64,000 nucleotides of DNA, from the NCBI RefSeq assembly GCF_050320075.1, contig NZ_CP190018.1. The stretch is one strand, 5' to 3'. The position numbers were made by a program, and so were the translations under genes. Below, piece after piece: positions 1 to 64,000 of this stretch. The DNA is from Escherichia coli (lineage in GTDB: Bacteria > Pseudomonadota > Gammaproteobacteria > Enterobacterales > Enterobacteriaceae). Within the stretch, counting starts at the first letter, position 1. The number at the start of each line of letters is the position of its first letter. Below the pieces are notes generated by a model. That model was not told the origin of the DNA. It saw only the letters and a program-made list of their open reading frames with translations, and did not search any database.

Positions 1-68
1 GGTGTTCCTGGATACCCATTAAGAACATATTTTTTCGAATAGTTAATTTATTTTCTCAGGAAGAGATT

Positions 69-638
69 TTATTTTTCTTCACTACGAAGCAGTTCATGCT
101 GTACTTTTGTTAAACATTCGTAAGACTCATCTTTGTTCGGGAGATGTGCTGTCATTCGAGCATAAGTTGGCTTCTCATCTTTAAAATATTTAACCATGAT
201 TGAATTATCAAGGACTGCCAACAACTGAGCTGGATCACTGCTCTTTTTTTGATAGATACCCGCTCTTATATAACTTCTAAACCGATCGCCGAGAAACGCC
301 GTTTTTTCTGCTGTATTTAGCAACTCCTGCAACGTTCCTTTGGTTGCATGATTTTCATTAAGGCGTAGTGATCCGACGCGAATTAAGAGTCTCGCCCCGC
401 TTGGTGTGAATTTGTTATTTTTACATATACCAAGTTCTGTTTGCCAATAATACTCACCTATGTCCTCATTCTGATACCATCTCCACATGGTTTTATTATT
501 TAAGACAGGAAACGCGGAAAAAATAGTACCCTTAGTGAAAATGGTAAAGCAATCTTGATCTTTAGCTTGTGTTTCGCAATTAGCTATAACACCAAAACTA
601 ACGAATATCATCAGCAAAAAGAACAAAGCTCTTTTCAT
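69..638 (-). CDS. Putative Rhs immunity protein: small secreted protein immediately downstream of the Rhs C-terminal tip, 4-bp overlap with rhs stop
   Basis: ORF track 189 aa; N-terminal hydrophobic signal-like segment [21 protein letters not shown]; AT-rich like the Rhs tip; position typical of RhsI genes. No homolog recognised. Confidence 0.5.
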
Positions 639-3600
639 TTTCTTATTCCTCTCGATGTTCTCTGTTTCATTTTAGCTAAAATTTCACCCAAATCATCTAT
701 CCCTGCTGTTGCTGGCCCATCGGGTTTATTAATGTCTGGGAATAAATAGGGTTCTGCACAAGTATATCCTGGTGGTAATTGAGTTGTTGGCCAAGTTGTC
801 TGTGGCAGGTAATCACTTGCTGTCTTTGTCTCCATCCCTGGATACTGGGGATCATCCTGCGGCGTACAAGTCAGATTGGGTTTTACCCACTTCCTGCAAT
901 ACAGTGTGTAATCGTAAGGACTTAATGCTCTGAAGAATGTTTTGAAAACATTAGGCGCACTACTGGCCTGGTCAATAGGATATGGCAGTCTTAATTGTTT
1001 CGCTATGTCTGGCAACTTACTTGGATCGGGCGTAGGCGGTTTGTTGGGTCTCGCTCCATATCCGCCATTATTTAAGTGTCCATATTTAGATGCCAGTCCC
1101 ATTGAATCTATATACTGAACCGGATTTAACGGATACTGATAAAAATTCCATCCCCCCTTCAGTCCAATCGGATCCTGAGTGATATACCGCCCCTGCAGCG
1201 GGTCATAATAGCGGTGGCGGTTGTAATACAGGCCGGACTCCTCATCATACTGCTGACCCGGCAGGCGGATGAGCTGCTGCAGCTGGTGCGGGTTCTCTTC
1301 ATTCAGCAGGTTGCCCCATTCATCGTATTCTGCGCACCATTCTGTTGCCCCTTCCGTGCTGACAAGCGCCAGCGGCAGGCCGCGATGGTCGCAGTGGTAC
1401 AGGTGGATTTTTCGCGCCGGCGTGTACACCGGGTCCATCTGGTTTTGTATCTGCTCCACCGTCAGGCCGCACGATGCCAGCCAGCGGCGGCTTTCCTCAC
1501 TCACCCGGTCAGCCAGGATTTCACTTTCCAGCCGGTCGAGCATCTGCACCAGCACCGGCGGGAACACCACACTGCCACCGTCTTCGCCGCCGGACTGCTG
1601 AAGGGCATCCGCCAGGCTGCGGCGCTGCGTTTTCGCCAGCTCACCGGTGGCGGTTTCAACTCTGATGAGTGGCGTGAAGCTCCCCGGCTGATAAACCGTC
1701 TGGATGCGGGTTCTGTCGTTCTGTATCGTGGTCAGCCGGTCGCCGTCCCAGCCGTACCAGGTCACTTCCGGTTTCCGTGACAGCGACATCCAGCCCGTCA
1801 GGTCCCGTTCACGCCGCCATACCCGTTTTGCCACCCTGCGGCCCAGCGGGTCGTAAAGATAGCGACTTTCGACCAGCGGCTCTGCATATTGTGTCCGCGT
1901 GTAGTGCACCAGCCGGTGCCGGCTGTCGTAATGATACCGGTGAGTCCGCTCATCATCCGTGCGGATAACCCCTTCCGGGATGAGGTCGGTTTTCTCTGTC
2001 AGCCTGCCGTGACGGTCATACCGGTAAAGATAGTGCGCGTCACGGGCGATACGGTTATCCGGCCACATGCTGAGGGTGCTGTCCGGGTGCAGCTCCGGGT
2101 CGGGCAGGCGGTTGCCTGCCGGGTCCGTGGCATACGGGATGCGGATATCCAGGTTCGCTGCCGTGGTGTGGACGCCGGTCAGCCTGCCGGTGTCGCTGTA
2201 GCTGTAACTCCGGGTCTGGCGCGGGCTGCTGATGCGGATGAGTTCGCCGTTGTCGTTCCAGGTGTAATCGCGGTCATACTGCAGGCTGTTCAGGTGCTGG
2301 CTCTGTAACTGCCCGGCAGAGGTGTAAGCGGTGGTGAGTTCATAACGGCCGAAGCTGCGCAGCGTTTCCCGGTGCAGGCGGTCGCGGGTGTACTCCACCA
2401 GCGGTGTGTCGCCGAGTTTCATGCCTGACAGCCAGCCGCTGCCGTAGGTCAGCCATTCCACGGCGGGCAGGCTGTCCGGTATACAGCGGTTCGCCAGTCC
2501 CTGCGCGTTGTAAGCGTGTCTGGTTTCATGCTGCCAGAGCAGTGCTTCCGTCTGCGGGTGATGCACCGTCTGGCGCTCACCGGTCAGGCGGCCTTTCTCA
2601 TCATACCCGTAATGCACCGTCACCCGGTGGCCTTCGCTGAGATGGCTGATGCCTGTCAGCCAGCCGCGTTCGTCATACTGCCACTGCTCTGCCGGTTCAC
2701 CATTCACCGTTCGCTGTGTGATGCGGTCTGCTTCGTCATAGTGCCAGTGGGTGACCAGCCCCTCATCCTCGCTGCGGATAAGTTTGCCGGTCAGGTCGTG
2801 GTGATAACGCTGTGTGCGGCCGTCAAAGCCGGTTTCCTGTATCAGCCGGTCAAGTACATCGTAACGGAAGGTGGTGTGGCTGCCGTTTTCACTGGTCAGG
2901 CGGATGACCCGCCCGGCAGCATCGTATTCCATACTGCGCGTCAGACCGCCCTGCGTGGTACGAACGGGCTTTCCCCACGCATCGTACTGTGTCCCGTTTC
3001 TGCTGCCGTCCGGGGCAATGACGGCGGTCAGGTCACCGGCGGCGTTGTATTCATACCGCGTTTCATGGCCCTGCGTGTCTTTCACCGCAATTAACTGTCC
3101 ACGGCTGTCGTATGCGCGGTACTGACTCAGCCCTTCCTCGCGGTGCACCGCCGTCATCTGACCAAAACGGTCATGGTCATAACGGGTTACATAACCGGAA
3201 CAGTCAGTGACGGTCAGCAACTGACCGTAACGGCTCCATGTCATGGTTTTCCGGCTGCCGGTGGCATCCTCCGTTGCGCAGGGTAAGTCACTGTGTGGAT
3301 TATCATAACGGTAGCGGGTGATATCGCCGTTGTGTGCGGTTTCCTGAATCAGACGGCCGGATTCATCATATTCCCGGCGCAATTCCAGCCCGTCAGGCCC
3401 GGTGGCTGACGTTAACTGGCTGTGGTGGTTATAGTAAAATGCCGATGCCCTGCCATCCGGTGTGGTGATGCGCGTGATGAGTCCCGTCACCACATCCGGG
3501 CTGTACTCAGTCGTCCGGCCTGCGGCATCCGTCTGTGCCTTAAGCCTGCCCACCGCGTCAAACTGACTCTGCGTGACGCTGCCGTCCGCGTGTTCCTTTT

Positions 3601-4834
3601 TCACCACCCGCTTCAGCCCGCCTTCGCCCTGCGTGTGCAGCACTTCACGGCGGTCCAGACTGTCGGTGATGGTGATGCGGTCTTTCTCATACTGATACGT
3701 GTAGCTTAAGCCTGCCGGGTTTAGCTGCTCTGTCACCCGCCCGTCGCTGTCGTAACGGTAACGGATTTCTGGCCGGCCCGCGCGGTGGTGCGCCACCATC
3801 CGGCCCCGGTATTTATCATCGTAAGTAAAGCTGCGCACCTGTTTGCCACTGCGGTCATACACCGCCGCCAGTTCGCCGCGTGGCGTCCAGCCATAGCGCA
3901 CCAGCGGCGCGGCAGGTAAATTCTCCGGGTATTCCGGGTCGTGTGTCAGCCACACGGCAGACAGACGGATACCGTTGTCCCGGCCATATTCCGTGTAGTC
4001 CGGCAGGGTATCAGGAAAAGCGGACGGTTCCGTCCCGCCGGAAGAGGCCTGCTGCCGGGCCTCTTCTGCCCGCTGCGCCTGCGTGGTCAGTACCAGCCGG
4101 AAGTGACGCCCGGCACCATCCGTCACGCCGGTGATTTCGCCGCTGAATTCACCGCCAGCCTCACGGTGAAACGTCTGTGTGCGCCCGAAGCGGTCCACCA
4201 GCCCGGTCAGTACCCGGTACGGCGGCAGCGGCGCGGGCAGCACCTCATCCGCTTCCGGCACCCGCTCACACCAGCCGAGCAGCCACCACGGCCCCTGCGG
4301 ACTGTTTGTCGCCAGATAACGATGCGGACTTAAGCGGAGTTCTTCCGGCAGCGCCTGCCAGAGTGCGGTCAGCCGGTGACCTTCATCCAGTTTCAGGACA
4401 CCGCCACGCACCAGCCAGAGTGACTCGCTGCGGCTGTAACCGTCCTCACCGGGAAACAGGTGCTCAAAATACAGGCTCCTGCCGCCGTTATCACTGAGTA
4501 TCAGTGTGTTATCGCGCAGCTGTAGGCGGATATCCGCAGGCATTTTCCAGCCGGGGCCGAGGCTCCCCACCGGCGCGGGCGTTTTTGTCCGGTAACTGCT
4601 GTAGGTGCGGGAGAGGATGAACGGCAGCGGGCCGGGCAGGGCAAGGTCGGTTTCGCCGGGAAGGACCTTCGCGCCGAGCAGCGGATTGACCGGATGGCCG
4701 GACGTCACCCCGCCGGGGCACACCGAACAGGCCACGCCGGTGGGGGCACCAATACGTACCCCGGCAGAACCCTGAACAATGCTACCGCCATACTGCGTCA
4801 TGTCGCCCTGACGCGCCGCCGGTTTTCCGCTCAT
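635..4834 (-). CDS. rhsB: Rhs-family polymorphic toxin (PAAR-like N-terminus, YD-repeat core, variable C-terminal tip)
   Basis: 1399-aa ORF; N-terminal [26 protein letters not shown]-like motif; long GC-rich YD-repeat core; DPIGL core-end motif about 179 aa from C-terminus followed by AT-rich tip; locus next to nikR as for rhsB in K-12. Confidence 0.9.
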
Positions 4835-5036
4835 CGTAAAATCCTTTTCTATTATTTTAATGACAGTATCTTCATACGAAAAAGCGAAGAAAAACTTGTG
4901 GTCACAATGAATTGAAGGTTTTTAGGAATATATTTAGAACGTTACAAAAGAGAAGGTTCGGATAGGGTATTTAGAGAGGAATCAGGTGTGCTAGTGGCCC
5001 TTTGTTGATCGTTCACCAAAGGACCCAATAATAGGC

Positions 5037-7839
<2,803 letters not shown>

Positions 7840-7843
<4 letters not shown>

Positions 7844-8784
7844 GCGTGGGCTCCTTCATGACGACGAATGCGCGGATCCAGCGCGGCGTTGAGCAAATCA
7901 ACAATCAAATTACAGACCACAAAAACCACCACCATCATCAGCGTAAAGCACTGGATCACCGGATAGTCACGGTTAAAAATCGCCGACACCGCATAGCGCC
8001 CGACGCCTGGCCAGGCAAAGATGTTTTCGATAATCATCGTCCCGCCAATCAGTTCGCCAATGTGCATCCCCACGGCGGTGATCATCGGCAGCGAGGCATT
8101 GCGCAGAATATGGCGGCGTTCGGTCTGTTTGTCGTTCAGGCCGCGTAGCCGCGCCCAGGTGACGTGACGCTGACCGGCGACGTCCAGCATACTGGCGCGC
8201 AGTAGCCGTGCATTAATCGCCAGCGACATAAAGGCAATGGAAACCGCAGGCAAAATGATGTGCTGCCAGCCGCCGTAGCCCATCGCGGGTAGCCATTGCA
8301 GATATACCGAAAACGCCATCACCAGCAAAAACGCCAGCCAGAAGTTGGGCATCGACACGCCGAGAAACGCGATGAAACGTACGGCGAAATCCGGCAGACG
8401 ATCGCGATGGCGCGCCGCCCAGATACCGAGCGGCACGGAAGTGAGCAGAATTAATACCAGCGCGGCACCTGCAAGTTCCAGCGTGGCGGGCAGGAAGTTC
8501 AGCATATCGTCCAGCACCGGGCGTTGGCTGGCGAATGAGATACCAAAGTCAAGATGCAGCGCCTTCCACAACCAGGTGCCGTACTGGACATACAGCGGCT
8601 GATCCAGCCCCAGCATGGTGCGTGTAGAGGCCAGCATCTCCGGCGTCGGCGGCAGGTTAGACAGACGCAGATAATCGAGCGCCGGGTCGCCGGTGCCGAG
8701 GCGCAGCATCAGAAAAATGATCACCGAGGCGGCGAGCACCATCGGGATCAGCAGCAGAAAGCGGCGTAATACGTAACGCAACAT
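7840..8784 (-). CDS. nikB: Nickel ABC transporter permease NikB
   Basis: 314 aa polytopic membrane protein, operon position. Confidence 0.9.
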
Positions 8785-10358
8785 TAAGGTTTCACCGGTT
8801 TAATCTGTTCGAACGGAATTTCGGTGGCGATCGGCGCGTAGGGGATGTTACCCAGCTCCGGTTTTGATACCACCATCATTGAGATGTAACTGATAGGCAG
8901 ATAAACAGCCTCGTCATGCAGACGGGTCAGAATGTCGCGATACAGCGCCTGACGTTGCGTTTCGTCATGGGTTGCCAGCACTTCGCCGATCTCTTTATCA
9001 ATCAGCGGCTTGTCGGCTAATCCTTGCTGTGCCTGGAAATCAGCGTGCGACGGTACGCGCATTGAACTCAGGAAGGCGTGTGGATCGTATGGCGCGCCCC
9101 AGGTGCGATGGAAAATCATGCCAAAACGACCGTCGCGCTGACGAGCATAGATACTGCTCTCTTCTTCGCCAATCAGTGAGACATCTGCGCCAATCTGGCG
9201 CATATCAGCCTGAATGATTTCCGCCATCGATTTGCTTAACGCATCGGTGCCGATGAACGACAGTTCAATGCGCAGCGGCTGACCATTTTTCTCGCGGATG
9301 TCTTTGCCCGCAGGCAACGTCCAACCGGCTTTTTCCAGCAACGCTTTCGCTTTCTGCGGATCGTACTGGCGCGGTTTCAGGCCGAGGTTGGCATAGGGCA
9401 CAGAAGGAGCAAACAGGGTGTCGGCGACCTGCTGGGTGCCATACAACGCGTTATCAATCAGCGATTTTTTGTTTACCGCGTAATTAAGAGCTTCACGTAC
9501 TGCCAGCTCGTTGGTGGGGGCTTTGGCGGTATTGAGCGCCAGCATCACGGTTTCGATCGGCTGTGACAGTTGGGTGTGGTAAGCCGGGTTCTGGCTAAAG
9601 CGGGCGAAGGTATCGAGCGGTAATAACCCTTCGTTTCCGTACAGCAGGTCAATATCGCCAGTTTCAAACGCCACCGCGCGGGTAGTCGGGTCCGGGATCA
9701 CGTTAAAAGTGATCTTCTTAATCGCCGGCTTTTCGCCCCAGTAGTTTTCGTTACGGACGAAGACATCGTACTGATTCAGTTTCGATTCCTGCAAAACCCA
9801 CGGCCCGGTGCCAATCGGCGCTTTAATTCCGTTCATGGTTTCATGGTTTTTAAACTGCGAGGGGGCGATAAAACGGAAAGGGCGTGGCAGGGCCAGTTCT
9901 TGCAGGAAAGGATAGTAGGCGCTTTTCAGGGTGATTTGCAGCTCTGTTTTACTGAGTGCTTTGACATCAACAATCTGGTTTGCCAGCTCCAGCCAGGCGT
10001 GACGTTGACGGTTATCGAGCACTGCGCGGAAGTTTTCTGCCGCCGCCTCTGCATCAAACGGTTCGCCGTTGGAGAATTTCACGTCATCACGCAGGGTGAA
10101 GGTCCAGGTTTTACCATCTTCAGAATGAGTCCAGCTTTTTGCCAGCCACGGGATCACCGAACCGTCTGCCTGATATTTCACCAATGGTTCATAAACCATG
10201 CTCTGGGCGAACATCTGGTTAGGCGTGTAAAGGTGCGGGTTTAGTGGCCCGACATTCACCGGCCAGGCGGTGGTGATTTCATCTGGTGCAGCGGCATGGA
10301 CGATAAAAGACGCACAAGCCAGCAGCGCAAATAGAGTGCGGCGGAGTGTGGAGAGCAT
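8784..10358 (-). CDS. nikA: Periplasmic nickel-binding protein NikA
   Basis: 524 aa with signal peptide [22 protein letters not shown]; oligopeptide-binding-protein fold family. Confidence 0.9.
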
Positions 10359-10395
10359 GGTAACCCCAATGGATTAAAATAGATGGCGGAAATAA

Positions 10396-10423
10396 GTATG
10401 ACGATTTTAAGTATTCGTCATAC
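10396..10423. promoter_or_regulatory. NikR operator upstream of nikA (GTATGA-N16-TCATAC)
   Basis: Sequence shows gtatga cgattttaagtattcg tcatac, the established NikR dyad, 38 bp upstream of the nikA start. Confidence 0.8.
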
Positions 10424-10468
10424 TGATAACCTGTTCTGGATCAAAAGATGGACAGTCGGGTGGGCGGA

Positions 10469-11056
10469 TCAGTTAACTGAATCGATCCATTGCACACTGT
10501 CGGCGGAGAGCGTAAAGGGGGTAGGGGTGCAGATCGCCAGGCTTAAATTATCAAGCTGGCAATGGCTGACCGACAGTGATGAGTGATAGGTGCTGTCTAC
10601 GCTGACGATTTGCCAGGCGCTGCCGCCACGTTGTTTAACGATGGCTTCTTTGCGCGTCCAGATGCGCCAGAACATTTCCAGTTGCTGATCGGGATGCACG
10701 GCGTCCATCTCAGCGTGTTCCCCGAGGCTGAACACGGCGTTCGCCAGCCAGCGCCAGTTGGCGCGCGGGCGAATTACTTCGATATCGCAGCCGACTTCGC
10801 CTTCATCGCTCAACAGCAGGGCGATATCGTCACCGCTATGGCTTAAGTTGAACCATAGCGGCGTTTCCGGCGCGAATGCAGGTTTGCCTTGTTCGCCATA
10901 GATGATCTCCGGTAGCGGGGAAAGCGTGTGCGAAAGCAATGCACGCCCCGCCAGCCAGCGTTCACGTCGTGGACCTTGCGGTGCTTGCTCGCGTAAACCC
11001 GGTGGCAGAGGAGCTGCGCTTAAGGTCGAAACTTTCCCCAGAACTATCCGATACAT
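10469..11056 (-). CDS. acpT: Holo-ACP synthase (4'-phosphopantetheinyl transferase) AcpT
   Basis: 195 aa; K-12 gene order nikA-acpT-yhhT. Confidence 0.8.
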   Translation of the reverse strand: MYRIVLGKVSTLSAAPLPPGLREQAPQGPRRERWLAGRALLSHTLSPLPEIIYGEQGKPAFAPETPLWFNLSHSGDDIALLLSDEGEVGCDIEVIRPRANWRWLANAVFSLGEHAEMDAVHPDQQLEMFWRIWTRKEAIVKQRGGSAWQIVSVDSTYHSSLSVSHCQLDNLSLAICTPTPFTLSADSVQWIDSVN

Positions 11057-11110
11057 ATCAGGGCCAACGTTTAATGGAAAATGAAAGTGCGTATCGTAAC
11101 ACTTGTCGCC

Positions 11111-12160
11111 TCATCCCGGTAACCGACTTTTCGGTCTGCCTGGTCCCAGTAAAATCGCCAGTTTGCTACCGCCTTTGGTGGTTTCCATCCAGATTTTACA
11201 CACGCTGGTTAATGGCACCGAAAGTAGCATCCCTACCGGGCCGAGCAGCCATCCCCAAATTAACAATGAAAGAAATACCACCATGGTGGACATCCCCAGG
11301 CGATGGCCCATCATCCGTGGCTCTAAAATATTGCCGATGACCATATGGACAACTAAAAACAATGCGCCGACCAGAATACATTCGTAAATACCATTAAACA
11401 GCAGCACCTGAATCATTGGCGGTACGGCGGAAATTACCGCGCCGATATTGGGCACGTAGTTGAGCAAAAACGCCAGTACTGCCCACATCAGCGCAAACTG
11501 TACGCCCATTAGCGCCAGCCCCAGCCAGACGATGACACCTGTCCATAAACTGAGTAACGTCTTTAACGCCAGATAATGCGAAACGCCTTTAAGTGCGCGG
11601 TGTAATCCCGCGATGTGAATCTGTGGGTTATTTAGCGCAAAACGCATTTTGTAAGGGACGTGGCGCACTTCAAACAGCATGAAAACTACGGTCATCACCA
11701 GCAAAAGCACGCTCGCCATTGCCCCGGAAAGCCCGGTCATTAGCGCCGTGGTGAAGGTAACCACTTTTTCCGAGTCCATCCGCTGCAGTATTCGCTCCGG
11801 CGATATATGCAAATTAAGAAAAGGCAACATCTCCTGCAATTTAAAAAGTTTGCGCGTCAGCTCCTTATTAAACTTCGGCAGCATAGATATAAATTCGTTA
11901 AACGATGCCGCCAGTACGCCGACCAGCGCGGTTAGTGCGATCAGCATCACCACCACCACAATCGTAATGGCAACGGGGCGTTGTACCCCCCGACGAATAA
12001 ACCAGGTGACGAGCGGGTTGAGAACGATGGCAAAAAACAGCGCCAGTAATAGCTGCACAATGATATCTGCCGCTGCGTGAATGCCCGCGAGGATCACTAC
12101 CAGCGAGGCCAGCTTGAGCAGAATGTGCATGCCCGTTTTATCGGGTTGAGGGGTTTCCAT
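11111..12160 (-). CDS. yhhT: AI-2E/PerM-family membrane transporter YhhT
   Basis: Polytopic membrane protein; start set at METPQPDKTGMHIL (349 aa) rather than the 376-aa ORF. Confidence 0.8.
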   Translation of the reverse strand: METPQPDKTGMHILLKLASLVVILAGIHAAADIIVQLLLALFFAIVLNPLVTWFIRRGVQRPVAITIVVVVMLIALTALVGVLAASFNEFISMLPKFNKELTRKLFKLQEMLPFLNLHISPERILQRMDSEKVVTFTTALMTGLSGAMASVLLLVMTVVFMLFEVRHVPYKMRFALNNPQIHIAGLHRALKGVSHYLALKTLLSLWTGVIVWLGLALMGVQFALMWAVLAFLLNYVPNIGAVISAVPPMIQVLLFNGIYECILVGALFLVVHMVIGNILEPRMMGHRLGMSTMVVFLSLLIWGWLLGPVGMLLSVPLTSVCKIWMETTKGGSKLAILLGPGRPKSRLPG

Positions 12161-12291
12161 TGGGGCTTCCTTGTGACTTTTTGTATTAAGTGTAGCGGGA
12201 GTCACGCCAGCAATATTCTGATTCTTACTGCTGATTTTCACGTCAGCACGTGGTAAAAATGAAACACTGTTGTAAAAATGTGGTGATCCTC

Positions 12292-13509
12292 ATGCCCGAA
12301 CCCGTAGCCGAACCCGCGCTAAACGGATTGCGCCTGAATTTGCGCATTGTCTCCATTGTCATGTTTAACTTCGCCAGCTACCTCACCATCGGGTTGCCGC
12401 TCGCTGTATTACCGGGCTATGTCCATGATGTGATGGGCTTTAGCGCTTTCTGGGCAGGATTGGTTATCAGCCTGCAATATTTCGCCACCTTGCTGAGCCG
12501 CCCTCATGCCGGACGTTATGCCGATTTGCTGGGACCCAAAAAGATTGTCGTCTTCGGTTTATGCGGCTGCTTTTTGAGCGGTCTGGGATATCTGACGGCA
12601 GGATTAACCGCCAGTCTGCCCGTCATCAGCCTGTTATTACTTTGCCTGGGGCGCGTGATCCTTGGGATTGGGCAAAGTTTTGCCGGAACGGGATCGACCC
12701 TATGGGGCGTTGGCGTGGTTGGTTCGCTGCATATCGGGCGGGTGATTTCGTGGAACGGCATTGTCACTTATGGGGCGATGGCGATGGGTGCGCCGTTAGG
12801 TGTCGTGTTTTATCACTGGGGCGGCTTGCAGGCGTTAGCGTTAATCATTATGGGCGTGGCGCTGGTGGCCATTTTGTTGGCGATCCCGCGTCCGACGGTA
12901 AAAGCCAGTAAAGGCAAACCGCTGCCGTTTCGCGCGGTGCTTGGGCGCGTCTGGCTGTACGGCATGGCGCTGGCGTTGGCTTCCGCCGGATTTGGCGTCA
13001 TCGCCACCTTTATCACGCTGTTTTATGACGCTAAAGGTTGGGACGGTGCGGCTTTCGCGCTGACGCTGTTTAGCTGTGCGTTTGTCGGTACGCGTTTGTT
13101 ATTCCCTAACGGCATTAACCGTATCGGCGGCTTAAACGTAGCGATGATTTGCTTTAGCGTTGAGATAATCGGCCTGCTACTGGTTGGCGTGGCGACTATG
13201 CCGTGGATGGCGAAAATCGGCGTCTTACTCGCGGGGGCAGGGTTTTCGCTGGTGTTCCCGGCATTGGGCGTAGTGGCGGTAAAAGCGGTTCCGCAGCAAA
13301 ATCAGGGGGCGGCGCTGGCAACTTACACCGTATTTATGGATTTATCGCTTGGCGTGACCGGACCACTGGCTGGGCTGGTGATGAGTTGGGCGGGCGTCCC
13401 GGTGATTTATCTGGCGGCGGCGGGACTGGTCGCAATCGCGTTATTACTGACGTGGCGATTAAAAAAACGGCCTCCGGAACACGTCCCTGAGGCCGCCTCA
13501 TCATCTTAA
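12292..13509 (+). CDS. yhhS: MFS transporter YhhS
   Basis: 12-TM MFS protein; start set at MPEPVAEPALNG (405 aa). Confidence 0.8.
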   Translation: MPEPVAEPALNGLRLNLRIVSIVMFNFASYLTIGLPLAVLPGYVHDVMGFSAFWAGLVISLQYFATLLSRPHAGRYADLLGPKKIVVFGLCGCFLSGLGYLTAGLTASLPVISLLLLCLGRVILGIGQSFAGTGSTLWGVGVVGSLHIGRVISWNGIVTYGAMAMGAPLGVVFYHWGGLQALALIIMGVALVAILLAIPRPTVKASKGKPLPFRAVLGRVWLYGMALALASAGFGVIATFITLFYDAKGWDGAAFALTLFSCAFVGTRLLFPNGINRIGGLNVAMICFSVEIIGLLLVGVATMPWMAKIGVLLAGAGFSLVFPALGVVAVKAVPQQNQGAALATYTVFMDLSLGVTGPLAGLVMSWAGVPVIYLAAAGLVAIALLLTWRLKKRPPEHVPEAASSS

Positions 13510-13512
13510 AAC

Positions 13513-14070
13513 TTACTGAATAACCAGCGTATTAATGATGTTTTCTGCGGTGGTCTGCGCTTTTTGCTGATCGTCAGCTGGCAGAGTAATTTGCATGGTC
13601 AGCAGTTGATTACCCACGTTACCCAGAATAACGGAAGAGTACGCCGTCTGGCCTTTCGCGGAGATAATGCTGTCTAACTGCTGCATTTTGTGACCTTTCA
13701 GCTCAATGGCTTTATTGGTTACCACTTGCAGCTGCGGATCGCGGCTACGTTGCTGATCTTCCAGACGCTTCGCCAGCACCGCCAGATCTTCTTTCGGATC
13801 ATCGCCCATGATGACGATGACTGCTTTCTGCCCGGTGGCGTCGGACCAGACATGCATGTTATTGGCCTGCGTTCCCAGCTTACCGCTCTGGTCGGTCATA
13901 TCCGCTGGCAGCGAGAAACTTAACTTGCCATCAAGCAGGTTGACGGGATTCCCGGTAGCGTTACTTTCCGCGACCGAACCCTGCGCCGTAGCGTTAGTGT
14001 CTTTATCATCACAGGCCGCAAGCCCCATAACCAGCAGGCCAATTCCGACATATTTAACCAGATTGCGCAT
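13513..14070 (-). CDS. dcrB: Periplasmic lipoprotein DcrB
   Basis: Start at [20 protein letters not shown] (lipobox LAAC); 185 aa. Confidence 0.8.
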
Positions 14071-14142
14071 TGACTTCTTCCTTTCGATAAACGGCCATAA
14101 CGGCTCATTCATCCATCTTATCACAACTCTGATAACGAACCT

Positions 14143-14808
14143 TTAACTCGCCTGCAAAGCGTTGATTTCGGATTTATCTGCCAGTCTTTTCAACAGCATA
14201 TTGAGTAATACGCCATACATTGGCAGGAAGAAAACGATACTGATTAACACTTTGAAACAGTAATCGACCAGTGCGATTTCCATCCAGTGTTCAGCCATAA
14301 AGGCATCCGGGCTACGCCAGAAGGCAATGAAGAAGAAGGCCAGCGTGTCGCTGACGTTACCGAACAGTGTGGACGCTGTCGGTGCCAGCCACCAGCGGCG
14401 ACTCTGACGCAGGCGGTTAAAAACGTGCACGTCGAGGATCTGTCCCAGCGCGTAGGCCATGAAACTGGCGGTGGCGATACGGGCGACAAACAGGTTGAAG
14501 TGGGCGAGCGCGCCGAATCCTTGCCATGACCCCATATAAAACAGCGATGAGATGACGTAGGAGATCAGCAACGCCGGGATCATCACCGCAAAGATGATAC
14601 GACGGGCCAGCGGTGCGCCAAAAATACGCACAGTCAGGTCGGTAGCAAGGAAAATAAACGGAAAGCTAAATGCGCCCCAGGTGGTATGGAAACCAAAAAT
14701 GGAGACGGGAAGCTGAACCAGATAGTTACTGGAGGTGATCACCAGCAGATGAAATAACGATAACCAGAACAACGCCTTATAGCGTTGAGTTTGCGAGAAA
14801 ACGTTCAT
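14143..14808 (-). CDS. yhhQ: Queuosine-precursor transporter YhhQ
   Basis: 221-aa membrane protein; conserved position. Confidence 0.8.
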   Translation of the reverse strand: MNVFSQTQRYKALFWLSLFHLLVITSSNYLVQLPVSIFGFHTTWGAFSFPFIFLATDLTVRIFGAPLARRIIFAVMIPALLISYVISSLFYMGSWQGFGALAHFNLFVARIATASFMAYALGQILDVHVFNRLRQSRRWWLAPTASTLFGNVSDTLAFFFIAFWRSPDAFMAEHWMEIALVDYCFKVLISIVFFLPMYGVLLNMLLKRLADKSEINALQAS

Positions 14809-15029
14809 ATTGTACCTTTTTGATTAACCATTGGGGTGAGGGAACCCAATACGTACGACACGCTATTTTACCTTGATTAAATAACGTTCTTACCCTTTTT
14901 TCGAGCCGCCGCATGATACTGCTTTACGTTGACAATGCAATGGTTAATTTTCACGCAATCGTTAACCTGGTTTGCTTACGGACTCACAGGGCGTAAACTA
15001 GCGCCGTTTTTTTATGTGATGAGAAGAAA

Positions 15030-15275
15030 ATGACCGATCTCTTTTCCTGCCCTGACCACACACTCGACGCACTTGGCCTGCGCTGCCCGGAACCAGTCAT
15101 GATGGTGCGCAAAACCGTGCGCAATATGCAGCCAGGTGAAACGTTGCTGATTATTGCTGACGATCCGGCGACGACCCGCGATATTCCTGGGTTTTGTACC
15201 TTTATGGAACACGAACTGGTTGCGAAAGAGACGGATGGACTGCCTTATCGTTATTTGATTCGCAAAGGCGGTTGA
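15030..15275 (+). CDS. tusA: Sulfur carrier protein TusA
   Basis: 81 aa with the CPxP active-site motif ([12 protein letters not shown]). Confidence 0.9.
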
Positions 15276-15299
15276 TGGGGAAAGATTGGCTTCGATGCC

Positions 15300-15355
15300 G
15301 CCTTTTCCCCTCACCCTAACCCTCTCCCCAGAGGAGCGAGGGGACCGATCGCGCT
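15300..15355. repeat. GC-rich imperfect palindromic intergenic repeat (cctcaccctaaccctctcccc...gaggggaccgatcg family)
   Basis: Same motif recurs at 33861-34015; family name not certain (boxC-like). Confidence 0.5.
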
Positions 15356-15376
15356 CAATGTTGCGATCGGTTTGCC

Positions 15377-17575
15377 TTATCTCCTGCGCAACAATCTTAA
15401 CGCATTCGCTGTCACCAGCACCGTCGCACCCGTATCTGCCAGCACCGCCAGCCACAGGCCGGTCATCCCTAACAGTGTGGTGACGAGGAAGATCCCTTTC
15501 AGCCCCAGCGCAATAGTGATGTTCTGGCGGATATTGGCGTGAGTGGCGCGTGCCAGTTCAATCATTTGCACCAGGCCGCGCAGGTGGTTATGGGTTAATG
15601 CTGCATCGGCGGTTTCCAGCGCCACGTCTGTGCCACTGCCCATTGCAATCCCGATGGCGGCAGCTTTCATCGCTGGCGCGTCGTTAATACCATCACCGAC
15701 CATCGCCAGCGGCGCATGTTGATTCAGCTCGGTCACCGCTTTGACTTTATCTTCCGGCAACAGGCCCGCTTTAAATTCCAGCCCCAGTTCCCCGGCAATT
15801 GCCGCCGCTGCGCGTGGATTATCGCCGGTGAGGATCACCCCTTTGACGCCCAGCGCGTTCAGTTCACTGATGGCAGTTGCAGCATCGGCGCGCAGAGTAT
15901 CCTGCAATGCAATGATACCCAGCACGTCATTGTTACGTACTACCAGCACTACCGTTTGCCCGGCGCTTTCCAGTTCGTTAATTAAACCAGCAAATGCAAC
16001 AGCCGGATGTTTTCCGGCAGCGCATATCAACACGCGCTCACCGTTAACCTGCGCTTCAATGCCAGACCCAACCAGCGCCCGCTGTGATTCGGCGGCGGGA
16101 ATGGCGAGTTCAGCAACCTGTGCTTCGCGTACGATGGCTTGCGCCAGTGGATGCGTCGCGCCTTGCTCGACCGCCGCTGCCAGTGTCAGCAGTTCAGATT
16201 CACTAATACCCGTTGCCGGATGAATCGCGGTAACGCGCGGTTTACCGACGGTCAGCGTACCGGTTTTATCAAACGCCACCTGGGTAACACGACCTAGTTG
16301 TTCCAGCGCCGCACCGCCTTTAATCAACGCCCCACGACGCGCTGCTGCTGCCAGCCCGGAGGTTATCGCCGCAGGCGTTGAGATAACTAACGCACACGGG
16401 CAACCAATCAGCAGCAGCGTCAGCCCTTTATAAATCCACTCTTGCCAGCTGGCGGCAAACAGCAGCGGCGGCACCAGCGTTACCAGCAGGGCGATGGCCA
16501 TAATCGCTGGCGTGTAAATACGGCTGAAACGGTCGATAAACCTCTCAATGGGGGCGCGACGCTCTTCGGCTTCTTCGATCAGTTTCAGAATCCGGTCAAT
16601 GGCGCTGGCACCCGGTTCTGACAGCACTTCCAGCGTTACCAGACGGTCTACGCTGGTGGCTCCTGCAGGAACTTTATCGCCCGTCGCGCGCTCCACCGGA
16701 ATGGATTCTCCGGTCAGGGCGCTTTCATCAAAACTGGCAAACGGTGAGAGCAGTTTACCGTCGGCAGGCAAACGCCCGCCCGCCGCAACTTCAATCACAT
16801 CGCCAGGGCGCAGGCTGTTAATCGCCACCTCTTCCCGCTCACCGTTACGCAGGCGCGTGGCGGTTTCTGGTTTCAGCGCCATCAACGCGCTAACGCCCTG
16901 ACGCGCGCGGCTGGCGGCCCAGCCTTCCAGTCGTTCACCAATCAAAAACAGCAGCAACACCATCGCAGCTTCAGCCGTTGCGCCAATAAACAGCGCACCA
17001 ATAGCAGCTACGCTCATTAACGTTTCAATGGCGAAGTAACTGCCGGATTTGATCAGCCGTAATGCCTGACGAGCAATCGGGTACAGCCCAACCAGCGTGG
17101 TCGCGATAAACGCCAGTTGCCCGAACGGATGATTAAACTGCTCCAGACCCCAGCTGATTGCCATCATCACGATTAGCGTAATCAGCGGCAAATTCTCTTT
17201 CAGGCGTGATGTTTGCGGTTCGTCGGCGGCCTGTTCATCGCGCAGGGAATAGCCCGCTTTTTGCACCGCAGATTCAACCTGGGCACGGATGTCATTGTCG
17301 GCATCGACCACCAGTTTTTCGGTGGCGAACAACACCTGCACCTGATTCACGCCTGCAAGCTGGCGCACGGCATTTTCTACCTTGCGCGCACAGGCGGCGC
17401 AGTCCATGCCGCTGACTTTCCAGCTATAGCGGGTGCCGGAGACGTTTTCAGAGAGCGTTGGCGTGCTGGAACATGCGCCGTCGCAGCAACAGTTGTTGGC
17501 GTTCTGTGCCGTGGTTAGCGGTTTGAACGCAGCAAAGTGAGGGGCTTTCTTGCCGTGATTGTCAGGAGTCGACAT
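15377..17575 (-). CDS. zntA: Zn/Cd/Pb-exporting P1B-type ATPase ZntA
   Basis: 732 aa; N-terminal GMDCAAC metal-binding motif, CPC transmembrane motif, DKTGTLT phosphorylation motif. Confidence 0.95.
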   Translation of the reverse strand: MSTPDNHGKKAPHFAAFKPLTTAQNANNCCCDGACSSTPTLSENVSGTRYSWKVSGMDCAACARKVENAVRQLAGVNQVQVLFATEKLVVDADNDIRAQVESAVQKAGYSLRDEQAADEPQTSRLKENLPLITLIVMMAISWGLEQFNHPFGQLAFIATTLVGLYPIARQALRLIKSGSYFAIETLMSVAAIGALFIGATAEAAMVLLLFLIGERLEGWAASRARQGVSALMALKPETATRLRNGEREEVAINSLRPGDVIEVAAGGRLPADGKLLSPFASFDESALTGESIPVERATGDKVPAGATSVDRLVTLEVLSEPGASAIDRILKLIEEAEERRAPIERFIDRFSRIYTPAIMAIALLVTLVPPLLFAASWQEWIYKGLTLLLIGCPCALVISTPAAITSGLAAAARRGALIKGGAALEQLGRVTQVAFDKTGTLTVGKPRVTAIHPATGISESELLTLAAAVEQGATHPLAQAIVREAQVAELAIPAAESQRALVGSGIEAQVNGERVLICAAGKHPAVAFAGLINELESAGQTVVLVVRNNDVLGIIALQDTLRADAATAISELNALGVKGVILTGDNPRAAAAIAGELGLEFKAGLLPEDKVKAVTELNQHAPLAMVGDGINDAPAMKAAAIGIAMGSGTDVALETADAALTHNHLRGLVQMIELARATHANIRQNITIALGLKGIFLVTTLLGMTGLWLAVLADTGATVLVTANALRLLRRR

Positions 17576-17610
17576 GGCATCCTCCGGTTAAGTTTTTTCT
17601 CATTAACCGA

Positions 17611-17642
17611 AGGATACACTCTGGAGTCGACTCCAGAGTCAA
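17611..17642 (-). promoter_or_regulatory. PzntA promoter with ZntR (MerR-family) operator
   Basis: Perfect 22-bp palindrome actctggagtcgactccagagt (17618-17639) lying in a 20-bp spacer between -35 TTGACT and -10 TATCCT on the minus strand. Confidence 0.8.
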
Positions 17643-17648
17643 GTTTTA

Positions 17649-18275
17649 TCAGAGATACAGCGAGCGGACGATCAGGAAGTGACCGGCAAAGTAGCAGGCC
17701 GCAGCAATCGCGTTATCCGCACGGAAGCGTCGGCGATAGTGGCTCCCCAGCCAGACAAAGTTACTGATAAATAGCAACGAAGCGCCAACAAACGCAGAGA
17801 GCGCCGGAGCGGTCGGACGGAAGAACCACAGTTCACCTGCCAGCCACACCATCACCAGCGTCATGCCGATAAACGTGCAGATAGGCCAACGGTACTCTTC
17901 CAGCCGCGTCCAGATAATCGCCAGTAACAGCGCCCCCAGAACCAGCAACACCAGTGGCAGAGGCCAGAAGAAAGAGAGCGTCATCTGACTGGCGAAATAG
18001 ATGGTGTACAGCAGGTGCGAGAGGAAAAACGCGCCGATGGCGTACATCAGACGTTGACGTGGCAACAGGGTTAGCGCATCGCCCAGCAGTGAGGCGCACA
18101 GCCCCGCCAGCACCAGATAGCTAATGGCGTCGAACATCGGCGCTTGCCAGGCCAGTAACAGCAGGAGAAGAAGGGTTAACGGTTTAAACACCCAGCGTTG
18201 CCAGGTTGGCCCACGATACGATGCATCCACAGATAGCCATGCGGAAAGACAGACAGCGATAAACGACCAAAGCAT
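17649..18275 (-). CDS. yhhN: YhhN-family membrane protein
   Basis: 208-aa polytopic membrane protein; conserved position. Confidence 0.8.
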
Positions 18276-18415
18276 CTTAGTTCCTTGAATTCGTTATTTT
18301 TTCGTAAGCGGAATGCCTACGGTCTTGCTTCCAGTTTAGTGGCGAGGGTGGACGGATGACAACACCATAACTGGCAGGGTATGCTTAATTCCGCATTTTC
18401 CGATGAGGGATAAAG

Positions 18416-18775
18416 ATGAGCAAACCACCTCTTTTCTTTATTGTTATCATTGGCTTAATCATCGTCGCCGCATCGTTTCGTTTTATGCAACAACGACGGG
18501 AAAAAGCTGATAATGATATGGCACCGCTCCAGCAAAAGTTGGTGGTGGTGAGCAACAAGCGGGAAAAACCGATTAACGATCGCCGTTCGCGCCAGCAGGA
18601 AGTGACTCCGGCAGGCACCAGTATGCGCTATGAGGCAAGCTTCAAACCGCAAAGCGGAGGAATGGAGCAGACGTTTCGCCTCGACGCCCAGCAGTACCAC
18701 GCCCTGACAGTGGGCGATAAAGGTACGCTGAGCTATAAAGGAACGCGCTTTGTCAGCTTTGTTGGCGAACAATAA
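18416..18775 (+). CDS. yhhM: DUF2500 membrane-anchored protein YhhM
   Basis: 119 aa, N-terminal TM segment; conserved position. Confidence 0.75.
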   Translation: MSKPPLFFIVIIGLIIVAASFRFMQQRREKADNDMAPLQQKLVVVSNKREKPINDRRSRQQEVTPAGTSMRYEASFKPQSGGMEQTFRLDAQQYHALTVGDKGTLSYKGTRFVSFVGEQ

Positions 18776-18777
18776 GG

Positions 18778-19047
18778 TTATTTTTTAACTTTAAATTTCT
18801 TCTGCCAGACCAGCAGTTCAAACACGCCGAAAAGGAAAATCCGTACCTTTTCGGCGGTGGTCATCTGCGGGCCATCTTTCGGCAAGGTCGATTTCAATAG
18901 CGCCAGCTGCATACCATGCATCAGCACGGTAAAAATCAGCGCCACGTTAACAAAAATATTCAGCGGGCGTGGGAAGGGATGCACCAGGTTGAGGATTAAA
19001 AATCCCCAAACGCAGAGCATTAACAAACGACCAATATTAATCAGCAT
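18778..19047 (-). CDS. yhhL: Small membrane protein YhhL
   Basis: Start set at MLINIGRLLMLCVWGF (89 aa) inside the longer ORF; overlaps rsmD end. Confidence 0.7.
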   Translation of the reverse strand: MLINIGRLLMLCVWGFLILNLVHPFPRPLNIFVNVALIFTVLMHGMQLALLKSTLPKDGPQMTTAEKVRIFLFGVFELLVWQKKFKVKK

Positions 19048-19633
19048 CACTTTCTCCTTGTGCTTCGCGTTGATACAGCCGATAAGCCACCTGACCCGCC
19101 ACTTTTTCCCGATGTAATGACCAGTTTGCCGGAACAGTGGGCAGACCGTTTTCGACTTCGCTTTCGACATAAATCAGGGCTTCGTCAGCCAGCCAGCCGT
19201 TATCTTCCAGTAAATTTATCGTCTCTTCTAACAAGCCACGGCGGAACGGCGGATCGACAAACACGATATTATGCGGTGTGCCTTTTTGCGCCAGGAATGA
19301 CATCGCGTTGCTGTTCACCACGCGTGCATTGCCTGCTTTTAGTGTCGCCAGATTCTTAATTAACTGCTGAGAAACCGCGCGATCCATCTCAATCAACGTG
19401 GCCCCCGCAGCGTAGCGCGATAACGCTTCCAGCCCCAGCGCGCCGCTCCCGGCGAAGCAATCCAGACATTGGGCGTCAACAATGACCGGAGCCAGCCAGT
19501 TAAACAACGTTTCGCGTACGCGGTCGGTGGTGGGGCGCAGACCTGGGCTATCAGGAACCGGGAGTTTACGGCCTCGCCACTGCCCGCCAATAATGCGGAT
19601 TTGGCCGCTGCCGGAATGATTCGGTTTTTTCAT
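19037..19633 (-). CDS. rsmD: 16S rRNA m2G966 methyltransferase RsmD
   Basis: 198 aa; methyltransferase motifs (LDCFAGSGALGLEALSR, VFVDPPF). Confidence 0.9.
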   Translation of the reverse strand: MKKPNHSGSGQIRIIGGQWRGRKLPVPDSPGLRPTTDRVRETLFNWLAPVIVDAQCLDCFAGSGALGLEALSRYAAGATLIEMDRAVSQQLIKNLATLKAGNARVVNSNAMSFLAQKGTPHNIVFVDPPFRRGLLEETINLLEDNGWLADEALIYVESEVENGLPTVPANWSLHREKVAGQVAYRLYQREAQGESDAD

Positions 19634-19782
19634 GATAAATTGCTCAATCCGCCAGATAACACATACTTGCAGGCGGTGATGTGAATTAAGTTAAGTGATA
19701 GACTATTTCATCATTTTTTTAGCTGCTATGTACATAGCGTTAACGCTGTGCCATGAAGCAACAGCGAGGAGTGTAGTCGCAA

Positions 19783-21279
19783 ATGGCGAAAGAAAAAAAA
19801 CGTGGCTTTTTTTCCTGGCTGGGCTTTGGTCAAAAAGAGCAGACCCCGGAAAAAGAGACAGAAGTTCAGAATGAACAACCGGTTGTAGAAGAAATCGTTC
19901 AGGCGCAAGAGCCTGCGAAGGCTTCGGAACAAGCCGTTGAAGAGCAGCCGCAGGCGCATACTGAGGCCGAAGCGGAAACTTTTGCTGCCGAAGTTGTGGA
20001 AGTCACTGAACAGGTTGCTGAAAGTGAAAAAGCGCAGCCTGAAGCGGAAGTCGTTGCACAGCCGGAACTGGTCGCAGAAGAAACGCCGGAGCCAGTGGCT
20101 ATCGAACGTGAAGAGCTGCCGTTGCCGGAAGACGTCAACGCCGAAGAGGTTTCGCCAGAAGAGTGGCGGGCTGAAGCGGAAACCGTAGAGATTGTCGAAG
20201 CGGCGGAAGAAGAAGCGGCTAAAGAAGAAATCACCGACGAAGAGCTGGAAGCACAGGCGCTGGCTGCCGAAGCGGCAGAAGAGGCAGTGATGGTGGTTCC
20301 TCCGGCAGAAGAAGAGCAGCCGGTAGAAGAAATCGCTCAGGAGCAGGAAAAACCGACCAAAGAAGGTTTCTTCGCGCGCCTGAAACGCAGCCTGTTAAAA
20401 ACTAAAGAAAATCTCGGTTCCGGATTTATCAGCCTGTTCCGCGGTAAAAAAATCGACGATGATCTGTTTGAAGAGCTGGAAGAACAGCTGTTGATCGCCG
20501 ATGTGGGCGTGGAAACCACACGTAAAATAATCACCAATCTGACGGAAGGCGCATCCCGCAAGCAGCTTCGTGATGCCGAGGCGCTCTATGGCCTGCTGAA
20601 AGAAGAGATGGGCGAGATTCTGGCGAAAGTCGATGAGCCGCTGAATGTTGAAGGTAAAACGCCGTTCGTGATCCTGATGGTAGGCGTCAACGGTGTGGGT
20701 AAAACCACGACGATTGGTAAGCTGGCGCGTCAGTTTGAGCAGCAGGGTAAATCGGTGATGCTGGCGGCGGGCGATACTTTCCGTGCGGCAGCGGTTGAAC
20801 AGCTTCAGGTCTGGGGTCAGCGCAACAATATTCCGGTGATTGCCCAGCATACCGGTGCGGATTCCGCCTCTGTTATCTTCGACGCCATTCAGGCCGCTAA
20901 AGCGCGTAATATCGACGTCCTGATTGCCGATACCGCCGGACGCCTGCAGAACAAATCGCACCTGATGGAAGAGTTGAAGAAAATCGTCCGCGTGATGAAG
21001 AAACTCGACGTTGAAGCGCCGCATGAAGTTATGCTGACTATCGATGCCAGCACCGGGCAGAACGCGGTAAGCCAGGCCAAACTGTTCCATGAAGCCGTTG
21101 GCTTAACCGGCATCACGCTAACGAAACTGGACGGCACGGCGAAAGGCGGGGTAATTTTCTCGGTGGCTGACCAGTTTGGTATTCCTATCCGCTACATTGG
21201 TGTCGGCGAACGTATTGAGGATTTGCGTCCGTTTAAGGCGGACGACTTTATAGAGGCACTTTTTGCCCGAGAGGATTAA
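19783..21279 (+). CDS. ftsY: Signal recognition particle receptor FtsY
   Basis: 498 aa; acidic E/A-rich N-terminal domain, NG domain with GVNGVGKTTT, DTAGR motifs. Confidence 0.95.
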   Translation: MAKEKKRGFFSWLGFGQKEQTPEKETEVQNEQPVVEEIVQAQEPAKASEQAVEEQPQAHTEAEAETFAAEVVEVTEQVAESEKAQPEAEVVAQPELVAEETPEPVAIEREELPLPEDVNAEEVSPEEWRAEAETVEIVEAAEEEAAKEEITDEELEAQALAAEAAEEAVMVVPPAEEEQPVEEIAQEQEKPTKEGFFARLKRSLLKTKENLGSGFISLFRGKKIDDDLFEELEEQLLIADVGVETTRKIITNLTEGASRKQLRDAEALYGLLKEEMGEILAKVDEPLNVEGKTPFVILMVGVNGVGKTTTIGKLARQFEQQGKSVMLAAGDTFRAAAVEQLQVWGQRNNIPVIAQHTGADSASVIFDAIQAAKARNIDVLIADTAGRLQNKSHLMEELKKIVRVMKKLDVEAPHEVMLTIDASTGQNAVSQAKLFHEAVGLTGITLTKLDGTAKGGVIFSVADQFGIPIRYIGVGERIEDLRPFKADDFIEALFARED

Positions 21280-21281
21280 CA

Positions 21282-21950
21282 ATGATTCGCTTTGAACATG
21301 TCAGCAAGGCTTATCTCGGTGGGAGACAGGCGCTGCAGGGCGTTACGTTCCATATGCAGCCGGGTGAGATGGCGTTTCTGACCGGTCATTCCGGCGCAGG
21401 GAAAAGTACCCTCCTGAAGCTGATCTGTGGGATTGAGCGGCCCAGCGCCGGGAAAATCTGGTTTAGCGGCCATGACATCACGCGTCTGAAAAACCGTGAA
21501 GTTCCGTTTCTGCGCCGCCAGATTGGCATGATTTTCCAGGATCACCATCTACTGATGGACCGTACTGTCTACGATAACGTGGCGATCCCGCTGATTATCG
21601 CTGGTGCCAGCGGTGACGATATTCGTCGCCGGGTGTCGGCGGCACTGGATAAAGTCGGGCTACTGGACAAAGCGAAGAACTTCCCTATTCAGCTTTCGGG
21701 CGGTGAACAACAGCGTGTTGGCATTGCCCGCGCGGTGGTGAATAAGCCCGCGGTACTGCTGGCGGACGAACCGACTGGTAACCTGGACGACGCGTTGTCG
21801 GAAGGCATTTTACGTCTGTTTGAAGAGTTTAACCGCGTTGGGGTAACCGTATTGATGGCAACGCACGACATCAACCTGATTTCGCGGCGTTCCTATCGCA
21901 TGCTCACCCTGAGCGATGGTCACTTGCATGGAGGCGTGGGCCATGAATAA
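21282..21950 (+). CDS. ftsE: Cell-division ABC ATPase FtsE
   Basis: 222 aa; Walker [10 protein letters not shown], signature LSGGEQQR. Confidence 0.95.
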
Positions 21951-23001
21951 GCGCGATGCAATCAATCATATTCGGCAGTTTGGCGGGCGTCTGGATCGCT
22001 TCCGTAAATCGGTCGGCGGCTCAGGCGACGGCGGTCGTAACGCGCCAAAACGCGCGAAATCCTCGCCAAAACCGGTAAATCGCAAAACCAACGTTTTCAA
22101 CGAACAGGTGCGCTATGCCTTCCACGGCGCATTGCAGGATCTGAAAAGCAAACCGTTCGCCACGTTTTTAACGGTGATGGTTATCGCCATCTCCCTGACG
22201 CTGCCCAGCGTCTGTTATATGGTGTACAAAAACGTTAACCAGGCGGCGACGCAATATTATCCGTCACCGCAAATCACTGTTTATCTGCAAAAAACGCTGG
22301 ACGATGACGCCGCTGCGGGTGTGGTGGCACAGTTGCAGGCCGAGCAAGGCGTGGAGAAAGTGAACTATCTTTCTCGTGAAGACGCGCTGGGCGAGTTCCG
22401 TAACTGGTCTGGTTTTGGTGGTGCGCTGGATATGCTGGAAGAAAACCCGCTTCCGGCAGTGGCGGTGGTGATCCCGAAACTCGATTTTCAGGGGACAGAA
22501 TCACTGAATACGCTGCGTGATCGTATCACCCAGATCAACGGCATTGACGAAGTGCGGATGGATGACAGCTGGTTTGCCCGTCTGGCGGCGTTAACCGGGC
22601 TGGTCGGGCGCGTTTCCGCGATGATCGGCGTGTTGATGGTGGCAGCAGTGTTTCTCGTCATCGGCAACAGTGTGCGTCTGAGCATCTTTGCTCGCCGTGA
22701 CTCCATTAACGTGCAGAAACTGATTGGTGCGACGGATGGTTTCATCCTGCGCCCGTTCCTGTACGGTGGCGCACTGCTGGGATTTTCTGGCGCATTGCTG
22801 TCATTAATTTTGTCAGAAATTCTGGTACTGCGTTTGTCATCGGCGGTTGCGGAAGTGGCACAGGTTTTCGGAACAAAGTTTGATATCAATGGCTTATCGT
22901 TCGATGAATGCCTGCTGTTGCTGCTGGTATGCTCGATGATTGGCTGGGTGGCAGCGTGGCTTGCCACGGTACAACATTTACGCCACTTTACGCCTGAATA
23001 A
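21943..23001 (+). CDS. ftsX: Cell-division ABC permease-like protein FtsX
   Basis: Start set at [12 protein letters not shown] (352 aa); 8-nt overlap with ftsE. Confidence 0.9.
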
Positions 23002-23124
23002 TAAAAGCGTGTTATACTCTTTCCCTGCAATGGGTTCCGTAGCAGGGAAAGAGACCCCGTTGTCTCTTCCCGGTATTTCATCTCTATGTCACATTTTGTG
23101 CGTAATTTATTCACAGCGTTGCAT

Positions 23125-23153
23125 TGAACTTGTGGATAAAATCACTGTCTGAT
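23125..23153 (+). promoter_or_regulatory. rpoH P3, sigma-E-dependent promoter
   Basis: GAACTT -N16- TCTGA in tgaacttgtggataaaatcactgtctgataaaacag, matching the established sigma-E promoter of rpoH. Confidence 0.75.
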
Positions 23154-23245
23154 AAAACAGTGAATGATAACCTCGTTGCTCTTAAGCTCTGGCACAGTTG
23201 TTGCTACCACTGAAGCGCCAGAAGATATCGATTGAGAGGATTTGA

Positions 23246-24100
23246 ATGACTGACAAAATGCAAAGTTTAGCTTTAGCCCCAGTTGGCAACCTGGATTCCT
23301 ACATCCGGGCAGCTAACGCGTGGCCGATGTTGTCGGCTGACGAGGAGCGGGCGCTGGCTGAAAAGCTGCATTACCATGGCGATCTGGAAGCAGCTAAAAC
23401 GCTGATCCTGTCTCACCTGCGGTTTGTTGTTCATATTGCTCGTAATTATGCGGGCTATGGCCTGCCACAGGCGGATTTGATTCAGGAAGGTAACATCGGC
23501 CTGATGAAAGCAGTGCGCCGTTTTAACCCGGAAGTGGGTGTGCGCCTGGTCTCCTTCGCCGTCCACTGGATCAAAGCAGAGATCCACGAATACGTTCTGC
23601 GTAACTGGCGTATCGTCAAAGTTGCGACCACCAAAGCGCAGCGCAAACTGTTCTTCAACCTGCGTAAAACCAAGCAGCGTCTGGGCTGGTTTAACCAGGA
23701 TGAAGTTGAAATGGTGGCCCGTGAACTGGGCGTAACCAGCAAAGACGTACGTGAGATGGAGTCGCGTATGGCGGCACAGGACATGACCTTTGACCTGTCT
23801 TCCGACGACGATTCGGATAGCCAGCCGATGGCTCCGGTGCTCTATCTGCAGGATAAATCATCTAACTTTGCTGACGGCATCGAAGATGATAACTGGGAAG
23901 AGCAGGCGGCAAACCGTCTGACCGACGCGATGCAAGGTCTGGACGAGCGTAGCCAGGATATCATCCGCGCGCGCTGGCTGGACGAAGACAACAAGTCCAC
24001 GTTGCAGGAGCTGGCTGACCGTTACGGTGTTTCCGCTGAGCGTGTGCGCCAGCTGGAAAAGAACGCGATGAAAAAACTTCGCGCTGCCATTGAAGCGTAA
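23246..24100 (+). CDS. rpoH: Heat-shock sigma factor RpoH (sigma-32)
   Basis: 284 aa; sigma-70 family regions 2 and 4. Confidence 0.95.
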
Positions 24101-24121
24101 TTTCCGCTACTAAGCAGAGAA

Positions 24122-24154
24122 CCCTGGATGAGAATCCGGGGTTTTTGTTTTTTG
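24122..24154 (+). terminator. rpoH rho-independent terminator
   Basis: Hairpin ccctgga/tccgggg followed by tttttgttttttgg. Confidence 0.7.
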
Positions 24155-24370
24155 GGCCTCTGCAATAATCAGTTTCCCCTCCGGCAAAACGCCAATCCCC
24201 ACGCAGATTGTTAATAAACTGTCAAAATAGCTATTCCAATATCATAAAAATGGGGTATGTTTTAGCAGAGTATGCTGCTAAAGCACGGGTAGTCATGCAT
24301 AAAACGAAATAAAGTGCTGAATCACAACACCACAACACACGTAATAACCAGAAGAATGGGGAACCTCAGG

Positions 24371-25474
24371 ATGAACATGAAGGGTAAAGCGTTACTGGCA
24401 GGATGTATCGCGCTGGCATTCAGCAATATGGCTCTGGCAGAAGATATTAAAGTCGCGGTCGTGGGCGCAATGTCCGGTCCGGTGGCCCAGTACGGTGACC
24501 AGGAGTTTACTGGTGCTGAGCAGGCGGTTGCGGATATCAATGCTAAAGGTGGTATCAAAGGCAACAAACTGCAAATCGTGAAATATGACGATGCCTGTGA
24601 CCCGAAACAGGCGGTTGCGGTGGCGAACAAAGTCGTTAACGACGGCATTAAATATGTGATTGGTCACCTCTGTTCTTCATCAACGCAGCCAGCGTCAGAC
24701 ATCTATGAAGATGAAGGCATTTTAATGATCACCCCAGCGGCAACCGCGCCAGAGCTGACCGCTCGTGGCTATCAGCTGATCCTGCGCACTACCGGCCTGG
24801 ACTCCGACCAGGGGCCGACGGCGGCGAAATATATTCTTGAGAAAGTGAAACCGCAGCGTATTGCTATCGTCCACGACAAACAGCAGTACGGTGAAGGTCT
24901 GGCGCGTGCGGTGCAGGACGGCCTGAAGAAAGGCAATGCTAACGTGGTGTTCTTTGATGGTATCACCGCCGGGGAAAAAGATTTCTCTACGCTGGTGGCG
25001 CGTCTGAAAAAAGAGAATATCGACTTCGTTTACTACGGCGGTTATCACCCGGAAATGGGGCAAATCCTGCGTCAGGCACGCGCGGCGGGGCTGAAAACTC
25101 AGTTTATGGGGCCGGAAGGCGTGGCTAACGTCTCGCTGTCTAACATTGCGGGCGAATCAGCGGAAGGGCTGCTGGTGACCAAGCCGAAGAACTACGATCA
25201 GGTTCCGGCGAACAAACCCATTGTTGACGCGATCAAAGCGAAGAAACAGGACCCAAGCGGCGCGTTCGTCTGGACCACCTACGCCGCGCTGCAATCTTTG
25301 CAGGCGGGTCTGAATCAGTCTGACGATCCGGCTGAAATCGCCAAATACCTGAAAGCGAACTCCGTGGATACGGTGATGGGGCCGCTGACCTGGGATGAGA
25401 AAGGCGATCTGAAAGGCTTTGAGTTCGGCGTATTTGACTGGCACGCCAACGGCACGGCGACCGATGCGAAGTAA
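24371..25474 (+). CDS. livJ: Leu/Ile/Val periplasmic binding protein LivJ
   Basis: Start at [23 protein letters not shown] signal peptide; about 78% identical to the downstream LivK paralog. Confidence 0.9.
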
Positions 25475-25530
25475 TCATTAATCGGCAACTTTGGGTTGCC
25501 GCCAAATTGCTAATATCGAGTACGTTGCTT

Positions 25531-25635
<105 letters not shown>

Positions 25636-25673
25636 TTCTCGTTGGTCATCACTTTTGAAATCAAACTTTACGA

Positions 25674-26057
25674 TTAACGCTTCTCCCAGCCGCCCTGTTG
25701 TGCCGTAAATCCCAGTGCCTGCATAAACGCTGTCATCACGCCGCGATCTTCCACGCCTGCATCCGCCATCCACCAGCATGAAACGCCAGGATTGTTACGC
25801 AAAACCTCTTCCAGCAGATATTGCCCCACACCGCGACGGCGGGTGACTTCCCTAACACGCAGGGAATCCAGTGCCCCCTCGGTGCCGCTTAAGGTTACCC
25901 GCACGGCCGCGAGAAGGCGCTCGTTAAAACGCGCGGCGTAGATACGGTGGTTATCGTCAACCTGTAAAGAGGAAGGGGAATACTCCGGCCAGATCTTTTG
26001 CAGGTCAATCCGGTCCTGGTCGCTAAAGTTTTCTAATCGAATGATGGTCAGCTTCAT
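25674..26057 (-). CDS. panM: PanD maturation factor PanM (GNAT fold)
   Basis: 127 aa; between livJ and livK as in K-12. Confidence 0.8.
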   Translation of the reverse strand: MKLTIIRLENFSDQDRIDLQKIWPEYSPSSLQVDDNHRIYAARFNERLLAAVRVTLSGTEGALDSLRVREVTRRRGVGQYLLEEVLRNNPGVSCWWMADAGVEDRGVMTAFMQALGFTAQQGGWEKR

Positions 26058-26480
26058 GGGGAACCCGTGTAAATCACAAAAGTGGAACCAGTGTAGCGAA
26101 ATAATTTAATCGGAGGCTTTCTCTTTTTTATTTCTTTTGGCAGGTGATTAATTTTTTAACAGCAATAATTACAAAGTTAAAACATTATAGAATGAAAAAT
26201 ACCCAGCATAATCCCCTGAATGATAGTGAATTATTCCGCCCTTTGTGCCGTTATTTTATGCTGACAACGGCACTTTTTTCTGTTTATCTATCATTAAATT
26301 CAGAATATTATCTGTTCTTAATCGACTGAAAAATAGGGATTTTAATCGCTATTATCACAAAATACTGCGCTAAATCCTTAATCAGACAGGCAAAAACAGT
26401 GCAGTATAAAAAAAGAACAGTCTGATTTGTTAACACATAAAAACAAAGCAACACAACATCACGAATGGGGATTTTTGACT

Positions 26481-27590
26481 ATGAAACGGAATGCGAAAAC
26501 TATCATCGCAGGGATGATTGCACTGGCAATTTCACACACCGCTATGGCTGACGATATTAAAGTCGCCGTTGTCGGCGCGATGTCTGGCCCGATTGCCCAG
26601 TGGGGCGATATGGAATTTAACGGCGCGCGTCAGGCGATTAAAGACATTAATGCCAAAGGGGGAATTAAAGGCGATAAGCTGGTTGGCGTGGAATATGACG
26701 ACGCCTGCGACCCGAAACAAGCCGTTGCGGTCGCCAACAAAATCGTTAACGACGGCATTAAATACGTTATTGGTCATCTGTGTTCTTCCTCTACCCAGCC
26801 AGCGTCGGATATCTACGAAGACGAAGGTATTCTGATGATCTCACCGGGAGCGACCAACCCGGAACTGACCCAACGCGGTTATCAACACATCATGCGTACT
26901 GCCGGGCTGGACTCTTCCCAGGGGCCAACGGCGGCAAAATACATTCTTGAGACGGTGAAGCCCCAGCGCATCGCCATCATTCACGACAAACAACAGTATG
27001 GCGAAGGGCTGGCACGTTCGGTGCAGGACGGGCTGAAAGCGGCTAACGCCAACGTTGTCTTCTTCGACGGTATTACCGCGGGTGAGAAAGATTTCTCCGC
27101 GCTGATCGCCCGCCTGAAAAAAGAAAATATCGACTTCGTTTACTACGGCGGTTACTACCCGGAAATGGGGCAGATGCTGCGCCAGGCCCGTTCCGTTGGC
27201 CTGAAAACTCAGTTTATGGGGCCGGAAGGTGTGGGTAATGCGTCGTTGTCGAATATTGCTGGCGATGCTGCCGAAGGCATGTTGGTCACCATGCCAAAAC
27301 GCTATGACCAGGACCCGGCAAACAAAGGCATCGTTGATGCGCTGAAAGCAGACAAGAAAGATCCATCCGGGCCATATGTCTGGATCACCTACGCGGCGGT
27401 GCAATCTCTGGCAACTGCCCTTGAGCGTACCGGCAGCGATGAGCCGCTGGCGCTGGTGAAAGATTTAAAAGCTAACGGTGCAAATACCGTGATTGGGCCG
27501 CTGAACTGGGATGAAAAAGGCGATCTTAAGGGATTTGATTTTGGTGTCTTCCAGTGGCACGCCGACGGTTCATCCACGGCAGCCAAGTGA
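26481..27590 (+). CDS. livK: Leucine-specific periplasmic binding protein LivK
   Basis: Start at [23 protein letters not shown] signal peptide; 369 aa. Confidence 0.9.
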
Positions 27591-27637
27591 TCATCCCACC
27601 GCCCGTAAAATGCGGGCGGGTTTAGAAAGGTTACCTT

Positions 27638-28564
27638 ATGTCTGAGCAGTTTTTGTATTTCTTGCAGCAGATGTTTAACGGCGTCACGCTGGGCAGTACC
27701 TACGCGCTGATAGCCATCGGCTACACCATGGTTTATGGCATTATCGGCATGATCAACTTCGCCCACGGCGAGGTTTATATGATTGGCAGCTACGTCTCAT
27801 TTATGATCATCGCCGCACTGATGATGATGGGCATTGATACCGGCTGGCTGCTGGTGGCGGCGGGATTCGTCGGCGCAATCGTCATTGCCAGCGCCTACGG
27901 CTGGAGTATTGAACGGGTAGCCTATCGCCCGGTGCGTAACTCTAAGCGCCTGATTGCGCTCATCTCGGCAATCGGTATGTCCATCTTCCTGCAAAACTAC
28001 GTCAGCCTGACCGAAGGTTCGCGCGACGTGGCGCTGCCCAGCCTGTTTAACGGTCAGTGGGTGGTGGGCCATAGCGAAAACTTCTCTGCCTCTATTACCA
28101 CCATGCAGGCGGTGATCTGGATTGTTACTTTCCTCGCCATGCTGGCGCTGACGATTTTCATTCGCTATTCCCGCATGGGGCGCGCCTGTCGTGCCTGCGC
28201 GGAAGATCTGAAAATGGCGAGTCTGCTTGGCATTAACACCGACCGGGTGATTGCGCTGACCTTTGTGATTGGCGCGGCAATGGCGGCGGTGGCGGGTGTG
28301 TTGCTCGGCCAGTTCTACGGCGTCATTAACCCCTATATCGGCTTTATGGCCGGGATGAAAGCCTTTACCGCTGCGGTGCTCGGTGGGATTGGCAGCATTC
28401 CGGGAGCGATGATTGGCGGGCTGATCCTGGGGATTGCGGAGGCGCTCTCTTCTGCCTATCTGAGTACGGAATATAAAGATGTGGTCTCATTCGCCCTACT
28501 GATTCTGGTGTTGCTGGTGATGCCGACCGGTATTCTGGGTCGCCCGGAGGTAGAGAAAGTATGA
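27638..28564 (+). CDS. livH: Branched-chain amino acid ABC permease LivH
   Basis: 308-aa membrane protein, operon position. Confidence 0.9.
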
Positions 28565-29838
28565 AACCGATGCATATTGCAATGGCGCTGCTTTCTGCCG
28601 CGATGTTCTTTGTCCTCGCTGGCGTCTTTATGGGCGTGCAACTGGAGCTGGATGGCACCAAACTGGTGGTCGACACGGCTTCAGACATCCGTTGGCAGTG
28701 GGTGTTTATCGGCACGGCGGTGGTCTTTTTCTTCCAGCTTTTGCGACCGGCTTTCCAGAAAGGGTTGAAAAGCATTTCCGGACCGAAGTTTATTCTGCCC
28801 GCCATTGATGGCTCCACGGTGAAGCAAAAGCTGTTTCTCGTGGCGCTGCTGGTGCTTGCGGTGGCGTGGCCGTTTATGGTTTCACGTGGGACGGTGGATA
28901 TCGCCACCCTGACCATGATCTACATTATTCTCGGTCTCGGGCTGAACGTGGTGGTAGGTCTTTCTGGTCTGCTGGTGCTGGGATACGGCGGCTTTTACGC
29001 CATCGGCGCTTACACTTTTGCGCTGCTCAATCACTATTACGGTTTGGGCTTCTGGACCTGTCTGCCGATTGCCGGGTTAATGGCAGCGGCGGCGGGCTTC
29101 CTGCTCGGCTTCCCGGTGTTGCGTTTACGTGGCGACTATCTGGCGATCGTTACCCTCGGTTTCGGCGAAATTGTGCGCATATTGCTGCTCAATAACACCG
29201 AAATTACCGGCGGACCGAACGGTATCAGTCAGATCCCGAAACCGACGCTCTTCGGACTCGAGTTCAGCCGTACCGCCCGTGAAGGCGGCTGGGACACGTT
29301 CAGTAATTTCTTTGGCCTGAAATACGATCCCTCCGATCGCGTTATCTTCCTGTACCTGGTGGCGTTGCTGCTAGTGGTGTTAAGCCTGTTTGTCATTAAC
29401 CGCCTGCTGCGGATGCCGCTGGGGCGTGCGTGGGAAGCGTTGCGTGAAGATGAAATCGCTTGTCGTTCGCTGGGCTTAAGCCCGCGTCGTATCAAGCTGA
29501 CTGCCTTTACCATCAGCGCTGCGTTTGCCGGTTTTGCCGGAACGCTGTTTGCTGCGCGCCAGGGCTTTGTCAGCCCTGAATCCTTCACTTTTGCCGAATC
29601 GGCGTTTGTGCTGGCGATAGTGGTGCTCGGCGGTATGGGCTCGCAATTTGCGGTAATTCTGGCGGCAATTTTGCTGGTGGTGTCGCGCGAATTGATGCGT
29701 GATTTCAACGAATACAGCATGTTAATGCTCGGTGGTTTGATGGTGCTGATGATGATCTGGCGTCCGCAGGGCTTGCTGCCCATGACGCGCCCGCAACTCA
29801 AGCTGAAAAACGGCGCAGCAAAAGGAGAGCAGGCATGA
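28561..29838 (+). CDS. livM: Branched-chain amino acid ABC permease LivM
   Basis: 425-aa membrane protein; 4-bp overlap with livH. Confidence 0.9.
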
Positions 29839-30602
29839 GTCAGCCATTATTATCTGTTAACGGCCTGATGATGCGCTTCGGCGGCCTGCTGGCGGTGAAC
29901 AACGTCAATCTTGAACTGTACCCGCAGGAGATCGTCTCGTTAATCGGCCCTAACGGTGCCGGAAAAACCACGGTCTTCAACTGCCTGACCGGATTCTACA
30001 AACCTACCGGCGGCACCATTTTACTGCGCGATCAGCATCTGGAAGGTTTACCGGGGCAGCAAATCGCCCGCATGGGCGTGGTGCGCACCTTCCAGCATGT
30101 GCGTCTGTTCCGTGAAATGACGGTGATTGAAAACCTGCTGGTGGCACAGCATCAGCAACTGAAAACCGGGCTGTTCTCCGGCCTGTTGAAAACACCCTCT
30201 TTCCGTCGCGCCCAGAGTGAAGCACTCGACCGCGCCGCCACCTGGCTTGAGCGTATTGGTTTGCTGGAACACGCCAACCGCCAGGCGAGCAACCTGGCCT
30301 ATGGCGACCAGCGTCGTCTGGAGATCGCCCGCTGCATGGTGACGCAGCCGGAGATTTTAATGCTCGACGAACCGGCAGCAGGTCTTAACCCAAAAGAGAC
30401 GAAAGAGCTGGATGAGCTGATTGCCGAACTGCGTAACCATCACAACACCACTATCTTGTTGATTGAACACGATATGAAGCTGGTGATGGGGATTTCAGAC
30501 AGAATTTACGTGGTCAACCAGGGGACGCCGCTGGCAAACGGTACGCCGGAGCAGATCCGTAATAACCCGGACGTGATCCGTGCCTATTTAGGTGAGGCAT
30601 AA
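29835..30602 (+). CDS. livG: Branched-chain amino acid ABC ATPase LivG
   Basis: 255 aa; Walker [10 protein letters not shown]. Confidence 0.9.
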
Positions 30603-30603
30603 G

Positions 30604-31317
30604 ATGGAAAAAGTCATGTTGTCCTTTGACAAAGTCAGCGCCCACTACGGCAAAATCCAGGCGCTGCATGAGGTGAGCCTGCATATCAATCAGGGCGAGA
30701 TTGTCACCCTCATTGGCGCGAACGGCGCGGGGAAAACCACCTTGCTCGGCACGTTATGCGGCGACCCACGCGCCACCAGCGGGCGAATTGTGTTTGATGA
30801 TAAAGACATTACCGACTGGCAGACGGCGAAAATCATGCGCGAAGCGGTGGCGATTGTCCCGGAAGGGCGTCGCGTTTTCTCGCGGATGACGGTGGAAGAG
30901 AACCTGGCGATGGGCGGCTTTTTTGCCGAACGCGACCAGTTCCAGGAGCGCATAAAGTGGGTGTATGAACTGTTTCCACGTCTGCATGAGCGCCGTGTTC
31001 AGCGGGCAGGCACCATGTCCGGCGGTGAGCAGCAGATGCTGGCGATTGGTCGCGCGCTGATGAGCAACCCGCGTTTGTTGTTACTTGATGAGCCATCGCT
31101 CGGTCTTGCGCCGATTATCATCCAGCAAATTTTCGACACCATCGAACAACTGCGCGAGCAGGGGATGACTATCTTCCTCGTCGAGCAGAACGCCAACCAG
31201 GCGCTGAAGCTCGCTGATCGCGGCTACGTGCTGGAAAACGGCCATGTTGTGCTCTCCGATACTGGTAATGCGCTGCTGGCGAACGAAGCAGTGAGAAGTG
31301 CGTATTTAGGCGGGTAA
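30604..31317 (+). CDS. livF: Branched-chain amino acid ABC ATPase LivF
   Basis: Start at MEKVMLSFDKV (237 aa); Walker A GANGAGKTT. Confidence 0.9.
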   Translation: MEKVMLSFDKVSAHYGKIQALHEVSLHINQGEIVTLIGANGAGKTTLLGTLCGDPRATSGRIVFDDKDITDWQTAKIMREAVAIVPEGRRVFSRMTVEENLAMGGFFAERDQFQERIKWVYELFPRLHERRVQRAGTMSGGEQQMLAIGRALMSNPRLLLLDEPSLGLAPIIIQQIFDTIEQLREQGMTIFLVEQNANQALKLADRGYVLENGHVVLSDTGNALLANEAVRSAYLGG

Positions 31318-31435
31318 ATTATCGATAACCCGGCAGCTAAGTTCTGCCGGGTTATTCGTCCGTATACAGACTTGTTTCAACTGACCAGGAGGATTAAAAC
31401 CAGACCACTTATTTGCCACGGAAAGGTTCCCTCCC

Positions 31436-32182
31436 ATGCATTATGCCGTTGTTGTCATGCTTGAACTGCTTTGCTGTATTCACGCTTACCGTACCGGACA
31501 AGAGCGGTACTGGATTTTTATCATTTTCTGTTTTCCGGTGATTGGCTGCGTGGCGTATTTCGTCATAGTGATGCTGCCTGAAACGGGCGCTGACCGTCAC
31601 GGGCATACTTTGCTGATGCGCCTGCAGGACAAACTCAACCCTGAGCGCCACCTGCGCAAATTAACCGAAGAACTGGCGATTGCCGAGACCAATCAAAACC
31701 ATTATGCGTTGGCTAATGAACTGGCGCGTCTGGGGCGTTATCACGAAGCTGTTCCCCATTATCAGCAGGCGTTAAGCGGGATATTCGCCCATGAAGCGGC
31801 AATGATGCTAAGCCTGGCGCAGGCACAGTTTGCTATTCAGGAGTTCGCCGCCTGTCAGCAGACGCTGGAAGATGTGATGCGTTATAACCCTGATTTTCAG
31901 TCGGCAGACGGGCATTTGTTATTTGCCAGAACGTTAGCCGCACAAGAAAAATACGCTGATGCGGAAAGCGAGTTTGAAGTATTGATTTCTTATTACCCCG
32001 GCCCGCAGGCGCGTATTTACTATGCGGAAATGTTGGCGAAAATGAGTCGGTTACGTGAAGCCAACGAGCAGTATGTTGCCGTGGTTGATACGGCTAAACG
32101 CTCAAGACCTCATTATAGAAAACACCACCGGGAATGGATTAAGACCGCCAATGAGCGGCTGAAGCAGAGTGTGGTGCAATGA
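31436..32182 (+). CDS. Hypothetical membrane-anchored protein: N-terminal two-TM hairpin (PLDc_N-like FPVIGCVAYF motif) plus helical TPR-like repeat domain
   Basis: 248-aa ORF with coherent protein-like composition between livF and ugpB; not in the K-12 gene order as I recall it. Start codon uncertain (weak RBS). Confidence 0.5.
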   Translation: MHYAVVVMLELLCCIHAYRTGQERYWIFIIFCFPVIGCVAYFVIVMLPETGADRHGHTLLMRLQDKLNPERHLRKLTEELAIAETNQNHYALANELARLGRYHEAVPHYQQALSGIFAHEAAMMLSLAQAQFAIQEFAACQQTLEDVMRYNPDFQSADGHLLFARTLAAQEKYADAESEFEVLISYYPGPQARIYYAEMLAKMSRLREANEQYVAVVDTAKRSRPHYRKHHREWIKTANERLKQSVVQ

Positions 32183-32403
32183 AAATCTTCTTTGCCGTTA
32201 GACCAGTGTCGCGGCAATCTTTTGTTAAAATTGAAAAATGTAGCTCTCATCGGGCAGCAAAACTGGACGCAGAATTTGCTGCCATTTTTGCTCTTCATGG
32301 TAAGGAGTTCTGGCGATTAGCTGGCCGTTAATCGCCTCTTTTCAGTGCATTCTCGGGATATCCGTGCCCCATCTCCCATTTTCCCTCACCCGTACCGTCA
32401 CCG

Positions 32404-32425
32404 CCTTGTCATCTTTCTGACACCT
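32404..32425 (+). promoter_or_regulatory. Pho box (PhoB binding site) in ugpB promoter
   Basis: cttgtcatctttctgacacc resembles the CTGTCAT-N4-CTGTCAC pho box; a further pho-box-like repeat near 32461-32483; ugp is a known Pho regulon operon. Confidence 0.6.
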
Positions 32426-32541
32426 TACTATCTTACAAATGTAACAAAAAAGTTATTTTTCTGTAATTCGAGCATGTCATGTTACCCCGCGAGCATAAAA
32501 CGCGTGAATTCGCGCATTCGGTACAACAAGAGAGATAAACG

Positions 32542-33858
32542 ATGAAACCGTTACATTATACAGCTTCAGCACTGGCGCTCGGACTGGCGTTAATGGGGAA
32601 TGCACAGGCAGTGACGACCATTCCGTTCTGGCATTCTATGGAAGGGGAACTGGGTAAAGAGGTGGATTCTCTGGCCCAACGTTTTAACGCCGAAAACCCG
32701 GATTACAAAATTGTACCGACCTATAAAGGCAACTACGAACAGAATTTAAGCGCGGGGATTGCCGCATTTCGTACCGGCAACGCGCCTGCTATTTTGCAGG
32801 TTTATGAAGTTGGCACCGCCACCATGATGGCGTCGAAAGCCATTAAACCGGTATATGACGTGTTTAAAGAGGCGGGGATTCAGTTCGATGAGTCGCAGTT
32901 TGTGCCGACGGTTTCAGGCTACTACTCCGACAGCAAAACCGGCCACTTACTCTCCCAGCCGTTCAACAGCTCGACTCCCGTTCTCTATTACAACAAAGAC
33001 GCCTTCAAGAAAGCCGGTTTAGACCCGGAACAGCCGCCGAAAACCTGGCAGGATCTGGCGGACTATGCCGCAAAACTGAAAGCCTCCGGTATGAAGTGCG
33101 GCTACGCCAGCGGCTGGCAGGGCTGGATCCAACTGGAAAACTTTAGCGCCTGGAACGGTCTGCCGTTTGCCAGCAAAAACAACGGCTTTGACGGCACAGA
33201 CGCGGTGCTGGAGTTCAACAAGCCGGAGCAGGTGAAACACATCGCTATGCTCGAAGAGATGAACAAGAAGGGCGATTTCAGCTACGTCGGGCGTAAGGAT
33301 GAATCCACTGAGAAGTTCTATAACGGTGATTGCGCGATGACCACCGCCTCTTCCGGTTCTCTCGCCAACATTCGCGAGTACGCCAAATTTAACTACGGCG
33401 TAGGCATGATGCCTTACGACGCCGATGCGAAAGATGCGCCACAAAACGCCATTATCGGCGGAGCCAGCTTGTGGGTAATGCAGGGTAAAGATAAAGAAAC
33501 TTATACGGGTGTGGCGAAGTTCCTCGACTTCCTCGCGAAGCCAGAAAACGCTGCCGAGTGGCATCAGAAAACTGGTTATCTGCCAATCACCAAAGCGGCG
33601 TATGACCTGACCCGTGAGCAGGGTTTTTATGAGAAAAACCCAGGGGCGGATACCGCGACGCGTCAGATGCTGAATAAGCCGCCGTTACCGTTCACCAAAG
33701 GGCTGCGTCTGGGCAACATGCCGCAGATCCGCGTGATTGTGGATGAAGAGCTGGAGAGCGTGTGGACCGGTAAGAAGACACCACAGCAGGCGCTGGATAC
33801 CGCCGTTGAGCGTGGGAACCAGTTACTGCGCCGCTTTGAGCAGTCTACGAAGTCTTAA
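32542..33858 (+). CDS. ugpB: sn-Glycerol-3-phosphate periplasmic binding protein UgpB
   Basis: 438 aa with signal peptide [23 protein letters not shown]. Confidence 0.95.
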
Positions 33859-33860
33859 TT

Positions 33861-34015
33861 CTCTTACCCTCACCCTAACCCTCTCCCAAAGGGAGAGGGG
33901 ACCGATCGGCGTGGTATCCAGGTGCCGTGTCGGTTTGCAACTTCGCTCGGTGGGAAAGTATGCACCGCCTTTCTCCCTCGCCCCTTTGGGGAGAGGGCCG
34001 GGGTGAGGGGAACAC
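33861..34015. repeat. GC-rich palindromic intergenic repeat pair (ccctcaccctaaccctctccc ... gggagagggccggggtgagggg)
   Basis: Inverted copies flanking about 90 bp between ugpB and ugpA; same family as 15300-15355. Confidence 0.6.
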
Positions 34016-34033
34016 AACACGAAGAGTTTAACT

Positions 34034-34921
34034 ATGTCATCATCCCGTCCGGTGTTCCGCTCGCGCTGGCTGCCCTATTTGCTGGTCGCGCCGCAGCTCA
34101 TTATCACCGTTATCTTTTTTATCTGGCCTGCGGGCGAAGCGTTGTGGTACTCGCTGCAAAGCGTCGATCCGTTTGGTTTCTCCAGCCAGTTTGTCGGCCT
34201 GGATAACTTCGTCGCGCTGTTTCATGACAGCTACTATCTCGACTCCTTCTGGACGACGATAAAATTCAGCACCTTTGTCACCGTCAGCGGTTTGCTGGTG
34301 TCGCTGTTCTTTGCGGCGCTGGTGGAGTACATCGTGCGCGGCAGCCGTTTCTATCAAACCTTAATGCTGCTGCCTTACGCCGTGGCACCCGCCGTTGCCG
34401 CCGTATTGTGGATCTTCCTGTTTAACCCTGGTCGCGGGCTGATCACCCATTTTCTCGCTGAGTTCGGCTACGACTGGAACCACGCGCAAAACAGCGGTCA
34501 GGCGATGTTTCTGGTGGTGTTTGCCTCGGTGTGGAAGCAAATTAGCTACAACTTTCTGTTCTTCTATGCCGCGCTGCAATCCATTCCCCGTTCGTTTATC
34601 GAAGCCGCAGCCATCGACGGTGCAGGCCCGATTCGCCGCTTCTTTAAGATTGCGCTGCCGCTTATCGCTCCGGTGAGTTTCTTCCTGCTGGTGGTGAACC
34701 TGGTGTACGCCTTCTTCGACACCTTCCCGGTGATCGACGCCGCCACGTCCGGCGGGCCGGTTCAGGCCACCACGACGCTGATTTATAAGATTTACCGCGA
34801 AGGCTTTACCGGACTGGATCTGGCTTCGTCTGCCGCGCAGTCGGTGGTGTTGATGTTCCTCGTCATCGTGCTGACGGTGGTGCAGTTCCGCTATGTTGAA
34901 AGCAAGGTGCGTTACCAATGA
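34034..34921 (+). CDS. ugpA: G3P ABC permease UgpA
   Basis: 295-aa membrane protein. Confidence 0.9.
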
Positions 34922-35763
34922 TTGAGAACCGTCCGTGGCTGACAATATTCAGCCATACCATGCTGATCCTCGGGATCGCGGTGATCCTCTTCCCGCTGTA
35001 CGTGGCGTTTGTCGCGGCGACGCTGGATAAACAGGCCGTCTACGCCGCGCCGATGACGCTAATCCCCGGCACACATCTGCTGGAAAACATCCACAACATC
35101 TGGGTGAACGGGGTAGGCACGAATAGTGCGCCTTTCTGGCGGATGTTGCTTAACAGCTTTGTGATGGCGTTCAGCATTACGCTCGGCAAAATTACCGTCT
35201 CGATGCTTTCGGCATTTGCCATTGTCTGGTTTCGTTTTCCGCTACGTAACCTCTTCTTCTGGATGATTTTTATCACTCTGATGTTGCCGGTTGAAGTGCG
35301 TATTTTCCCGACGGTGGAAGTGATCGCCAATCTGAAAATGCTCGACAGCTACGCCGGTTTAACGCTGCCGCTGATGGCCTCGGCGACCGCCACGTTTCTT
35401 TTCCGCCAGTTCTTTATGACGCTGCCGGATGAGCTGGTGGAAGCGGCGCGGATCGACGGTGCGTCACCAATGCGCTTCTTTTGCGACATCGTTTTTCCGC
35501 TCTCCAAAACTAATCTGGCGGCGCTGTTTGTGATCACCTTTATCTACGGCTGGAACCAGTATTTGTGGCCGTTGTTGATTATTACCGATGTGGATCTCGG
35601 CACCACCGTGGCAGGGATTAAAGGGATGATCGCCACTGGCGAAGGCACCACGGAATGGAACTCGGTGATGGCGGCGATGTTGTTAACGCTGATCCCTCCG
35701 GTGGTGATTGTTTTAGTGATGCAGCGTGCCTTTGTGCGCGGCCTGGTCGATAGTGAGAAATAA
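34918..35763 (+). CDS. ugpE: G3P ABC permease UgpE
   Basis: 281-aa membrane protein, 4-bp overlap. Confidence 0.9.
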
Positions 35764-35764
35764 G

Positions 35765-36835
35765 ATGGCAGGACTGAAATTACAGGCAGTAACCAAAAGC
35801 TGGGATGGCAAAACCCAGGTCATTAAACCGCTGACCCTTGATGTGGCGGATGGCGAATTTATCGTGATGGTCGGGCCGTCTGGCTGCGGGAAATCGACGT
35901 TATTGCGAATGGTGGCCGGACTGGAGCGGGTAACGACGGGCGATATCTGGATCGACCGCAAGCGTGTCACCGAAATGGAGCCGAAAGATCGCGGGATTGC
36001 GATGGTGTTCCAGAACTACGCGCTCTATCCGCATATGAGCGTAGAGGAGAATATGGCGTGGGGGCTGAAAATTCGCGGCATGGGCAAGCAACAAATTGCC
36101 GAACGTGTTAAAGAAGCGGCGCGCATTCTGGAGCTGGACGGCCTGCTTAAGCGCCGCCCGCGTGAGTTATCTGGCGGTCAGCGTCAGCGTGTGGCGATGG
36201 GGCGTGCGATTGTGCGTGAGCCGGCAGTGTTCCTGTTTGATGAGCCGCTCTCTAACCTCGATGCCAAGTTGCGTGTGCAGATGCGTCTTGAACTGCAACA
36301 GCTGCACCGTCGCCTGAAAACGACTTCACTCTACGTTACCCACGATCAGGTTGAGGCGATGACGCTCGCCCAGCGAGTAATGGTGATGAACGGCGGCGTT
36401 GCCGAACAGATTGGCACGCCAGTTGAAGTGTACGAAAAGCCCGCCAGCCTGTTTGTGGCGAGTTTTATCGGCAGTCCGGCGATGAATCTGCTGGCAGGGC
36501 GTGTGAATAACGAAGGTACGCATTTCGAACTGGACGGCGGTATCGCGCTGCCGCTAAACGGTGGCTACCGTCAGTATGCTGGACGTAAAATGACTCTCGG
36601 CATTCGCCCGGAACATATTACGCTACGTTCGCAGGCTGAAGGTGGCGTGCCGCTGGTGATGGACACGCTGGAGATCCTCGGCGCAGATAACCTGGCGCAC
36701 GGACGCTGGGGCGAACAGAAGCTGGTGGTGCGACTGGCGCATCAGGAGCGCCCGACGGCAGGCAGCACGCTGTGGCTGCATCTGCCGGAAAATCAGCTGC
36801 ATCTTTTTGATGGTGAAACAGGACAACGAGTATGA
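35765..36835 (+). CDS. ugpC: G3P ABC ATPase UgpC
   Basis: Start at [13 protein letters not shown] (356 aa); Walker [10 protein letters not shown]. Confidence 0.9.
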
Positions 36836-37575
36836 GTAACTGGCCTTATCCCCGCATCGTCGCCCATCGTGGCGGCGGTAAACTGGCCCCGGAGAACACC
36901 CTGGCAGCAATCGACGTCGGGGCAAAATACGGTCATAAGATGATCGAATTTGACGCGAAGTTATCGAAAGATGGCGAGATCTTCCTGCTCCATGACGACA
37001 ATCTTGAACGCACCAGCAACGGCTGGGGCGTCGCGGGCGATCTGAACTGGCAGGATTTACTGCGCGTGGATGCAGGCAGTTGGTACAGCAAAGCGTTTAA
37101 AGGTGAGCCGCTACCGTTGCTTTCGCAGGTGGCGGAACGCTGTCGCGAACACGGGATGATGGCGAATATCGAAATCAAACCCACCACTGGCACCGGGCCA
37201 TTAACGGGCAAAATGGTGGCGCTGGCGGCACGCGAACTGTGGGCCGATATGACGCCGCCGCTGCTGTCATCGTTTGAGATTGATGCTTTAGAAGCTGCAC
37301 AACAGGCTGCACCGGAACTGCCGCGCGGTTTGTTGTTGGATGAGTGGCGCGACGACTGGCGAGAACTGACCGCGCGACTGGGCTGCGTCTCTATTCATCT
37401 CAATCATAAGTTGCTTGATAAAGCGCGAGTGATGCAGTTGAAAGACGCCGGATTACGGATTCTGGTTTATACCGTCAATAAACCCCAGCGCGCGGCAGAG
37501 TTGCTGCGCTGGGGCGTGGATTGCATCTGCACCGATGCGATTGACGTGATTGGTCCGAACTTTACGGCCCAATAG
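36832..37575 (+). CDS. ugpQ: Glycerophosphodiester phosphodiesterase UgpQ
   Basis: 247 aa; GDPD motifs ([16 protein letters not shown]). Confidence 0.9.
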
Positions 37576-38002
37576 TTTTCAACGGAATATCAGGCTGCGG
37601 CGTGCTGGGCTGATTCAGCATGTCGCCGTTTCTCCTCTCCGGCAACATATGCTGCTGATTCAACGGACTATCCGGATTACGGTTGCTGTTTAACATCCCG
37701 CCGTTGGTGTTGGGCAGCATTTGCTGCCGGGCGGGATTTCGCTCCCCCGGCTGTGACTGCAACACCCGCTGAGAATTATTGTTGATCTGGTTTTCTAAAT
37801 GCTGCTGTTGCAACTGCGTTTGCGTTTTCAGTTGCTGATTCAGCATCCCTTTTTGCTGGATTTGCTGCGTTTGCATTTGAGTCTGCATCCGCTGCTGGCT
37901 GGGGATCTGATATCCCGGCTGGTTGGGGTTGTTCAGAGTATTAATGGGCTGTGCAAAGCCGACAAACGGCAGGAGTGCCGTCAAAAGCAGAAGTCGTTTC
38001 AT
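37562..38002 (-). CDS. yhhA: Secreted Q/N-rich protein YhhA
   Basis: 146 aa, signal peptide, glutamine-rich low-complexity. Confidence 0.75.
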
Positions 38003-38121
38003 CGCGTATCCTCCTCTGAAGATATTCTTTAAGTTTACTCGCTTCCCGGCAAAACGATGATTAATTCAGAGTTATATACCAGGCTTAGCTGGGGTTGCCC
38101 CTTAATCTCTGGAGAATAACG

Positions 38122-39864
38122 ATGATAAAACCGACGTTTTTACGCCGGGTAGCCATTGCTGCTCTGCTCTCAGGAAGTTGTTTTAGCGCCGCCGCCGCGC
38201 CTCCTCCGCCACCTGTTTCTTATGGCGTGGAGGAAGATGTCTTCCATCCGGTACGCGCGAAACAGGGGATGGTGGCGTCTGTAGATGCTACTGCCACTCA
38301 GGTGGGCGTGGATATCCTCAAGGAGGGCGGGAATGCCGTTGATGCTGCCGTGGCGGTGGGCTACGCGCTGGCGGTAACGCATCCGCAGGCGGGGAATCTG
38401 GGCGGCGGTGGTTTTATGCTGATCCGCTCGAAAAATGGCAATACCACCGCTATCGATTTCCGCGAAATGGCACCCGCCAAAGCGACCCGCGATATGTTCC
38501 TTGATGATCAGGGTAACCCGGACAGCAAAAAATCACTCACTTCGCATCTGGCCTCCGGTACGCCCGGTACGGTAGCAGGTTTCTCGCTGGCGTTGGATAA
38601 ATACGGCACCATGCCGTTGAACAAAGTGGTGCAACCGGCGTTTAAACTGGCACGCGATGGTTTTATCGTTAACGACGCGTTGGCTGACGATCTCAAAACC
38701 TACGGTAGCGAAGTGTTGCCGAATCACGAAAACAGCAAGGCTATCTTCTGGAAAGAGGGCGCGCCGCTGAAAAAGGGCGACAAGCTGGTGCAGGCGAACC
38801 TGGCAAAGAGCCTGGAGATGATTGCCGAAAACGGCCCGGACGAATTCTACAAAGGCACGATAGCGGAACAGATTGCCCAGGAGATGCAGAAAAACGGTGG
38901 CTTGATCACTAAAGAAGATTTAGCGGCGTATAAAGCGGTCGAACGTACACCGATTAGCGGCGATTATCGCGGGTATCAGGTTTACTCCATGCCACCGCCA
39001 TCTTCCGGCGGGATCCATATCGTACAAATCCTCAATATTCTGGAAAACTTCGATATGAAGAAATACGGCTTTGGCAGCGCCGACGCGATGCAAATCATGG
39101 CAGAAGCTGAGAAATATGCCTACGCCGACCGCTCGGAATATCTTGGCGACCCGGATTTTGTCAAAGTTCCGTGGCAGGCGCTGACCAATAAAGCCTATGC
39201 CAAATCTATTGCCGATCAAATCGATATCAATAAAGCGAAGCCATCCAGCGAAATTCGCCCCGGCAAGCTTGCGCCTTATGAGAGTAATCAAACTACCCAT
39301 TACTCAGTGGTGGATAAAGACGGCAACGCGGTAGCGGTGACCTATACGCTGAACACCACCTTCGGGACGGGCATTGTCGCGGGCGAGAGCGGTATTCTGC
39401 TTAATAACCAGATGGATGATTTCTCCGCCAAACCTGGCGTACCGAACGTTTACGGGCTGGTGGGTGGTGACGCCAACGCGGTCGGGCCGAATAAACGCCC
39501 GCTGTCGTCGATGTCCCCAACCATTGTGGTGAAAGACGGTAAAACCTGGTTAGTGACTGGTAGCCCAGGCGGTAGCCGGATCATCACTACCGTGCTGCAA
39601 ATGGTGGTGAACAGCATCGATTATGGTATGAATGTCGCCGAAGCGACCAATGCACCGCGTTTCCACCATCAGTGGTTGCCGGACGAGCTGCGTGTCGAAA
39701 AAGGGTTTAGCCCGGATACGCTCAAGCTGCTGGAAGCAAAAGGTCAGAAAGTGGCGCTGAAAGAGGCGATGGGTAGTACACAAAGCATTATGGTTGGGCC
39801 GGACGGCGAGTTGTACGGCGCATCCGATCCGCGCTCGGTGGATGATTTAACGGCGGGTTATTAA
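38122..39864 (+). CDS. ggt: Gamma-glutamyltranspeptidase
   Basis: Start at MIKPTFLRRVAIAALLSGSC (580 aa); autoprocessing-site context TTHYSVVD. Confidence 0.95.
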   Translation: MIKPTFLRRVAIAALLSGSCFSAAAAPPPPPVSYGVEEDVFHPVRAKQGMVASVDATATQVGVDILKEGGNAVDAAVAVGYALAVTHPQAGNLGGGGFMLIRSKNGNTTAIDFREMAPAKATRDMFLDDQGNPDSKKSLTSHLASGTPGTVAGFSLALDKYGTMPLNKVVQPAFKLARDGFIVNDALADDLKTYGSEVLPNHENSKAIFWKEGAPLKKGDKLVQANLAKSLEMIAENGPDEFYKGTIAEQIAQEMQKNGGLITKEDLAAYKAVERTPISGDYRGYQVYSMPPPSSGGIHIVQILNILENFDMKKYGFGSADAMQIMAEAEKYAYADRSEYLGDPDFVKVPWQALTNKAYAKSIADQIDINKAKPSSEIRPGKLAPYESNQTTHYSVVDKDGNAVAVTYTLNTTFGTGIVAGESGILLNNQMDDFSAKPGVPNVYGLVGGDANAVGPNKRPLSSMSPTIVVKDGKTWLVTGSPGGSRIITTVLQMVVNSIDYGMNVAEATNAPRFHHQWLPDELRVEKGFSPDTLKLLEAKGQKVALKEAMGSTQSIMVGPDGELYGASDPRSVDDLTAGY

Positions 39865-39867
39865 GGT

Positions 39868-39900
39868 TAGCGGCCCTCTTCGTGGGAAGAGGGCCGTATT
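39868..39900 (+). terminator. ggt terminator hairpin
   Basis: ggccctcttc gtgg gaagagggcc stem-loop after the ggt stop. Confidence 0.6.
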
Positions 39901-39929
39901 GTCAGGGCAAGCCGGGTAATGACTCCAAC

Positions 39930-40433
39930 TTACTGATAGTGTTTTATGTTCAGATAATGCCCGATGACTTTGTCATGCAGCTCCACCGATTTTGAGAACG
40001 ACAGTGACTTCCGTCCCAGCCTTGCCAGATGTTGTCTCAGATTCAGGTTATGTCGCTCAATGCGCTGAGTGTAACGCTTGCTGATTACGTGCAGCTTTCC
40101 CTTCAGGCGGGATTCATACAGCGGCCAGCCATCCGTCATCCATACCACGACCTCAAAGGCCGACAGCAGGCTCAGAAGACGCTCCAGTGTGGCCAGAGTG
40201 CGTTCACCGAAGACGTGCGCCACAACCGTCCTCCGTATCCTGTCATACGCGTAAAACAGCCAGCGCTGACGTGATTTAGCACCGACGTAGCCCCACTGTT
40301 CGTCCATTTCAGCGCAGACAATCACATCACTGCCCGGCTGTATGCGCGAGGTTACCGACTGCGGCCTGAGTTTTTTAAGTGACGTAAAATCGTGTTGAGG
40401 CCAACGCCCATAATGCGGGCGGTTGCCCGGCAT
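39930..40433 (-). CDS. insB: IS1 transposase InsB (expressed as InsAB' by -1 frameshift)
   Basis: 167-aa ORF, recognised as the IS1 InsB frame from its sequence and position within the element. Confidence 0.9.
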
Positions 40434-40627
40434 CCAACACCATTCATGGCCATATCAATGATTTTCTGGTGTGTACCGGGTTGAGAAGCGGTGTAAGTGA
40501 ACTGCAGTTGCCATGTTTTACGGCAGTGAGAGCAGAGATAGCGCTGATGTCCGGCAGTACTTTTACCGTTACGCACCACGCCTTCAGTAGCTGAGCAGGA
40601 GGGACAACTGATGGAGATGGAAGCCAC
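40352..40627 (-). CDS. insA: IS1 protein InsA
   Basis: 91 aa, Cys-rich zinc-finger N-terminus ([14 protein letters not shown]...CSHCRKTW). Confidence 0.9.
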
Positions 40628-40655
40628 GGGAGCACCTCAAAAACACCATCATACA

Positions 40656-41114
40656 CTAAATCAGTAAGTTGGCACCATTACCGGTATTTGCGATAAGATG
40701 TTGACAGAGGATAAATTCATAACTAACAGTTAATGTTTCTGTATCCAGTTGATTTTCAATGATCTGATGATGAATAGCCGATAAAAAAGCGCCTCTTAGT
40801 TGTATATAATAATACTTTCCCCATCTACCAAATCTATTTATTCGATAGAAGTCAAATTCCATAAATAATTGTTCATTATTGTTAATGGAATTAATAAATA
40901 ATGGAGTGCTTTTATCAATTAATTTACAAAATGTTATACCATGAAACTGTGAACCAAGCCCCGTATTAGTAATACTATTTAAGAATGAGAATGTAAATAT
41001 TTCATCCTCATGCCCGCTCTGCCAGCGATTACCTGTAGACTCAGAAGTCCCACAACCTGCGGAGATGCTTCCTTGTTGTTCTCCCGTTACTGTCAGGTAA
41101 ACAATATTACTCAT
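40656..41114 (-). pseudogene. Hcp-domain gene fragment (yhhZ-like Hcp-effector N-terminus) truncated by IS1; last ~9 codons and the stop lie in the IS1 end
   Basis: 152-aa ORF with Hcp hallmark KLIDKSTPLF; ORF runs into the IS1 terminal repeat (40656-40682). Confidence 0.7.
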
Positions 41115-41349
41115 CCATGAAAAGTCCTTTTATGGCATGCTATTTTATCAATGGCACTATTATGCTTGTTAATTGTTATTTATTTACTCCAGGAAATTGT
41201 AGGCGTATATATTAAAAAATAAAATATTACACTTTAGGACGTAATTATGAGGTAAATCTTATATATTTATTGGGAAAATAAATACATTAAAAGAAGGTAT
41301 GCCGATTTTGAATGACACCCTTTTTCCATCTCAGAAAAAGGGCACTATC

Positions 41350-41838
41350 TTACTTCACCCGCGCCATATAATACGCATCGACATATTCACCATTACGTAA
41401 TGCGTACTTCTTGCCAGTCCCTTCAATCTCAAATCCAAATTTTTTATAGACTTTAATTGCTGGCGCGTTATCGATGAACACCGTTAGCTCAATACGATCT
41501 ACCCGCAACCAGTTGTCGCACATTTCAATCATCTCTCGCATCAGGGCGCTGGCGACGCCGCGATTCTTCCAACGGGAGTCGACACAAATACCAAAATCTG
41601 CAACATGACTGCGGCGTGGGCGCTGTTGCACGTCAATGGTGAGATGGCCCACGACGTCTCCATCAATACAGGCGACGAGTTGCTTGATGCCGGGACGATC
41701 GGCGAGTCGCTCCTGCCACATATGATCGGAAGGATGAGGCACCTGTAGCGTGTTGCAATACACCTCCGGCTGGGCGTGAATCTGCCTGATGGCCTCGTAA
41801 TCGCGCGTTTCAGCATGGCGTATCACTATCTCACTCAT
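41350..41838 (-). CDS. yhhY: GNAT-family N-acetyltransferase YhhY
   Basis: Start at MSEIVIRHAETRDYEAIRQIH (162 aa); acetyl-CoA motif RWKNRGVASALM. Confidence 0.85.
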   Translation of the reverse strand: MSEIVIRHAETRDYEAIRQIHAQPEVYCNTLQVPHPSDHMWQERLADRPGIKQLVACIDGDVVGHLTIDVQQRPRRSHVADFGICVDSRWKNRGVASALMREMIEMCDNWLRVDRIELTVFIDNAPAIKVYKKFGFEIEGTGKKYALRNGEYVDAYYMARVK

Positions 41839-41926
41839 TCCTTTGTCCTCTTTGGGGTAAATGTCCCTTTCAACATCATTGACTTTCAAATGCGAGTCAA
41901 ATGCATTTTTTTTGCAAAAAGTGTTG

Positions 41927-41957
41927 GACAAGTGCGAATGAGAATGATTATTATTGT
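41927..41957 (+). promoter_or_regulatory. Fur box / promoter of ryhB
   Basis: aatgagaatgattattattgtc resembles the Fur consensus gataatgataatcattatc, immediately upstream of RyhB. Confidence 0.6.
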
Positions 41958-41960
41958 CTT

Positions 41961-42050
41961 GCGATCAGGAAGACCCTCGCGGAGAACCTGAAAGCACGAC
42001 ATTGCTCACATTGCTTCCAGTATTACTTAGCCAGCCGGGTGCTGGCTTTT
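41961..42050 (+). ncRNA. ryhB: RyhB small RNA (Fur-repressed iron-sparing sRNA)
   Basis: gcgatcaggaagaccctcgcggagaacctgaaagcacgacattgctcacattgcttccagtattacttagccagccgggtgctggcttttttttt matches RyhB as I recall it, including terminator hairpin and T-run; between yhhY and yhhX as in K-12. Confidence 0.9.
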
Positions 42051-42172
42051 TTTTTGATCTTTCGTTTTCAATTTATCCACGGGAAGTGCTTGTGTTCGTT
42101 ATGCGCACTCCAGTAGGAACCACGTCCGCTTTGCGCTAAGGTGTAAATAATCACCTTAAAAAGGACGAAATC

Positions 42173-43210
42173 ATGGTCATCAACTGCGCCTTTATTGGCT
42201 TCGGCAAAAGCACCACCCGTTACCATCTGCCGTATGTACTTAACCGCAAGGATAGCTGGCATGTCGCGCATATTTTTCGCCGCCATGCGAAGCCGGAAGA
42301 ACAGGCCCCCATTTACTCTCATATCCATTTCACCAGCGATCTCGACGAAGTACTAAACGATCCCGATGTTAAGCTGGTTGTGGTCTGCACCCATGCAGAC
42401 AGCCACTTCGAGTACGCGAAGCGCGCGCTGGAAGCCGGGAAAAATGTGCTGGTCGAAAAACCGTTCACCCCGACGCTTGCCCAGGCGAAGGAGCTGTTTG
42501 CGCTGGCGAAAAGCAAAGGACTGACCGTCACGCCGTATCAGAATCGTCGTTTTGATTCCTGCTTCCTGACAGCGAAAAAAGCGATTGAAAGTGGCAAGTT
42601 GGGAGAGATTGTCGAAGTGGAAAGCCATTTTGACTATTACCGCCCGGTGGCAGAAACCAAACCTGGGCTGCCGCAGGATGGCGCGTTCTATGGTCTTGGT
42701 GTGCATACGATGGACCAGATTATTTCTCTGTTCGGTCGCCCGGATCACGTCGCTTATGACATCCGCAGCCTGCGTAATAAAGCCAATCCTGACGACACCT
42801 TTGAAGCGCAGCTGTTTTATGGCGACCTGAAAGCCATCGTCAAAACCAGCCATCTGGTGAAAATCGATTATCCGAAATTTATCGTTCACGGTAAGAAAGG
42901 TTCGTTTATTAAATACGGTATCGACCAGCAGGAAACCAGCCTCAAGGCTAATATTATGCCGGGCGAACCGGGATTCGCAGCGGATGATTCGGTCGGTGTG
43001 CTGGAGTATGTCAATGACGAGGGTGTGACGGTCAGAGAAGAGATGAAGCCGGAGATGGGCGATTACGGGCGCGTTTATGATGCGTTGTATCAAACCATCA
43101 CCAACGGTGCGCCAAATTACGTCAAGGAATCTGAAGTTCTTACCAATCTGGAAATCCTTGAACGAGGATTTGAGCAAGCCTCTCCCTCCACAGTGACTCT
43201 CGCGAAGTAA
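42173..43210 (+). CDS. yhhX: Gfo/Idh/MocA-family oxidoreductase YhhX
   Basis: 345 aa, N-terminal Rossmann fold. Confidence 0.85.
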   Translation: MVINCAFIGFGKSTTRYHLPYVLNRKDSWHVAHIFRRHAKPEEQAPIYSHIHFTSDLDEVLNDPDVKLVVVCTHADSHFEYAKRALEAGKNVLVEKPFTPTLAQAKELFALAKSKGLTVTPYQNRRFDSCFLTAKKAIESGKLGEIVEVESHFDYYRPVAETKPGLPQDGAFYGLGVHTMDQIISLFGRPDHVAYDIRSLRNKANPDDTFEAQLFYGDLKAIVKTSHLVKIDYPKFIVHGKKGSFIKYGIDQQETSLKANIMPGEPGFAADDSVGVLEYVNDEGVTVREEMKPEMGDYGRVYDALYQTITNGAPNYVKESEVLTNLEILERGFEQASPSTVTLAK

Positions 43211-43332
43211 GTTTGATGGCCCCTCGAATAGTTCAATTTTTTTGAACAGAGGGGTCAATTTTCACCCTCTATCATCCCAGGCGGATCGGGTCCACACTAA
43301 GCCCATCGAAATCATTCAGGGGGCGAATAAAA

Positions 43333-44028
43333 ATGATCTACTTACGCAAAGCAAATGAACGTGGTCATGCAAATCATGGCTGGCTGGACTCCTGGCATAC
43401 TTTCTCTTTTGCCAACTATTACGATCCGAACTTTATGGGCTTCTCCGCGCTGCGCGTGATTAACGACGACGTGATTGAAGCAGGGCAGGGCTTCGGCACT
43501 CACCCGCATAAAGATATGGAAATTTTGACCTACGTGCTGGAAGGTACTGTTGAGCATCAGGACAGCATGGGCAATAAAGAGCAGGTTCCGGCGGGTGAGT
43601 TCCAGATTATGAGTGCGGGTACGGGTATTCGTCACTCAGAGTACAACCCAAGCAGCACCGAGCGTCTGCATCTGTATCAAATCTGGATCATGCCTGAAGA
43701 AAACGGTATTACGCCGCGTTATGAACAGCGTCGCTTCGATGCCGTACAGGGCAAACAGCTGGTGCTCTCGCCGGATGCGCGTGATGGTTCGCTGAAAGTG
43801 TATCAGGATATGGAACTGTACCGCTGGGCGCTGGTAAAAGATGAGCAGTCGGTGCATCAGATTGCCGCTGAACGCCGCGTCTGGATTCAGGTGGTGAAAG
43901 GCAATGTCACCATTAACGGCGTGAAAGCCTCGACCAGCGATGGTCTGGCAATCTGGGATGAGCAGGCAATCTCCATTCATGCGGATAGCGACAGCGAAGT
44001 GTTACTGTTCGATCTGCCGCCGGTTTAA
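43333..44028 (+). CDS. yhhW: Pirin-like cupin (quercetin 2,3-dioxygenase) YhhW
   Basis: 231 aa; cupin His motif GFGTHPHKDMEI. Confidence 0.85.
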   Translation: MIYLRKANERGHANHGWLDSWHTFSFANYYDPNFMGFSALRVINDDVIEAGQGFGTHPHKDMEILTYVLEGTVEHQDSMGNKEQVPAGEFQIMSAGTGIRHSEYNPSSTERLHLYQIWIMPEENGITPRYEQRRFDAVQGKQLVLSPDARDGSLKVYQDMELYRWALVKDEQSVHQIAAERRVWIQVVKGNVTINGVKASTSDGLAIWDEQAISIHADSDSEVLLFDLPPV

Positions 44029-44251
44029 AACTCAACGGCATCTTTGAAGCCTGCCTTTTTGCAGGCTTCCTCACTCGCTCCGGTCGCGTGCTGATGTACG
44101 CTTCCGGGGTTTTGCCGCGTCGTTAGCACAATGCGATGCAATTGATTTAGTGTATATCTAATAATTGTAAACAAGCACTGTTTTCCCCGGGAAGGTTCTG
44201 ATGCGTCCGTGTTAAACTAAGAGAATCTATCTCTTTTGTACCTTCAGGACG

Positions 44252-45247
44252 ATGAAAAAGAAAAGACCCGTACTTCAGGATGTGGCTGACCGTGTAGGCG
44301 TGACCAAAATGACGGTCAGCCGTTTTTTACGCAACCCGGAGCAGGTTTCCGTCGCTCTACGCGGCAAGATTGCCGCCGCTCTTGATGAACTGGGTTATAT
44401 TCCCAATCGCGCGCCCGATATCCTCTCTAATGCCACCAGCCGGGCGATTGGCGTCCTGTTACCTTCTCTCACCAACCAGGTTTTCGCGGAAGTATTACGC
44501 GGAATCGAAAGCGTCACCGACGCGCACGGTTATCAAACTATGCTGGCGCACTACGGTTATAAACCGGAAATGGAGCAAGAACGCCTCGAATCAATGCTCT
44601 CATGGAATATCGATGGACTGATCCTCACCGAACGTACCCACACGCCACGCACCTTAAAGATGATTGAAGTGGCGGGGATTCCGGTGGTGGAGTTGATGGA
44701 CAGCAAGTCGCCGTGCCTCGATATTGCCGTCGGTTTTGATAACTTTGAAGCGGCACGCCAGATGACCACCGCCATTATTGCTCGCGGGCATCGCCACATT
44801 GCCTATCTCGGCGCACGTCTCGACGAACGTACTATCATCAAACAGAAGGGATACGAACAGGCGATGCTGGATGCAGGCCTGGTGCCGTATAGCGTGATGG
44901 TTGAGCAATCTTCTTCTTACTCTTCCGGTATTGAACTGATTCGCCAGGCGAGGCGGGAATATCCGCAGCTGGATGGCGTGTTCTGTACTAATGATGACCT
45001 GGCGGTCGGCGCGGCGTTTGAATGCCAGCGTCTGGGGTTGAAAGTTCCTGACGATATGGCGATTGCCGGTTTCCATGGTCATGACATTGGTCAGGTGATG
45101 GAACCACGGTTGGCGAGCGTACTGACGCCGCGTGAGCGGATGGGCAGTATTGGCGCTGAACGCCTGCTGGCGCGTATTCGTGGCGAATCTGTGACACCGA
45201 AAATGTTAGATTTAGGTTTCACCTTGTCACCGGGCGGATCTATTTAA
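44252..45247 (+). CDS. gntR: Gluconate repressor GntR (LacI family)
   Basis: 331 aa; N-terminal HTH LQDVADRVGVTKMTVSRFL. Confidence 0.9.
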   Translation: MKKKRPVLQDVADRVGVTKMTVSRFLRNPEQVSVALRGKIAAALDELGYIPNRAPDILSNATSRAIGVLLPSLTNQVFAEVLRGIESVTDAHGYQTMLAHYGYKPEMEQERLESMLSWNIDGLILTERTHTPRTLKMIEVAGIPVVELMDSKSPCLDIAVGFDNFEAARQMTTAIIARGHRHIAYLGARLDERTIIKQKGYEQAMLDAGLVPYSVMVEQSSSYSSGIELIRQARREYPQLDGVFCTNDDLAVGAAFECQRLGLKVPDDMAIAGFHGHDIGQVMEPRLASVLTPRERMGSIGAERLLARIRGESVTPKMLDLGFTLSPGGSI

Positions 45248-45326
45248 GCCCACAAATTTGAAGTAGCTCACACTTATACACTTAAGGCACGGATGGATAT
45301 TGCTTCTGATATTGTCCGGCCGGACA

Positions 45327-45355
45327 ATGTTACCGATAACAGTTACCCGTAACAT
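45327..45355 (+). promoter_or_regulatory. GntR operator(s) in gntK promoter
   Basis: atgttaccgataacagttacccgtaacat contains ATGTTACC...GTAACAT half-sites typical of GntR operators; preceded by perfect palindrome attgtccggccggacaat (45311-45328). Confidence 0.6.
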
Positions 45356-45385
45356 TTTTATTTCTTGTATTGTGGGGGCACCACT

Positions 45386-45913
45386 TTGAGCACGACTAAC
45401 CATGATCACCACATTTACGTCTTGATGGGCGTATCGGGCAGCGGCAAATCTGCGGTCGCCAGTGAAGTGGCGCATCAACTTCATGCCGCGTTTCTTGATG
45501 GCGATTTCCTCCATCCAAGGCGCAATATCGAAAAAATGGCGTCTGGTGAACCGCTGAATGACGACGATCGCAAACCGTGGTTGCAGGCGCTGAACGACGC
45601 CGCGTTTGCTATGCAGCGCACCAATAAAGTGTCGCTGATCGTCTGTTCTGCACTGAAAAAACACTATCGCGACTTGCTGCGTGAAGGTAATCCGAATCTC
45701 TCGTTCATCTACCTGAAAGGCGATTTTGATGTGATTGAAAGCCGCCTGAAAGCGCGCAAAGGCCATTTCTTTAAAACCCAAATGTTGGTGACGCAGTTTG
45801 AAACGCTGCAGGAGCCGGGTGCGGACGAAACCGATGTACTGGTGGTGGATATCGATCAACCGCTGGAAGGTGTTGTGGCAAGCACCATTGAGGTTATTAA
45901 AAAAGGCAAATAA
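45386..45913 (+). CDS. gntK: Gluconokinase GntK (TTG start)
   Basis: Begins (L/M)STTNHDHHIYVLMGVSGSGKS (175 aa); P-loop. Confidence 0.85.
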   Translation: MSTTNHDHHIYVLMGVSGSGKSAVASEVAHQLHAAFLDGDFLHPRRNIEKMASGEPLNDDDRKPWLQALNDAAFAMQRTNKVSLIVCSALKKHYRDLLREGNPNLSFIYLKGDFDVIESRLKARKGHFFKTQMLVTQFETLQEPGADETDVLVVDIDQPLEGVVASTIEVIKKGK

Positions 45914-45916
45914 GTA

Positions 45917-47257
45917 GTGACTACATTAACGCTTGTTTTAACAGCAGTAGGGTCTGTTTTACTGCTGCTGTTTTTAGTCATGAAGGCGCGTATGCACGCT
46001 TTCCTGGCTTTGATGGTGGTGTCCATGGGGGCTGGCCTTTTTTCCGGTATGCCGCTCGATAAAATCGCAGCGACGATGGAAAAAGGGATGGGAGGCACCC
46101 TCGGCTTCCTGGCGGTGGTTGTCGCCCTGGGAGCTATGTTTGGCAAGATCTTACATGAAACCGGCGCAGTCGATCAGATTGCCGTCAAAATGCTCAAATC
46201 CTTCGGTCACAGCCGCGCGCATTATGCCATCGGCCTTGCGGGGCTGGTCTGTGCGCTACCGCTGTTCTTTGAAGTGGCGATTGTTCTGCTGATTAGCGTT
46301 GCTTTCTCAATGGCGCGCCACACCGGTACGAACCTGGTGAAGCTGGTAATCCCATTATTCGCAGGCGTGGCGGCCGCGGCTGCGTTCCTGGTGCCTGGAC
46401 CAGCGCCAATGCTGCTGGCATCGCAGATGAATGCCGACTTTGGCTGGATGATCCTGATTGGCCTGTGTGCGGCAATTCCGGGAATGATTATTGCCGGGCC
46501 GCTGTGGGGTAATTTCATCAGCCGCTACGTGGAGCTGCATATTCCTGACGACATCAGCGAACCACATCTCGGCGAAGGCAAAATGCCATCTTTCGGATTC
46601 AGCCTGTCGCTGATCCTGTTGCCGCTGGTGCTGGTAGGGCTGAAAACCATTGCCGCGCGTTTTGTGCCAGAAGGCTCTACCGCTTACGAATGGTTCGAGT
46701 TTATTGGTCATCCGTTTACCGCGATTCTGGTTGCTTGTCTGGTGGCGATTTATGGCCTGGCAATGCGTCAGGGCATGCCAAAAGACAAAGTGATGGAGAT
46801 TTGCGGTCACGCGCTGCAACCGGCGGGGATCATTCTGCTGGTGATTGGTGCAGGCGGCGTGTTCAAACAGGTGCTGGTTGACTCTGGCGTAGGTCCGGCA
46901 CTGGGCGAAGCGTTAACCGGCATGGGCCTGCCGATTGCCATCACCTGCTTCGTGCTGGCAGCTGCAGTGCGCATCATTCAGGGTTCTGCCACCGTTGCCT
47001 GTTTAACGGCGGTGGGACTGGTGATGCCGGTTATTGAACAACTGAACTACTCCGGTGCGCAAATGGCGGCGCTGTCGATTTGTATCGCCGGTGGTTCGAT
47101 TGTTGTCAGCCACGTTAACGACGCCGGTTTCTGGTTGTTCGGTAAATTTACCGGCGCGACCGAAGCCGAAACGCTGAAAACCTGGACCATGATGGAAACC
47201 ATACTCGGCACTGTTGGTGCCATCGTTGGGATGATTGCGTTCCAGCTGTTGAGTTAA
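45917..47257 (+). CDS. gntU: Low-affinity gluconate transporter GntU (GntP family)
   Basis: 446-aa polytopic membrane protein. Confidence 0.9.
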   Translation: MTTLTLVLTAVGSVLLLLFLVMKARMHAFLALMVVSMGAGLFSGMPLDKIAATMEKGMGGTLGFLAVVVALGAMFGKILHETGAVDQIAVKMLKSFGHSRAHYAIGLAGLVCALPLFFEVAIVLLISVAFSMARHTGTNLVKLVIPLFAGVAAAAAFLVPGPAPMLLASQMNADFGWMILIGLCAAIPGMIIAGPLWGNFISRYVELHIPDDISEPHLGEGKMPSFGFSLSLILLPLVLVGLKTIAARFVPEGSTAYEWFEFIGHPFTAILVACLVAIYGLAMRQGMPKDKVMEICGHALQPAGIILLVIGAGGVFKQVLVDSGVGPALGEALTGMGLPIAITCFVLAAAVRIIQGSATVACLTAVGLVMPVIEQLNYSGAQMAALSICIAGGSIVVSHVNDAGFWLFGKFTGATEAETLKTWTMMETILGTVGAIVGMIAFQLLS

Positions 47258-47271
47258 TTACTGCGACAAAT

Positions 47272-47299
47272 TACTGCGAGCTTGCTCGCAGTAATTCAT
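47272..47299 (+). terminator. Palindromic hairpin downstream of gntU (probable terminator)
   Basis: Perfect inverted repeat aattactgcgagc tt gctcgcagtaatt; no strong T-run. Confidence 0.45.
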
Positions 47300-47396
47300 T
47301 TCTCTTATCTCCTCTCTTCATCTTTTTGATCTCTCTCGCAAATTTACCTGCTAATAATCCGTTCTAATCACTGCCTAAAGATCGCAGGAGATAAAG

Positions 47397-49493
47397 ATGG
47401 AAAAGCACGGAGCTGAATTGCTTTTACAGCGGATGTTAGGAAATACCACCGCTACTTTCAGGGAAGGGCAATGGGAAGCCATAGATGCAGTGGTTAATCA
47501 GCGGCGAAAACTGCTGGTTGTACAGCGCACCGGCTGGGGGAAAAGTGCCGTGTACTTCATCGCCAGTAAAATCTTCCGCGATCGCGGCGCTGGCCCGACA
47601 ATTATCATCTCTCCTTTGCTTGCCCTGATGCGTAACCAGGTTGCCGCCGCTGAACGGTTAGGTATTACGGCTGAAACGTTGAATTCTACAAACAGGGAAG
47701 AATGGCAGCGCATTAGCGATAAGTTGCTGCAAGGTGAGGTCGATTGCTTGCTGGTTTCCCCGGAACGTTTGGCAAACCAGGACTTTATCGAAACGGTTTT
47801 ATATCCTATAGCCGATCGTATTGGCTTGCTTGTGGTCGACGAGGCGCACTGCATCTCTGATTGGGGCCACGATTTTCGCCCGGATTACCGACGTATATTA
47901 GATATTTTGCGCCAACTGCCTGCGAATACCCCTGTTCTGGGTACAACCGCGACAGCGAATAACCGTGTTGTTGAGGATATCCGTCAGCAATTGGGTGACA
48001 TTGTGATTCAGCGTGGAACGCTGGCTCGCGAAAGTTTGGCGCTTGATGCCTTAGTCTTAGGAGAACAGTCATCCCGTCTGGCATGGTTAGCAACGGTTAT
48101 CCCTCAGTTTTCCAAATCGGGAATTGTTTATACCCTGACGACTCGCGATGCTGAACTTGTCGCCGAGTGGTTAAGGAAAAATGGTATCAGTGCATTTGCT
48201 TACTACAGCGGCGTGACTTGTGAAGGCGCGGAAGATTCTAATACTGCCAGGGAATATCTGGAGCAGGCACTGCTGGCAAATAAAATCAAAGTGCTGGTCG
48301 CGACGACGGCATTAGGTATGGGGTTTGATAAACCTGATTTAGGTTTCGTCATTCATTATCAGATGCCGGGGTCTATTGTCGGTTACTACCAACAGGTGGG
48401 GCGTGCCGGGCGTGCTATAGATTCCGCAGTTGGCATATTGCTTTGTGGTGGTGAAGACCGCGCTATTCATCAATTCTTCCGTGAAAGCGCCTTTCCTGCG
48501 GAGGCGCAAATTCATGAAATACTCAACGTACTTAGCGAGAATGACGGTCTTACCCTACGAGGCATTGAACAACGGACGAATCTTCGTTATGGGCAAATAG
48601 AAAAAGCACTGAAATTATTGGTAGCGGAAAATCCATCGCCTGTGGTGTATACCGAGAAATTATGGCGCAGAACTATCGTCAGTTTTTCTCCTGATCATGA
48701 ACGAATTAACCATTTGATGAATCAGAGAAAAAGTGAACTGGCAGACGTTGAAAGCTATATCACGACCAAGGAGTGCAAAATGCAATTTCTGCGCCGTGCA
48801 CTCGATGAGCCAAGTGCCGAACGTTGTGGTAAATGTAGCAGTTGTCTTCAGCATCCGTTATTGTCGCCCGACATTGATAGCGGCTTACTCCATGCGGCAA
48901 ATTTATTTATTAAACACGCTGACCTGCCGTTAAATCTCAATAAACAGGTGGCAGCTGGGGCTTTTACGCAATACGGATTTAAAGGGAACTTGCCTGCGGG
49001 TTTACAAGGATCTACGGGGCGAATCCTTTCTCGTTGGGGAGATTCCGGGTGGGGAAAGCAGGTAGCACAGGAGAAAAAAACGGGGCGCTTAAGTGATGAG
49101 CTGGTAGAAGCATGTGCGGAAATGGTTCGCCAACGCTGGAATCCGCATCCTGAACCAACCTGGGTATGCTGCGTTCCTTCATTAAGGCACCTCGACCTGG
49201 TTCCTGATTTTGCCCGGCGACTGGCGGCGAAACTTGGCTTACCTTTTATTGATGCCATTGAAAAAGTCGTGGACAATCCACCGCAGAAAATGCAGCAAAA
49301 CCGTTTTCACCAGTGTCAAAATCTCGACGGGGCGTTTGTGATTACCCCTCCTTTGATGCCAGGTCCGGCGTTGCTGGTTGACGATATCGTGGATTCTGCA
49401 TGGACGCTGACAGTTCTGACAGCACTGTTACGCCAGGCAGGTTGCCCGACGGTTTATCCTCTTGCCCTTGCTTCTACCTCGGTAAAAAATTGA
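47397..49493 (+). CDS. RecQ-family superfamily-2 helicase fused to a C-terminal ComF-type phosphoribosyltransferase-like domain (PsyrT/RqlH-like candidate toxin)
   Basis: 698 aa. RecQ motifs: FREGQWEAIDAV, Walker A TGWGKS, DEAH box VVDEAHCISDWGHDFRPDY, YYQQVGRAGR, Zn-binding CKMQFLRR...CGKCSSC. C-terminus: QNRFHQCQNLDGAF...ALLVDDIVDSAWTLT matching ComF/PRTase PRPP-loop pattern. Good RBS aggag 8 bp upstream. Confidence 0.8.
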   Translation: MEKHGAELLLQRMLGNTTATFREGQWEAIDAVVNQRRKLLVVQRTGWGKSAVYFIASKIFRDRGAGPTIIISPLLALMRNQVAAAERLGITAETLNSTNREEWQRISDKLLQGEVDCLLVSPERLANQDFIETVLYPIADRIGLLVVDEAHCISDWGHDFRPDYRRILDILRQLPANTPVLGTTATANNRVVEDIRQQLGDIVIQRGTLARESLALDALVLGEQSSRLAWLATVIPQFSKSGIVYTLTTRDAELVAEWLRKNGISAFAYYSGVTCEGAEDSNTAREYLEQALLANKIKVLVATTALGMGFDKPDLGFVIHYQMPGSIVGYYQQVGRAGRAIDSAVGILLCGGEDRAIHQFFRESAFPAEAQIHEILNVLSENDGLTLRGIEQRTNLRYGQIEKALKLLVAENPSPVVYTEKLWRRTIVSFSPDHERINHLMNQRKSELADVESYITTKECKMQFLRRALDEPSAERCGKCSSCLQHPLLSPDIDSGLLHAANLFIKHADLPLNLNKQVAAGAFTQYGFKGNLPAGLQGSTGRILSRWGDSGWGKQVAQEKKTGRLSDELVEACAEMVRQRWNPHPEPTWVCCVPSLRHLDLVPDFARRLAAKLGLPFIDAIEKVVDNPPQKMQQNRFHQCQNLDGAFVITPPLMPGPALLVDDIVDSAWTLTVLTALLRQAGCPTVYPLALASTSVKN

Positions 49494-50695
49494 TGAATCT
49501 TTCAGCCAATGCACAAGCGACTCTCCTGCTAACCAGCGATTTTTCTCGCGCGGCGGCGAGTGAGTATAAACCTCTTAGTAATAGTGAATGGGGGAAGTTT
49601 GCATTATGGCTGAAGCACCAACGTATCAGTCCCGCCGATCTTCTGGTGCCGCAACCGCAAGAGAAACTTACAGGCTGGAGCGATCCGCGTATTTCTCAGG
49701 AGCGTATTCTTGGCTTGCTGGCGCGTGGTCATAGTCTGGCGTTGGCGGTAGATAAGTGGCAACGCGCCGGTTTATGGATCTTAACCCGCGGAGATGCCGA
49801 TTATCCCGTTCGCTTGAAAAACCGATTGCGAACGGATGCACCTCCCGTTTTATTTGGCTGCGGGAATAAAGCATTACTGCAAGCGGAAGGTATGGCGATT
49901 GTTGGCTCGCGAGATGCTCCGACTGCCGATTTGCGCTATACCCAACAACTGGCAGCGAAACTGGCCCAACAGGGGATTTGCGTTATCTCTGGTGGTGCGC
50001 GAGGTATTGATGAATGTGCAATAGCGTCGGCGCTGGAGGCCGGAGGAACTGCCGTTGGCGTATTAGCTGATAGCTTGTTAAAAACGAGCACGTTAGTGAA
50101 ATGGCGTGAAGGGCTTATAGCAGGCAACCTGGTGTTGATTTCACCGTTTTACCCAGAGGTACGTTTCACCGTCGGCAATGCGATGGCGCGGAATAAATAT
50201 ATTTATTGCCTTGCTGAAAGCGCAATGGTTGTACGTGCGGGAATGACCGGTGGAACGATAACCGGAGCGATGGAGGCGTTAAAACATCAGTGGCTGCCTG
50301 TTCTGGTTAAACCAAATCAGGATGTGCAATCAGCCAATTCACGATTAGTAGAAAATGGGGCGTCATGGAGTGCTGAACAGGCTGAGAATGTGACGATCAG
50401 ACTGCCAGACGTTCCTGGGCTGATGTATGACAGAGCACTCCGTAACGCTCAACCAGAATTGTTTTCGCTGCACGAAGATGACGCAAATTACGCAGTGATG
50501 CCCTCGCATACCCCTGTCGATTTTTATCAACTTTTTGTGGCGGAACTGGCGATCCTTGCAAAGGAATCGATAAGTATTGAAAGGCTGGCGTCTTGTACTG
50601 GTTTAACCATCGAACAAATTAGTATGTGGCTGAACCGCGCAGAAGAAGAGGGAAGGGTTATCCGATTGGGCGAAGGTCATTATCAGTTCAGGTAA
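49493..50695 (+). CDS. DprA (Smf)-like Rossmann-fold protein with C-terminal winged-helix (PsyrA/RqlI-like candidate antitoxin)
   Basis: 400 aa from the ATG overlapping the upstream stop (TGATG). DprA motifs: IVGSRDAP...ICVISGGARGIDECAIASALEAGGTAVGVLADSL...NAMARNKYIY...VVRAGMTGGT. Confidence 0.75.
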   Translation: MNLSANAQATLLLTSDFSRAAASEYKPLSNSEWGKFALWLKHQRISPADLLVPQPQEKLTGWSDPRISQERILGLLARGHSLALAVDKWQRAGLWILTRGDADYPVRLKNRLRTDAPPVLFGCGNKALLQAEGMAIVGSRDAPTADLRYTQQLAAKLAQQGICVISGGARGIDECAIASALEAGGTAVGVLADSLLKTSTLVKWREGLIAGNLVLISPFYPEVRFTVGNAMARNKYIYCLAESAMVVRAGMTGGTITGAMEALKHQWLPVLVKPNQDVQSANSRLVENGASWSAEQAENVTIRLPDVPGLMYDRALRNAQPELFSLHEDDANYAVMPSHTPVDFYQLFVAELAILAKESISIERLASCTGLTIEQISMWLNRAEEEGRVIRLGEGHYQFR

Positions 50696-50699
50696 TAAA

Positions 50700-50733
50700 A
50701 CAGGTGCCGCCTCTGGTTGTGTGCAGCACCTGT
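50700..50733. terminator. Hairpin between the DprA-like gene and yhgN (convergent), probable yhgN terminator
   Basis: acaggtgccgc...gcagcacctgt stem-loop; on the minus strand followed by a T/A-rich run. Confidence 0.5.
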
Positions 50734-50740
50734 TTGAACC

Positions 50741-51334
50741 TTACCCCTTCATCCACATTCGAATGCCGTCGAGGAACATCTGGGTTGCCATCATCACCAG
50801 AATCAATCCCATCAGGCGTTCAAGTGCGTTCACCCCTTTCTCGCCCAGCAGACGTAAAAATAGCGAAGACTGTAGCAGGATGACAAAGGTGCCACCCCAG
50901 GCCAGCAGCAGAGCAATTACCAAATGTCCCATCTGATTCGGGTACTGATGAGACAACAACATCAGCGTGGCGAGAATAGTCGGCCCGGCGACTAACGGAA
51001 TTGCCAACGGCACGATAAACGGCTCTTCACCTGCCGGAAGCCCGCTGCTATTTCCTGAAGCACTGGGGAAAATCATCTTAATGGCGATCAGAAACAGAAT
51101 GATGCCGCCAGAAATGGAGACGGTTTCTGCCCGCAGGCTAAGAAATGCCAGAATTTTCTCACCCGCAAACAGGAACACCAGCATCACCAGGAGAGCAATA
51201 AGCAACTCTCGCACCATGATTGCCCGCCGTCTTTTCGGTTCAGTATGTTTCAGTACGGACATGAAAATAGGTAGGTTTCCGAGCGGATCCATAATCAGGA
51301 TCAATAAAACTGCTGCAGAAATGATTTCATTCAT
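50741..51334 (-). CDS. yhgN: MarC-family membrane protein YhgN
   Basis: 197-aa membrane protein; divergent from asd as in K-12. Confidence 0.85.
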   Translation of the reverse strand: MNEIISAAVLLILIMDPLGNLPIFMSVLKHTEPKRRRAIMVRELLIALLVMLVFLFAGEKILAFLSLRAETVSISGGIILFLIAIKMIFPSASGNSSGLPAGEEPFIVPLAIPLVAGPTILATLMLLSHQYPNQMGHLVIALLLAWGGTFVILLQSSLFLRLLGEKGVNALERLMGLILVMMATQMFLDGIRMWMKG

Positions 51335-51525
51335 AACTCAAATTCCCTGATAATTGCCGCGGACTTTCTGCGTGCTAACAAAGCAGGATAAGTCGCATTA
51401 CTGATGGCTTCGCTATCATTGATTAATTTCACTTGCGACTTTGGCTGCTTTTTGTATGGTGAAAGATGTGCCAAGAGGAGACCGGCACATTTATACAGCA
51501 CACATCTTTGCAGGAAAAAACGCTT

Positions 51526-52629
51526 ATGAAAAATGTTGGTTTTATCGGCTGGCGCGGTATGGTCGGCTCCGTTCTCATGCAACGCATGGTTGAAGAGCGC
51601 GACTTCGACGCCATTCGCCCTGTCTTCTTTTCTACTTCTCAGCTTGGTCAGGCTGCGCCGTCTTTTGGCGGAACCACTGGCACACTTCAGGATGCCTTTG
51701 ATCTGGAGGCGCTAAAGGCCCTCGATATCATTGTGACCTGTCAGGGCGGCGATTATACCAACGAAATCTATCCAAAGCTTCGTGAAAGCGGATGGCAAGG
51801 TTACTGGATTGACGCAGCATCGTCTCTGCGCATGAAAGATGACGCCATCATCATTCTTGACCCCGTCAATCAGGACGTCATTACCGACGGATTAAATAAT
51901 GGCATCAGGACTTTTGTTGGCGGTAACTGTACCGTAAGCCTGATGTTGATGTCGTTGGGTGGTTTATTCGCCAATGATCTTGTTGATTGGGTGTCCGTTG
52001 CAACCTACCAGGCCGCTTCCGGCGGTGGTGCGCGACATATGCGTGAGTTATTAACCCAGATGGGCCATCTGTATAGCCATGTGGCAGATGAACTCGCGAC
52101 CCCGTCCTCTGCTATTCTCGATATCGAACGCAAAGTCACAACCTTAACCCGTAGCGGTGAGCTGCCGGTGGATAACTTTGGCGTGCCGCTGGCGGGTAGC
52201 CTGATTCCGTGGATCGACAAACAGCTTGATAACGGTCAGAGCCGCGAAGAGTGGAAAGGGCAGGCGGAAACCAACAAGATCCTCAACACATCTTCCGTAA
52301 TTCCGGTAGATGGTTTATGTGTGCGTGTCGGGGCATTGCGCTGCCACAGCCAGGCATTCACTATTAAATTGAAAAAAGATGTGTCTATTCCGACCGTGGA
52401 AGAACTGCTGGCTGCGCACAATCCGTGGGCGAAAGTCGTTCCGAACGATCGGGAAATCACTATGCGTGAGCTAACCCCAGCTGCCGTTACCGGCACGCTG
52501 ACCACGCCGGTAGGCCGCCTGCGTAAGCTGAATATGGGACCAGAGTTCCTGTCAGCCTTTACCGTGGGCGACCAGCTGCTGTGGGGGGCCGCGGAGCCGC
52601 TGCGTCGGATGCTTCGTCAACTGGCGTAA
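51526..52629 (+). CDS. asd: Aspartate-semialdehyde dehydrogenase
   Basis: Start at [17 protein letters not shown] (367 aa); active-site region GGNCTVS. Confidence 0.95.
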
Positions 52630-52901
52630 TCTTTATTCATTAAATCTGGGGCGCGATGCCGCCCCTGCTAGTGCGTAATACAGGAGTAAGCGCAGATGTT
52701 TCATGATTTACCGGGAGTTAAATAGAGCATTGGCTATTCTTTAAGGGTGGCTGAATACATGAGTATTCACAGCCTTACCTGAAGTGAGGACGACGCAGAG
52801 AGGATGCACAGAGTGCTGCGCCGTTCAGGTCAAAAAAATGTCACAACCAGAAGTCAAAAATCCAGTTGGATGGGGTGACACAATAAAACAGGAAGACAAG
52901 C

Positions 52902-55088
52902 ATGTCCGATCGTATCGATAGAGACGTGATTAACGCGCTAATTGCAGGCCATTTTGCGGATCCTTTTTCCGTACTGGGGATGCATAAAACCACCGCGGGA
53001 CTGGAAGTCCGTGCCCTTTTACCCGACGCTACCGATGTGTGGGTGATTGAACCGAAAACCGGGCGCAAACTCGCAAAACTGGAGTGTCTCGACTCCCGTG
53101 GATTCTTTAGCGGTGTCATTCCGCGACGTAAGAATTTTTTCCGCTATCAGTTGGCTGTTGTCTGGCATGGTCAGCAAAACCTGATAGATGATCCTTACCG
53201 TTTTGGTCCGCTAATCCAGGAAATGGATGCCTGGCTATTATCTGAAGGTACTCACCTGCGCCCGTATGAAACCTTAGGCGCGCATGCAGATACTATGGAT
53301 GGCGTCACAGGTACGCGTTTTTCTGTCTGGGCTCCAAACGCCCGTCGGGTCTCGGTGGTTGGGCAATTCAACTACTGGGACGGTCGCCGTCATCCGATGC
53401 GCCTGCGTAAAGAGAGCGGCATCTGGGAACTGTTTATCCCTGGGGCGCATAACGGTCAGCTCTATAAATATGAGATGATTGATGCCAATGGCAACTTGCG
53501 TCTGAAGTCCGACCCTTATGCCTTCGAAGCGCAAATGCGCCCGGAAACCGCGTCTCTTATTTGCGGTCTGCCGGAAAAGGTTGTGCAGACTGAAGAGCGC
53601 AAAAAAGCGAATCAGTTTGATGCGCCAATCTCTATTTATGAAGTTCACCTGGGCTCCTGGCGTCGCCACACCGACAACAATTTCTGGTTGAGCTACCGCG
53701 AGCTGGCCGATCAACTGGTGCCTTATGCTAAATGGATGGGCTTTACCCACCTCGAACTGCTGCCCATTAACGAGCATCCCTTCGATGGCAGTTGGGGTTA
53801 TCAGCCAACCGGCCTGTATGCACCGACCCGCCGTTTTGGTACTCGCGACGACTTCCGTTATTTCATTGATGCCGCACACGCAGCTGGTCTGAACGTGATT
53901 CTCGACTGGGTGCCAGGCCACTTCCCGACCGATGACTTTGCGCTTGCCGAATTTGATGGCACGAACTTGTATGAACACAGCGATCCGCGCGAAGGCTATC
54001 ATCAGGACTGGAATACGCTGATCTACAACTATGGTCGCCGTGAAGTCAGTAACTTCCTTGTCGGTAACGCGCTTTACTGGATTGAACGTTTTGGTATTGA
54101 TGCGCTGCGCGTCGATGCGGTGGCGTCAATGATTTATCGCGACTACAGCCGTAAAGAGGGGGAGTGGATCCCGAACGAATTTGGCGGGCGCGAGAATCTT
54201 GAAGCGATTGAATTCTTGCGTAATACCAACCGTATTCTTGGTGAGCAGGTTTCCGGTGCGGTGACAATGGCGGAGGAGTCTACCGATTTCCCTGGCGTTT
54301 CTCGTCCGCAGGACATGGGCGGTCTGGGCTTCTGGTACAAGTGGAACCTGGGATGGATGCATGACACCCTGGACTACATGAAGCTCGACCCGGTTTATCG
54401 TCAGTATCATCACGATAAACTGACCTTCGGGATGCTCTACAACTACACTGAAAACTTCGTCCTGCCGTTGTCGCATGATGAAGTGGTCCACGGTAAAAAA
54501 TCGATTCTCGACCGGATGCCGGGCGACGCATGGCAGAAATTCGCTAACCTGCGCGCCTACTACGGCTGGATGTGGGCATTCCCGGGCAAGAAACTGCTGT
54601 TCATGGGGAACGAATTTGCCCAGGGCCGCGAGTGGAACCATGACGCCAGCCTCGACTGGCATCTGTTGGAAGGCGGCGATAACTGGCACCACGGTGTCCA
54701 GCGTCTGGTGCGCGATCTGAACCTCACCTACCGCCACCATAAAGCAATGCATGAACTGGATTTTGACCCGTACGGCTTTGAATGGCTGGTGGTGGATGAC
54801 AAAGAACGCTCGGTGCTGATCTTTGTGCGTCGCGATAAAGAGGGTAACGAAATCATCGTTGCCAGTAACTTTACTCCGGTGCCGCGTCATGATTATCGCT
54901 TCGGCATTAACCAGCCGGGCAAATGGCGTGAAATCCTTAATACCGATTCCATGCACTATCACGGCAGTAATGTCGGCAATGGCGGCACGGTACACAGCGA
55001 TGAGATTGCCAGCCACGGTCGTCAGCATTCATTAAGCCTGACACTACCACCGCTGGCCACTATTTGGCTGGTTCGGGAGGCAGAATGA
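52902..55088 (+). CDS. glgB: 1,4-alpha-glucan branching enzyme GlgB
   Basis: 728 aa; GH13 motifs. Confidence 0.95.
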
Positions 55089-57058
55089 CACAACTCGCCA
55101 TTGGCAAACCCGCACCCCTCGGCGCGCATTACGACGGTCAGGGCGTCAACTTCACACTTTTCTCCGCTCATGCCGAGCGGGTAGAACTGTGTATCTTTGA
55201 CGCCAATGGCCAGGAACATCGCTATGACTTGCCAGGGCACAGTGGCGACATTTGGCACGGTTATCTGCCGGATGCGCGTCCGGGTTTGCGTTATGGTTAT
55301 CGCGTTCATGGCCCCTGGCAACCCGCCGAGGGGCATCGCTTTAACCCGGCGAAGTTGTTGATTGATCCTTGCGCGCGGCAAATTGACGGGGAATTTAAAG
55401 ATAACCCGCTGCTGCACGCCGGTCATAATGAACCTGACTATCGCGACAACGCCGCCATTGCGCCGAAATGCGTAGTGGTGGTTGATCACTATGACTGGGA
55501 AGATGATGCCCCGCCGCGCACGCCGTGGGGCAGCACCATCATTTATGAAGCCCATGTCAAAGGATTAACGTACCTGCATCCGGAGATCCCGGTCGAGATC
55601 CGTGGCACTTATAAAGCCCTGGGGCATCCGGTGATGATCAACTATTTGAAACAGTTGGGCATTACCGCGCTGGAACTGCTGCCGGTGGCGCAGTTTGCCA
55701 GCGAACCACGCCTGCAACGTATGGGTCTAAGTAACTACTGGGGTTATAACCCGGTGGCGATGTTTGCGCTGCATCCGGCGTATGCCTGCTCCCCAGAAAC
55801 GGCGCTGGATGAGTTTCGCGATGCAATCAAAGCACTGCATAAAGCGGGTATCGAAGTCATTCTTGATATCGTGCTCAACCATAGTGCGGAACTGGACCTC
55901 GACGGTCCGTTATTCTCTCTGCGTGGGATCGACAACCGTAGCTATTATTGGATAAGAGAAGACGGCGATTATCACAACTGGACCGGTTGTGGCAACACGC
56001 TCAATTTGAGTCATCCGGCGGTAGTGGATTATGCCAGCGCTTGCCTGCGTTATTGGGTAGAAACCTGCCACGTCGATGGTTTCCGCTTTGATCTGGCGGC
56101 AGTCATGGGCCGTACGCCAGAGTTCCGTCAGGATGCGCCGTTGTTTACCGCTATCCAGAACTGCCCGGTGCTCTCGCAGGTGAAGTTAATTGCTGAACCG
56201 TGGGATATTGCTCCTGGTGGTTATCAGGTGGGAAATTTCCCGCCGCTGTTTGCCGAGTGGAACGATCATTTCCGCGATGCTGCCCGTCGTTTCTGGCTTC
56301 ATTATGATTTGCCTCTGGGGGCGTTTGCCGGGCGTTTTGCTGCCTCCAGCGATGTTTTTAAACGTAATGGTCGTCTGCCGAGTGCCGCGATTAATCTCGT
56401 CACCGCGCATGACGGTTTTACGCTTCGCGACTGCGTTTGCTTCAACCATAAACATAATGAAGCAAACGGAGAAGAAAATCGCGACGGGACCAACAACAAT
56501 TATAGTAACAATCATGGTAAAGAAGGGTTAGGCGGTACTCTTGACCTGGTTGAACGGCGTCGCGACAGCATTCACGCCCTGTTAACAACGTTGTTGCTCT
56601 CCCAGGGTACGCCGATGTTACTGGCCGGTGACGAACATGGTCACAGCCAGCATGGCAATAACAATGCCTACTGTCAGGATAACCAATTAACCTGGTTGGA
56701 CTGGTCGCAGGCAAGCAGTGGTTTAACCGCATTTACCGCCGCGTTAATCCATCTGCGCAAGCGCATTCCCGCTTTGGTGGAGAATCGCTGGTGGGAAGAA
56801 GGCGACGGCAATGTCCGTTGGCTAAATCGATATGCTCAACCTTTAAGCACGGATGAGTGGCAAAACGGGCCGAAACAGCTGCAAATTCTGCTCTCGGATC
56901 GCTTTTTGATCGCAATTAACGCCACGCTTGAGGTAACAGAGATTGTTTTACCTGCTGGGGAGTGGCACGCCATTCCCCCATTCGCTGGAGAGGATAACCC
57001 AGTGATTACGGCTGTCTGGCAGGGACCTGCACACGGATTGTGTGTGTTCCAGAGATGA
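55085..57058 (+). CDS. glgX: Glycogen debranching enzyme GlgX
   Basis: Start at [20 protein letters not shown] (657 aa); overlaps glgB stop. Confidence 0.95.
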
Positions 57059-57075
57059 TAAAAAAGGAGTTAGTC

Positions 57076-58371
57076 ATGGTTAGTTTAGAGAAGAACGATC
57101 ACTTAATGTTGGCGCGCCAGCTGCCATTGAAATCTGTTGCCCTGATACTGGCGGGAGGACGTGGTACCCGCCTGAAGGATTTAACCAATAAGCGAGCAAA
57201 ACCGGCCGTACACTTCGGCGGTAAGTTCCGCATTATCGACTTTGCGCTGTCTAACTGCATCAACTCCGGGATCCGTCGTATGGGCGTGATCACCCAGTAC
57301 CAGTCCCACACTCTGGTGCAGCACATTCAGCGCGGCTGGTCATTCTTCAATGAAGAAATGAACGAGTTTGTCGATCTGCTGCCAGCACAGCAGAGAATGA
57401 AAGGGGAAAACTGGTATCGCGGCACCGCAGATGCAGTTACCCAAAACCTCGACATTATCCGCCGTTATAAAGCGGAATACGTGGTGATCCTGGCGGGCGA
57501 CCATATCTACAAGCAAGACTACTCGCGTATGCTTATCGACCACGTCGAAAAAGGCGCACGTTGCACCGTTGCTTGTATGCCAGTACCGATTGAAGAAGCC
57601 TCCGCATTTGGCGTTATGGCGGTTGATGAGAACGATAAAATTATCGAATTCGTTGAAAAACCAGCTAACCCGCCGTCAATGCCGAACGATCCGAGCAAAT
57701 CTCTGGCGAGTATGGGTATCTACGTCTTTGACGCCGACTATCTGTATGAACTGCTGGAAGAAGACGATCGCGATGAGAACTCCAGCCACGACTTTGGCAA
57801 AGATTTGATTCCCAAGATCACCGAAGCCGGTCTGGCCTATGCACACCCATTCCCGCTCTCTTGCGTACAATCCGACCCGGATGCCGAGCCGTACTGGCGC
57901 GATGTGGGTACGCTGGAAGCTTACTGGAAAGCGAACCTCGATCTGGCCTCTGTGGTGCCGGAACTGGATATGTACGATCGCAATTGGCCAATTCGCACCT
58001 ACAATGAATCATTACCGCCAGCGAAATTCGTGCAGGATCGCTCCGGTAGCCACGGGATGACCCTTAACTCACTGGTATCCGGCGGTTGTGTGATCTCCGG
58101 TTCGGTGGTGGTGCAGTCCGTTCTGTTCTCGCGCGTTCGCGTGAATTCATTCTGCAACATTGATTCCGCCGTATTGTTACCGGAAGTATGGGTAGGTCGC
58201 TCGTGCCGTCTGCGCCGCTGCGTCATCGATCGTGCTTGTGTTATTCCGGAAGGCATGGTGATTGGTGAAAACGCAGAGGAAGATGCACGTCGTTTCTATC
58301 GTTCAGAAGAAGGCATCGTGCTGGTAACGCGCGAAATGCTACGGAAGTTAGGGCATAAACAGGAGCGATAA
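57076..58371 (+). CDS. glgC: Glucose-1-phosphate adenylyltransferase GlgC
   Basis: Start at [17 protein letters not shown] (431 aa); GGRGTRL motif. Confidence 0.95.
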
Positions 58372-59804
58372 TGCAGGTTTTACATGTATGTTCAGAGATG
58401 TTCCCGCTGCTTAAAACCGGCGGTCTGGCTGATGTTATTGGGGCATTACCCGCAGCACAAATCGCAGACGGCGTTGACGCTCGCGTACTGTTGCCTGCAT
58501 TTCCCGATATTCGCCGTGGCGTGACCGATGCGCAGGTAGTATCCCGTCGTGATACCTTCGCCGGACATATCACGCTGTTGTTCGGTCATTACAACGGGGT
58601 TGGCATTTACCTGATTGACGCGCCGCATCTCTATGATCGTCCGGGAAGCCCGTATCACGATACCAACTTATTTGCCTATACCGACAACGTGTTGCGTTTT
58701 GCGCTGCTGGGGTGGGTTGGGGCAGAAATGGCCAGCGGGCTTGACCCATTCTGGCGTCCTGATGTGGTGCATGCGCACGACTGGCATGCAGGCCTTGCGC
58801 CTGCGTATCTGGCGGCGCGCGGGCGTCCGGCGAAGTCGGTGTTTACTGTGCACAACCTGGCCTATCAAGGCATGTTTTATGCACATCACATGAATGACAT
58901 CCAATTGCCATGGTCGTTCTTTAATATTCATGGGCTGGAATTCAACGGACAAATCTCTTTCCTGAAGGCCGGTCTGTACTATGCCGATCACATTACGGCA
59001 GTCAGCCCAACCTACGCTCGCGAGATCACCGAACCGCAGTTTGCCTACGGTATGGAAGGTCTGTTGCAACAGCGTCACCGTGAAGGGCGTCTTTCCGGCG
59101 TACTGAACGGCGTGGACGAGAAAATCTGGAGTCCAGAGACGGACTTACTGTTGGCCTCGCGTTACACCCGCGATACGTTGGAAGATAAAGCGGAAAATAA
59201 GCGCCAGTTACAAATCGCAATGGGGCTTAAGGTTGACGATAAAGTGCCGCTTTTTGCAGTGGTGAGCCGTCTGACCAGCCAGAAAGGTCTCGACCTGGTG
59301 CTGGAGGCCTTACCGGGTCTTCTGGAGCAGGGCGGGCAACTGGCGCTACTCGGCGCGGGCGATCCGGTGCTGCAGGAAGGTTTCCTTGCGGCGGCAGCGG
59401 AATACCCCGGCCAGGTGGGCGTTCAGATTGGCTATCACGAAGCATTTTCGCATCGCATTATGGGCGGCGCGGACGTCATTCTGGTGCCCAGTCGTTTTGA
59501 ACCGTGCGGCTTAACGCAACTTTATGGATTGAAGTACGGTACGCTGCCGTTAGTGCGGCGCACCGGTGGGCTTGCTGATACGGTTTCTGATTGTTCTCTT
59601 GAGAACCTTGCAGATGGCGTCGCCAGTGGGTTTGTCTTTGAAGATAGTAATGCCTGGTCGCTGTTACGGGCTATTCGACGTGCTTTTGTACTGTGGTCTC
59701 GTCCTTCACTGTGGCGGTTTGTGCAACGTCAGGCTATGGCAATGGATTTTAGCTGGCAGGTCGCGGCGAAGTCGTACCGTGAGCTTTACTATCGCTTGAA
59801 ATAG
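58371..59804 (+). CDS. glgA: Glycogen synthase GlgA
   Basis: 477 aa; N-terminal KTGGLADV motif. Confidence 0.95.
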
Positions 59805-62270
<2,466 letters not shown>

Positions 62271-62285
62271 GTTCGCTAAAAAACA

Positions 62286-62313
62286 GAACGGGGCCAAAAG
62301 GTCCCGTTTTTTT
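62286..62313 (+). terminator. glgP rho-independent terminator
   Basis: aacggggcc aaaa ggtcccgtt hairpin followed by tttttttt. Confidence 0.75.
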
Positions 62314-62386
62314 TCGCCTTTATTTAGGAAAAGTGTCCAGAGGGGGCGAGGGTTATCGGGGAGTATAATTTCGCCATTCAGCAAGA

Positions 62387-63904
62387 ATGGAAAGAATAAT
62401 GCAAAACGGAAAATGGATTTTGACCTCGCTGGTAATGACTTTTTTTGGCATCCCCATACTGGCGCAATTTTTGGCAGCGGTTGTTGCCATGCTGGGGGCC
62501 GGGCTTGCCGCTATTCTTGAGTTTTGCAATTTACTCTTTACACCAACAATTTATCTTCTACTCAACGTCTTTATGCTGACGCTGGGCGCATTACTGCTAT
62601 TTTTCTCTGGGCGAGTGTGGGCGGGCGATAGCGCACCAGAAAACAGAGAAATAGCCGCCTGGCGACAATGTCTTTTTTTAGTTCCCGCTTTATTAACCCT
62701 GGTTGGCTGGATAATCACGCTACATCTGGCAGATTATCAATTTCGCCAGATGGGAGCCGGTTGGTTGGCAAACCTTATGCTTCCCTGGTTGGGCGTTTTT
62801 ACAGTCTCATTCGTCGGTGGTGAGTACTGGTGGATAGTCATTATTCCCGTTGGCGCGCATATCAGTTTTTCACTGGGATACGGCTGGCCGACCAGACACC
62901 CTTTAACCGGCACCTCCGGTCTACGTTGCCGTAATTTACTTCTGTTCATTCTTCTCTTACTGGGTATTGTCGCTGGTTATCAGGCTTATTTATATAAACA
63001 GCTTAATCCCGGCGTCGGTGTGCGTGAAAATATTGATACCTGGGCCTGGCGACCCGATAAACTTAATAATCAACTGACGCCACTGCGTGGTAAACCACAA
63101 ATTCAATTTACGCAAAACTGGCCGCGACTCGATGGCGCTACGGCGGCGTACCCCATTTATGCCTCTGCATTTTATGCATTAAGTGTAATACCAGAGGATT
63201 TTCACGTTTGGGATTATCTGGATAACTCTCGTACGCAAGAAGCATATAACAAAATCGTTAACGGTGATGCCGATATTATTTTCGTGGCGCAACCTTCCGA
63301 TGGGCAAAAAAAACGCGCTGAGAAATCGGGCGTCACTTTGCTGTACACGCCATTTGCCCGTGAAGCGTTTGTTTTCATCGTCAATGCGGATAATCCGGTT
63401 AATTCCCTGACTGAACAACAAGTGCGTGACATTTTTAGTGGCGCAATTACCAACTGGCGCACGGTTGGCGGTAACGATCAGGAGATCCAGACCTGGCAAC
63501 GCCCGGAAGACTCTGGCAGCCAGACAGTGATGCAATCGCAGGTCATGAAAAATGTCCGCATGATCTCGCCGCAGGAAACCGAAGTGGCAAGCATGATGGA
63601 GGGAATGATTAAAGTCGTTGCCGAATACCGTAATACAAACAACGCAATAGGCTACACCTTCCGCTATTACGCAACACAAATGAATGCCGATAAAAATATA
63701 AAACTGCTAGCGATTAACGGTATTGCACCGACTGCAGAAAATATTCGCAATGGCAAATATCCCTATGTCGTCGATGCATTTATGGTAACGCGGGACAATA
63801 TGACGTCAGAAACACAAAAACTGGTTGAATGGTTTTTAACGCCGCAGGGGCAGAGTCTGGTGGAAGATGTGGGCTATGTGCCGCTGTATCCAACAATGAA
63901 ATAA
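62387..63904 (+). CDS. Membrane protein with N-terminal multi-TM domain and C-terminal PstS-like periplasmic binding (PBP-like) domain; intact yzgL-like gene
   Basis: 505-aa ORF; hydrophobic N-terminal ~200 aa then soluble domain; occupies the position of the short yzgL pseudogene downstream of glgP in K-12 (my recollection). Confidence 0.6.
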   Translation: MERIMQNGKWILTSLVMTFFGIPILAQFLAAVVAMLGAGLAAILEFCNLLFTPTIYLLLNVFMLTLGALLLFFSGRVWAGDSAPENREIAAWRQCLFLVPALLTLVGWIITLHLADYQFRQMGAGWLANLMLPWLGVFTVSFVGGEYWWIVIIPVGAHISFSLGYGWPTRHPLTGTSGLRCRNLLLFILLLLGIVAGYQAYLYKQLNPGVGVRENIDTWAWRPDKLNNQLTPLRGKPQIQFTQNWPRLDGATAAYPIYASAFYALSVIPEDFHVWDYLDNSRTQEAYNKIVNGDADIIFVAQPSDGQKKRAEKSGVTLLYTPFAREAFVFIVNADNPVNSLTEQQVRDIFSGAITNWRTVGGNDQEIQTWQRPEDSGSQTVMQSQVMKNVRMISPQETEVASMMEGMIKVVAEYRNTNNAIGYTFRYYATQMNADKNIKLLAINGIAPTAENIRNGKYPYVVDAFMVTRDNMTSETQKLVEWFLTPQGQSLVEDVGYVPLYPTMK

Positions 63905-63929
63905 CGCTCGAGAGAAAGGAATCAGCGCA

Positions 63930-64000
63930 ATGAATAAATTCACCTGTGTTTTACTATTAGGTACGGCGCTACTGGCGGGATGTGTCGACCGGGAAGGGTA
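63930..64000 (+). CDS. 5' end of a lipoprotein gene (partial, runs off the window)
   Basis: atgaataaattcacctgtgttttactattaggtacggcgctactggcgggatgtgtc encodes MNKFTCVLLLGTALLAGCV with lipobox LLAGC; only 23 codons visible. Confidence 0.3.
   Translation, partial: MNKFTCVLLLGTALLAGCVDREG

Follow-up and report, generated by a model that had tools for sequence, protein, structure and literature searches.

An Rhs cassette at the Escherichia coli rhsB locus that probably pairs a periplasm-acting toxin tip with an exported immunity protein of the YbfC family

Introduction

In which compartment does the C-terminal tip of this Rhs protein act, and what could the gene directly downstream protect against? 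An earlier note, written from the letters alone, had proposed that the tip is paired with a signal peptide-bearing ORF and that a secreted immunity protein would imply a toxin directed at the cell envelope. We analysed the window, a stretch of 64,000 nucleotides of E. coli (assembly GCF_050320075.1, contig NZ_CP190018.1), and consider it probable that positions 69..4834 are an Rhs toxin-immunity cassette at rhsB whose periplasm-acting tip is neutralised by an exported YbfC. Unrecognised Rhs tips are common, and the lack of a known function alone would be unsurprising. What sets this module apart is that it, or at least ybfC, occurs in two thirds of complete E. coli genomes, K-12 included, that its tip is one of a small family seen on Rhs C-termini and without relatives in Pfam, NCBIfam, or the PDB, and that the partner is consistently predicted to be exported and carries a disulfide signature, pointing to an envelope target.

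Results

A full-length Rhs protein at the rhsB locus

The cassette has the following features.

635..4834, minus strand: full-length Rhs protein, 1399 aa, from the ORF list; stop codon at 635-637
4694..4834, minus strand: N-terminal 47 aa with PAAR motif KPAARQGD; weak Pfam PAAR_motif match (E = 0.18)
1160..1174, minus strand: DPIGL, end of the Rhs core (aa 1221-1225, read in the sequence), presumed C-terminal autoproteolysis site
638..1159, minus strand: tip after DPIGL, aa 1226-1399, 174 aa
1094..1159, minus strand: conserved 22-aa segment KGGWNF...YIDSMGL after DPIGL, still within the RHS_core model (aa 1-1247)
989..1093, minus strand: Pro-rich linker ASKYGH...KQLR, aa 1248-1282
638..988, minus strand: conserved toxin core, aa 1283-1399 (alignment A3)
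69..638, minus strand: putative immunity gene, YbfC family, 189 aa
582..638, minus strand: signal peptide-like segment, aa 1-19 of the putative immunity protein (alignments A2, A4, and A5)

The Rhs protein scored 2633.6 bits over aa 1-1247 against the NCBIfam equivalog RHS_core (NF041261; cut-off 2000 bits), contained YD repeats (TIGR01643, E = 9e-40), and matched TIGR03696 Rhs_assc_core over aa 1170-1247, a span that includes DPIGL. The pattern at the end of the Rhs-associated core, PxxxxDPxGL, was present, and the composition changes in the variable tip beyond it. The GC content was 62% for the Rhs core but fell to 43% for the tip and to 37.5% for the downstream ORF, and identity to the K-12 proteins ran to aa 1249 for RhsC and to aa 1260 for RhsB; the GC drop and the end of identity at aa 1249-1260 therefore indicate a tip switch. 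Judged by its core, repeats, DPIGL, and tip switch, the protein is an Rhs/YD-repeat polymorphic toxin. The region was 100% identical to that of E. coli CFSAN061763, where it adjoins nikR, and by this neighbour the locus is rhsB.

At the N-terminus we found a DUF6531 match (Pfam, E = 3e-18) and weak likeness to the PAAR proteins 4jiv and 9rce (E = 0.52 and 0.02, respectively). The PAAR segment directly precedes the start of a Tse5-like shell (P48-VNPLLGAK), and residues 48-145 align from chain residue 1 with the shell chain 8cp6_B (E = 5e-16). Pseudomonas aeruginosa Tse5 (RhsP1, PDB 8cp6) is the closest solved relative of the present shell start, its chain beginning exactly at the residue aligned to P48. 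Tip autoproteolysis has precedents in Tc toxins, Tse5, RhsA, and Tre23, and by analogy with other Rhs and Tc proteins the present tip would be cleaved at DPIGL. No vgrG, hcp, or eag gene adjoins the Rhs gene in the window, the upstream neighbour being nikR. [quoted passage not shown] K-12, which keeps an orphan copy of the module, is not known to have a T6SS. A promoter and terminator scan of positions 1..1400 gave no signal above the shuffled expectation.

A tip with three conserved cysteines and no recognised domain

The AT-rich tip of about 170 aa that the earlier note had described after DPIGL was recovered as 174 aa of lowered GC content, and both strings quoted for it, one of 12 residues and YTCAEP, lie within it. 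Its description as rich in Pro and Cys held for Pro (13.8%) and was overstated for Cys, of which there are 3 only. The Pro-rich linker was kept in close homologues only, remote ones having unrelated linkers, and its AF2 pLDDT was below 50. Across the toxin core, alignment A3 (15 sequences, identity down to 27-46%) showed conservation of C1313, C1323, C1359, and W1316, with the three Cys near-invariant in the family, and the core ends in an amphipathic helix followed by a basic RGxRK tail. An odd number of Cys is a poor fit to a purely structural disulfide role. A3 had no conserved His column and the conserved core of the present tip has no His, so that a Cys-His dyad is absent. The tip (pI 9.0) also had no hydrophobic segment, its best 19-mer reaching a Kyte-Doolittle (KD) mean of 0.14 and its GRAVY being -0.76.

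In agreement with the earlier note, which recognised no known nuclease or deaminase fold in the tip, sequence matches in Pfam, NCBIfam, and the PDB were confined to the Rhs core end. Pfam searches with the tip, the downstream ORF, and A3 returned no tip or ORF match even at E ≤ 10, NCBIfam matched the Rhs core only, and PDB searches, whether started from single sequences or from the A3 profile, returned only Rhs core ends or noise; a match to MAPK1 (E = 1.7) was due to chance. The AF2 model of the tip, built on an 11-sequence alignment, was unusable (pLDDT 42), and therefore no activity has fold evidence behind it. A colicin M-like DxYD(x5)HR in a stretch of 11 residues was rejected, as the residues after YD-x5 vary (R, K, D, Q, H). 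Cys-His amidases (Tae1-4, NlpC/P60, CHAP) and Tlde1 (YkuD) were set aside for want of a Pfam match at E ≤ 10 and of a conserved His, and the pore-forming or glycine-zipper class (Tse5-CT, VasX, and Ssp6 types) on the low 19-mer hydropathy and on a partner that, its signal peptide aside, is modelled as a soluble β-sandwich. It is unlikely that the tip acts as a classical pore-former, a phospholipase, or a Cys-His amidase. Motifs of the tip, sought among the nine PT toxins of a further study (10.1101/2021.10.19.465003), were absent from one supplementary file of that work.

A profile search of 1.84 billion proteins yielded about 27 tip relatives that we judged credible, and all those extending upstream of the tip run into an Rhs core. 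P0098, a 2084-aa repeat protein (E = 2e-4), was discarded as spurious, the match lying in 'NNYTLYVRN' repeats.

A downstream partner with a conserved export signal and paired cysteines

The start of the putative immunity gene and the end of the Rhs gene share 4 nt (ATGA), and no further small ORF separates the two. Examined by eye and with a simple script, the signal-like hydrophobic N-terminus that had been read in this ORF was borne out and found to be conserved. The 19-residue segment, which is followed by NC, has K/R at positions 2-3 and small residues at -3/-1; it consists of MKR, 13 further residues, and VIA before the N, and its 11-residue hydrophobic core has a mean KD of 2.95. Signal peptidase I would likely cleave after A19. 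The n-/h-/c-region layout was kept in all 21 close and in 6 remote YbfC homologues, with h-region hydropathy of KD 2.2-2.95, a basic n-region, and small residues at -3/-1 throughout the family.

Residues C30 and C175 of YbfC were invariant, while C21 and C72 come and go together: 3 lineages have the two, and 4 sequences have neither. The joint loss of Cys21 and Cys72 suggests a C21-C72 disulfide, and the pattern as a whole suggests that the two pairs (C30/C175 and C21/C72) behave like disulfides. AF2 modelled the ORF as a β-sandwich (pLDDT 75, pTM 0.74). The dN/dS was 0.08 for the tip against K-12 ybfO and 0.26 for the putative immunity gene, indicating that both genes are under purifying selection. 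The reading that best fits the conserved export signal and the covarying Cys pairs is that neutralisation takes place in the periplasm, so that the toxin would act there.

The module is shared with K-12 and O157:H7, and the pair is conserved in remote lineages

The tip and downstream gene differ from those of K-12 rhsB/yhhH, as the earlier note had held: RhsB shares the chromosomal locus and a core that is 95% identical up to aa 1260, where identity ends, but its tip and downstream gene are unrelated to the present ones, and BLASTP of the ORF against YhhH (PF15631) gave no match. The YhhH record showed no signal peptide annotation. The novelty relative to K-12 that this difference implied did not stand. 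By sequence, the 3' end of the cassette is a ybfO/ybfC-type module and not the K-12 rhsB/yhhH module, and the same tip and ORF occur near K-12 rhsC as an orphan pair, namely the Rhs fragment ybfO (b0703) and the gene ybfC (b0704). YbfO was 98.3% identical over 477 aa, the tip accounting for 3 differences, and YbfC was 92.6% identical over 189 aa, the two YbfC alleles differing at 14 residues; identity at the DNA level was 96% over 1275 nt, and the 4-nt overlap is shared too. On these matches, the module is already known as K-12 ybfO/ybfC and the tip is not new. K-12 ybfO is an N-terminally truncated orphan at rhsC, annotated as a pseudogene, whereas here the tip is fused to an intact Rhs protein at rhsB by nikR. 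In O157:H7 the module sits on full-length RhsC with YbfC (RhsCI, z0853; PMC7216683), and NTF2-fold and DUF6258 orphan genes follow the module both there and in the present strain. No functional study of ybfO or ybfC was found in the literature searched, and Jackson 2009 (PMC2935791) mentions neither the ybf genes nor a signal peptide.

The module, or at least ybfC, was found in 3613 of 5426 complete E. coli genomes (67%); the present allele is a distinct one, which 284 genomes (NZ_CP042899.1 among its carriers) match at 99% or more and 3323 at 95-99%. Most E. coli copies bear the annotation of a partial 'RHS repeat-associated core domain' fragment, and damaged homologues occur, P0009 missing one Cys and P0015 and P0016 having altered C-termini. 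A YbfC-like gene (E = 7e-30 to 7e-9) lay directly downstream of the toxin in 5 of the 5 distinct remote loci examined (L004, L007, L008, L009, and L011), mostly with overlapping start and stop codons and each time with a signal-like N-terminus; in L007 there is a further YbfC copy, an orphan, as in immunity arrays. The pair is thus kept in the same gene order from 100% to about 22-35% identity and is therefore not due to chance. Searching with a profile of the remote immunity proteins brought up neither an annotated relative nor a toxin of known class from which a function could be carried over.

Discussion

We propose that the YD-repeat shell would enclose the C-terminal domain, that the protein would cleave itself after DPIGL and probably, as Tse5 does, before P48 too, and that a T6SS would deliver the protein. 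The C-terminal fragment of ~19 kDa, hydrophilic and Pro-rich, would then act in the periplasm of the target cell, where its three conserved Cys would be expected to be oxidised to one disulfide and a free thiol or to some other thiol-dependent arrangement. YbfC would be a Sec-exported, disulfide-bonded periplasmic β-sandwich that may bind the toxin and so protect the producer. The parts of this scheme that rest on observed sequence are the YbfC signal and Cys pattern. As to the target, we rank first a small enzyme, or a protein that binds stoichiometrically, directed at an envelope component that is soluble or exposed at the surface; peptidoglycan and its lipid-linked precursors would qualify, as would proteins of the periplasm or the outer membrane. 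Ranked second is a perturbation of the membrane by the amphipathic, basic helix that is conserved at the C-terminus. A bolder reading, which we put forward tentatively and hold to be rather doubtful, makes YbfO-CT the founder of a new periplasmic toxin class and a strain-compatibility determinant: thiol/disulfide-dependent, of new fold, activated by the Dsb system of the target, and directed at an envelope target outside the known amidase, muramidase, lipase, and pore-former classes.

The same scheme could operate with YbfC not as a soluble periplasmic protein but as a lipoprotein anchored to the membrane via Cys21, which comes directly after the hydrophobic segment. Lipobox-like sequences occur in several homologues (LASC, IAAC, ISAC, and IGAC; pattern [LVI][ASTVI][GAS]C at the signal peptide end), and the fit of LASC, IAAC, and IGAC makes membrane anchoring possible in part of the family. 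However, the residue at -1 to Cys21 is N or D in the alleles of E. coli (IANC, IADC), which makes a poor lipobox, four remote homologues lack Cys21 and have plain AxA-type sites, and Cys21 is lost along with Cys72; we regard an anchored YbfC as unlikely here. We give a lower chance still to a toxin acting in the cytoplasm (a nuclease, an ADP-ribosyltransferase, or the like), with YbfC an unrelated secreted passenger or a periplasmic interceptor before inner-membrane crossing. Most characterised Rhs tips act in the cytoplasm, as is also stated at review level (PMC10433429), and the present one is basic; the pairing of the toxin with YbfC down to about 22-35% identity, always with retention of the signal peptide, nevertheless argues against this view, as do the conserved Cys in both partners, which suit an oxidising compartment, and the lack of any other small ORF between the Rhs gene and ybfC. 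The name 'putative deoxyribonuclease RhsC', which one database source gives to a homologue, comes from K-12 RhsC, whose tip differs, and nuclease, deaminase, and ART domains were absent even at E ≤ 10.

That the module is a decaying relic, a displaced tip joined by chance to an intact rhsB, would accord with the truncated K-12 ybfO pseudogene, the mostly partial annotation of E. coli copies, and the damaged homologues. We find it improbable, since the tip is in frame on the full 1399-aa Rhs protein here and on a full-length one also in O157:H7, the dN/dS values of both genes are low, and the family is conserved over distant lineages. Most improbable of all is an anti-eukaryotic effector, a VipE-like inhibitor of vesicle traffic, as suggested by an in-silico study of EDL933 RhsC: the threading match of the rhsC product in that study has a TM-score of 0.574 (PMC7216683), a value near the threading noise level, and the AF2 model of our tip is too poor for any fold match. 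A conserved, overlapping, exported partner is instead the signature of an antibacterial toxin-immunity pair.

A periplasm-acting tip neutralised by exported YbfC can be set beside other envelope-directed systems. Tse5 is a T6SS Rhs effector with an envelope-acting toxin (PMC9637101), and Tse5-CT is reported to be a hydrophobic pore-former that is countered by an immunity protein of the membrane; in contrast, the present tip lacks a hydrophobic segment and its partner is predicted to be a soluble exported β-sandwich. The Tae/Tai amidases, Tge/Tgi muramidases, and Tlde1/Tldi1 likewise have a signal peptide on the immunity protein and a hydrophilic toxin of about 15-20 kDa, and Tae5 with its immunity protein Tai5 is presented as a periplasm-acting effector pair (10.1101/2020.02.18.954545). 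However, there was no Pfam sequence match to these families, the present tip has no conserved His, and Tae, Tge, and Tlde1 are free cargo effectors, whereas the present toxin forms the C-terminal end of a larger Rhs protein.

Envelope targeting is the less explored side of Rhs biology, and a functional assignment would cover two long-standing K-12 y-genes, ybfO and ybfC. Should the tip indeed found a new periplasmic toxin class, the module would be a major strain-compatibility determinant in E. coli, and the orphan ybfC of K-12 would be explained. In NCBI records, the K-12-type allele bears the name 'protein YbfC' and the present allele that of 'hypothetical protein'.

Organization of the Rhs gene and the overlapping small ORF

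The following features lie near the start of the window:

69..638, minus strand: small ORF, 189 aa, putative immunity gene of the YbfC family
635..4834, minus strand: Rhs protein, 1399 aa (ORF; NCBIfam RHS_core)
4670-4700: Tse5-like shell start, ...TSGH/PVNPLLGAK, aa 44-55 of the Rhs protein (alignment to 8cp6_B)
1160..1174, minus strand: DPIGL, aa 1221-1225 of the Rhs protein

The large protein qualifies as a canonical Rhs protein: it scores 2633.6 bits against RHS_core over aa 1-1247 (cut-off 2000 bits) and also matches YD repeats and the Rhs-associated core (aa 1170-1247). The 174 aa directly C-terminal to DPIGL form the tip. The tip (43% GC) and the small ORF (37.5%), which overlaps the Rhs gene by 4 nt (ATGA), are both poorer in GC than the core (62%). 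The AT-rich tip of about 170 aa described in an earlier note is therefore present, with the strings quoted there; its description as rich in Pro and Cys holds for proline (13.8%) but was overstated for cysteine (three residues). No hydrophobic segment was found in the tip, the most hydrophobic 19-mer having a mean Kyte-Doolittle (KD) hydropathy of 0.14. The small protein begins [19 protein letters not shown]/NCE. Its n-region is basic, its h-region is strongly hydrophobic (KD 2.95), and positions -3 and -1 hold small residues, in agreement with the same note, which described an overlapping downstream ORF with an N-terminal signal-like segment. RefSeq calls the K-12-type allele of this ORF (69-638) "protein YbfC" and the present, 93%-identical allele "hypothetical protein".

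Conservation of the tip and its partner

Searches of the tip and the small protein against Pfam, NCBIfam and PDB sequences returned nothing beyond the end of the Rhs core. Close relatives, found by word-indexed searches, occur in Escherichia, Salmonella, Citrobacter, Kluyvera, Phytobacter and Pseudocitrobacter, and a profile search over all 1.84 billion representative proteins gave 28 tip hits. One of these, the 2084-aa repeat protein P0098, is spurious: its weak four-fold match (E = 2e-4; residues ~1765-1809) runs through repeated "...NNYTLYVRN...C" segments. All retrieved relatives with sequence upstream of the tip run into an Rhs core, and the shorter ones are tip-only fragments. Features kept at 27-46% identity are SP(Y)D(Y), three Cys, one Trp, several Pro and Gly, and the Asp of a GxDD motif; the C-terminus also keeps an amphipathic helix that ends in a basic RGxRK tail, and the alignment contains no conserved His. 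A structure model of the tip (pLDDT 42, 11 sequences) was unusable. Some homologues look damaged, with the second conserved Cys changed to Tyr in P0009 (Salmonella) and a different, shortened C-terminus in P0015 and P0016 (Phytobacter and a metagenome); the source name of P0015, "putative deoxyribonuclease RhsC", is inherited from a different tip.

Contig neighbourhoods were checked for five remote toxins, and in every distinct locus (L004, L007, L008, L009 and L011) the next gene encodes a YbfC homologue (22-32% identity to the small ORF; E = 7e-30 to 7e-9), each with a signal-peptide-like N-terminus and most with overlapping start and stop codons. A profile search with these remote members found no annotated relatives. 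C30 and C175 are invariant in the family, while C21 and C72 are jointly present in Enterobacteriaceae, L004 and L008 and jointly absent in L007 (twice), L009 and L011. Two disulfides would be expected to give this pattern, which thus suggests folding in the periplasm. L007 also holds an extra YbfC copy without a toxin, as in immunity arrays. Upstream of the orphan YbfO-like module of L007 lies, within 1-3698, a full-length Rhs with a Gly/Ala-rich, hydrophobic, glycine-zipper-like tip of its own, followed by a 188-aa protein with hydrophobic segments; the two look like a pore-former/membrane-immunity pair.

The dN/dS values between the window allele and K-12 (core end 0.10, tip 0.08, small ORF 0.26) indicate purifying selection on both genes. 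In the comparison of window 69-1159 with L003 8130-9220, non-synonymous divergence is about 4 times higher in the small ORF than in the tip (dN 0.032 versus 0.007; 14 versus 3 amino acid changes).

A putative periplasm-acting toxin

The best-supported reading is that these sequences form a standard Rhs toxin-immunity cassette and that its toxin would act in the periplasm, because the partner is always predicted to be exported and carries a disulfide signature, the toxin is hydrophilic with conserved Cys, and no cytoplasmic-type toxin domain is detectable. A toxin acting in the cytoplasm is disfavoured by the conserved exported partner and appears quite unlikely. That the module is a decaying relic is less probable again, given ω = 0.08 and the intact full-length copies. 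An anti-eukaryotic effector, for which the support is a near-noise threading score, is highly improbable. The partner might instead be a lipoprotein, a form possible in some homologues but not likely in E. coli, whose alleles have IANC or IADC, and on balance we consider this improbable.

As the activity of the putative toxin, a pore-former is disfavoured because hydrophobic segments are absent, a Cys-His amidase or YkuD-type enzyme because no His is conserved, and a Tle-type lipase because of the small size. Our first choice is a small enzyme or a binder that targets an envelope component; our second is a membrane perturber working through the C-terminal helix, which is basic and amphipathic. 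With an odd number of Cys conserved, one disulfide and one free, possibly functional thiol may be speculated. Many Rhs tips have no assigned function, and this toxin family occurs in two thirds of E. coli with no relative in curated libraries. That it represents a new class of thiol- or disulfide-dependent periplasmic toxin with a new target is less likely than not.

N-terminus and delivery

The N-terminus of the Rhs protein gives a clear DUF6531 match (3e-18), and its first 47 aa contain a literal PAAR motif with weak matches (Pfam E = 0.18; PAAR structures E = 0.02-0.5). Residues 48-145 align (E = 5e-16) with the shell chain of Tse5, a T6SS effector of Pseudomonas aeruginosa. Because the deposited chain (8cp6_B) starts at exactly the residue aligned to P48, self-cleavage before P48, releasing a 47-aa fragment with the PAAR motif, is plausible. 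No T6SS genes adjoin the cassette within the window; L004 adjoins VgrG, DUF2169 and PAAR-like genes, and from this locus and the Rhs class we infer that the window Rhs may be delivered by a T6SS.

Locus, K-12 comparison and distribution

Many E. coli chromosomes match the first 1300 bases of the window at 100% identity. In CFSAN061763 the Rhs gene is flanked by nikR on one side and, on the other, by successive orphan remnants of Rhs and immunity genes as far as yhhJ, a position that is the rhsB locus, occupied in K-12 by rhsB-yhhH. Over the first ~20 kb past the Rhs gene (within 5037-64000), the ORF layout and a matching annotated record show the usual E. coli chromosomal genes (nikR to nikA, acpT, yhhT, yhhS, dcrB, yhhQ, tusA, zntA); the ORF listing of the remainder contains nothing unusual.

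Comparison of the window proteins with K-12 proteins
Rhs versus RhsB: 95% identity, stops at aa 1260
Rhs versus RhsC: identity stops at aa 1249
Rhs, last 477 aa, versus YbfO: 98.3% identity, 3 tip differences
Small ORF versus YhhH: no similarity
Small ORF versus YbfC: 92.6% identity, 14 differences

Comparison with K-12 rhsB had been set beforehand as the refuting test; identity to the rhsB tip was absent, and the claim that the tip and downstream ORF differ from those of K-12 rhsB stands. By sequence the module is nevertheless not foreign to K-12, where a different rhs locus carries it: 3' of rhsC lies ybfO, an orphan Rhs fragment truncated at its N-terminus and annotated as a pseudogene, with ybfC next. 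The genes are already catalogued, as K-12 ybfO/ybfC and O157 RhsC/RhsCI, and the cassette type is well known. An in-silico study of EDL933 treated the same pair as RhsC/RhsCI (z0853), offering on function only a weak threading guess (PMC7216683); its rhsC primer matches window 1031-1050.

A query with the tip and small ORF alone (69..1085) matched 3613 of the 5426 complete E. coli genomes, in nearly all of them once (median 1, maximum 2), with the window allele (at least 99% identity) in 284 genomes and the K-12 type (95-99%) in 3323. O157:H7 carries the K-12-type allele on a full-length 1399-aa RhsC beside ybfA and kdp. Orphan genes for an NTF2-fold immunity protein and DUF6258 lie 3' of ybfC both at rhsB of this lineage (L001 13650-14825, whose counterpart falls outside the window, just past position 1) and at rhsC of O157:H7 (L013 5674-6730), which points to exchange of the whole 3' block between rhs loci.

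Follow-up and report, generated by a model that had tools for sequence, protein, structure and literature searches.

A gene in the livF–ugpB spacer of Escherichia coli encodes a TPR protein with a ClsA-type membrane hairpin and appears to be ancestral at this site

The livF–ugpB spacer in the stretch of E. coli DNA analysed here (64,000 nucleotides, hereafter the window) contains an intact gene for a 248-aa protein, in which a predicted membrane hairpin precedes a tetratricopeptide repeat (TPR) domain. The reality of the gene, the purifying selection on it, its domain architecture, its population distribution and its synteny are matters of observation. We consider it fairly probable that the gene is functional, was inherited vertically on the chromosome and was lost in most E. 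coli, and that its product is an inner-membrane-tethered TPR adaptor. In the mechanism that we propose, a hairpin of the ClsA type would anchor the protein in the cytoplasmic membrane, the TPR superhelix would bind a partner protein or peptide at the membrane, and the whole would serve as a membrane-tethered adaptor or scaffold. The gene would have no functional link to the liv or ugp transporters, and its loss from most E. coli lineages would have come about when a short REP-containing spacer took the place of the segment that carries it.

The CDS occupies positions 31436..32182 on the + strand, from an ATG start to a TGA stop codon, and encodes a protein of 28.8 kDa. It appears in the ORF listing, is annotated by RefSeq at the same position and has homologues; the start at 31436 is backed by family members that align from residue 1. 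A Shine-Dalgarno-like GGAAAGG (31420..31426, +) was read 9 nt 5' of the ATG, and a promoter scan found no sigma-70-like promoter in the 118 bp 5' of the ORF. In comparison with the copy in strain EDL933, dN is 0, and the window protein appears to be identical to the EDL933 protein WP_000558842.1, "tetratricopeptide repeat protein". Among Escherichia alleles, dN/dS is 0.07–0.21, a sign of purifying selection. Together with the homologues and a confident fold model, this ratio makes the ORF far more than a chance reading frame. The preliminary description of this DNA, which was made from the sequence alone, had offered under-annotation as one possibility. However, all genomes that were inspected, EDL933 included, have the gene in their RefSeq annotation, and it is an ordinary accessory gene that has already been catalogued. 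The O157 locus tag ECs4299 denotes ugpB. GC3 is 54% in the ORF, compared with 70% in livF and 65% in ugpB, a lower value that fits low expression and also a foreign origin.

The spacer is 1224 bp long in the window (livF end 31317, ugpB start 32542) and 398 bp long in K-12 MG1655 (ugpB start 3592325, livF end 3592724), where it has no annotated feature; the preliminary description had given about 1.2 kb with a 248-aa ORF for the former and about 0.4 kb without a gene for the latter, and both statements hold. In the BL21-derived strain C43(DE3), the spacer is 396 bp. Alignment and blastn delimited a variable segment of 1041 bp (31318..32358, +), consisting of the gene and its flanking hairpins, and strains of the K-12/BL21 type carry an unrelated REP-containing sequence of about 213 bp in its place. 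We take REP elements to be the bulk of the K-12 livF–ugpB spacer. Homology between the two spacer types is limited to the last 183 bp of the window's spacer, and blastn detected in the K-12 spacer, beyond the ugpB promoter part, none of the gene remnants that a simple deletion predicts. The conserved part (32359..32541, +), which lies outside the variable module, is the ugpB promoter and leader region; it is 98.4% identical over 183 bp to the BL21/K-12-type spacer and 84% identical to that of C. freundii. The promoter region is unchanged between the two spacer types, in keeping with the earlier placement of the ORF directly 5' of the ugpB promoter.

The gene is an intact, stand-alone chromosomal unit with its own flanking hairpins. 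On its 5' side, a perfect 12-bp stem-loop (31325..31355, +; inverted repeat 100% complementary; RNA fold −21.6 kcal/mol, z = −5.6) begins 8 nt 3' of the livF stop codon. The liv operon probably terminates at this stem-loop, though its U-tract (UUAUUCGU) is poor, and a consensus terminator scan did not call it because a T-run is absent. On the 3' side, the terminator scan called a terminator-like hairpin (32312..32346, +; RNA fold −19.5 kcal/mol, z = −3.5), in which a 10-bp stem is followed by TCTTTTCAGT. A search of positions 30000–35000 against Rfam returned nothing relevant. A 50-aa ORF at 32179..32331 overlaps the stop codon of the 248-aa ORF and is not considered a gene; E. whittamii and Escherichia sp. 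E1V33 lack part of this segment, and Citrobacter has visibly unrelated ORFs there. The livF–ugpB spacer is a variable spot, which holds a Phd/Doc pair in C. freundii and further arrangements elsewhere.

The gene is present in 659 of 5426 complete E. coli genomes (about 12%), O157:H7 included, and all 660 E. coli copies are chromosomal and at one locus. The same livF–ugpB slot, with the same orientation, is occupied in C. freundii, Citrobacter sp. NCU1, Pseudocitrobacter, Escherichia sp. E1V33, E. whittamii and E. albertii; the Escherichia species concerned are E. albertii, E. whittamii and two unnamed ones. Because of this shared position in other Escherichia species, Citrobacter and Pseudocitrobacter, the gene looks ancestral at livF–ugpB in Escherichia and Citrobacter, vertically inherited, and lost in most E. 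coli rather than inserted in a few. The suggestion in the preliminary description that this is a strain-variable accessory gene is therefore borne out as far as variability is concerned, whereas the notion of an inserted gene gives way to that of an ancestral slot emptied by loss. Most E. coli lineages, K-12 included, would have lost the gene, and it is therefore dispensable. Two findings that the preliminary description had named as counting against it, presence and annotation of the gene in K-12 and a lack of conservation, are the reverse of what was observed: the gene is absent from K-12, and the family is deep and conserved.

Full-length homologues occur in many Proteobacteria. At E<=1e-30, 677 clusters (50% identity) match, and nearly all of the best 150 of these are 240–255 aa long and match end to end. 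AFDB relatives carry the names "TPR protein" or "Cardiolipin synthase N-terminal domain-containing protein", and one was auto-named "Lipopolysaccharide assembly protein B". In the literature, we found no experiment, expression datum, interaction partner or characterised member for the family.

The TPR domain comprises four helix pairs (residues 86–222; 31691..32101, +), placed by AlphaFold2 at residues 86–98/102–112, 121–133/137–150, 157–169/173–186 and 190–202/206–222. The model is all-helical with a mean pLDDT of 87, rising to about 90–97 in the TPR part, and the earlier description of an alpha-helical, TPR-like domain agrees with it. Pfam matched TPR_19 at 2.5e-6 and TPR_1/TPR_2 at about 1e-4, and TPR_19 was matched at <=1e-3 in 29 of 31 family members. 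The protein thus has at least three tandem helix-turn-helix repeats of about 34 residues that match TPR profiles, which defines the class. Conserved motifs, SADGHLL[FY]AR and YYPGP, lie within this part of the alignment. Foldseek matched consensus TPR proteins and MamA; in Foldseek and in a comparison of the family profile with the PDB, the matches were generic TPR ones only, and NCBIfam gave only sub-threshold TPR matches. A flexible linker separates the hairpin from the repeats. The repeats are followed by basic C-terminal helices (RSRPHYRKHHREWIKTANERLKQ; residues 223–248; 32102..32179, +), which were delimited by alignment, conservation and the AlphaFold2 model and include a conserved Trp, W234.

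The N-terminal 50 residues (31436..31585, +) form a predicted two-helix hydrophobic hairpin of the PLDc_N or ClsA type, identified by hydropathy, Pfam and hhalign. The hydrophobic segments are at about residues 3–17 and 25–47. Pfam PLDc_N was matched at E=6.9e-4 over residues 26–44, which contain the FPVIGCVAYF motif singled out in the preliminary description; among 31 family members, the match was obtained at <=1e-3 in 7 and at <=0.1 in 16. The second helix carries the motif W-x7-PxxG-x3-Y, which is also the motif of the ClsA hairpin. In hhalign, residues 23–47 aligned with ClsA helix 2 at E=1.1e-3, with a probability of only 20.6% because the stretch is short, and W26, P34, G37 and Y41 were paired with W40, P48, G51 and Y55 of ClsA. 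The strongest family-wide conservation is in the hairpin, where H16, W26, P34, G37, Y41 and P48 are near-invariant among 138 sequences and W26, P34, G37 and Y41 are kept in at least 93% of them. Two hydrophobic helices with W...PxxG...Y in the second, which define the PLDc_N (PF13396) hairpin, are thus both present, and the sequence-based assignment draws on the family-level pattern, the single-sequence scores being modest.

Several other readings of the gene have to be weighed. That it is a non-functional remnant or a chance frame could be argued from the many strains that do without it, from natural knock-outs (an ISVsa5 insertion in the gene in one E. coli strain and a frameshift in the E. 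albertii type strain) and from the lack of a recognised promoter upstream. However, selection at the dN/dS given above, listed copies that are full-length and annotated as intact, a deep and conserved family and a confident fold prediction leave this idea hardly credible, and within the limits of sequence analysis it is already refuted. A further idea, that the lineage of the window acquired the gene horizontally as an accessory insert and that the short K-12 spacer is the ancestral state, is quite improbable. The presence of the gene in only 12% of complete E. coli genomes, its GC3 below that of the neighbouring genes, the variability of the spacer and a nucleotide divergence between alleles that reaches 5–10%, a high value in E. 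coli, would all suit such an origin. However, position and orientation are the same in six species of three genera, the gene was never found on E. coli plasmids or in phage records, and REP elements, which make up most of the K-12 spacer, are secondary invaders. The gene borders show no flanking direct or inverted repeats and no integrase that would suggest a mobile element. The plasmid matches that were obtained are distant relatives (30–32% identity) in records of 0.37–2.3 Mb, four of the five being above 1.5 Mb, the phage collection gave no matches, and PADLOC gave none for the 248-aa protein or for two neighbouring Citrobacter ORFs. The locus thus lacks the marks of mobile-element or anti-phage defence cargo. 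It is very improbable that the protein works with its neighbours, for instance by regulating the Liv or Ugp ABC transporters or ugp expression, or by helping to assemble the transporters. The gene does lie on the same strand between both operons and directly 5' of the ugpB promoter, and read-through from the liv operon is conceivable because the livF hairpin has no good U-tract. However, both transporters operate without the gene in K-12 and in 88% of the complete E. coli genomes, the ugpB promoter region is the same with either spacer, and homologues outside the Enterobacteriaceae never adjoin liv or ugp genes. When the ORFs of 80 homologous loci, on contigs from one genome per species, were clustered all against all, no neighbouring gene family recurred beyond the genus level across these loci. 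The only large second cluster (51 loci) consists of antisense shadow ORFs from GC-rich genomes and was rejected as a conserved neighbour.

The most serious alternative concerns the side of the membrane on which the TPR domain lies. Orientation, like the adaptor function and the existence of a partner, is something that we infer; the term "TPR adaptor" follows generically from the fold, and it is the architecture that speaks for a membrane-tethered adaptor. The analogy with ClsA in normal cells makes us lean towards the cytoplasmic face. The globular domain of ClsA has been mapped to the cytoplasm in normal cells, its positively charged linker is a cytoplasmic retention signal, and two Glu residues added after helix 2 flip the domain to the periplasm (PMC11698083). 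Across the present family, the inter-helix loop has a mean K+R of 2.15, and the stretch after helix 2 has mean values of 3.0 for K+R and 1.0 for D+E; both are positively charged, as in ClsA. The opposite orientation, with a cytoplasmic loop, helix 2 as a signal-anchor and an exported TPR domain, would make the protein a periplasmic envelope adaptor like CpoB/YbgF, NlpI or LbcA, and we regard it as rather unlikely, though it has several points in its favour. The short loop has about two K/R residues and the N-terminus none, so that the classical rule, which takes no account of long domains, predicts N-out/C-out. Helix 2 of the E. coli and Citrobacter proteins is followed by 15 residues (PETGADRHGHTLLMR) whose net charge is about 0; E49 and D53 lie no more than 7 residues from the helix, and it is at the equivalent place that the two added Glu residues flip ClsA. 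The best NCBIfam match is YbgF (2e-7), and the PDB sequence matches include YbgF and PA4667. However, the family linker is net +2, the sign that retains ClsA in the cytoplasm, and at 31.6 bits YbgF falls well short of the 90.1-bit cutoff, its similarity being that of TPRs in general. Of the 71 members with any cysteines in the soluble part, 43 have an odd number there, which argues against a disulfide-bonded periplasmic domain. The best sub-threshold matches outside generic TPR models are periplasmic TPR proteins, YbgF/CpoB and PA4667, the latter of which we take to be the lipoprotein LbcA.

The hairpin may be more than an anchor. In ClsA, it is the hairpin that holds the information by which the attached domain can cross the membrane upon a fall in phosphatidylethanolamine or an osmotic down-shock (PMC11698083). 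By analogy, the protein might be a lipid-responsive adaptor of dual topology, the lipid state setting the face on which the TPR domain is displayed, or it might pair with ClsA via the shared hairpin, but we regard either idea as improbable. Dual topology fits especially the enteric proteins with their nearly neutral linker. The lack of the gene in K-12 would explain why such a family escaped study. If the hairpin were a lipid-sensing or topology-switching module, this small, non-essential O157:H7 protein, whose gene can be deleted, would be a convenient model in which to study the module separately from cardiolipin synthesis; if it were not, the protein would be just another accessory membrane protein, the gene being of practical use only as a presence/absence marker. 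In either case, the locus provides a clean example of a gene that is missing from the K-12 reference yet apparently ancestral to the genus, and it is a reminder that the livF–ugpB spacer is prone to rearrangement. A large, compact and uncharacterised proteobacterial family with a ClsA-type membrane hairpin and a TPR domain is also defined.

As for known systems, Foldseek found its best compact match to a natural protein in MamA, a magnetosome-associated TPR scaffold (PDB 3vty, 4xi0), with a TM-score of 0.74–0.79 normalised to the target and an rmsd of 3.2–3.9 Å over about 165 columns. This is a resemblance of fold only, since MamA has 16–18% sequence identity, no membrane hairpin and another biological context. 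The best non-generic sequence match is the C-terminal TPR domain of CpoB/YbgF (TIGR02795; PDB 2xev), at residues 87–157, and the family profile matched 2xev at 7.7e-6. However, CpoB/YbgF has a signal peptide and an N-terminal coiled coil; neither is found here, where the N-terminus is the hairpin without a cleavable signal peptide, and membership was rejected on these grounds as well as on the bit score. LapB (YciM) is an E. coli membrane-anchored cytoplasmic TPR adaptor, in which an N-terminal anchor is followed by TPRs that recruit partners at the inner membrane. The present protein shares this architectural idea, but LapB has a single TM helix, about nine TPRs and a C-terminal rubredoxin-type zinc site, in contrast to the two-helix hairpin and four TPRs found here. 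Membership in LapB/YciM was also rejected, as there is no CxxC pair and no LapB model among the NCBIfam matches at E<=1. A further likeness is to the ClsA hairpin (PLDc_N, PF13396), which has two hydrophobic helices, a short K/R-rich loop and W-x7-P-x2-G-x3-Y in the second helix, followed, as at the level of the present family, by a positive linker. What follows the hairpin differs: it is a TPR domain here rather than a PLD catalytic domain. The PLD superfamily is defined by two HKD (HxKxxxxD) motifs in a globular domain of about 400 aa, and the 248 residues contain no HxK(x)4D motif; the cardiolipin synthase model TIGR04265 scored 11.6 bits against a 290-bit cutoff, over residues 22–46 only. 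At the end of helix 1, H16 is near-invariant in this PLDc_N-TPR family.

The spacer between livF, which ends at window position 31317, and ugpB, which starts at 32542, is 1224 bp long and contains a single long ORF (31436..32182, + strand), the TPR gene, which runs for 248 codons from an ATG to a TGA. A Shine-Dalgarno-like GGAAAGG lies 9 nt 5' of the ATG. On the 3' side of the livF stop codon is a stem-loop with 12 bp of perfect pairing (31325-31355, −21.6 kcal/mol, z = −5.6), and a second hairpin with a T-run (32312-32346) is located 3' of the TPR gene. The spacer and the ORF read as described; therefore, the coordinates and the description in the preliminary description, a membrane-anchored helical-repeat ORF, are correct. 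No Rfam family was found in the TPR gene interval. A 50-aa ORF (32179-32331) starts at an ATGA overlapping the TPR gene stop. It is probably not a gene: E. whittamii and Escherichia sp. E1V33 lack part of the segment, and the ORFs found at the equivalent place in Citrobacter are visibly unrelated. The GC3 of the TPR gene is 54%, compared with 70% for livF and 65% for ugpB, and its protein is far more diverged from that of C. freundii (75% identity) than LivF is (94.5%). Therefore, the TPR gene appears to be fast-evolving and is probably weakly expressed.

The gene had been suspected to be strain-variable and absent from K-12, and both suspicions were borne out. The ugpB-livF spacer of K-12 MG1655 is 398 bp with no annotated features, and that of the BL21-derived C43(DE3) is 396 bp. 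In megablast searches, the flanks of the interval were present in 5425 of 5426 complete E. coli genomes, but the full interval in only 659. A more sensitive search, in which only the gene was used as the query, again recovered these 659 genomes; they hold 660 copies, all of which are chromosomal (0/660 on plasmids). The gene is not under-annotated, as had also been considered; it is catalogued in UniProt and in RefSeq as a 'tetratricopeptide repeat protein' or 'hypothetical protein' (e.g., WP_000558842.1 of O157:H7 EDL933 and WP_000558828.1 of another strain), and it has long been included in O157:H7 annotations. The window protein and the EDL933 copy have a dN of 0. Alleles of only 90-95% nucleotide identity occur in 106 genomes. 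A 249-aa allele with one extra Ala codon was found in E. coli Z1323HEC0399 (L003 1937-2686) and in O145 RM8843-C1 (H65); relative to the window (overall dS 0.18), it differs strongly in its 5' half but is nearly identical in its 3' half, which suggests a recombinant mosaic or an old lineage of alleles.

According to alignment and blastn, the two spacer types are alike only in the last 183 bp (32359-32541, 98% identity), which comprise the ugpB promoter and leader. The preceding 1041 bp (31318-32358) have no relation to the ~213 bp at the corresponding place in the K-12 type. By the REP consensus, the K-12-type sequence holds two REP elements, GCCTGATGCG...CTTATCAGGCCTAC and TAGGCCGGATAAGGCG...; the TAGGCCGGATAAGGCG motif has one copy elsewhere in the window (25551-25566). 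No direct or inverted repeats bracketing the gene-bearing segment (31318-32358) were found.

With its orientation unchanged, the TPR gene occupies the livF-ugpB interval in three C. freundii genomes (75% protein identity), in Citrobacter sp. NCU1 and a Pseudocitrobacter MAG (about 68-69%), in Escherichia sp. E1V33 and E. whittamii (95-96%), and in E. albertii (93-95%, as two reading frames split near codon 185). In Escherichia sp. MOD1-EC7003 (95%), livF is upstream of the gene and the contig stops before ugpB; E. fergusonii is named among the sources of the 94% cluster. Since the same locus is occupied in three genera, an ancestral gene that was then lost in most E. coli is much more parsimonious than an insertion.

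The spacer is clearly unstable. In C. freundii (L004 6850-8324), two ORFs of 93 and 135 aa, without Pfam or PADLOC matches, lie between the TPR gene and ugpB together with a Phd/YefM-Doc(Fic) toxin-antitoxin pair, and this arrangement marks the spacer as an integration hotspot. The gap between livF and the TPR gene is about 525 bp in E. whittamii (L013 5476-6000) and E. albertii (L014), compared with 118 bp in the window. In E. whittamii, a 96-aa hydrophobic ORF (L013 5597-5887) is located 5' of the TPR gene, and the 3' segment is shorter, leaving only 232 bp before ugpB. E. coli ETEC1731 (L092) has a deletion from shortly after livF to inside ggt, and the whole ugp operon is gone. The ugpB-ugpA spacer (33859-34033) is 175 bp in the window and 97 bp in EDL933 and K-12. 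In the window it contains a ~150-bp element whose inverted arms (about 33866-33901 and 33975-34010) are G+C-rich, and EDL933 has a REP-like sequence at this place; the operon region thus contains another polymorphic repeat insertion.

Could the ORF be a chance reading frame or a pseudogene? Comparisons of the window allele with four diverged Escherichia alleles gave pairwise dN/dS of 0.07-0.21 (dS 0.10-0.37), which points to purifying selection. When 1.84 billion cluster representatives were searched with a profile, 677 clusters matched at E≤1e-30 and 2056 at E≤1e-10; of the 150 best, nearly all have a length of 240-255 aa and align over their full length. Relatives in species genomes and AFDB include Pseudomonas, Bradyrhizobium, Rhodopseudomonas, Xenorhabdus, Gilliamella, the Xanthomonadales Luteimonas, Pseudoxanthomonas, Rhodanobacter, and Xanthomonas, and many MAGs. 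Within the limits of sequence analysis, the dN/dS values and the broad full-length family rule out both possibilities. The gene is nevertheless dispensable, because it is missing in 88% of complete E. coli genomes and has natural knock-outs: an IS4-like ISVsa5 in an otherwise 100% identical copy (NZ_CP182371.1, strain Br_112_kylling, H1/H31) and a frameshift near codon 185 in the E. albertii type strain NBRC 107761 (L014 near 6555).

ORF clustering of 80 loci revealed no neighbour family recurring beyond genus-level synteny, and the Pseudomonas and Exilibacterium loci have no neighbouring gene family in common. An antisense ORF of about 240 aa (51/80 loci; GC-rich L016-L087) is a high-GC shadow ORF rather than a conserved gene. 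The protein had no PADLOC or phage matches; the five plasmid matches are only distantly related (30-32% identity), and four of them lie on replicons larger than 1.5 Mb. Therefore, it is encoded by a stand-alone chromosomal gene, which in enterics lies between liv and ugp only incidentally.

The proposed architecture, a hydrophobic hairpin with a PLDc_N-like motif followed by an alpha-helical TPR-like domain, was confirmed. Hydropathy peaks span about residues 3-17 and 25-47, and Pfam PLDc_N matches residues 26-44 (E=6.9e-4); of the 31 relatives compared, this model hits 7 with E≤1e-3 and 16 with E≤0.1. Pfam also assigns TPR_19, TPR_1, TPR_2, and TPR_16. The AlphaFold2 model (31-sequence alignment, mean pLDDT 87, pTM 0.69) has helices at residues 2-20 and 23-50, the latter interrupted at the single residue 33 immediately before P34, a low-confidence linker (about 50-70), four TPR pairs (86-222, pLDDT about 90-97), and C-terminal helices up to residue 247. 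In 138 sequences (median identity to the query 31%), most positions at least 90% conserved, setting aside Ala, Leu, and Gly as types expected at structural TPR positions, fall in the hairpin (H16, W26, P34, G37, Y41, P48); the others are P69, a Glu (Q191 in the query), and W234. Closer relatives also share SADGHLL[FY]AR and YYPGPEA. Foldseek and HMM searches of the PDB returned nothing beyond generic TPR proteins (consensus TPRs, MamA, OGT, PA4667, YbgF), and no curated NCBIfam cutoff was reached (best, YbgF, 31.6 versus 90.1 bits).

In the 84 family members compared, K/R are absent from the N-terminus and average 2.15 in the 7-residue inter-helix loop, and the 15 residues after helix 2 contain on average 3.0 K/R and 1.0 D/E; helix 2 is thus positive on both flanks, exactly as in ClsA. 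The globular domain of ClsA was mapped to the cytoplasm in normal cells by Sawasato, Dowhan and Bogdanov (PMC11698083), who discussed its second helix as membrane-dipping and bent at PxxG. This analogy makes a cytoplasmic TPR domain the likeliest arrangement, though by a modest preference; the cysteine count of the soluble part, odd in 43 of the 71 members having any, agrees. However, the linker in E. coli and Citrobacter, PETGADRHGHTLLMR, carries roughly no net charge and has two acidic residues close to the helix, so the domain may instead be periplasmic or adopt a dual orientation. In ClsA, a flip to the periplasm upon PE depletion or osmotic down-shock needs the native hairpin, and two extra Glu after helix 2 suffice for it (PMC11698083).

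The protein is probably an inner-membrane-tethered TPR adaptor: the ClsA-type hairpin would serve as an anchor, possibly positioning the protein relative to particular lipids, and the TPR groove would bind a partner protein or peptide at the membrane. A further, improbable reading is that through the hairpin the protein responds to lipids, adopts a dual topology, or pairs with ClsA. To the existing catalogue entries, this analysis adds a probable ancestral position at livF-ugpB with loss in K-12, purifying selection on the gene, and a large uncharacterised PLDc_N-TPR family without conserved neighbours. Compared with ClsA, the TPR protein has no HKD motif and scores 11.6 bits against the 290-bit cutoff of the cardiolipin synthase NCBIfam model. 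A profile comparison aligned ERYWIFIIFCFPVIGCVAYFVIVML to a 25-residue stretch of E. coli ClsA (E=1.1e-3), a short match with a probability of only 21%, and W26, P34, G37, and Y41 pair with ClsA W40, P48, G51, and Y55.

Follow-up and report, generated by a model that had tools for sequence, protein, structure and literature searches.

Three copies of a GC-rich palindromic motif in a 64,000-nucleotide stretch of Escherichia coli DNA (the window) almost certainly belong to BoxC, a repeat family known also as PIT elements or TMECO, judging from their sequence and flanks. Two of the copies form an inverted pair in the spacer between ugpB and ugpA, where E. coli K-12 carries a BIME instead. A single intercistronic site is occupied by either a BIME or a BoxC pair, both within E. 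coli and across genera.

Motif copies and family identity

The earlier note on this DNA had described a GC-rich repeat at two intergenic sites, arranged as an inverted pair in the ugpB–ugpA gap. Both observations hold: there are three copies (Table 1), the two sites lie between annotated or long open reading frames (ORFs) of the ORF list, and the inverted arrangement proves to be a type A copy paired with a type B copy. The 20-mer CCTCACCCTAACCCTCTCCC occurs exactly at 15309–15328 and 33868–33887 on the plus strand and with three mismatches at 33989–34008 on the minus strand, three matches against 0.00 expected from 100 dinucleotide-preserving shuffles of the window. A repeat finder independently returned the direct pair 15302–15341/33861–33900 and, at 87% complementarity, the inverted pair 15305–15342/33975–34012. 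The common motif proposed in the earlier note stood in part, as its core is present in all three copies but its 'gaccgatcg' tail follows only the first ugp arm and the copy at tusA–zntA; flanks differ between type A and type B elements, which accounts for the tail being found after just two of the three. Elsewhere in the window, the direct repeats 24371–24670/26481–26780 and 25343–25478/27459–27594 (73–74% identity, 2,110–2,116-nt spacing) presumably represent the paralogous binding-protein genes livJ and livK, going by K-12 gene order.

Uniqueness to these two sites would have told against a repeat family; the motif is instead dispersed and multicopy in E. coli. A genome-wide blastn search with the ugp spacer matched 5,400 of 5,426 complete E. 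coli genomes, at a median of 21 places per genome. At least 80% of the spacer was covered in 1,506 genomes, a figure that the ugp allele does not explain because only 317 genomes have it; these matches are assumed to be joined arm matches at other BoxC pairs, and the figure was left unused.

BoxC was described as a palindromic repeat of E. coli in the 1990s (Bergler 1992; Bachellier 1999). Hoyne and Maher (2000, 2002) came upon it again and named it the 'potential intrastrand triplex (PIT) element', as recounted in PMC4666352, where Holder et al. (2015) gave the same family the name TMECO. Its consensus is CCCTCNCCC-N3-6-GGGNGAGGG-N3-GGGNGAGGG, and 23 copies are listed for K-12 MG1655 (Table 1 of PMC4666352), in keeping with the 22–32 copies of a stem-loop survey in which BoxC is a known E. 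coli family (PMC2267715). Subtypes are set by the second loop, TTA in type A and CCG in type B; the copies are always intergenic, and closely spaced inverted copies are A+B combinations in all five K-12 pairs (PMC4666352). A regular expression for the consensus matched both ugp copies without substitution (33867–33899, minus strand; 33975–34009, plus strand) and the tusA–zntA copy (15308–15342, minus strand) with one. The second loop is TTA in the tusA–zntA copy and the first ugp arm and CCG in the second ugp arm, and the ugp pair thus obeys the A+B pairing rule, as do 10 of the 11 orthologous pairs in other genera.

All 23 K-12 copies were retrieved and aligned with those of the window, each turned the same way round. 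Across the 17 type A copies in the alignment the 5' flank is roughly aaaaa.GtGCaC(3–5 nt)CGGTC, and many type A copies have the 3' flank GAACAGGCC.GCAC; the nine type B copies share the 5' flank GCAC..TTTTCT. Each ugp copy bears the flank proper to its own type. K-12 TMECO #9 adjoins fabI, formerly envM, the gene at which BoxC received its name. The guess in the earlier note that the repeat was 'boxC-like' was therefore sound, resting now on the published consensus, the flanks and orthology with TMECO #16; since that guess was right, the family was already known. Among catalogued consensus sequences BoxC fits, and REP half-sites number zero. An Rfam scan of the ugp spacer returned no family at its gathering score, the best matches reaching 15–20 bits, far below it.

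Table 1. Positions of the BoxC copies, their flanks and the neighbouring genes in the window; BoxC assignments follow consensus, flanks and orthology
Feature	Position	Strand	Sequence	Basis
BoxC/TMECO type A copy (tusA–zntA), one extra substitution	15308–15342	−	Minus strand: CCCTCGCTCC TCT GGGGAGAGGG TTA GGGTGAGGG	Regular expression; K-12 orthology
Flank of tusA–zntA copy	15343–15376	.	Starts GACCGATCG	Equals type A 5' flank consensus
ugpB, periplasmic glycerol-3-phosphate binding protein, upstream gene	32542–33858	+	Stop codon 33856–33858	ORF list; RefSeq annotation of identical DNA
Whole 175-nt ugpB–ugpA intercistronic spacer, BoxC-pair allele	33859–34033	+		Fold; 317/5,426 genomes
BoxC/TMECO type A copy, perfect hairpin	33867–33899	−	Plus (mRNA) strand: CCCTCACCC TAA CCCTCTCCC AAA GGGAGAGGG	Regular expression, 0 substitutions
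Type A 5' flank	33900–33913	−	GACCGATCGGCGTG on plus strand	Fits ..GCaC(3–5)CGGTC of 17 type A copies
Locus-specific inner spacer, single copy in genome	33914–33961	.		81-nt query, one match per genome
Type B 5' flank	33962–33974	+	GCACCGCCTTTCT	Nine type B copies
BoxC/TMECO type B 'mm' copy	33975–34010	+	CCCTCGCCCC TTT GGGGAGAGGG CCG GGGTGAGGGG	
ugpA translation-initiation region	34011–34033	+	Shine-Dalgarno-like GAAGAG at 34021–34026	Sequence; centroid structure
ugpA, membrane permease, downstream gene	34034–34921	+	ATG at 34034	ORF list; RefSeq annotation

The tusA–zntA copy

Two convergent genes, tusA (end 15275) and zntA (minus strand, end 15377), leave a gap of 101 nt that contains the single copy. 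This copy is the orthologue of TMECO #16 (K-12 3,608,684–3,608,719), from which it differs by one base, and which the supplement of PMC4666352 places between zntA and tusA. The adjoining flank is predicted to form an 8-bp hairpin, CCGATCGC/GCGATCGG. This allele is the usual one, found with a 401-nt query in 5,146 of the 5,426 complete E. coli genomes. Other arrangements occur at the locus. Strain N96 (L103:185–770) lacks the BoxC core and has the GACCGATCGCGCTCAAT flank together with a BIME and a 102-aa hypothetical ORF, so a type A flank can exist without its core. Some E. coli genomes, such as that of strain Rb-3 (L104:185–480), have a three-REP BIME directly after the BoxC element.

The ugpB–ugpA spacer and its alleles

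The two ugp arms are not identical copies of each other, being of different types with different flanks. The first has the TTA/TAA loop and the flank GACCGATCGG; the second, 36 nt long, is identical to K-12 TMECO #3 (Table 1 of PMC4666352). They stand head-to-head, their C-blocks and 5' flanks pointing towards each other across the 75-nt gap between the cores. K-12 pair 17+18 (lldD–trmL) has the same orientation, and the other four K-12 pairs are tail-to-tail. The inner 81 nt of the spacer are single copy and found only at the ugp locus of 317 genomes, so the pair is best described as two elements with locus-specific DNA between them, and the idea that the ~150-nt unit is itself a multicopy composite or MITE was rejected.

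The BoxC-pair allele is a minority allele. A 771-nt megablast query covering the full window allele found it in 317 of the 5,426 complete E. coli genomes, and the 81-nt inner-spacer query found the same 317, with one copy in each; all other sampled E. coli genomes have a ugpB–ugpA allele of K-12 length. Strain CFSAN061763 is among the carriers, matching the window at 100% identity over both the 771-nt ugp query and the 401-nt tusA–zntA query. The K-12 spacer is 97 bp long and consists of two inverted REPs, i.e., a BIME, without BoxC, which explains why the ugp pair is missing from the 23-copy K-12 table. The K-12 and window spacers cannot be aligned, the whole spacer having been replaced, and the REP consensus half-sites (GCCGGATG... 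and ...CTTATCCGGCCTAC) number two in the K-12 spacer versus zero in that of the window. The flanking ugpB and ugpA coding sequences are 96–100% identical to K-12 per 50-nt window, except that the last 50 nt of ugpB match at 44 of 50 positions. Because the coding flanks are ordinary E. coli sequence, the allele difference is confined to the spacer, and recent import from another genus with long flanks was rejected on the same grounds. A K→Q change near the UgpB C terminus is found with both allele types in other genera. The GTDB E. coli representative, SCPM-O-B-8794 (L018), has a third, 100-nt BIME allele, whose left REP (GCCGGGTGGAGGCTGCGCCTTACCCGGCCTAC) is nearer the Citrobacter type than the K-12 type. 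A literature search found no ugp-specific description of the ugpB–ugpA spacer.

Spacers across Enterobacterales

A scan for UgpB in one genome per species gave 80 Enterobacterales loci, and the spacer could be extracted from 79. A BoxC pair in the orientation and order of the window is present in 11 of these, in the genera Pseudocitrobacter, Superficieibacter, Phytobacter, Pluralibacter, Kluyvera, Leclercia, Enterobacter and Buttiauxella. In all 11 a C-rich unit follows directly after the ugpB stop, of type A in every case except one Enterobacter sp. (L035), whose unit has a CGG loop, and a G-rich type B-like unit (CCG, TCG or CAG loop) lies 5' of the ugpA ribosome-binding site (RBS). Single BoxC-derived hairpins occupy a further 4–5 of the 79 spacers and REP/BIME sequences 27, with one spacer bearing both BoxC and REP/BIME; the remainder hold other hairpins or, in Yersinia and Serratia, long palindromic elements. 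Both alleles can be found within one genus in Escherichia, Enterobacter, Buttiauxella and Pseudocitrobacter. At the RBS-proximal end, the window spacer (GAACACAACACGAAGAGTTTAACT) is much like the Kluyvera BoxC allele (GAAAACAACTCAGAGTTTAACT). Over the 1.5 Mb of the 80 loci, BoxC motifs occur in 18 loci, all from Enterobacteriaceae genera; the sampled loci of Yersinia, Serratia, Erwinia, Pectobacterium and Dickeya yielded none.

Some of these spacers have diversified further. In Superficieibacter, Enterobacter sp., Kluyvera and Buttiauxella (L021, L035, L036 and L058) tandem duplications have lengthened the interior of the BoxC pair to 188–308 nt, the unit being a partial BoxC hairpin with a GGGGACTGTCCGG-type flank. 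The Yersinia and Serratia spacers (L075, L080, L085, L086 and L094) share a long palindromic element, GCCAGTCTGGGATTGGGCAGTGCTCG ... GCGCTGTCCGCACCCAGACTGGC, that from its sequence looks like a genus-specific MITE at the same intercistronic site.

Predicted RNA structure

RNA folding of the ugpB–ugpA spacer, proposed as a check in the earlier note, gave −88.2 kcal/mol (z = −4.4). In the mRNA (plus) strand the A arm is predicted to pair with the B arm to give a single long, branched stem-loop, the TAA/CCG loop difference leaving a small internal loop in the A:B helix. The GAAGAG sequence lies outside the long helix in the centroid structure, and the RBS of ugpA is uncovered. The significant fold belongs to the paired spacer alone. 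The type A arm can form a local 9-bp hairpin (33879–33899, −18.7 kcal/mol), and taken singly neither arm folds significantly better than its dinucleotide shuffles (z = −1.6 and −0.9), because C-run/G-run composition alone gives structure. The K-12 BIME allele is predicted to fold into a ~24-bp hairpin (−49.4 kcal/mol, z = −6.7).

An intrinsic (Rho-independent) terminator at ugp was considered and rejected. No T-tract follows the A-arm hairpin or the A:B helix, the sequences that follow being GACCGATCGG and GAACACAAC, and the hairpins do not pass the terminator scan. The scans called no terminator-like or sigma-70 promoter-like site in either of the two spacers scanned.

Predicted structure is also a feature of the site in other species. 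The 79 ugpB–ugpA spacers have a median z of −4.6, and 84% have z < −2. As a control, long ORFs were called in the same 80 loci and all gaps of 50–320 nt were folded. The median z was −4.97 for ugpB–ugpA gaps (n = 74), −2.25 for other co-directional gaps (n = 265), −3.5 for convergent gaps (n = 56) and −0.9 for divergent gaps (n = 60). The ugpB–ugpA gaps are thus more structured than other co-directional gaps (one-sided Mann–Whitney p = 2e-12, a value that overstates independence because the 79 species are phylogenetically related). This contrast between predicted folds shows persistence of structure and is not proof of selection, as palindromic repeats favour intergenic DNA.

Dimorphism at other BoxC loci

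Presence/absence variation is not peculiar to ugp. Among the 5,426 complete E. coli genomes, the full K-12 allele is found in 2,913 at adk–hemH, 2,099 at pstA–pstB, 3,744 at alx–sstT and 2,826 at fimH–gntP, and five of six BoxC loci are dimorphic. TMECO loci were found to be more variable than control loci in 56 strains and were associated with 'genomic instability' (Holder et al., PMC4666352), an association that is reproduced here on a hundred-fold larger sample.

The comparison of alleles bears on how the element might move. At pstA–pstB, where K-12 has a BoxC copy within the pstSCAB–phoU transport operon, K-12 (L013:440–560) and ABU 83972 (L099:230–250) differ by a clean 92-nt BoxC indel flanked by an 8-bp direct repeat, AACCGTGT, and the insert contains a third AACCGTGT; the repeat could be a target-site duplication or the mark of a microhomology-mediated deletion. 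No target-site duplication was seen at adk–hemH, alx–sstT or fimH–gntP, so a direct repeat of the kind expected of a MITE is found at one of the four polymorphic loci compared, and at ugp the whole spacer is replaced. BoxC resembles MITEs and ERIC/IRU-type elements in being small, non-coding, palindromic, dispersed and presence/absence polymorphic, and differs from MITEs in having no consistent target-site duplication; the single-copy inner part also sets the ugp pair apart from them. We know of no RAYT-type or other cognate transposase for BoxC. As DNA, BoxC is probably a selfish or neutral palindromic element.

The alx–sstT locus shows further variation. AH21B066 (L100:130–330) has a 75-nt deletion between the CCCTCTCCC blocks of its two BoxC arms that leaves a single hairpin, an instance of what Holder et al. 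(PMC4666352) describe as the 'palindrome effect'. ECOR29 (L102:251–416), BL21-type strains and others have an unrelated, longer spacer in place of the BoxC pair, which in ECOR29 contains a sub-threshold match to the Rfam TwoAYGGAY RNA (RF01731; 36.6 bits against a gathering score of 43, E = 4.5e-4).

Possible roles of the ugp pair

By analogy with REP sequences, the ugp pair may serve as a barrier to mRNA decay, a reading that is put forward tentatively and rated at somewhat below an even chance. The BoxC pair would be transcribed inside the ugpBAECQ mRNA and would fold, from 8 nt past the ugpB stop, into a very stable stem-loop that leaves the RBS of ugpA free. It would then act like the REP/BIME hairpins of binding-protein-dependent transport operons, passively holding up 3'→5' exonucleases and perhaps serving as a leaky roadblock to transcription as well. 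The ugpB part of the message would persist longer than the distal ugpAECQ part, and more binding protein would be made than membrane components. REP/BIME-like behaviour seems the likeliest because the pair would lie within the ugpBAECQ transcript, just 3' of the binding-protein gene. REP/BIME sequences occupy the same kind of position, directly after a periplasmic binding-protein gene, and the K-12 BIME and BoxC-pair alleles of ugp are each predicted to form a long GC-rich RNA hairpin without a T-tract, although the two families have no sequence relationship. The classical intercistronic REP cases are malE–malF and hisJ–hisQ, and mRNA stabilisation has been shown for some REPs. Liang, Rudd and Deutscher reportedly found in 2015 that REPs interfere with translation termination within a certain distance of the stop codon, and the ugp hairpin, at 8 nt, presumably falls inside that distance. 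When co-transcribed, REPs are reported to protect upstream mRNA by blocking 3'→5' exonucleases and may be leaky roadblocks, and their stabilising effect is context-dependent and absent with several reporters (bioRxiv 10.64898/2026.03.23.713779).

The spacer fold, the K-12 BIME at the same position and the structured spacers predicted in 79 species make an mRNA-decay barrier plausible, and the K-12 BoxC copy in pstSCAB–phoU also lies within a transport operon. The idea of the earlier note that the repeats may stabilise or attenuate transcripts inside the ugp operon is plausible on the same evidence; the lack of a T-tract and the negative published assays speak against it. The same strongly structured spacers could merely mark a site that is tolerant of palindromic insertions. 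The BoxC pair may instead be a neutral passenger, a selfish or junk element that landed in or recombined into a permissive gap with no selected effect on ugp expression. This is possible, if on balance improbable. The TMECO family has no bias to gene classes, operon positions or ORF distances (Holder et al., PMC4666352), and PIT elements acted neither as promoters nor as terminators and left RNA polymerase unaffected in vivo in the reporter assays of Hoyne and Maher, as summarised in the same source. Moreover, 94% of E. coli genomes lack the BoxC pair at ugp, and presence/absence dimorphism is seen at adk–hemH, pstA–pstB, alx–sstT and fimH–gntP. Three observations sit poorly with a neutral passenger, however: sites without the BoxC pair nearly always bear another strong hairpin, the ugpB–ugpA spacer exceeds other co-directional gaps significantly in predicted structure, and the BoxC-pair allele keeps its orientation and layout in at least 10 genera. 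It is likewise conceivable, but rather unlikely, that selection for a stable RNA stem-loop makes the ugpB–ugpA gap a 'hairpin cassette' site, at which unrelated repeat families are interchangeable; its occupants may include the BIME, the BoxC A+B pair, the long palindromic elements of Yersinia and Serratia, and simple hairpins.

Explanations at the level of DNA fare less well. A BoxC unit consists of one C-block and two G-blocks, the first of which is complementary to the C-block, and can therefore form either a hairpin or, in vitro, a triplex of the G-rich strand. A transient triplex of that strand, or a cruciform of the pair, arising in the course of replication or transcription might stall polymerases and make the site a hotspot of deletion and rearrangement, so that its 'function' would be variability itself, but we consider this quite improbable. 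An intrastrand purine-motif triplex was seen in vitro by CD, NMR and polymerase stops with TMECO oligonucleotides of both types, the CD and NMR work including oligonucleotides with and without a mismatch, and the site chosen for in vivo DMS footprinting was TMECO #3, identical in sequence to the ugp type B arm; that footprinting, however, gave no evidence for a stable triplex (PMC4666352). The excess variability of TMECO loci over controls, the dimorphism at five of six loci and the deletion between repeated C-blocks at alx–sstT agree with an unstable DNA structure, yet repeat mobility or recombination explains the variability equally well. The ugp allele is, moreover, stable within its lineage, 316 of the 317 copies sharing 95% identity or more across the inner 81 nt, and the BoxC allele is kept across genera. 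Very unlikely, in our view, is a protein-binding or nucleoid-organising site of the kind proposed for BIMEs with gyrase, IHF and HU. The case is one of analogy: the K-12 spacer is a BIME, and links have been drawn between REP DNA and the structure of the nucleoid (bioRxiv 10.64898/2026.03.23.713779). Against this, BoxC shares no sequence with REP, as the absence of REP half-sites from the window spacer indicates. To our knowledge, no BoxC-binding protein has been described.

Implications

The window copies conform to the BoxC/PIT/TMECO family, with the exact consensus, A and B subtypes, type-specific flanks, intergenic location, ~20 copies per genome and A+B inverted pairs, and there is no difference at the level of the family; the one departure is that the ugp pair is absent from K-12. 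The family, its subtypes, the A+B inverted pairs and the association with variable loci have all been published and are already known. The finding is thus mainly one of correct annotation, and the ugp pair is not to be taken for a new regulatory RNA. The modest addition made here is the occurrence of either a BIME or a BoxC pair at one intercistronic site that is almost invariably structured. The ugpB–ugpA spacer offers a convenient natural allele series for comparing the action of BoxC and REP hairpins on mRNA. Should the gap indeed be under selection for a stable stem-loop with interchangeable occupants, REP-like control of mRNA decay and gene stoichiometry would be the first function for BoxC, despite the negative reporter assays.

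Follow-up and report, generated by a model that had tools for sequence, protein, structure and literature searches.

In a 64,000-nt stretch of the Escherichia coli contig NZ_CP190018.1 (hereafter the window), a copy of IS1 lies between ggt and a shortened Hcp-type gene, and the sequences on its two sides do not match. How did the element come to lie there, and what was lost from the locus? A preliminary description had proposed an adjacent deletion rather than a simple insertion. The features on which our analysis draws are as follows.

38122–39864, plus strand: ggt (gamma-glutamyltransferase), intact (PGAP on the identical YZLc1-3 sequence; ORF list)
39871–39896, no strand: G+C-rich hairpin with 11-nt arms and a 4-nt loop (inverted repeat I5; sequence)
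39902–39914, minus strand: yrhB remnant, the last 13 nt (stop codon and ~3 codons), corresponding to L004 2988–3000, the annotated yrhB 3′ end
39915–40682, minus strand: intact IS1, 768 bp (sequence; repeat finder, pair I1)
40352–40627, minus strand: insA, 91 aa (ORF list and sequence)
40370–40376, minus strand: A6C frameshift motif AAAAAAC, −1 shift to InsAB′
40656–41114, minus strand: chimeric ORF of 152 aa, made of 144 yhhZ codons and 8 from the IS1 IRL, then a stop
40683–41114, minus strand: yhhZ′ (tssD pseudogene), native codons 1–144, the Hcp domain of an Hcp-HNH effector (strain 144 identity, TIGR03344, PDB, PGAP)
40944, no strand: G>A, synonymous, yhhZ′ codon 57, lineage-private
41292, no strand: G>A, 178 bp upstream of the yhhZ′ start codon, lineage-private
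41350–41838, minus strand: yhhY (N-acetyltransferase), intact, right neighbour of yhhZ′ (PGAP on identical sequence)

The IS1 element and its flanks

The element is bounded by terminal inverted repeats of 23 nt (IRR, 39915–39937; IRL, 40660–40682) that are 87% complementary. Both its size of ~768 bp and the starts of the repeats (GGTAATG/GGTGATG) are typical of the IS1 family, and the preliminary description was right in calling it complete. insA and insB′ lie on the minus strand and are joined via a −1 shift at the A6C motif, yielding an InsAB′ of 232 aa that ends at 39930; in YZLc1-3, PGAP annotates an “IS1 family transposase, programmed frameshift” (WP_223216367.1). Over its 768 bp the element shows 100% identity to an IS1 of strain U1, which rules out a chance resemblance. 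Sequence identity to the IS1E of K-12 is only 93%. No other IS1 copy is present in the window, and the host is rich in IS1, with 22 matching places in the YZLc1-3 genome.

The 9 bp immediately outside the element differ, as had been stated: GGCAAGCCG (39906–39914) on the ggt side and GGTATTTGC (40683–40691) on the yhhZ′ side. Matching direct repeats, which the preliminary description had named as the finding that would speak against it, were looked for around IS1 in a repeat search with 7-nt seeds, and no direct repeats of 8–9 bp bracketing the element were found. The window copy lacks the flanking 8–9-bp duplication of the IS1 family because of the associated deletion described below. At other sites of the yhhY–ggt locus, the same or related IS1 elements are flanked by 9-bp duplications; the duplication belongs to the insertion event and is no trait of the element itself. 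We infer that GGCAAGCCG at its present position is probably the retained copy of the original target-site duplication.

The left neighbour of IS1 is the 3′ end of ggt, whose stop codon is at 39862–39864. The hairpin at 39871–39896, lying between the convergent ggt and yrhB, is presumably a bidirectional terminator that was retained; a stricter terminator scan, in which a T-run was required, did not call it. IS1 had been described as directly abutting the ggt terminator. It does lie beside it, but starts 18 bp past the hairpin and 50 bp past the ggt stop codon, within the last codons of yrhB, of which nothing except 39902–39914 is left in the window.

On the right, residues 1–144 of the chimeric ORF are identical to residues 1–144 of a 392-aa protein of the IS-free strain 144, and they are followed by an IS1-encoded tail of eight residues (GNGANLLI). 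The truncation had been noted before, with a count of ~143 native codons that the identity to strain 144 corrects to 144. The stop codon (40656–40658) is 25–27 nt into IS1; the ORF does end inside the element, as had been claimed, but just past the 23-nt repeat rather than within it. The Hcp domain was recognised by TIGR03344 at residues 1–146 (E = 2e-34, above the curated cut-off), and PDB Hcp chains match residues 4–145 of the 152-aa query. The fragment aligns to positions 4–161 of a 171-aa Hcp, whose C-terminal tail is absent. The 144 retained residues span essentially the whole Hcp domain. PGAP already flags yhhZ as a pseudogene in YZLc1-3. A stand-alone Hcp/TssD would have ~160–170 aa and be intact in IS-free genomes; in those genomes the gene encodes 392 aa, which disposes of the possibility, raised earlier as an objection, that the 152-aa ORF is itself a full-length Hcp. 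The locus is not part of a T6SS cluster: around it lie ggt, yhhY, yhhX and yhhW, and no T6SS genes occur in the annotated stretch.

Comparison with IS-free relatives

IS1 is absent from more than 55 genomes that differ from the window by at most 2 bases in their 6-kb flanks; their span is 7,959–7,960 bp, compared with 6,768 bp. The gene order in these IS-free clonal relatives is ggt-yrhB-yrhD′-yrhA-yhhZ(392 aa)-yhhY. Exactly 1,960 bp are absent from the window, comprising yrhB, yrhD′, yrhA and yhhZ codons 145–392, the C-terminal 248 codons of the gene. The breakpoints on L004 are 3000/4961, with L004 3001–4960 replaced by IS1. The loss is contiguous and starts exactly at the end of an intact IS when set against the IS-free reference, as in an adjacent deletion. 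Among close relatives, none was found that lacks the 1,960 bp and also lacks IS1. As shown by the IS-free relatives, the ancestor had their gene order from ggt to yhhY, without IS1.

The lost islet has a G+C content of 28–37% and its flanks 50–56%; IS1 prefers A+T-rich DNA. The K-12 yhhY–ggt interval contains yhhZ (PGAP tssD, 392 aa), yrhA, yrhB and the small yrhD, which bears out the earlier account of full-length yhhZ, yrhA and yrhB and adds yrhD to it. Missing from that account was the interruption of K-12 yrhA itself by IS1E (also PMC12428005).

The preliminary description had suspected that this strain lost the C-terminal toxin domain together with neighbouring genes, and the 1,960-bp difference agrees with this. 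The full-length relative matched Pfam T6SS_HCP, and a weak Pfam HNH match was obtained at residues 322–343 of the intact 392-aa protein (E = 0.013). C-terminal fragments of yhhZ are named “HNH endonuclease” by PGAP, and YhhZ has been classified as a His-Me finger nuclease (PMC5714182). A prediction of codons 145–392 as a linker and an HNH/colicin-DNase-like nuclease half is supported. The adjacent yrhA belongs to the YrhA family (NF038335) and is presumed to be the immunity gene for YhhZ.

The same allele was found in 2 of 5,426 complete E. coli genomes, YZLc1-3 and Ec-U3, which come from different hosts and records (one chicken isolate from China, one human isolate). The window is identical to both over 22.6 kb; relative to the IS-free clone, it has 1 SNP over 22.6 kb and 0 differences over 24.9 kb on the other side. 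The allele at 40944 is seen only in the two IS1-deletion genomes among 3,680 carrying the 61-mer, and that at 41292 only in the same two among 1,097. The comparisons lend no support to import of the allele from another lineage by recombination: neither SNP allele was seen in any further complete genome, and in all other respects the flanking sequence matches the clone.

Taken together, these comparisons show that one sub-lineage within a highly clonal group of E. coli has undergone an IS1-associated deletion of 1,960 bp. Events of this kind are ordinary, well-understood IS-driven gene loss, with many separate occurrences at this locus.

IS1 at the same locus in other lineages and the route to the deletion

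In SCU-112, a simple IS1B insertion has GGCAAGCCG on both sides, at the same nucleotide as the window junction. As this simple insertion carries the 9-bp duplication, GGCAAGCCG is a proven IS1 target. EC291 has an IS1A (93% identical to the window IS1) at the same GGCAAGCCG junction, with a longer deletion whose other end lies in yhhY, and there are at least three independent cases of IS1 using the site. A further simple insertion, in MS 21-1, lies 24–32 bp further on. Others are in yrhA: that of U1 has the duplication GATTATTAA and the orientation of the window IS1, and the IS1E of K-12 has the 9-bp duplication TTTAATGTC. IS1 copies without duplication were found at L004 3015, 3016, 3030, 3049 and ~3055, with other ends at 4203, ~5546, 5649, 5674 and 5755. 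Across lineages, the ggt-side ends fall within ~55 bp of the terminator and the other ends are scattered over 1.5 kb. One lineage shows a nested series in which the left junction at 3016 is fixed and the right end is at 4203 (TUM9868 and four others) or 5755 (E89). An orientation bias of IS1 beside ggt was rejected, with 24 genomes in the window orientation and 26 in the opposite one. A literature search on IS1 variability of this locus returned only papers on K-12 IS1E.

Given a deletion, the likeliest path is insertion of IS1 at GGCAAGCCG followed by one rightward adjacent deletion, and we favour it with modest confidence. A simple insertion in the last yrhB codons would have made the 9-bp duplication. 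The insA-proximal end (IRL) would then have attacked a yhhZ site 1.96 kb away by intramolecular replicative transposition, and the intervening DNA would have been excised with the second GGCAAGCCG copy, leaving a single IS1 whose flanks differ. Transposition of IS1 within the chromosome is replicative (PMC12428005, which for replicative deletions by IS1 cites Turlan and Chandler, 1995). Missing duplications are usually caused by adjacent deletions or IS–IS recombination, and in the long-term evolution experiment 14 of 14 IS-plus-deletion events arose at a site where the IS had inserted beforehand (PMC11708052). From the fixed ggt-side junction in TUM9868 and E89 and from the clustering of ends on that side, the ggt side is expected to be the resident end; the clustering could partly reflect selection against loss of ggt. 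The order of events is taken from other lineages, because no genome of the clone was found to combine an IS1 at GGCAAGCCG with an undeleted right side: junction searches of the 5,426 complete genomes returned each junction only from YZLc1-3 and Ec-U3, and no intermediates from the same clone. The earlier claim of an adjacent deletion rather than a simple insertion thus holds for the deletion and the missing duplication, whereas the mechanism is the best-supported one and not a proven one.

Three other histories give the same final sequence. Two direct IS1 copies, one at GGCAAGCCG and one in yhhZ with a GGTATTTGC duplication, may have undergone a RecA-dependent crossover that deleted the interval and one copy. 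We regard this as a serious possibility that is nonetheless improbable. Double direct copies occur at the locus in WEM25 (yrhA and yhhZ) and CFSAN064036, simple insertions in yhhZ are found in at least four lineages, the host is IS1-rich with its 22 matching places, and recombination between IS copies is known to leave elements without duplications (PMC11708052). However, this course needs three events (two rare insertions and a crossover) against two for the adjacent deletion, and neither single insertion, nor both, was found in this clone. Alternatively, IS1 could have arrived first at yhhZ codon 144, with IRR then attacking GGCAAGCCG 1.96 kb leftwards. Independent simple insertions in yhhZ do exist, GGCAAGCCG as a preferred target could serve intramolecularly, and the product would be identical in sequence. 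We consider this order rather unlikely, since it is the ggt-side ends that cluster (~55 bp) while the others scatter (1.5 kb), and the constant junction in TUM9868 and E89 is on the ggt side.

The third history, which we think very unlikely, departs from a U1-like ancestor with IS1 in yrhA (GATTATTAA) that suffered deletions of 1,047 bp to the left and 921 bp to the right. U1 belongs to the same clone (1 SNP over 22.6 kb, identical over 24.9 kb) and its 100% identical IS1 sits, in the window's orientation, within the segment now missing from the window. That identity says nothing if the IS1 copies of the clone all share one sequence, three events are needed, and the leftward deletion would have stopped exactly at a simple-insertion site, a coincidence although a hot spot would allow it. 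Neither private SNP (40944, 41292) is present in U1, whose distance from the window is no smaller than that of IS-free members; with the extra event needed, U1 is not favoured as the direct ancestor. A collapsed or misjoined IS1 repeat can be practically dismissed. IS1 is multicopy and repeats are typical sites of misassembly, but the junctions and flanks are identical in two independently sequenced complete genomes, the junctions are continuous with unique sequence, and the two private SNPs co-occur with the allele.

Implications and comparison with known systems

Taken alone, the window allele is of little weight: it is one more strain-specific IS1 scar, in a gene that RefSeq already flags as a pseudogene. 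The locus is a natural, repeatedly used IS1 target and offers a data set of 5,426 genomes for target choice and deletion spectra. The presumed immunity gene yrhA went together with the toxin domain. Should YhhZ act as a T6SS effector in the intact clonal relatives, the sub-lineage would be both disarmed and kin-sensitive. A speculative reading, which we believe to be improbable, is convergent IS1-driven erosion of the A+T-rich yrhB–yhhZ islet across E. coli, proceeding from a hot spot at the G+C/A+T boundary past the ggt terminator and maybe selected rather than neutral. Within the erosion reading, it is possible that an orphan Hcp-nuclease/immunity pair is being purged, or that truncation at the Hcp/linker border gives an Hcp subunit that lacks the toxin but can still be used. 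Local mutagenesis, from the IS1 event or from read-through transcription, might be reflected in the two private C>T changes next to the junction.

A promoter scan gave no consensus sigma-70 promoter upstream of yhhZ′. It matched only a promoter-like site in the IRL of IS1 and, within the ORF, a second site on the plus strand, a total below that of shuffled sequences. The case for expression of the remnant is accordingly taken from work on K-12 (PMC12428005). The toxin-less Hcp-domain ORF would be kept under the native yhhZ upstream region, and the 152-aa ORF would run directly into the co-oriented insA. Read-through from the yhhZ promoters increases the activity of IS1E in K-12 (PMC12428005). 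As the yhhZ upstream region reads into insA in the window as well, its IS1 may be a comparatively active donor.

Hcp-ETs consist of Hcp with a C-terminal extension toxin, Hcp-ET1 being an Hcp-HNH DNase (Ma et al., 2017; reviewed in PMC6730261). By architecture, the parent yhhZ can be likened to Hcp-ET1, with an N-terminal Hcp domain, a C-terminal HNH-type region and a small yrhA downstream in the position of an immunity gene. The window gene has the N-terminal Hcp (TssD) domain, whereas the C-terminal HNH/His-Me finger toxin is gone and the downstream immunity gene, represented by yrhA in relatives, is deleted. With only the carrier domain kept and codons 145–392 deleted, yhhZ′ is best described as a remnant and not as a member of the Hcp-ETs. 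The yhhZ locus also differs in being an orphan outside any T6SS cluster.

The deletion itself resembles IS1-mediated adjacent deletions, which Reif and Saedler reportedly described in 1975, in the intact IS1 at the junction, the lost duplication and the contiguous loss from the exact IS1 end; related strains carry nested deletions that start from one constant IS1 end. It differs in that the event is reconstructed by comparative genomics and the resident-IS1 intermediate was not found in the lineage. The long-term evolution experiment shows the same succession of insertion, deletion and extended deletion with no duplication left, although with IS150 there and IS1 in natural isolates here (PMC11708052). 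The closest case by position is yrhA::IS1E of K-12 (b3443–b3445 region), where IS1 disrupts the same toxin–immunity islet in the same orientation, with insA lying downstream of yhhZ and reading in its direction. In contrast to the window, K-12 has a simple insertion and keeps full-length yhhZ, yrhB and yrhD.

IS1 between ggt and the truncated yhhZ

A single IS1 copy is present within the 64-kb window, between ggt and yhhZ', the truncated remnant of yhhZ (tssD in the PGAP annotation). The features below were obtained by reading the sequence of 39000-42000 together with a repeat scan.

39864: 3' end of ggt, the left neighbour of IS1
39871-39896: hairpin with an 11-bp stem, between ggt and IS1
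39906-39914: left 9-bp flank, GGCAAGCCG
39915-40682, coding on minus strand: IS1, 768 bp
40352-40627, minus strand: insA, 91 aa
40370-40376, minus-strand reading of IS1: frameshift motif AAAAAAC
40683-40691: right 9-bp flank, GGTATTTGC
40656-41114, minus strand: yhhZ', 152-aa ORF of 144 Hcp-family codons and 8 codons from the IS1 end

The element begins 18 bp beyond the hairpin, and the repeat scan shows 23-nt inverted repeats at its two ends (GGTAATGACTCCAACTTACTGAT and ATCAGTAAGTTGGCACCATTACC). Its insA and insB' frames fuse via a -1 shift to give a 232-aa InsAB'. The IS1 is intact, in agreement with the preliminary description of a complete 768-bp element with both inverted repeats. That description also held that the 9-bp flanks differ, and indeed no direct repeats match across the two ends (GGCAAGCCG vs GGTATTTGC). 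Therefore, there is no target-site duplication. The truncation of an Hcp-family ORF by IS1 stands as well, although the native part comprises 144 codons where the description gave about 143. Such corrections are minor, and the description was right in all material respects.

The deleted interval and the carriers of the allele

A 6-kb query from which IS1 had been removed was searched against 5,426 complete E. coli genomes. More than 55 genomes match it within two bases, with matches spanning 7,959–7,960 bp, and these carry ggt, yrhB, a yrhD remnant, yrhA, a 392-aa yhhZ and yhhY with no IS1. Breakpoints were mapped on the IS-free clonal relative strain 144 (locus L004; other L numbers are loci of compared genomes). 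The IS1 takes the place of L004 3001-4960, a segment of 1,960 bp with 33% G+C. Lost from the window are yrhB save its final 13 nt, the yrhD remnant, yrhA and yhhZ codons 145-392. This gap bears out the proposed loss of the C-terminal toxin domain and neighbouring genes. The K-12 locus has the same gene set, including the yhhZ, yrhA and yrhB named in the preliminary description; its yrhA is itself interrupted by IS1E (PMC12428005), with the 9-bp duplication TTTAATGTC. Reading the 152-aa ORF as a stand-alone Hcp gene was rejected, as IS-free relatives encode 392 aa.

Both IS1 junctions co-occur in only two of the 5,426 genomes, YZLc1-3 (chicken, China) and Ec-U3 (human). In YZLc1-3, PGAP already flags the gene as a tssD pseudogene truncated at the C terminus. 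Across 22.6 kb the window matches both genomes at every base and differs by one SNP over that distance from a large clone including strains 144 and U1; on the other side of the locus, window and clone are identical across 24.9 kb. On this evidence, the IS1-deletion allele is real, heritable and recent. An assembly artefact was rejected, given the identical allele in two genomes and the near-identical clone flanks.

Over the ∼51 kb compared, three SNPs separate the window from its clone, two of which fall no more than 610 bp from the IS1 junction:

40944: synonymous C>T (sense strand of yhhZ) in codon 57 of yhhZ'
41292: C>T (sense strand of yhhZ), 178 bp before the yhhZ' start codon

Both alleles are confined to the two IS1-deletion genomes. 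The probability of two of three SNPs falling inside this 670-bp unit by chance is about 5e-4, a post-hoc estimate from very few events, for which reason we record the clustering as a note and not as a finding. Local mutagenesis, relaxed constraint or chance are possible explanations.

Two further features of the window were recorded.

47397-50695: two-gene insert between gntU and yhgN, encoding a 698-aa RecQ-family helicase (PADLOC PsyrT match, 1,064 bits) and a 431-aa DprA-like protein (PsyrA match, E = 5e-200)
62396-64000: two neighbouring genes, annotated as encoding PstS-family phosphate-binding proteins, immediately downstream of glgP, the first giving no PADLOC match

Judged by these matches, the insert is a known PsyrTA defence/toxin-antitoxin pair, which is not known to occupy this position in the K-12 gene order.

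IS1 events beside ggt and the origin of the deletion

The left junction is shared with other genomes. SCU-112 carries a simple IS1B insertion at the same nucleotide, in opposite orientation and with GGCAAGCCG on both sides (L019 3612-3620 and 4389-4397). In EC291, an IS1A only 93% identical to the window IS1 uses the same junction (L005 3612-3620), its other end lying within yhhY. IS1 has used GGCAAGCCG for a junction on at least three independent occasions, which involve three IS1 variants and both orientations; in one of them a simple insertion is flanked by it as a 9-bp duplication. Its use as a target by IS1 is therefore demonstrated. In MS 21-1, a simple IS1 insertion lies 24–32 bp farther along. 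In many lineages (L007-L014, L020-L022), IS1 copies lacking a duplication are anchored 15–55 bp beyond the ggt hairpin, and the deletions end at different points, in the yhhZ stop region in some and inside yhhY in others.

Ends of IS1 copies without duplication (L004 coordinates; ggt-side end, other end)
ET846: 3015, about 5546
group of ∼17 genomes including TUM9868: 3016, 4203
E89: 3016, 5755
YPE10: 3030, 5674
PCN061: 3049, 5649
A30: about 3055, within yhhY

The lineage with its end at 3016 is defined by a shared ggt allele and a shared IS1 transposase allele. Six of its loci were examined (L009-L014: TUM9868, ETEC1730, E89, PSJ-23, 1217KP and 2018-02-2CC). The left junction is constant, whereas the deletion extends to 4203 in five of them and to 5755 in E89, a nested deletion series from a fixed IS1 end. 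No orientation bias of IS1 near ggt was found (24 vs 26 genomes).

The end sequence by itself cannot tell adjacent deletion, i.e., intramolecular replicative transposition by a resident IS1, from recombination between two IS1 copies. Left ends within about 55 bp, right ends spread over 1.5 kb and simple insertions at the cluster are what a resident IS1 beside ggt, repeatedly deleting rightwards, would produce. IS1 transposition within the chromosome is replicative (PMC12428005), IS1 replicative deletions are classical (Turlan and Chandler, 1995, as cited there), and in the long-term evolution experiment all IS-plus-deletion events were preceded by insertion at the same site (PMC11708052). Because of this junction pattern, mode of transposition and precedent, we lean towards a scheme in which IS1 would have inserted at GGCAAGCCG and a single rightward deletion of 1,960 bp would then have followed from the resident copy. 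The adjacent deletion put forward at the outset is likewise supported by the ggt-side insertions and the nested series.

Recombination between two direct IS1 copies is less probable; such double states do exist in WEM25 and CFSAN064036, which have two direct copies apiece in the islet between the ggt hairpin and yhhY. It is unlikely that an IS1 anchored in yhhZ attacked the GGCAAGCCG hot spot leftwards. Descent via two deletions from a yrhA::IS1 state as in U1 seems very improbable: the U1 element is identical to that of the window and sits inside the lost interval (duplication GATTATTAA), but U1 is no nearer to the window than IS-free clone members.

An accessory islet and its Hcp remnant

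The islet has 28–37% G+C vs 50–56% in its flanks. The 1,960-bp segment is found at ≥80% coverage in 3,760 of the 5,426 genomes and is wholly absent from 1,352; hence the Hcp-HNH module is accessory. At least one genome, VE-V11-M (L023 2988-3870), has an IS-free ggt-yrhB-yhhY order without yrhD, yrhA and yhhZ. IS1 has hit yrhA at three different sites (K-12, L003; U1, L001; WEM25) and yhhZ at four (SW071611, ES2, 2018-11-3CC and WEM25), with one site between yhhZ and yhhY in CFSAN064036; the independent simple insertions in yrhA and yhhZ each carry a 9-bp duplication (L001, L003, L015-L018). The window event is one among a family of similar independent islet erosions.

Full-length YhhZ matches TIGR03344 (Hcp/TssD) at residues 1-147 and Pfam T6SS_HCP at 26-139, with a weak HNH match at 322-343; PGAP labels C-terminal pieces of this gene "HNH endonuclease." The remnant matches TIGR03344 over residues 1-146 and aligns with an Hcp crystal structure of 171 aa over positions 4-161 of the latter; it therefore retains nearly the entire Hcp carrier domain, whereas the toxin is wholly lost. 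Since the region upstream of yhhZ' is unaltered except for one private SNP, the cell could produce the Hcp-only protein of 152 aa; a consensus scan of this region found no strong promoter. The native end of yhhZ' lies 55 bp from the start of the co-directional insA (window 40628-41114). As read-through from the yhhZ promoters increases IS1E transcription and transposition in K-12 (PMC12428005), the window IS1 may by analogy be a relatively active donor.

We conclude that this is an ordinary IS1-associated deletion, which pseudogenised an orphan Hcp-HNH effector gene and removed its neighbours. The process is well known and has had the same outcome repeatedly at this locus, to which the window adds a new case. 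The yrhA product belongs to the YrhA family (NF038335), and by its position yrhA is a putative immunity gene; loss of yrhA would remove immunity, should YhhZ be active as an effector in the clonal relatives. YhhZ has been assigned to the His-Me finger nuclease group among Hcp-fused T6SS effectors (PMC5714182). The parent gene shares the architecture of the Hcp-ET effectors, among which Hcp-ET1, a DNase of the Hcp-HNH type, has an immunity gene downstream (PMC6730261), in having an Hcp domain, an HNH region and yrhA in the immunity position.

Follow-up and report, generated by a model that had tools for sequence, protein, structure and literature searches.

The question raised by this locus is whether the ryhB gene, encoding the small RNA (sRNA) RyhB, is intact and functional in an E. 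coli chromosome that carries an IS1 copy and an IS1-associated deletion close by. RyhB is elevated in strains without Fur or under iron limitation, and by reducing the levels of mRNAs for non-essential iron proteins it spares iron (PMC4676285). The poly(U) tail of the RyhB terminator is bound to the proximal face of Hfq, a UA-rich sequence is bound to the rim, and residues G44/C45 in the seed are used for fur/uof, sdhCDAB, and sodB (PMC6191717). The window analyzed here is a single stretch of 64,000 nucleotides, and all coordinates below are positions in it. A first-pass annotation had placed RyhB at 41927-42050 with its Fur box and terminator intact, a few kb from a region remodelled by IS1, and had described the locus as a useful landmark showing that the rearrangement did not extend past yhhY. 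In this work the RNA, its control elements, the neighboring genes, and the IS1 junction were compared with E. coli K-12 and with other complete E. coli genomes.

Identity and extent of the RyhB RNA

Positions 41961-42050 on the plus strand contain the 90-nt RyhB sRNA, which agrees with K-12 RyhB at 90 of 90 nucleotides both by alignment and by direct string comparison. The placement of RyhB by the first-pass annotation is thus confirmed, on the plus strand; the interval 41927-42050 begins inside the -35 hexamer and ends at RyhB nucleotide 90, and the U-run continues to 42055. The curated K-12 ryhB feature is 95 nt in length and would reach 42055 in the window, and in the alignment the U-run through 42055 is also the same as in K-12. 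The transcription start is the G at 41961, as inferred from the identity with K-12, and the RNA begins with GCGATCAGGAAGACCC when the plus strand is read directly from that position.

When both strands of the 64 kb were scanned against Rfam, RF00057 (RyhB) was the sole family above its gathering score. The match lies at 41990-42054 on the plus strand with a score of 83.1 bits (E = 3.6e-14; gathering score 55) and spans model positions 1-67 of 67, i.e., it is not truncated. The RF00057 model represents only the 3' two-thirds of RyhB, and the whole gene was therefore compared with the curated K-12 locus. The core target-pairing (seed) region, whose extent of 41997-42017 on the plus strand we take to be approximate, has the same sequence as in K-12, and the K-12-identical G44/C45 residues are found at 42004-42005. 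No mismatch to K-12 RyhB was detected in the seed, in the terminator region, or elsewhere in the 90 nt, G44/C45 included. Folding of 41962-42054, an interval shifted by one base, as a single sequence gave a minimum free energy of -20.7 kcal/mol (z = +0.15 against shuffled sequences). The RNA is thus no more stable than the controls, a comparison that does not discriminate for an sRNA this short and with so little structure, and the assignment was based on the Rfam covariance model and the identity with K-12.

Promoter, Fur box, and terminator

The ryhB promoter is of the sigma-70 type. Its -35 element TTGGACA is located at 41924-41930 on the plus strand and is identical to that of K-12 (the scanner called TGGACA at 41925-41930), and the -10 element TATTAT is located at 41949-41954 on the same strand. 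The two elements have 10 of 12 consensus matches and an 18-nt spacer, the distance from the end of the -10 element to the inferred start at 41961 is 6 nt, and this was the one promoter-like site called by the consensus scan in 41700-42300.

The Fur box, GAGAATGATTATTATTGTC, occupies 41940-41958 and matches the consensus GATAATGATAATCATTATC at 16 of 19 positions. It was reported as intact by the first-pass annotation, and this holds, since it is identical to the K-12 box and is the best site in the window as well as the only one with three or fewer mismatches on either strand of the 64 kb; none of 100 dinucleotide shuffles yielded a site at that threshold. A second match to the consensus (14/19) starts at 41934, shifted 6 bp from the main box, an offset consistent with Fur sites being built of hexamer repeats. 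The main box overlaps the -10 hexamer (41949-41954), the layout expected for repression by promoter occlusion. Binding of Fur at the box would be expected from the sequence match together with the rise of RyhB in strains without Fur (PMC4676285). The other near-matches in the window (14/19 at 14230, 14236, and 12834) fall within the yhhQ/yhhS coding regions and were treated as chance occurrences.

The Rho-independent terminator, AGCCAGC-CGGGT-GCTGGCT followed by a U-run, spans 42029-42055 on the plus strand. The terminator scan found a 7-bp stem at 42029-42047 with five G-C pairs, followed by T8, and this stem is also base-paired in the structure line of the Rfam alignment. As the first-pass annotation had stated, the terminator is intact, with a sequence identical to that of K-12.

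Neighboring genes

The left neighbor is the divergent yhhY gene encoding an N-acetyltransferase (41350-41838, minus strand). It is intact and is annotated at the same coordinates in the near-identical strain YZLc1-3, and its product has the same protein accession, WP_001445779.1, as in the IS1-free strain CFSAN061763. The right neighbor, yhhX, encodes an oxidoreductase (42173-43210, plus strand) and is intact according to the open reading frame list and annotation. The gene order yhhY, ryhB, and yhhX is that of K-12 MG1655 in reverse orientation; in K-12 as well, ryhB is on the strand opposite to yhhY. As a landmark between yhhY and yhhX, the ryhB locus proved dependable.

All the sequence-level attributes of RyhB were thus found at this locus: the RF00057 score, the core/seed, a Fur box on the promoter, a terminator with a U-tail, and the position between yhhY and yhhX. 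Judged by its sequence, 41961-42050 is almost certainly the canonical, functional ryhB gene of E. coli.

Conservation of ryhB and a minority promoter allele

A comparison with 5,426 complete E. coli genomes placed the 336-bp intergenic block in 5,424 of them, in every case on the chromosome; two of the 5,426 gave no RyhB match at all. The 90-nt RyhB is 100% identical in 5,360 of the 5,424 records. In strain 23AR0151 (NZ_CP195448.1, 310823-310921) the RyhB match extends over 99 bp at only 90.9% identity, suggestive of a small insertion in the gene. In the automatic RefSeq annotation of the non-K-12 genomes examined there is no ncRNA feature at ryhB, and only the curated K-12 record carries the ryhB label. 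The missing label reflects incomplete annotation and does not mean that the gene is absent, and recognition of the gene from its sequence is therefore useful for annotators of this window.

Alignment of 41830-42180 (351 bp) to the corresponding K-12 MG1655 interval revealed five differences, none of which is located in the RNA, the Fur box, the -35 element, the spacer, or the -10 element. Three are small differences between the terminator and yhhX. The other two are upstream of the RNA: the T-tract at 41906-41913, upstream of the -35 element, has eight T residues versus seven in K-12, and 41960, position -1 relative to the start, is T versus C in K-12. An 85-bp segment that includes position -1 (41915-41999) has exact matches in 394 of the 5,424 records, and nearly all the others differ from it by one base; -1T is accordingly a minority lineage allele, present in approximately 7% of complete E. 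coli records.

It could be argued that -1T and the extra upstream T measurably alter ryhB output or Fur repression relative to the K-12 paradigm. Both are real differences from K-12, the allele containing -1T is carried by a minority of records, and position -1 is only 2 bp past the 19-bp Fur core, so that it could fall within an extended Fur footprint. Such an effect is nevertheless very unlikely in our view, as the Fur core, the -35 and -10 elements, and the spacer are unchanged versus K-12. Starts at a purine are preferentially preceded by a pyrimidine, and since the C to T change leaves a pyrimidine at -1, a functional effect is not expected. The -1T allele is also found in hundreds of genomes from varied hosts, as expected of a neutral lineage polymorphism. 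If the allele did shift the iron threshold or the maximal output of ryhB, which we doubt strongly, approximately 7% of sequenced E. coli would have a quantitatively different iron-sparing response.

IS1 insertion and the adjacent deletion

A 768-bp IS1 copy occupies 39915-40682, minus strand. Its identity is 100% with the IS1 of strain U1 and 93.2% with IS1E of K-12. Compared with the IS1-free strain CFSAN061763, 1,958 bp are absent (locus L002, positions 1885-3842), with IS1 in their place. The missing segment starts 13 bp before the end of yrhB, takes in yrhD and yrhA, and continues through the 3' 746 bp of yhhZ/tssD. The yhhZ remnant (40683-41114, minus strand, 144 codons) still matches the Hcp domain PF05638. 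No target-site duplication was found: the 9-mers on either side of IS1, GGCAAGCCG and GGTATTTGC, differ, as expected after an IS1-associated adjacent deletion. Only two complete genomes, those of YZLc1-3 (chicken, China) and Ec-U3 (human), contain the exact junction in a single uninterrupted match; in the close relative U1, IS1 is instead located within yrhA and nothing else of the region is missing. The window and YZLc1-3 differ at two positions in the first 50 kb.

To the right of IS1, the segment 40682-42200, which runs through yhhY and ryhB into yhhX, is collinear with CFSAN061763, from which it differs by 2 mismatches in 1,519 bp (99.87% identity), and with K-12, to which it is 96.5% identical. 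The rearrangement therefore stops at 40683 within yhhZ, about 0.67 kb short of yhhY, in agreement with the earlier statement that it does not extend past that gene. The first-pass annotation was also correct that IS1 is nearby, but "a few kb" overstated the distance, which is 1,279 bp (about 1.28 kb) from the near end of IS1 to the start of ryhB. The ryhB locus is confirmed as a landmark, and the right-hand limit of the IS1-associated deletion is fixed at 40683, inside yhhZ.

With IS1 only 1.28 kb from ryhB and 1,958 bp of neighboring DNA gone, the gene might be intact in sequence only and be affected indirectly, by read-out transcription from IS1 or by its altered context. However, yhhY, the yhhZ remnant, and the transposase genes of IS1 are all minus-strand genes whose transcription proceeds away from ryhB, and no read-through into ryhB would be expected. 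In addition, IS1 is separated from the ryhB -35 element by approximately 1.24 kb of unaltered DNA that contains yhhY in full as well as the intergenic region between yhhY and ryhB. On the grounds of gene orientation and this unaltered intervening DNA, we rejected the proposal that IS1 drives or disturbs ryhB; an indirect effect has hardly any probability left, and an intact ryhB beyond the limit of the deletion is the preferred reading.

Other features of the window

Several other segments of the window were recorded in the course of the comparison. An insert at 47397-50692, between gntU and yhgN, is absent from K-12 and contains two overlapping genes, one for a RecQ-like helicase of 698 aa and the other for a protein with a DprA/SLOG domain. 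They match the PADLOC models PsyrT at 1064 bits and PsyrA at 663 bits, respectively, and on that basis are a PsyrTA-type toxin-antitoxin/anti-phage pair. Between livF and ugpB, 31436-32182 carries a gene for a 248-aa tetratricopeptide-repeat protein with no PADLOC match; K-12 presumably has no gene in the livF-ugpB gap. A gene for an RHS element core protein is located at 635-4834, with a small downstream open reading frame at 69-638, and both of the positions (4369 and 4673) at which the first 50 kb of the window departs from YZLc1-3 are in this RHS region. Downstream of glgP, at 63266-64000, the near-identical strain is annotated with two tandem genes for PstS-family phosphate-binding proteins; in K-12 we take the corresponding position to be near glpD.

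Predicted regulation and comparison with known RyhB systems

The RyhB gene described here is already known: it is a textbook gene, and the locus provides nothing new on RyhB biology. Because the RNA is identical to that of K-12, the published RyhB mechanism should apply. When iron is plentiful, Fe2+-Fur would occupy the box that overlaps the -10 element and block ryhB transcription. When iron is scarce, Fur would leave the box, and sigma-70 RNA polymerase would then make the 90-nt RNA, ending at the intrinsic terminator. Hfq would hold RyhB via the 3' U-tail and a UA-rich stretch, and the central seed would pair with mRNAs such as sodB and sdhCDAB, which encode non-essential iron proteins, leading to their repression and decay and thereby to the sparing of iron. 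The expression of RyhB, its regulation by Fur, its binding to Hfq, and its repression of targets are thus predictions for this strain, drawn from the identity with K-12 in conjunction with the published work (PMC4676285, PMC6191717).

The closest known system is RyhB of E. coli K-12 (b4451), which has the same 90 nt, the same Fur box, -35 element, -10 element, and terminator, and the same neighbors, yhhY and yhhX. The difference between the two lies in the surrounding DNA: in K-12, IS1E is inserted in yrhA and yhhZ is whole, whereas in the window an IS1-associated deletion begins at the 3' end of yrhB and reaches into yhhZ. Other Enterobacterales have pairs of RyhB paralogues, e.g., RyhB-1 and RyhB-2 (RfrA/RfrB) of Salmonella. 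Such pairs belong to the same family as the RNA found here and share the conserved core and Fur control; in contrast to them, there is a single Rfam match in the window, and RyhB has a median of one place per E. coli genome.

Follow-up and report, generated by a model that had tools for sequence, protein, structure and literature searches.

The gntU-yhgN spacer of an Escherichia coli chromosome holds the rqlH-rqlI (PsyrTA) operon, most probably as an old allele and not a recent mobile-element insertion

What occupies the space between the convergent genes gntU and yhgN in this Escherichia coli chromosome, and how recently did it arrive there? In the window, i.e., the whole stretch of 64,000 nucleotides that was analysed (contig NZ_CP190018.1), gntU ends exactly at 47257 and yhgN, on the - strand, at 50741, and an accessory segment of 3,483 bp (47258..50740, +) with two overlapping + strand genes stands between the two stop codons. 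The spacer at this place in K-12 MG1655 is 56 bp, and not the roughly 100 bp given in an earlier reading of the sequence alone; homology to the window stops at both stop codons. It is very probable that the segment is the chromosomal rqlH-rqlI operon (PsyrTA), an old allele of the gntU-yhgN spacer and not a recent mobile-element insertion. Russell & Mulvey described this pair of genes in 2015 (PMC4670107) and also reported that MG1655 lacks rqlH and rqlI; PsyrTA was classed as a defence system in 2022 and listed as phage-defensive (10.1101/2022.05.11.491447; Millman 2022), and its gntU-yhgN position was tabulated in 2023 (PMC10121019, S3 table). The genes, their toxin-antitoxin behaviour, the defence class and this chromosomal position are thus already published, so that the segment, while real, is ordinary. 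The sequence-only reading had allowed that the pair might prove to be core, carried by K-12 and most E. coli; in fact K-12 lacks it, and the insert sequence occurs in 1,650 of the 5,426 complete E. coli genomes (at a coverage of at least 80% in 1,641), leaving about 70% without it. The window's allele is found at an identity of at least 99% in 304 of these genomes, and at 95-99% in 1,346.

The sequence shows what the locus is, how it is built and that it is intact. The first gene, rqlH or psyrT (47397..49493, +; 698 aa), encodes a RecQ-like SF2 helicase with a winged helix, a RecQ Zn-finger and a C-terminal ComF-like type I PRTase, which is the PsyrT architecture of an N-terminal helicase and a C-terminal PRTase in one polypeptide. 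The PADLOC PsyrT profile matched it at 1064 bits (residues 3-697 on profile positions 5-687 of 689), and Pfam found DEAD, Helicase_C, RecQ_Zn_bind and Pribosyltran. Its motifs include GWGKS (residues 46-50), DEAH (148-151), the Zn-finger cysteines 460, 477, 480 and 483, and the PRPP loop VDDIVDS (residues 661-667; nucleotides 49377-49397); judged by motif positions, the catalytic residues are intact, namely K49 of Walker A, D148 of DEAH and DIVD663 of the PRPP loop. PF00156 (PRTase) was detected, at E<=1e-3, in 45 of the 81 members of the family. A plain sequence search of the PDB with the C-terminal half returned nothing; a profile of this half gave matches to PRPP synthetases and to PRTases that span the PRPP loop, and an AlphaFold model of residues 354-698 (pLDDT 92.5) found Helicobacter pylori ComF (7p0h) as its best fold match, followed by APRT, OPRT and HGXPRT, with ShosT (8zvd) at rank 27; the PDB holds no PsyrT or PsyrA structure. 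Two other identities were considered and rejected. Against the housekeeping RecQ model (TIGR01389), RqlH scored 296 bits with a cut-off of 640, and only the RecQ-family subfamily model was passed (252.8 against 219.8); for DpdF of 7-deazaguanine DNA modification, the NCBIfam score was 149 bits against a cut-off of 550 and the PADLOC DpdF matches were limited to the helicase core, while the neighbours, gntU and yhgN instead of dpd genes, also speak against a Dpd system.

The second gene, rqlI or psyrA (49493..50695, +; 400 aa), lies directly 3' of the toxin gene on the same strand, as expected of PsyrTA, and its ATG overlaps the rqlH stop codon (TGATG), as read in the sequence. RefSeq starts it at 49400 (431 aa), which is probably 31 codons too long; Russell & Mulvey likewise numbered RqlI 1-400 (PMC4670107). 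The product has a DprA/SLOG Rossmann domain (about residues 89-292) and a weak C-terminal HTH match; it was matched by PADLOC PsyrA at 663 bits (2-401 on profile positions 1-397 of 398) and by the Pfam families DNA_processg_A (PF02481, 1.5e-49) and SLOG (PF18306), and fell short of the housekeeping DprA model (TIGR00732; 101.8 bits, cut-off 191.15). The sequence-only reading of a defence-type two-gene operon was supported: both PADLOC matches are full-length, and the equivalog cut-offs for RecQ and for DprA were both missed. The order of toxin then antitoxin was kept in 75 of the 77 loci with room for both, from many phyla, among the matches listed. Neither gene is damaged, and with dN/dS values of 0.07 (RqlH) and 0.18 (RqlI) against the ST131 orthologues both evolve under purifying selection.

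Several non-coding elements accompany the pair. Just 3' of gntU is a terminator-like hairpin (47269..47296) with a perfect 13-bp stem (47269-47281/47284-47296; core CTGCGAG-N4-CTCGCAG) and a predicted energy of -16.6 kcal/mol (z = -4.4); the palindrome had been noticed before, although placed at 47272-47299. It is present in every occupied enterobacterial allele; the empty alleles lack it, and so do 80 PsyrTA loci from outside the enterobacteria. Next comes a pyrimidine-rich tract (47297..47345, +), which is real but shorter than the 47300-47396 first assigned to it, the C+T content being 82% over 47297-47345 and 64% over the whole of 47297-47396. The tract contains the block TTTTTGATCTCTCTCGCAA (47323-47341), kept across genera, and is a candidate promoter/operator region; a sigma-70 consensus scan upstream of rqlH found no + strand promoter. 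A ribosome-binding site, AGGAG (47386..47390, +), can be read in the sequence 6 nt 5' of the rqlH ATG. At the other end, the hairpin common to the convergent rqlI and yhgN 3' ends (50700..50733; arms 50700-50707/50726-50733) lies exactly where the earlier reading had put it, is followed by a U-run on the - strand, and is predicted at -21.7 kcal/mol on the + strand and -25.4 on the - strand (z = -3.7 and -5.3, respectively).

The closest characterised relative is RqlH-RqlI of the ExPEC strain F11 (EcF11_3933 = rqlI; PMC4670107), which shares the species, the two-gene operon, the numbering of K49, D148 and DIVD663, the residues that were mutated in F11 RqlH, and the 400-aa RqlI. The allele in the window is another one, with a DNA divergence of about 3% from the B2 and O157 alleles, and it differs from the B2 (ST131) allele by 11 nonsynonymous changes in rqlH and about 10 in rqlI; no functional difference is evident. 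With PsyrTA as defined by Sberro 2013, Millman 2022 and the PADLOC and DefenseFinder models, the order, strand and overlap of the genes are identical, both proteins give full-length HMM matches and the architecture does not differ, although anti-phage activity has been reported for other homologues and not for the E. coli chromosomal allele. In F11, the two genes are co-transcribed, RqlH and RqlI co-immunoprecipitate, toxicity maps to the RqlH PRTase and is rescued by RqlI, and RqlH is genotoxic, causing SOS induction, filamentation and loss of viability (PMC4670107). ShosTA (PMC11961720, PMC12961424) is similar in pairing a PRPP-binding PRTase toxin with a DprA-like antitoxin and in causing DNA damage and filamentation; moreover, RqlI matches the ShosA HMM (92.6 bits) and PDB 9vzo, and ShosT 8zvd is among the RqlH fold matches. 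Membership in ShosTA was nonetheless rejected, as RqlH has a RecQ helicase core that ShosT lacks, and as the ShosA models gave RqlI scores of 92.6 and 30.8 bits where PsyrA gave 663. The antitoxins differ too: ShosA is of type IV and needs no contact with ShosT, while RqlI is co-immunoprecipitated with RqlH.

By transfer from the F11 orthologue in the literature, the PRPP-binding, ComF-like PRTase that is fused to the RecQ-like helicase in RqlH (PsyrT) of the window would act as the genotoxic effector, and the DprA-like RqlI (PsyrA), translationally coupled to RqlH, would bind and neutralise it. On the ShosTA model, infection or other DNA stress may remove or titrate RqlI, either by way of ssDNA or recombination intermediates or because synthesis of the antitoxin is shut off, and the freed PRTase might then disturb nucleotide or DNA metabolism such that the infected cell is arrested. 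As RqlI binds RqlH and ShosA does not bind ShosT, the trigger of ShosTA may be a poor guide to that of RqlHI. What sets the system off, what its PRTase does chemically and whether the E. coli allele protects against phage are all matters of inference here; one possibility for the chemistry, already raised by Russell & Mulvey, is a PRPP-dependent modification of DNA or nucleotides at sites opened by the helicase.

Would the pair then serve E. coli against phages at all? A mainly selfish or physiological module, i.e., an addiction system or one of replication and repair, with no meaningful anti-phage role in this species, is the alternative that survives best, and we consider it somewhat unlikely. 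The phenotypes of the rqlI deletion, which are RqlH-dependent, concern SOS, growth, gut colonisation and persistence, and low-oxygen growth, and not phage (PMC4670107), which is consistent with it. So is the outcome in E. coli NILS69, where deletion of the native locus had no phage effect; that test, however, covered only 10 infecting phages, and when expressed in K-12 the locus gave no protection and a growth defect (10.1101/2024.12.20.629700). With protection seen neither from the native NILS69 allele nor in K-12, a role of the E. coli allele in defence against phage is only proposed. The same alternative is also favoured by natural decay, the toxin having been inactivated and the antitoxin kept in O157:H7, in Shigella sonnei and in a strain with an ISEcp1 insertion; toxin-only decay, as in O157:H7, fits toxin-antitoxin logic. 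A truncated fragment is named 'ComF family protein' by RefSeq. Against an absence of any defensive role stand the PsyrTA homologues reported to be phage-defensive and a diverged PsyrTA pair that an IncF plasmid of E. coli carries within a type I R-M operon. In addition, the toxin dN/dS of 0.07 argues for selection on active RqlH, which pure addiction at a fixed chromosomal site would not readily account for. Part of the modest interest that remains lies in the mechanism and trigger of the PsyrTA family and in the proposed anti-phage role of the common E. coli allele.

As to how the segment came to be there, the sequence-only reading had described a two-gene insertion of about 3.4 kb, a defence islet at an intergenic hotspot. 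An islet of this kind, recently brought in by an unrecognised mobile element or by illegitimate recombination, is very unlikely. Three observations are in its favour: first, the absence of the segment from K-12 and about 70% of the complete genomes; second, its composition, correctly suspected to be lower in GC than the neighbours (49.4% against 53.0% for the window), with a GC3 of 0.46 against 0.57-0.63 in gntR, gntK, gntU, yhgN and asd; and third, the fact that, gntU-linked enterobacterial alleles aside, the closest sequences among the matches listed come from assorted gammaproteobacteria and are just 64-66% identical. A search of contigs gave relatives of at most 65% identity, none of them enterobacterial, among the matches listed; the enterobacterial orthologues were found through the protein database and contig look-ups, and they weigh against a recent arrival. 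Citrobacter freundii, Silvania hatchlandensis and two more enterobacterial lineages have diverged rqlHI pairs at this very gntU|yhgN junction, with an RqlH identity of 67-75%, with the junction hairpin kept and with low GC3 in all. Citrobacter also holds a 56-bp empty allele homologous to that of K-12. Within E. coli, the synonymous divergence between the window and ST131 is the same in the segment (0.10 for rqlH, 0.06 for rqlI) as in its flanks (0.11 for gntU, 0.06 for yhgN). The extra two-gene segment is thus real, but its description as an insertion was not supported. Neither was the hotspot, since empty and rqlHI were the only states seen at the E. coli junction, with no other cargo.

The search for a carrier gave the same picture. 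No tRNA was found in 40000-56000, no Rfam family over 44000-53000 at gathering thresholds, no direct or inverted repeats at the segment boundaries, no integrase, transposase or attachment site at the locus, and no full-length homologue in phage genomes. In the 5,426 complete E. coli genomes all copies are chromosomal (median of one place per genome, maximum of two), with none on a plasmid or at another site. A mobile genomic island or integration hotspot was accordingly rejected, and the earlier statement that the locus has no integrase, tRNA or direct repeats and is neither prophage nor ICE was upheld; Hochhauser et al. 2023 also list PsyrTA at gntU-yhgN with the mobile-element type 'None' (PMC10121019, S3 table). 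The module is a clean example of a defence or toxin-antitoxin system that has no mobile element as carrier.

The locus thus looks like an old presence/absence polymorphism. Taken together, the flank-like dS, the diverged orthologues at the same junction and the Citrobacter empty allele indicate that the event is old, with a polarity of either gain or loss. Neither end of the insert convincingly resembles the K-12 spacer; a simple indel does not turn one allele into the other. Between genera, synonymous changes in rqlH and rqlI have reached saturation, so that dS gives no date for the alleles, and the correlation of core with RqlH distances (Pearson 0.79, Spearman 0.11) rests on one close pair and is uninformative. 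In the 400-bp flanks, 78 variable sites group by species and none by allele; hitch-hiking thus speaks neither for nor against an old polymorphism. We suggest, tentatively, that the occupied and the 56-bp empty spacers may both be ancient, older than the split of Escherichia from Citrobacter, and may have stayed polymorphic in several enterobacterial genera; if true, this would mean that balancing selection has long acted, with no part played by a mobile element, on a genotoxic helicase-PRTase module that is costly to its host. Across enterobacterial genera, the old pair of alleles seems to have persisted at a single fixed site.

Finally, a machine for DNA uptake or ssDNA processing that acts on incoming DNA, akin to the ComFA helicase, ComFC PRTase and DprA and not a toxin-antitoxin pair, is very unlikely: the ComF 7p0h match of the RqlH C-terminal half, the DprA-like second gene with its Rossmann/SLOG fold, the RefSeq name of the truncated fragment and the parallel already drawn by Russell & Mulvey (PMC4670107) are outweighed by the RqlI score of 101.8 bits, short of the 191 bits that the DprA equivalog model requires, the separate canonical DprA encoded by these strains (PMC4670107), the genotoxicity of RqlH alone and its rescue by RqlI (PMC4670107), and the lack of linkage to other competence genes. 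RqlHI differs from the competence proteins in that helicase and PRTase are fused, in that the helicase is of the RecQ type and not the DEAD-box ComFA type, and in that it behaves as toxin and antitoxin outside any competence context. The fusion as such is also seen in Mycobacterium smegmatis RqlH (PMC3378886), a RecQ-like helicase with a C-terminal PRTase and the source of the helicase-dead mutations used in F11; this RqlH has no RqlI partner, the usual situation in Gram-positives.

Between the gntU stop codon (47257) and the convergent end of yhgN (50741), the window contains 3,483 bp. Only 56 bp separate these stop codons in K-12 MG1655, and similarity of the window to K-12 ends at each of them. 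This confirmed the extra two-gene segment noticed in a sequence-only reading, the interpretation of which was partly supported. The window matches E. coli CFSAN061763 at 100% identity. The segment is the rqlH-rqlI pair of ExPEC, also named psyrT-psyrA, and consists of rqlH (47397-49493, + strand, 698 amino acids) and rqlI (49493-50695, + strand, 400 amino acids). The two hairpins claimed in that reading are indeed present, the left one at 47269-47296 (perfect 13-bp stem, -16.6 kcal/mol) and the right one at 50700-50733 (-21.7 kcal/mol on the + strand, -25.4 kcal/mol on the - strand), and for neither did any dinucleotide shuffle give an equally good fold. The pyrimidine-rich tract, placed earlier at 47300-47396, is real for 47297-47345 (82% C+T), a shorter extent. 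The lower GC suspected by eye was also real, at 49.4% for the segment versus 53.0% for the window, with a GC3 of 0.46 versus 0.57-0.63 in five flanking genes. Neither a tRNA, an Rfam family, an integrase nor repeats at the boundaries were found in or around the segment, in keeping with the earlier proposal, here upheld, that it is neither a prophage nor an ICE.

The suggested defence or toxin-antitoxin nature of the pair was substantiated by end-to-end matches to PADLOC PsyrT (RqlH, 1064 bits) and PsyrA (RqlI, 663 bits); in CFSAN061763, the RefSeq names are "RecQ family ATP-dependent DNA helicase" and "DNA-processing protein DprA". The core of RqlH is a RecQ-family helicase that passed the subfamily model, accompanied by a winged helix and a RecQ Zn finger; as a RecQ equivalog it was rejected (296 bits versus a cut-off of 640). 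The C-terminal phosphoribosyltransferase (PRTase) domain, PF00156, was weak in the window sequence itself and was detected in 45 of 81 relatives (E<=1e-3), and a family profile matches the PRPP loop of PRPP synthetases and PRTases. No structure of either PsyrT or PsyrA exists; a confident model of RqlH residues 354-698 (pLDDT 92.5) was closest to H. pylori ComF, followed by type I PRTases, with ShosT, the toxin of the related ShosTA system, lower in the list. It is to be noted that K49, D148 and DIVD663 of the window RqlH occupy the exact positions known from RqlH of the ExPEC strain F11. RqlI is DprA/SLOG-like and distantly resembles known structures of DprA and ShosA; it scored under the DprA equivalog cut-off, so that it was not accepted as a canonical DprA. 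Its ATG at 49493 overlaps the rqlH stop (TGATG), and the resulting 400-residue product agrees both with the profile of PsyrA and with what is published for F11. RefSeq starts this gene at 49400 (431 amino acids, 94-nt overlap with rqlH, window 49400-49492), a call that is probably over-extended, since the ATG in the TGATG overlap gives 400 residues. Of 80 related loci spread over many phyla, 77 leave room for a downstream gene, and in 75 of these the directly following gene, in the same orientation, encodes a PsyrA homologue. In Defluviicoccus vanus and one other locus (L052), the rqlH frame continues 0.7 to 1.3 kb beyond the end of the match, and may encode an RqlH-RqlI fusion or an additional domain.

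This system has been described previously. Russell & Mulvey showed that RqlH alone leads to SOS induction, filamentation and lower viability, that this toxicity depends on the PRTase domain and on the PRPP pocket within it (DIVD663, D663A), that RqlI, which co-immunoprecipitates with RqlH, rescues the cell, that the two genes are co-transcribed, and that MG1655 has neither (PMC4670107). PsyrTA, alias RqlHI, is listed by Millman et al. among the toxin-antitoxin systems giving phage resistance (10.1101/2022.05.11.491447), and the S3 table of Hochhauser et al. contains the entry "gntU-yhgN ... PsyrTA" (~3.49 kb, 2 genes; mobile-element type "None"; e.g. ATCC 25922), in a study whose hotspot definition scored islands of <=3 genes as empty (PMC10121019). 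Neither the system nor its position is therefore new; the sole, modest novelty lies in the evidence that an old presence/absence polymorphism spans several genera.

Within E. coli, the insert sequence was found in 1,650 of 5,426 complete genomes (30%), with coverage of >=80% in 1,641 of these carriers; the flanks were present in 5,424. All places were chromosomal, plasmids carried none, and the number per genome had a median of one and a maximum of two; the remaining sampled rows were all empty, in a configuration of 767-774 bp. Contig look-ups by exact YhgN protein likewise returned two states only, empty or rqlHI (intact or decayed). No other cargo was seen at the site, contrary to the notion of an intergenic hotspot. 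Among decayed alleles, that of O157:H7 has rqlH as a pseudogene: loss of 1 bp brings in a stop at codon 202, and 29 bp of the PRTase region are duplicated in tandem (positions corresponding to window 47912 and 49183, in strain ECP19-798), with rqlI intact. This 3,511-bp form is present in many O157 genomes. In the clinical isolate NRZ94505 (L004 1-6586), rqlH is interrupted by an ISEcp1-blaCTX-M-15 unit accompanied by fragments of Tn3 and IS26, leaving a C-terminal fragment annotated 'ComF family protein' and an intact rqlI. S. sonnei has truncated RqlH forms. In all three, the toxin was inactivated and the antitoxin kept.

The earlier view of an insertion at a hotspot was not upheld, and the segment is not a recent insertion, as four observations show. 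When the window was compared with an ST131 strain, dS was 0.10 for rqlH and 0.06 for rqlI, equal to that of gntU (0.11) and yhgN (0.06), and dN/dS was 0.07 and 0.18, respectively, which points to divergence of rqlHI in step with its flanks under purifying selection. The next-closest RqlH sequences (68-74% identity) belong to Citrobacter freundii and Silvania hatchlandensis, as well as to three enterobacterial contigs from metagenomes, of which one is close to C. freundii. The order in most of these is yhhW-gntR-gntK-gntU / rqlH-rqlI / yhgN-asd-glgB, with flanking proteins 90-98% identical to those of E. coli. In one metagenomic contig (L117 8294-11451), four additional genes (AIM24, a hypothetical, metallophosphatase and DUF4440) separate rqlI from yhgN, and in another (L115 8303-8660) yhgN is missing or degraded. 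A junction hairpin, CTGCGAG-N4-CTCGCAG, with compensatory changes in its outer stem, and a conserved TTTTTGATyTCT block are common to all occupied alleles; the hairpin was not found in the 80 non-enterobacterial loci or in empty alleles. Citrobacter genomes sharing the YhgN protein also carry the 56-bp empty allele, with the same CCCGGT...ACCGGG hairpin as the K-12 spacer, and neither the occupied nor the empty spacer has recognisable remnants of the other. The flanks of both alleles group strictly by species; between-genus dS is saturated. Since the low GC3 of rqlHI holds in every genus, it is not a sign of recent arrival here. The simplest reading is that the occupied and empty alleles are both old.

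As regards mechanism, the PRTase of the F11 orthologue is the toxin, and RqlI acts as antitoxin via direct interaction (PMC4670107). By analogy with ShosTA, PRPP binding would be essential for RqlH toxicity, which would perturb purine metabolism and damage DNA; the DprA-like antitoxin may bind ssDNA and RecA, and the trigger could be host shut-off or phage DNA (PMC11961720, PMC12961424). The combination of helicase, ComF-like PRTase and DprA-like protein in RqlHI mirrors the ComFA/ComFC/DprA set that handles ssDNA in natural transformation, a parallel already pointed out by Russell & Mulvey (PMC4670107). As an important caveat, deletion of PsyrTA in the B2 isolate NILS69 had no effect on infection by the ten infecting phages, and its expression in K-12 gave no protection and a growth defect (10.1101/2024.12.20.629700). 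A diverged PsyrT/PsyrA pair was observed on the E. coli conjugative plasmid NZ_OX030731.1 (IncFIA/FIC; L118 1694-11773). Its PsyrT is 60.6% identical to the window RqlH, and the pair lies within a type I R-M operon of the order hsdM-hsdS-psyrT-psyrA-hsdR, a setting that supports a defence role of the family.

Elsewhere in the window, an RHS element core protein gene (1-3643, - strand) is cut by the window start. A long TssD/Hcp-like gene (392 amino acids) followed by yrhA (39445-41114, - strand) adjoins yrhB and a yrhD fragment, with no other type VI secretion genes annotated within the whole window. The genes livF and ugpB flank one for a TPR-repeat protein (30245-30991, + strand), and glgP is followed by a tandem pair of PstS-family genes (61101-64000, + strand).
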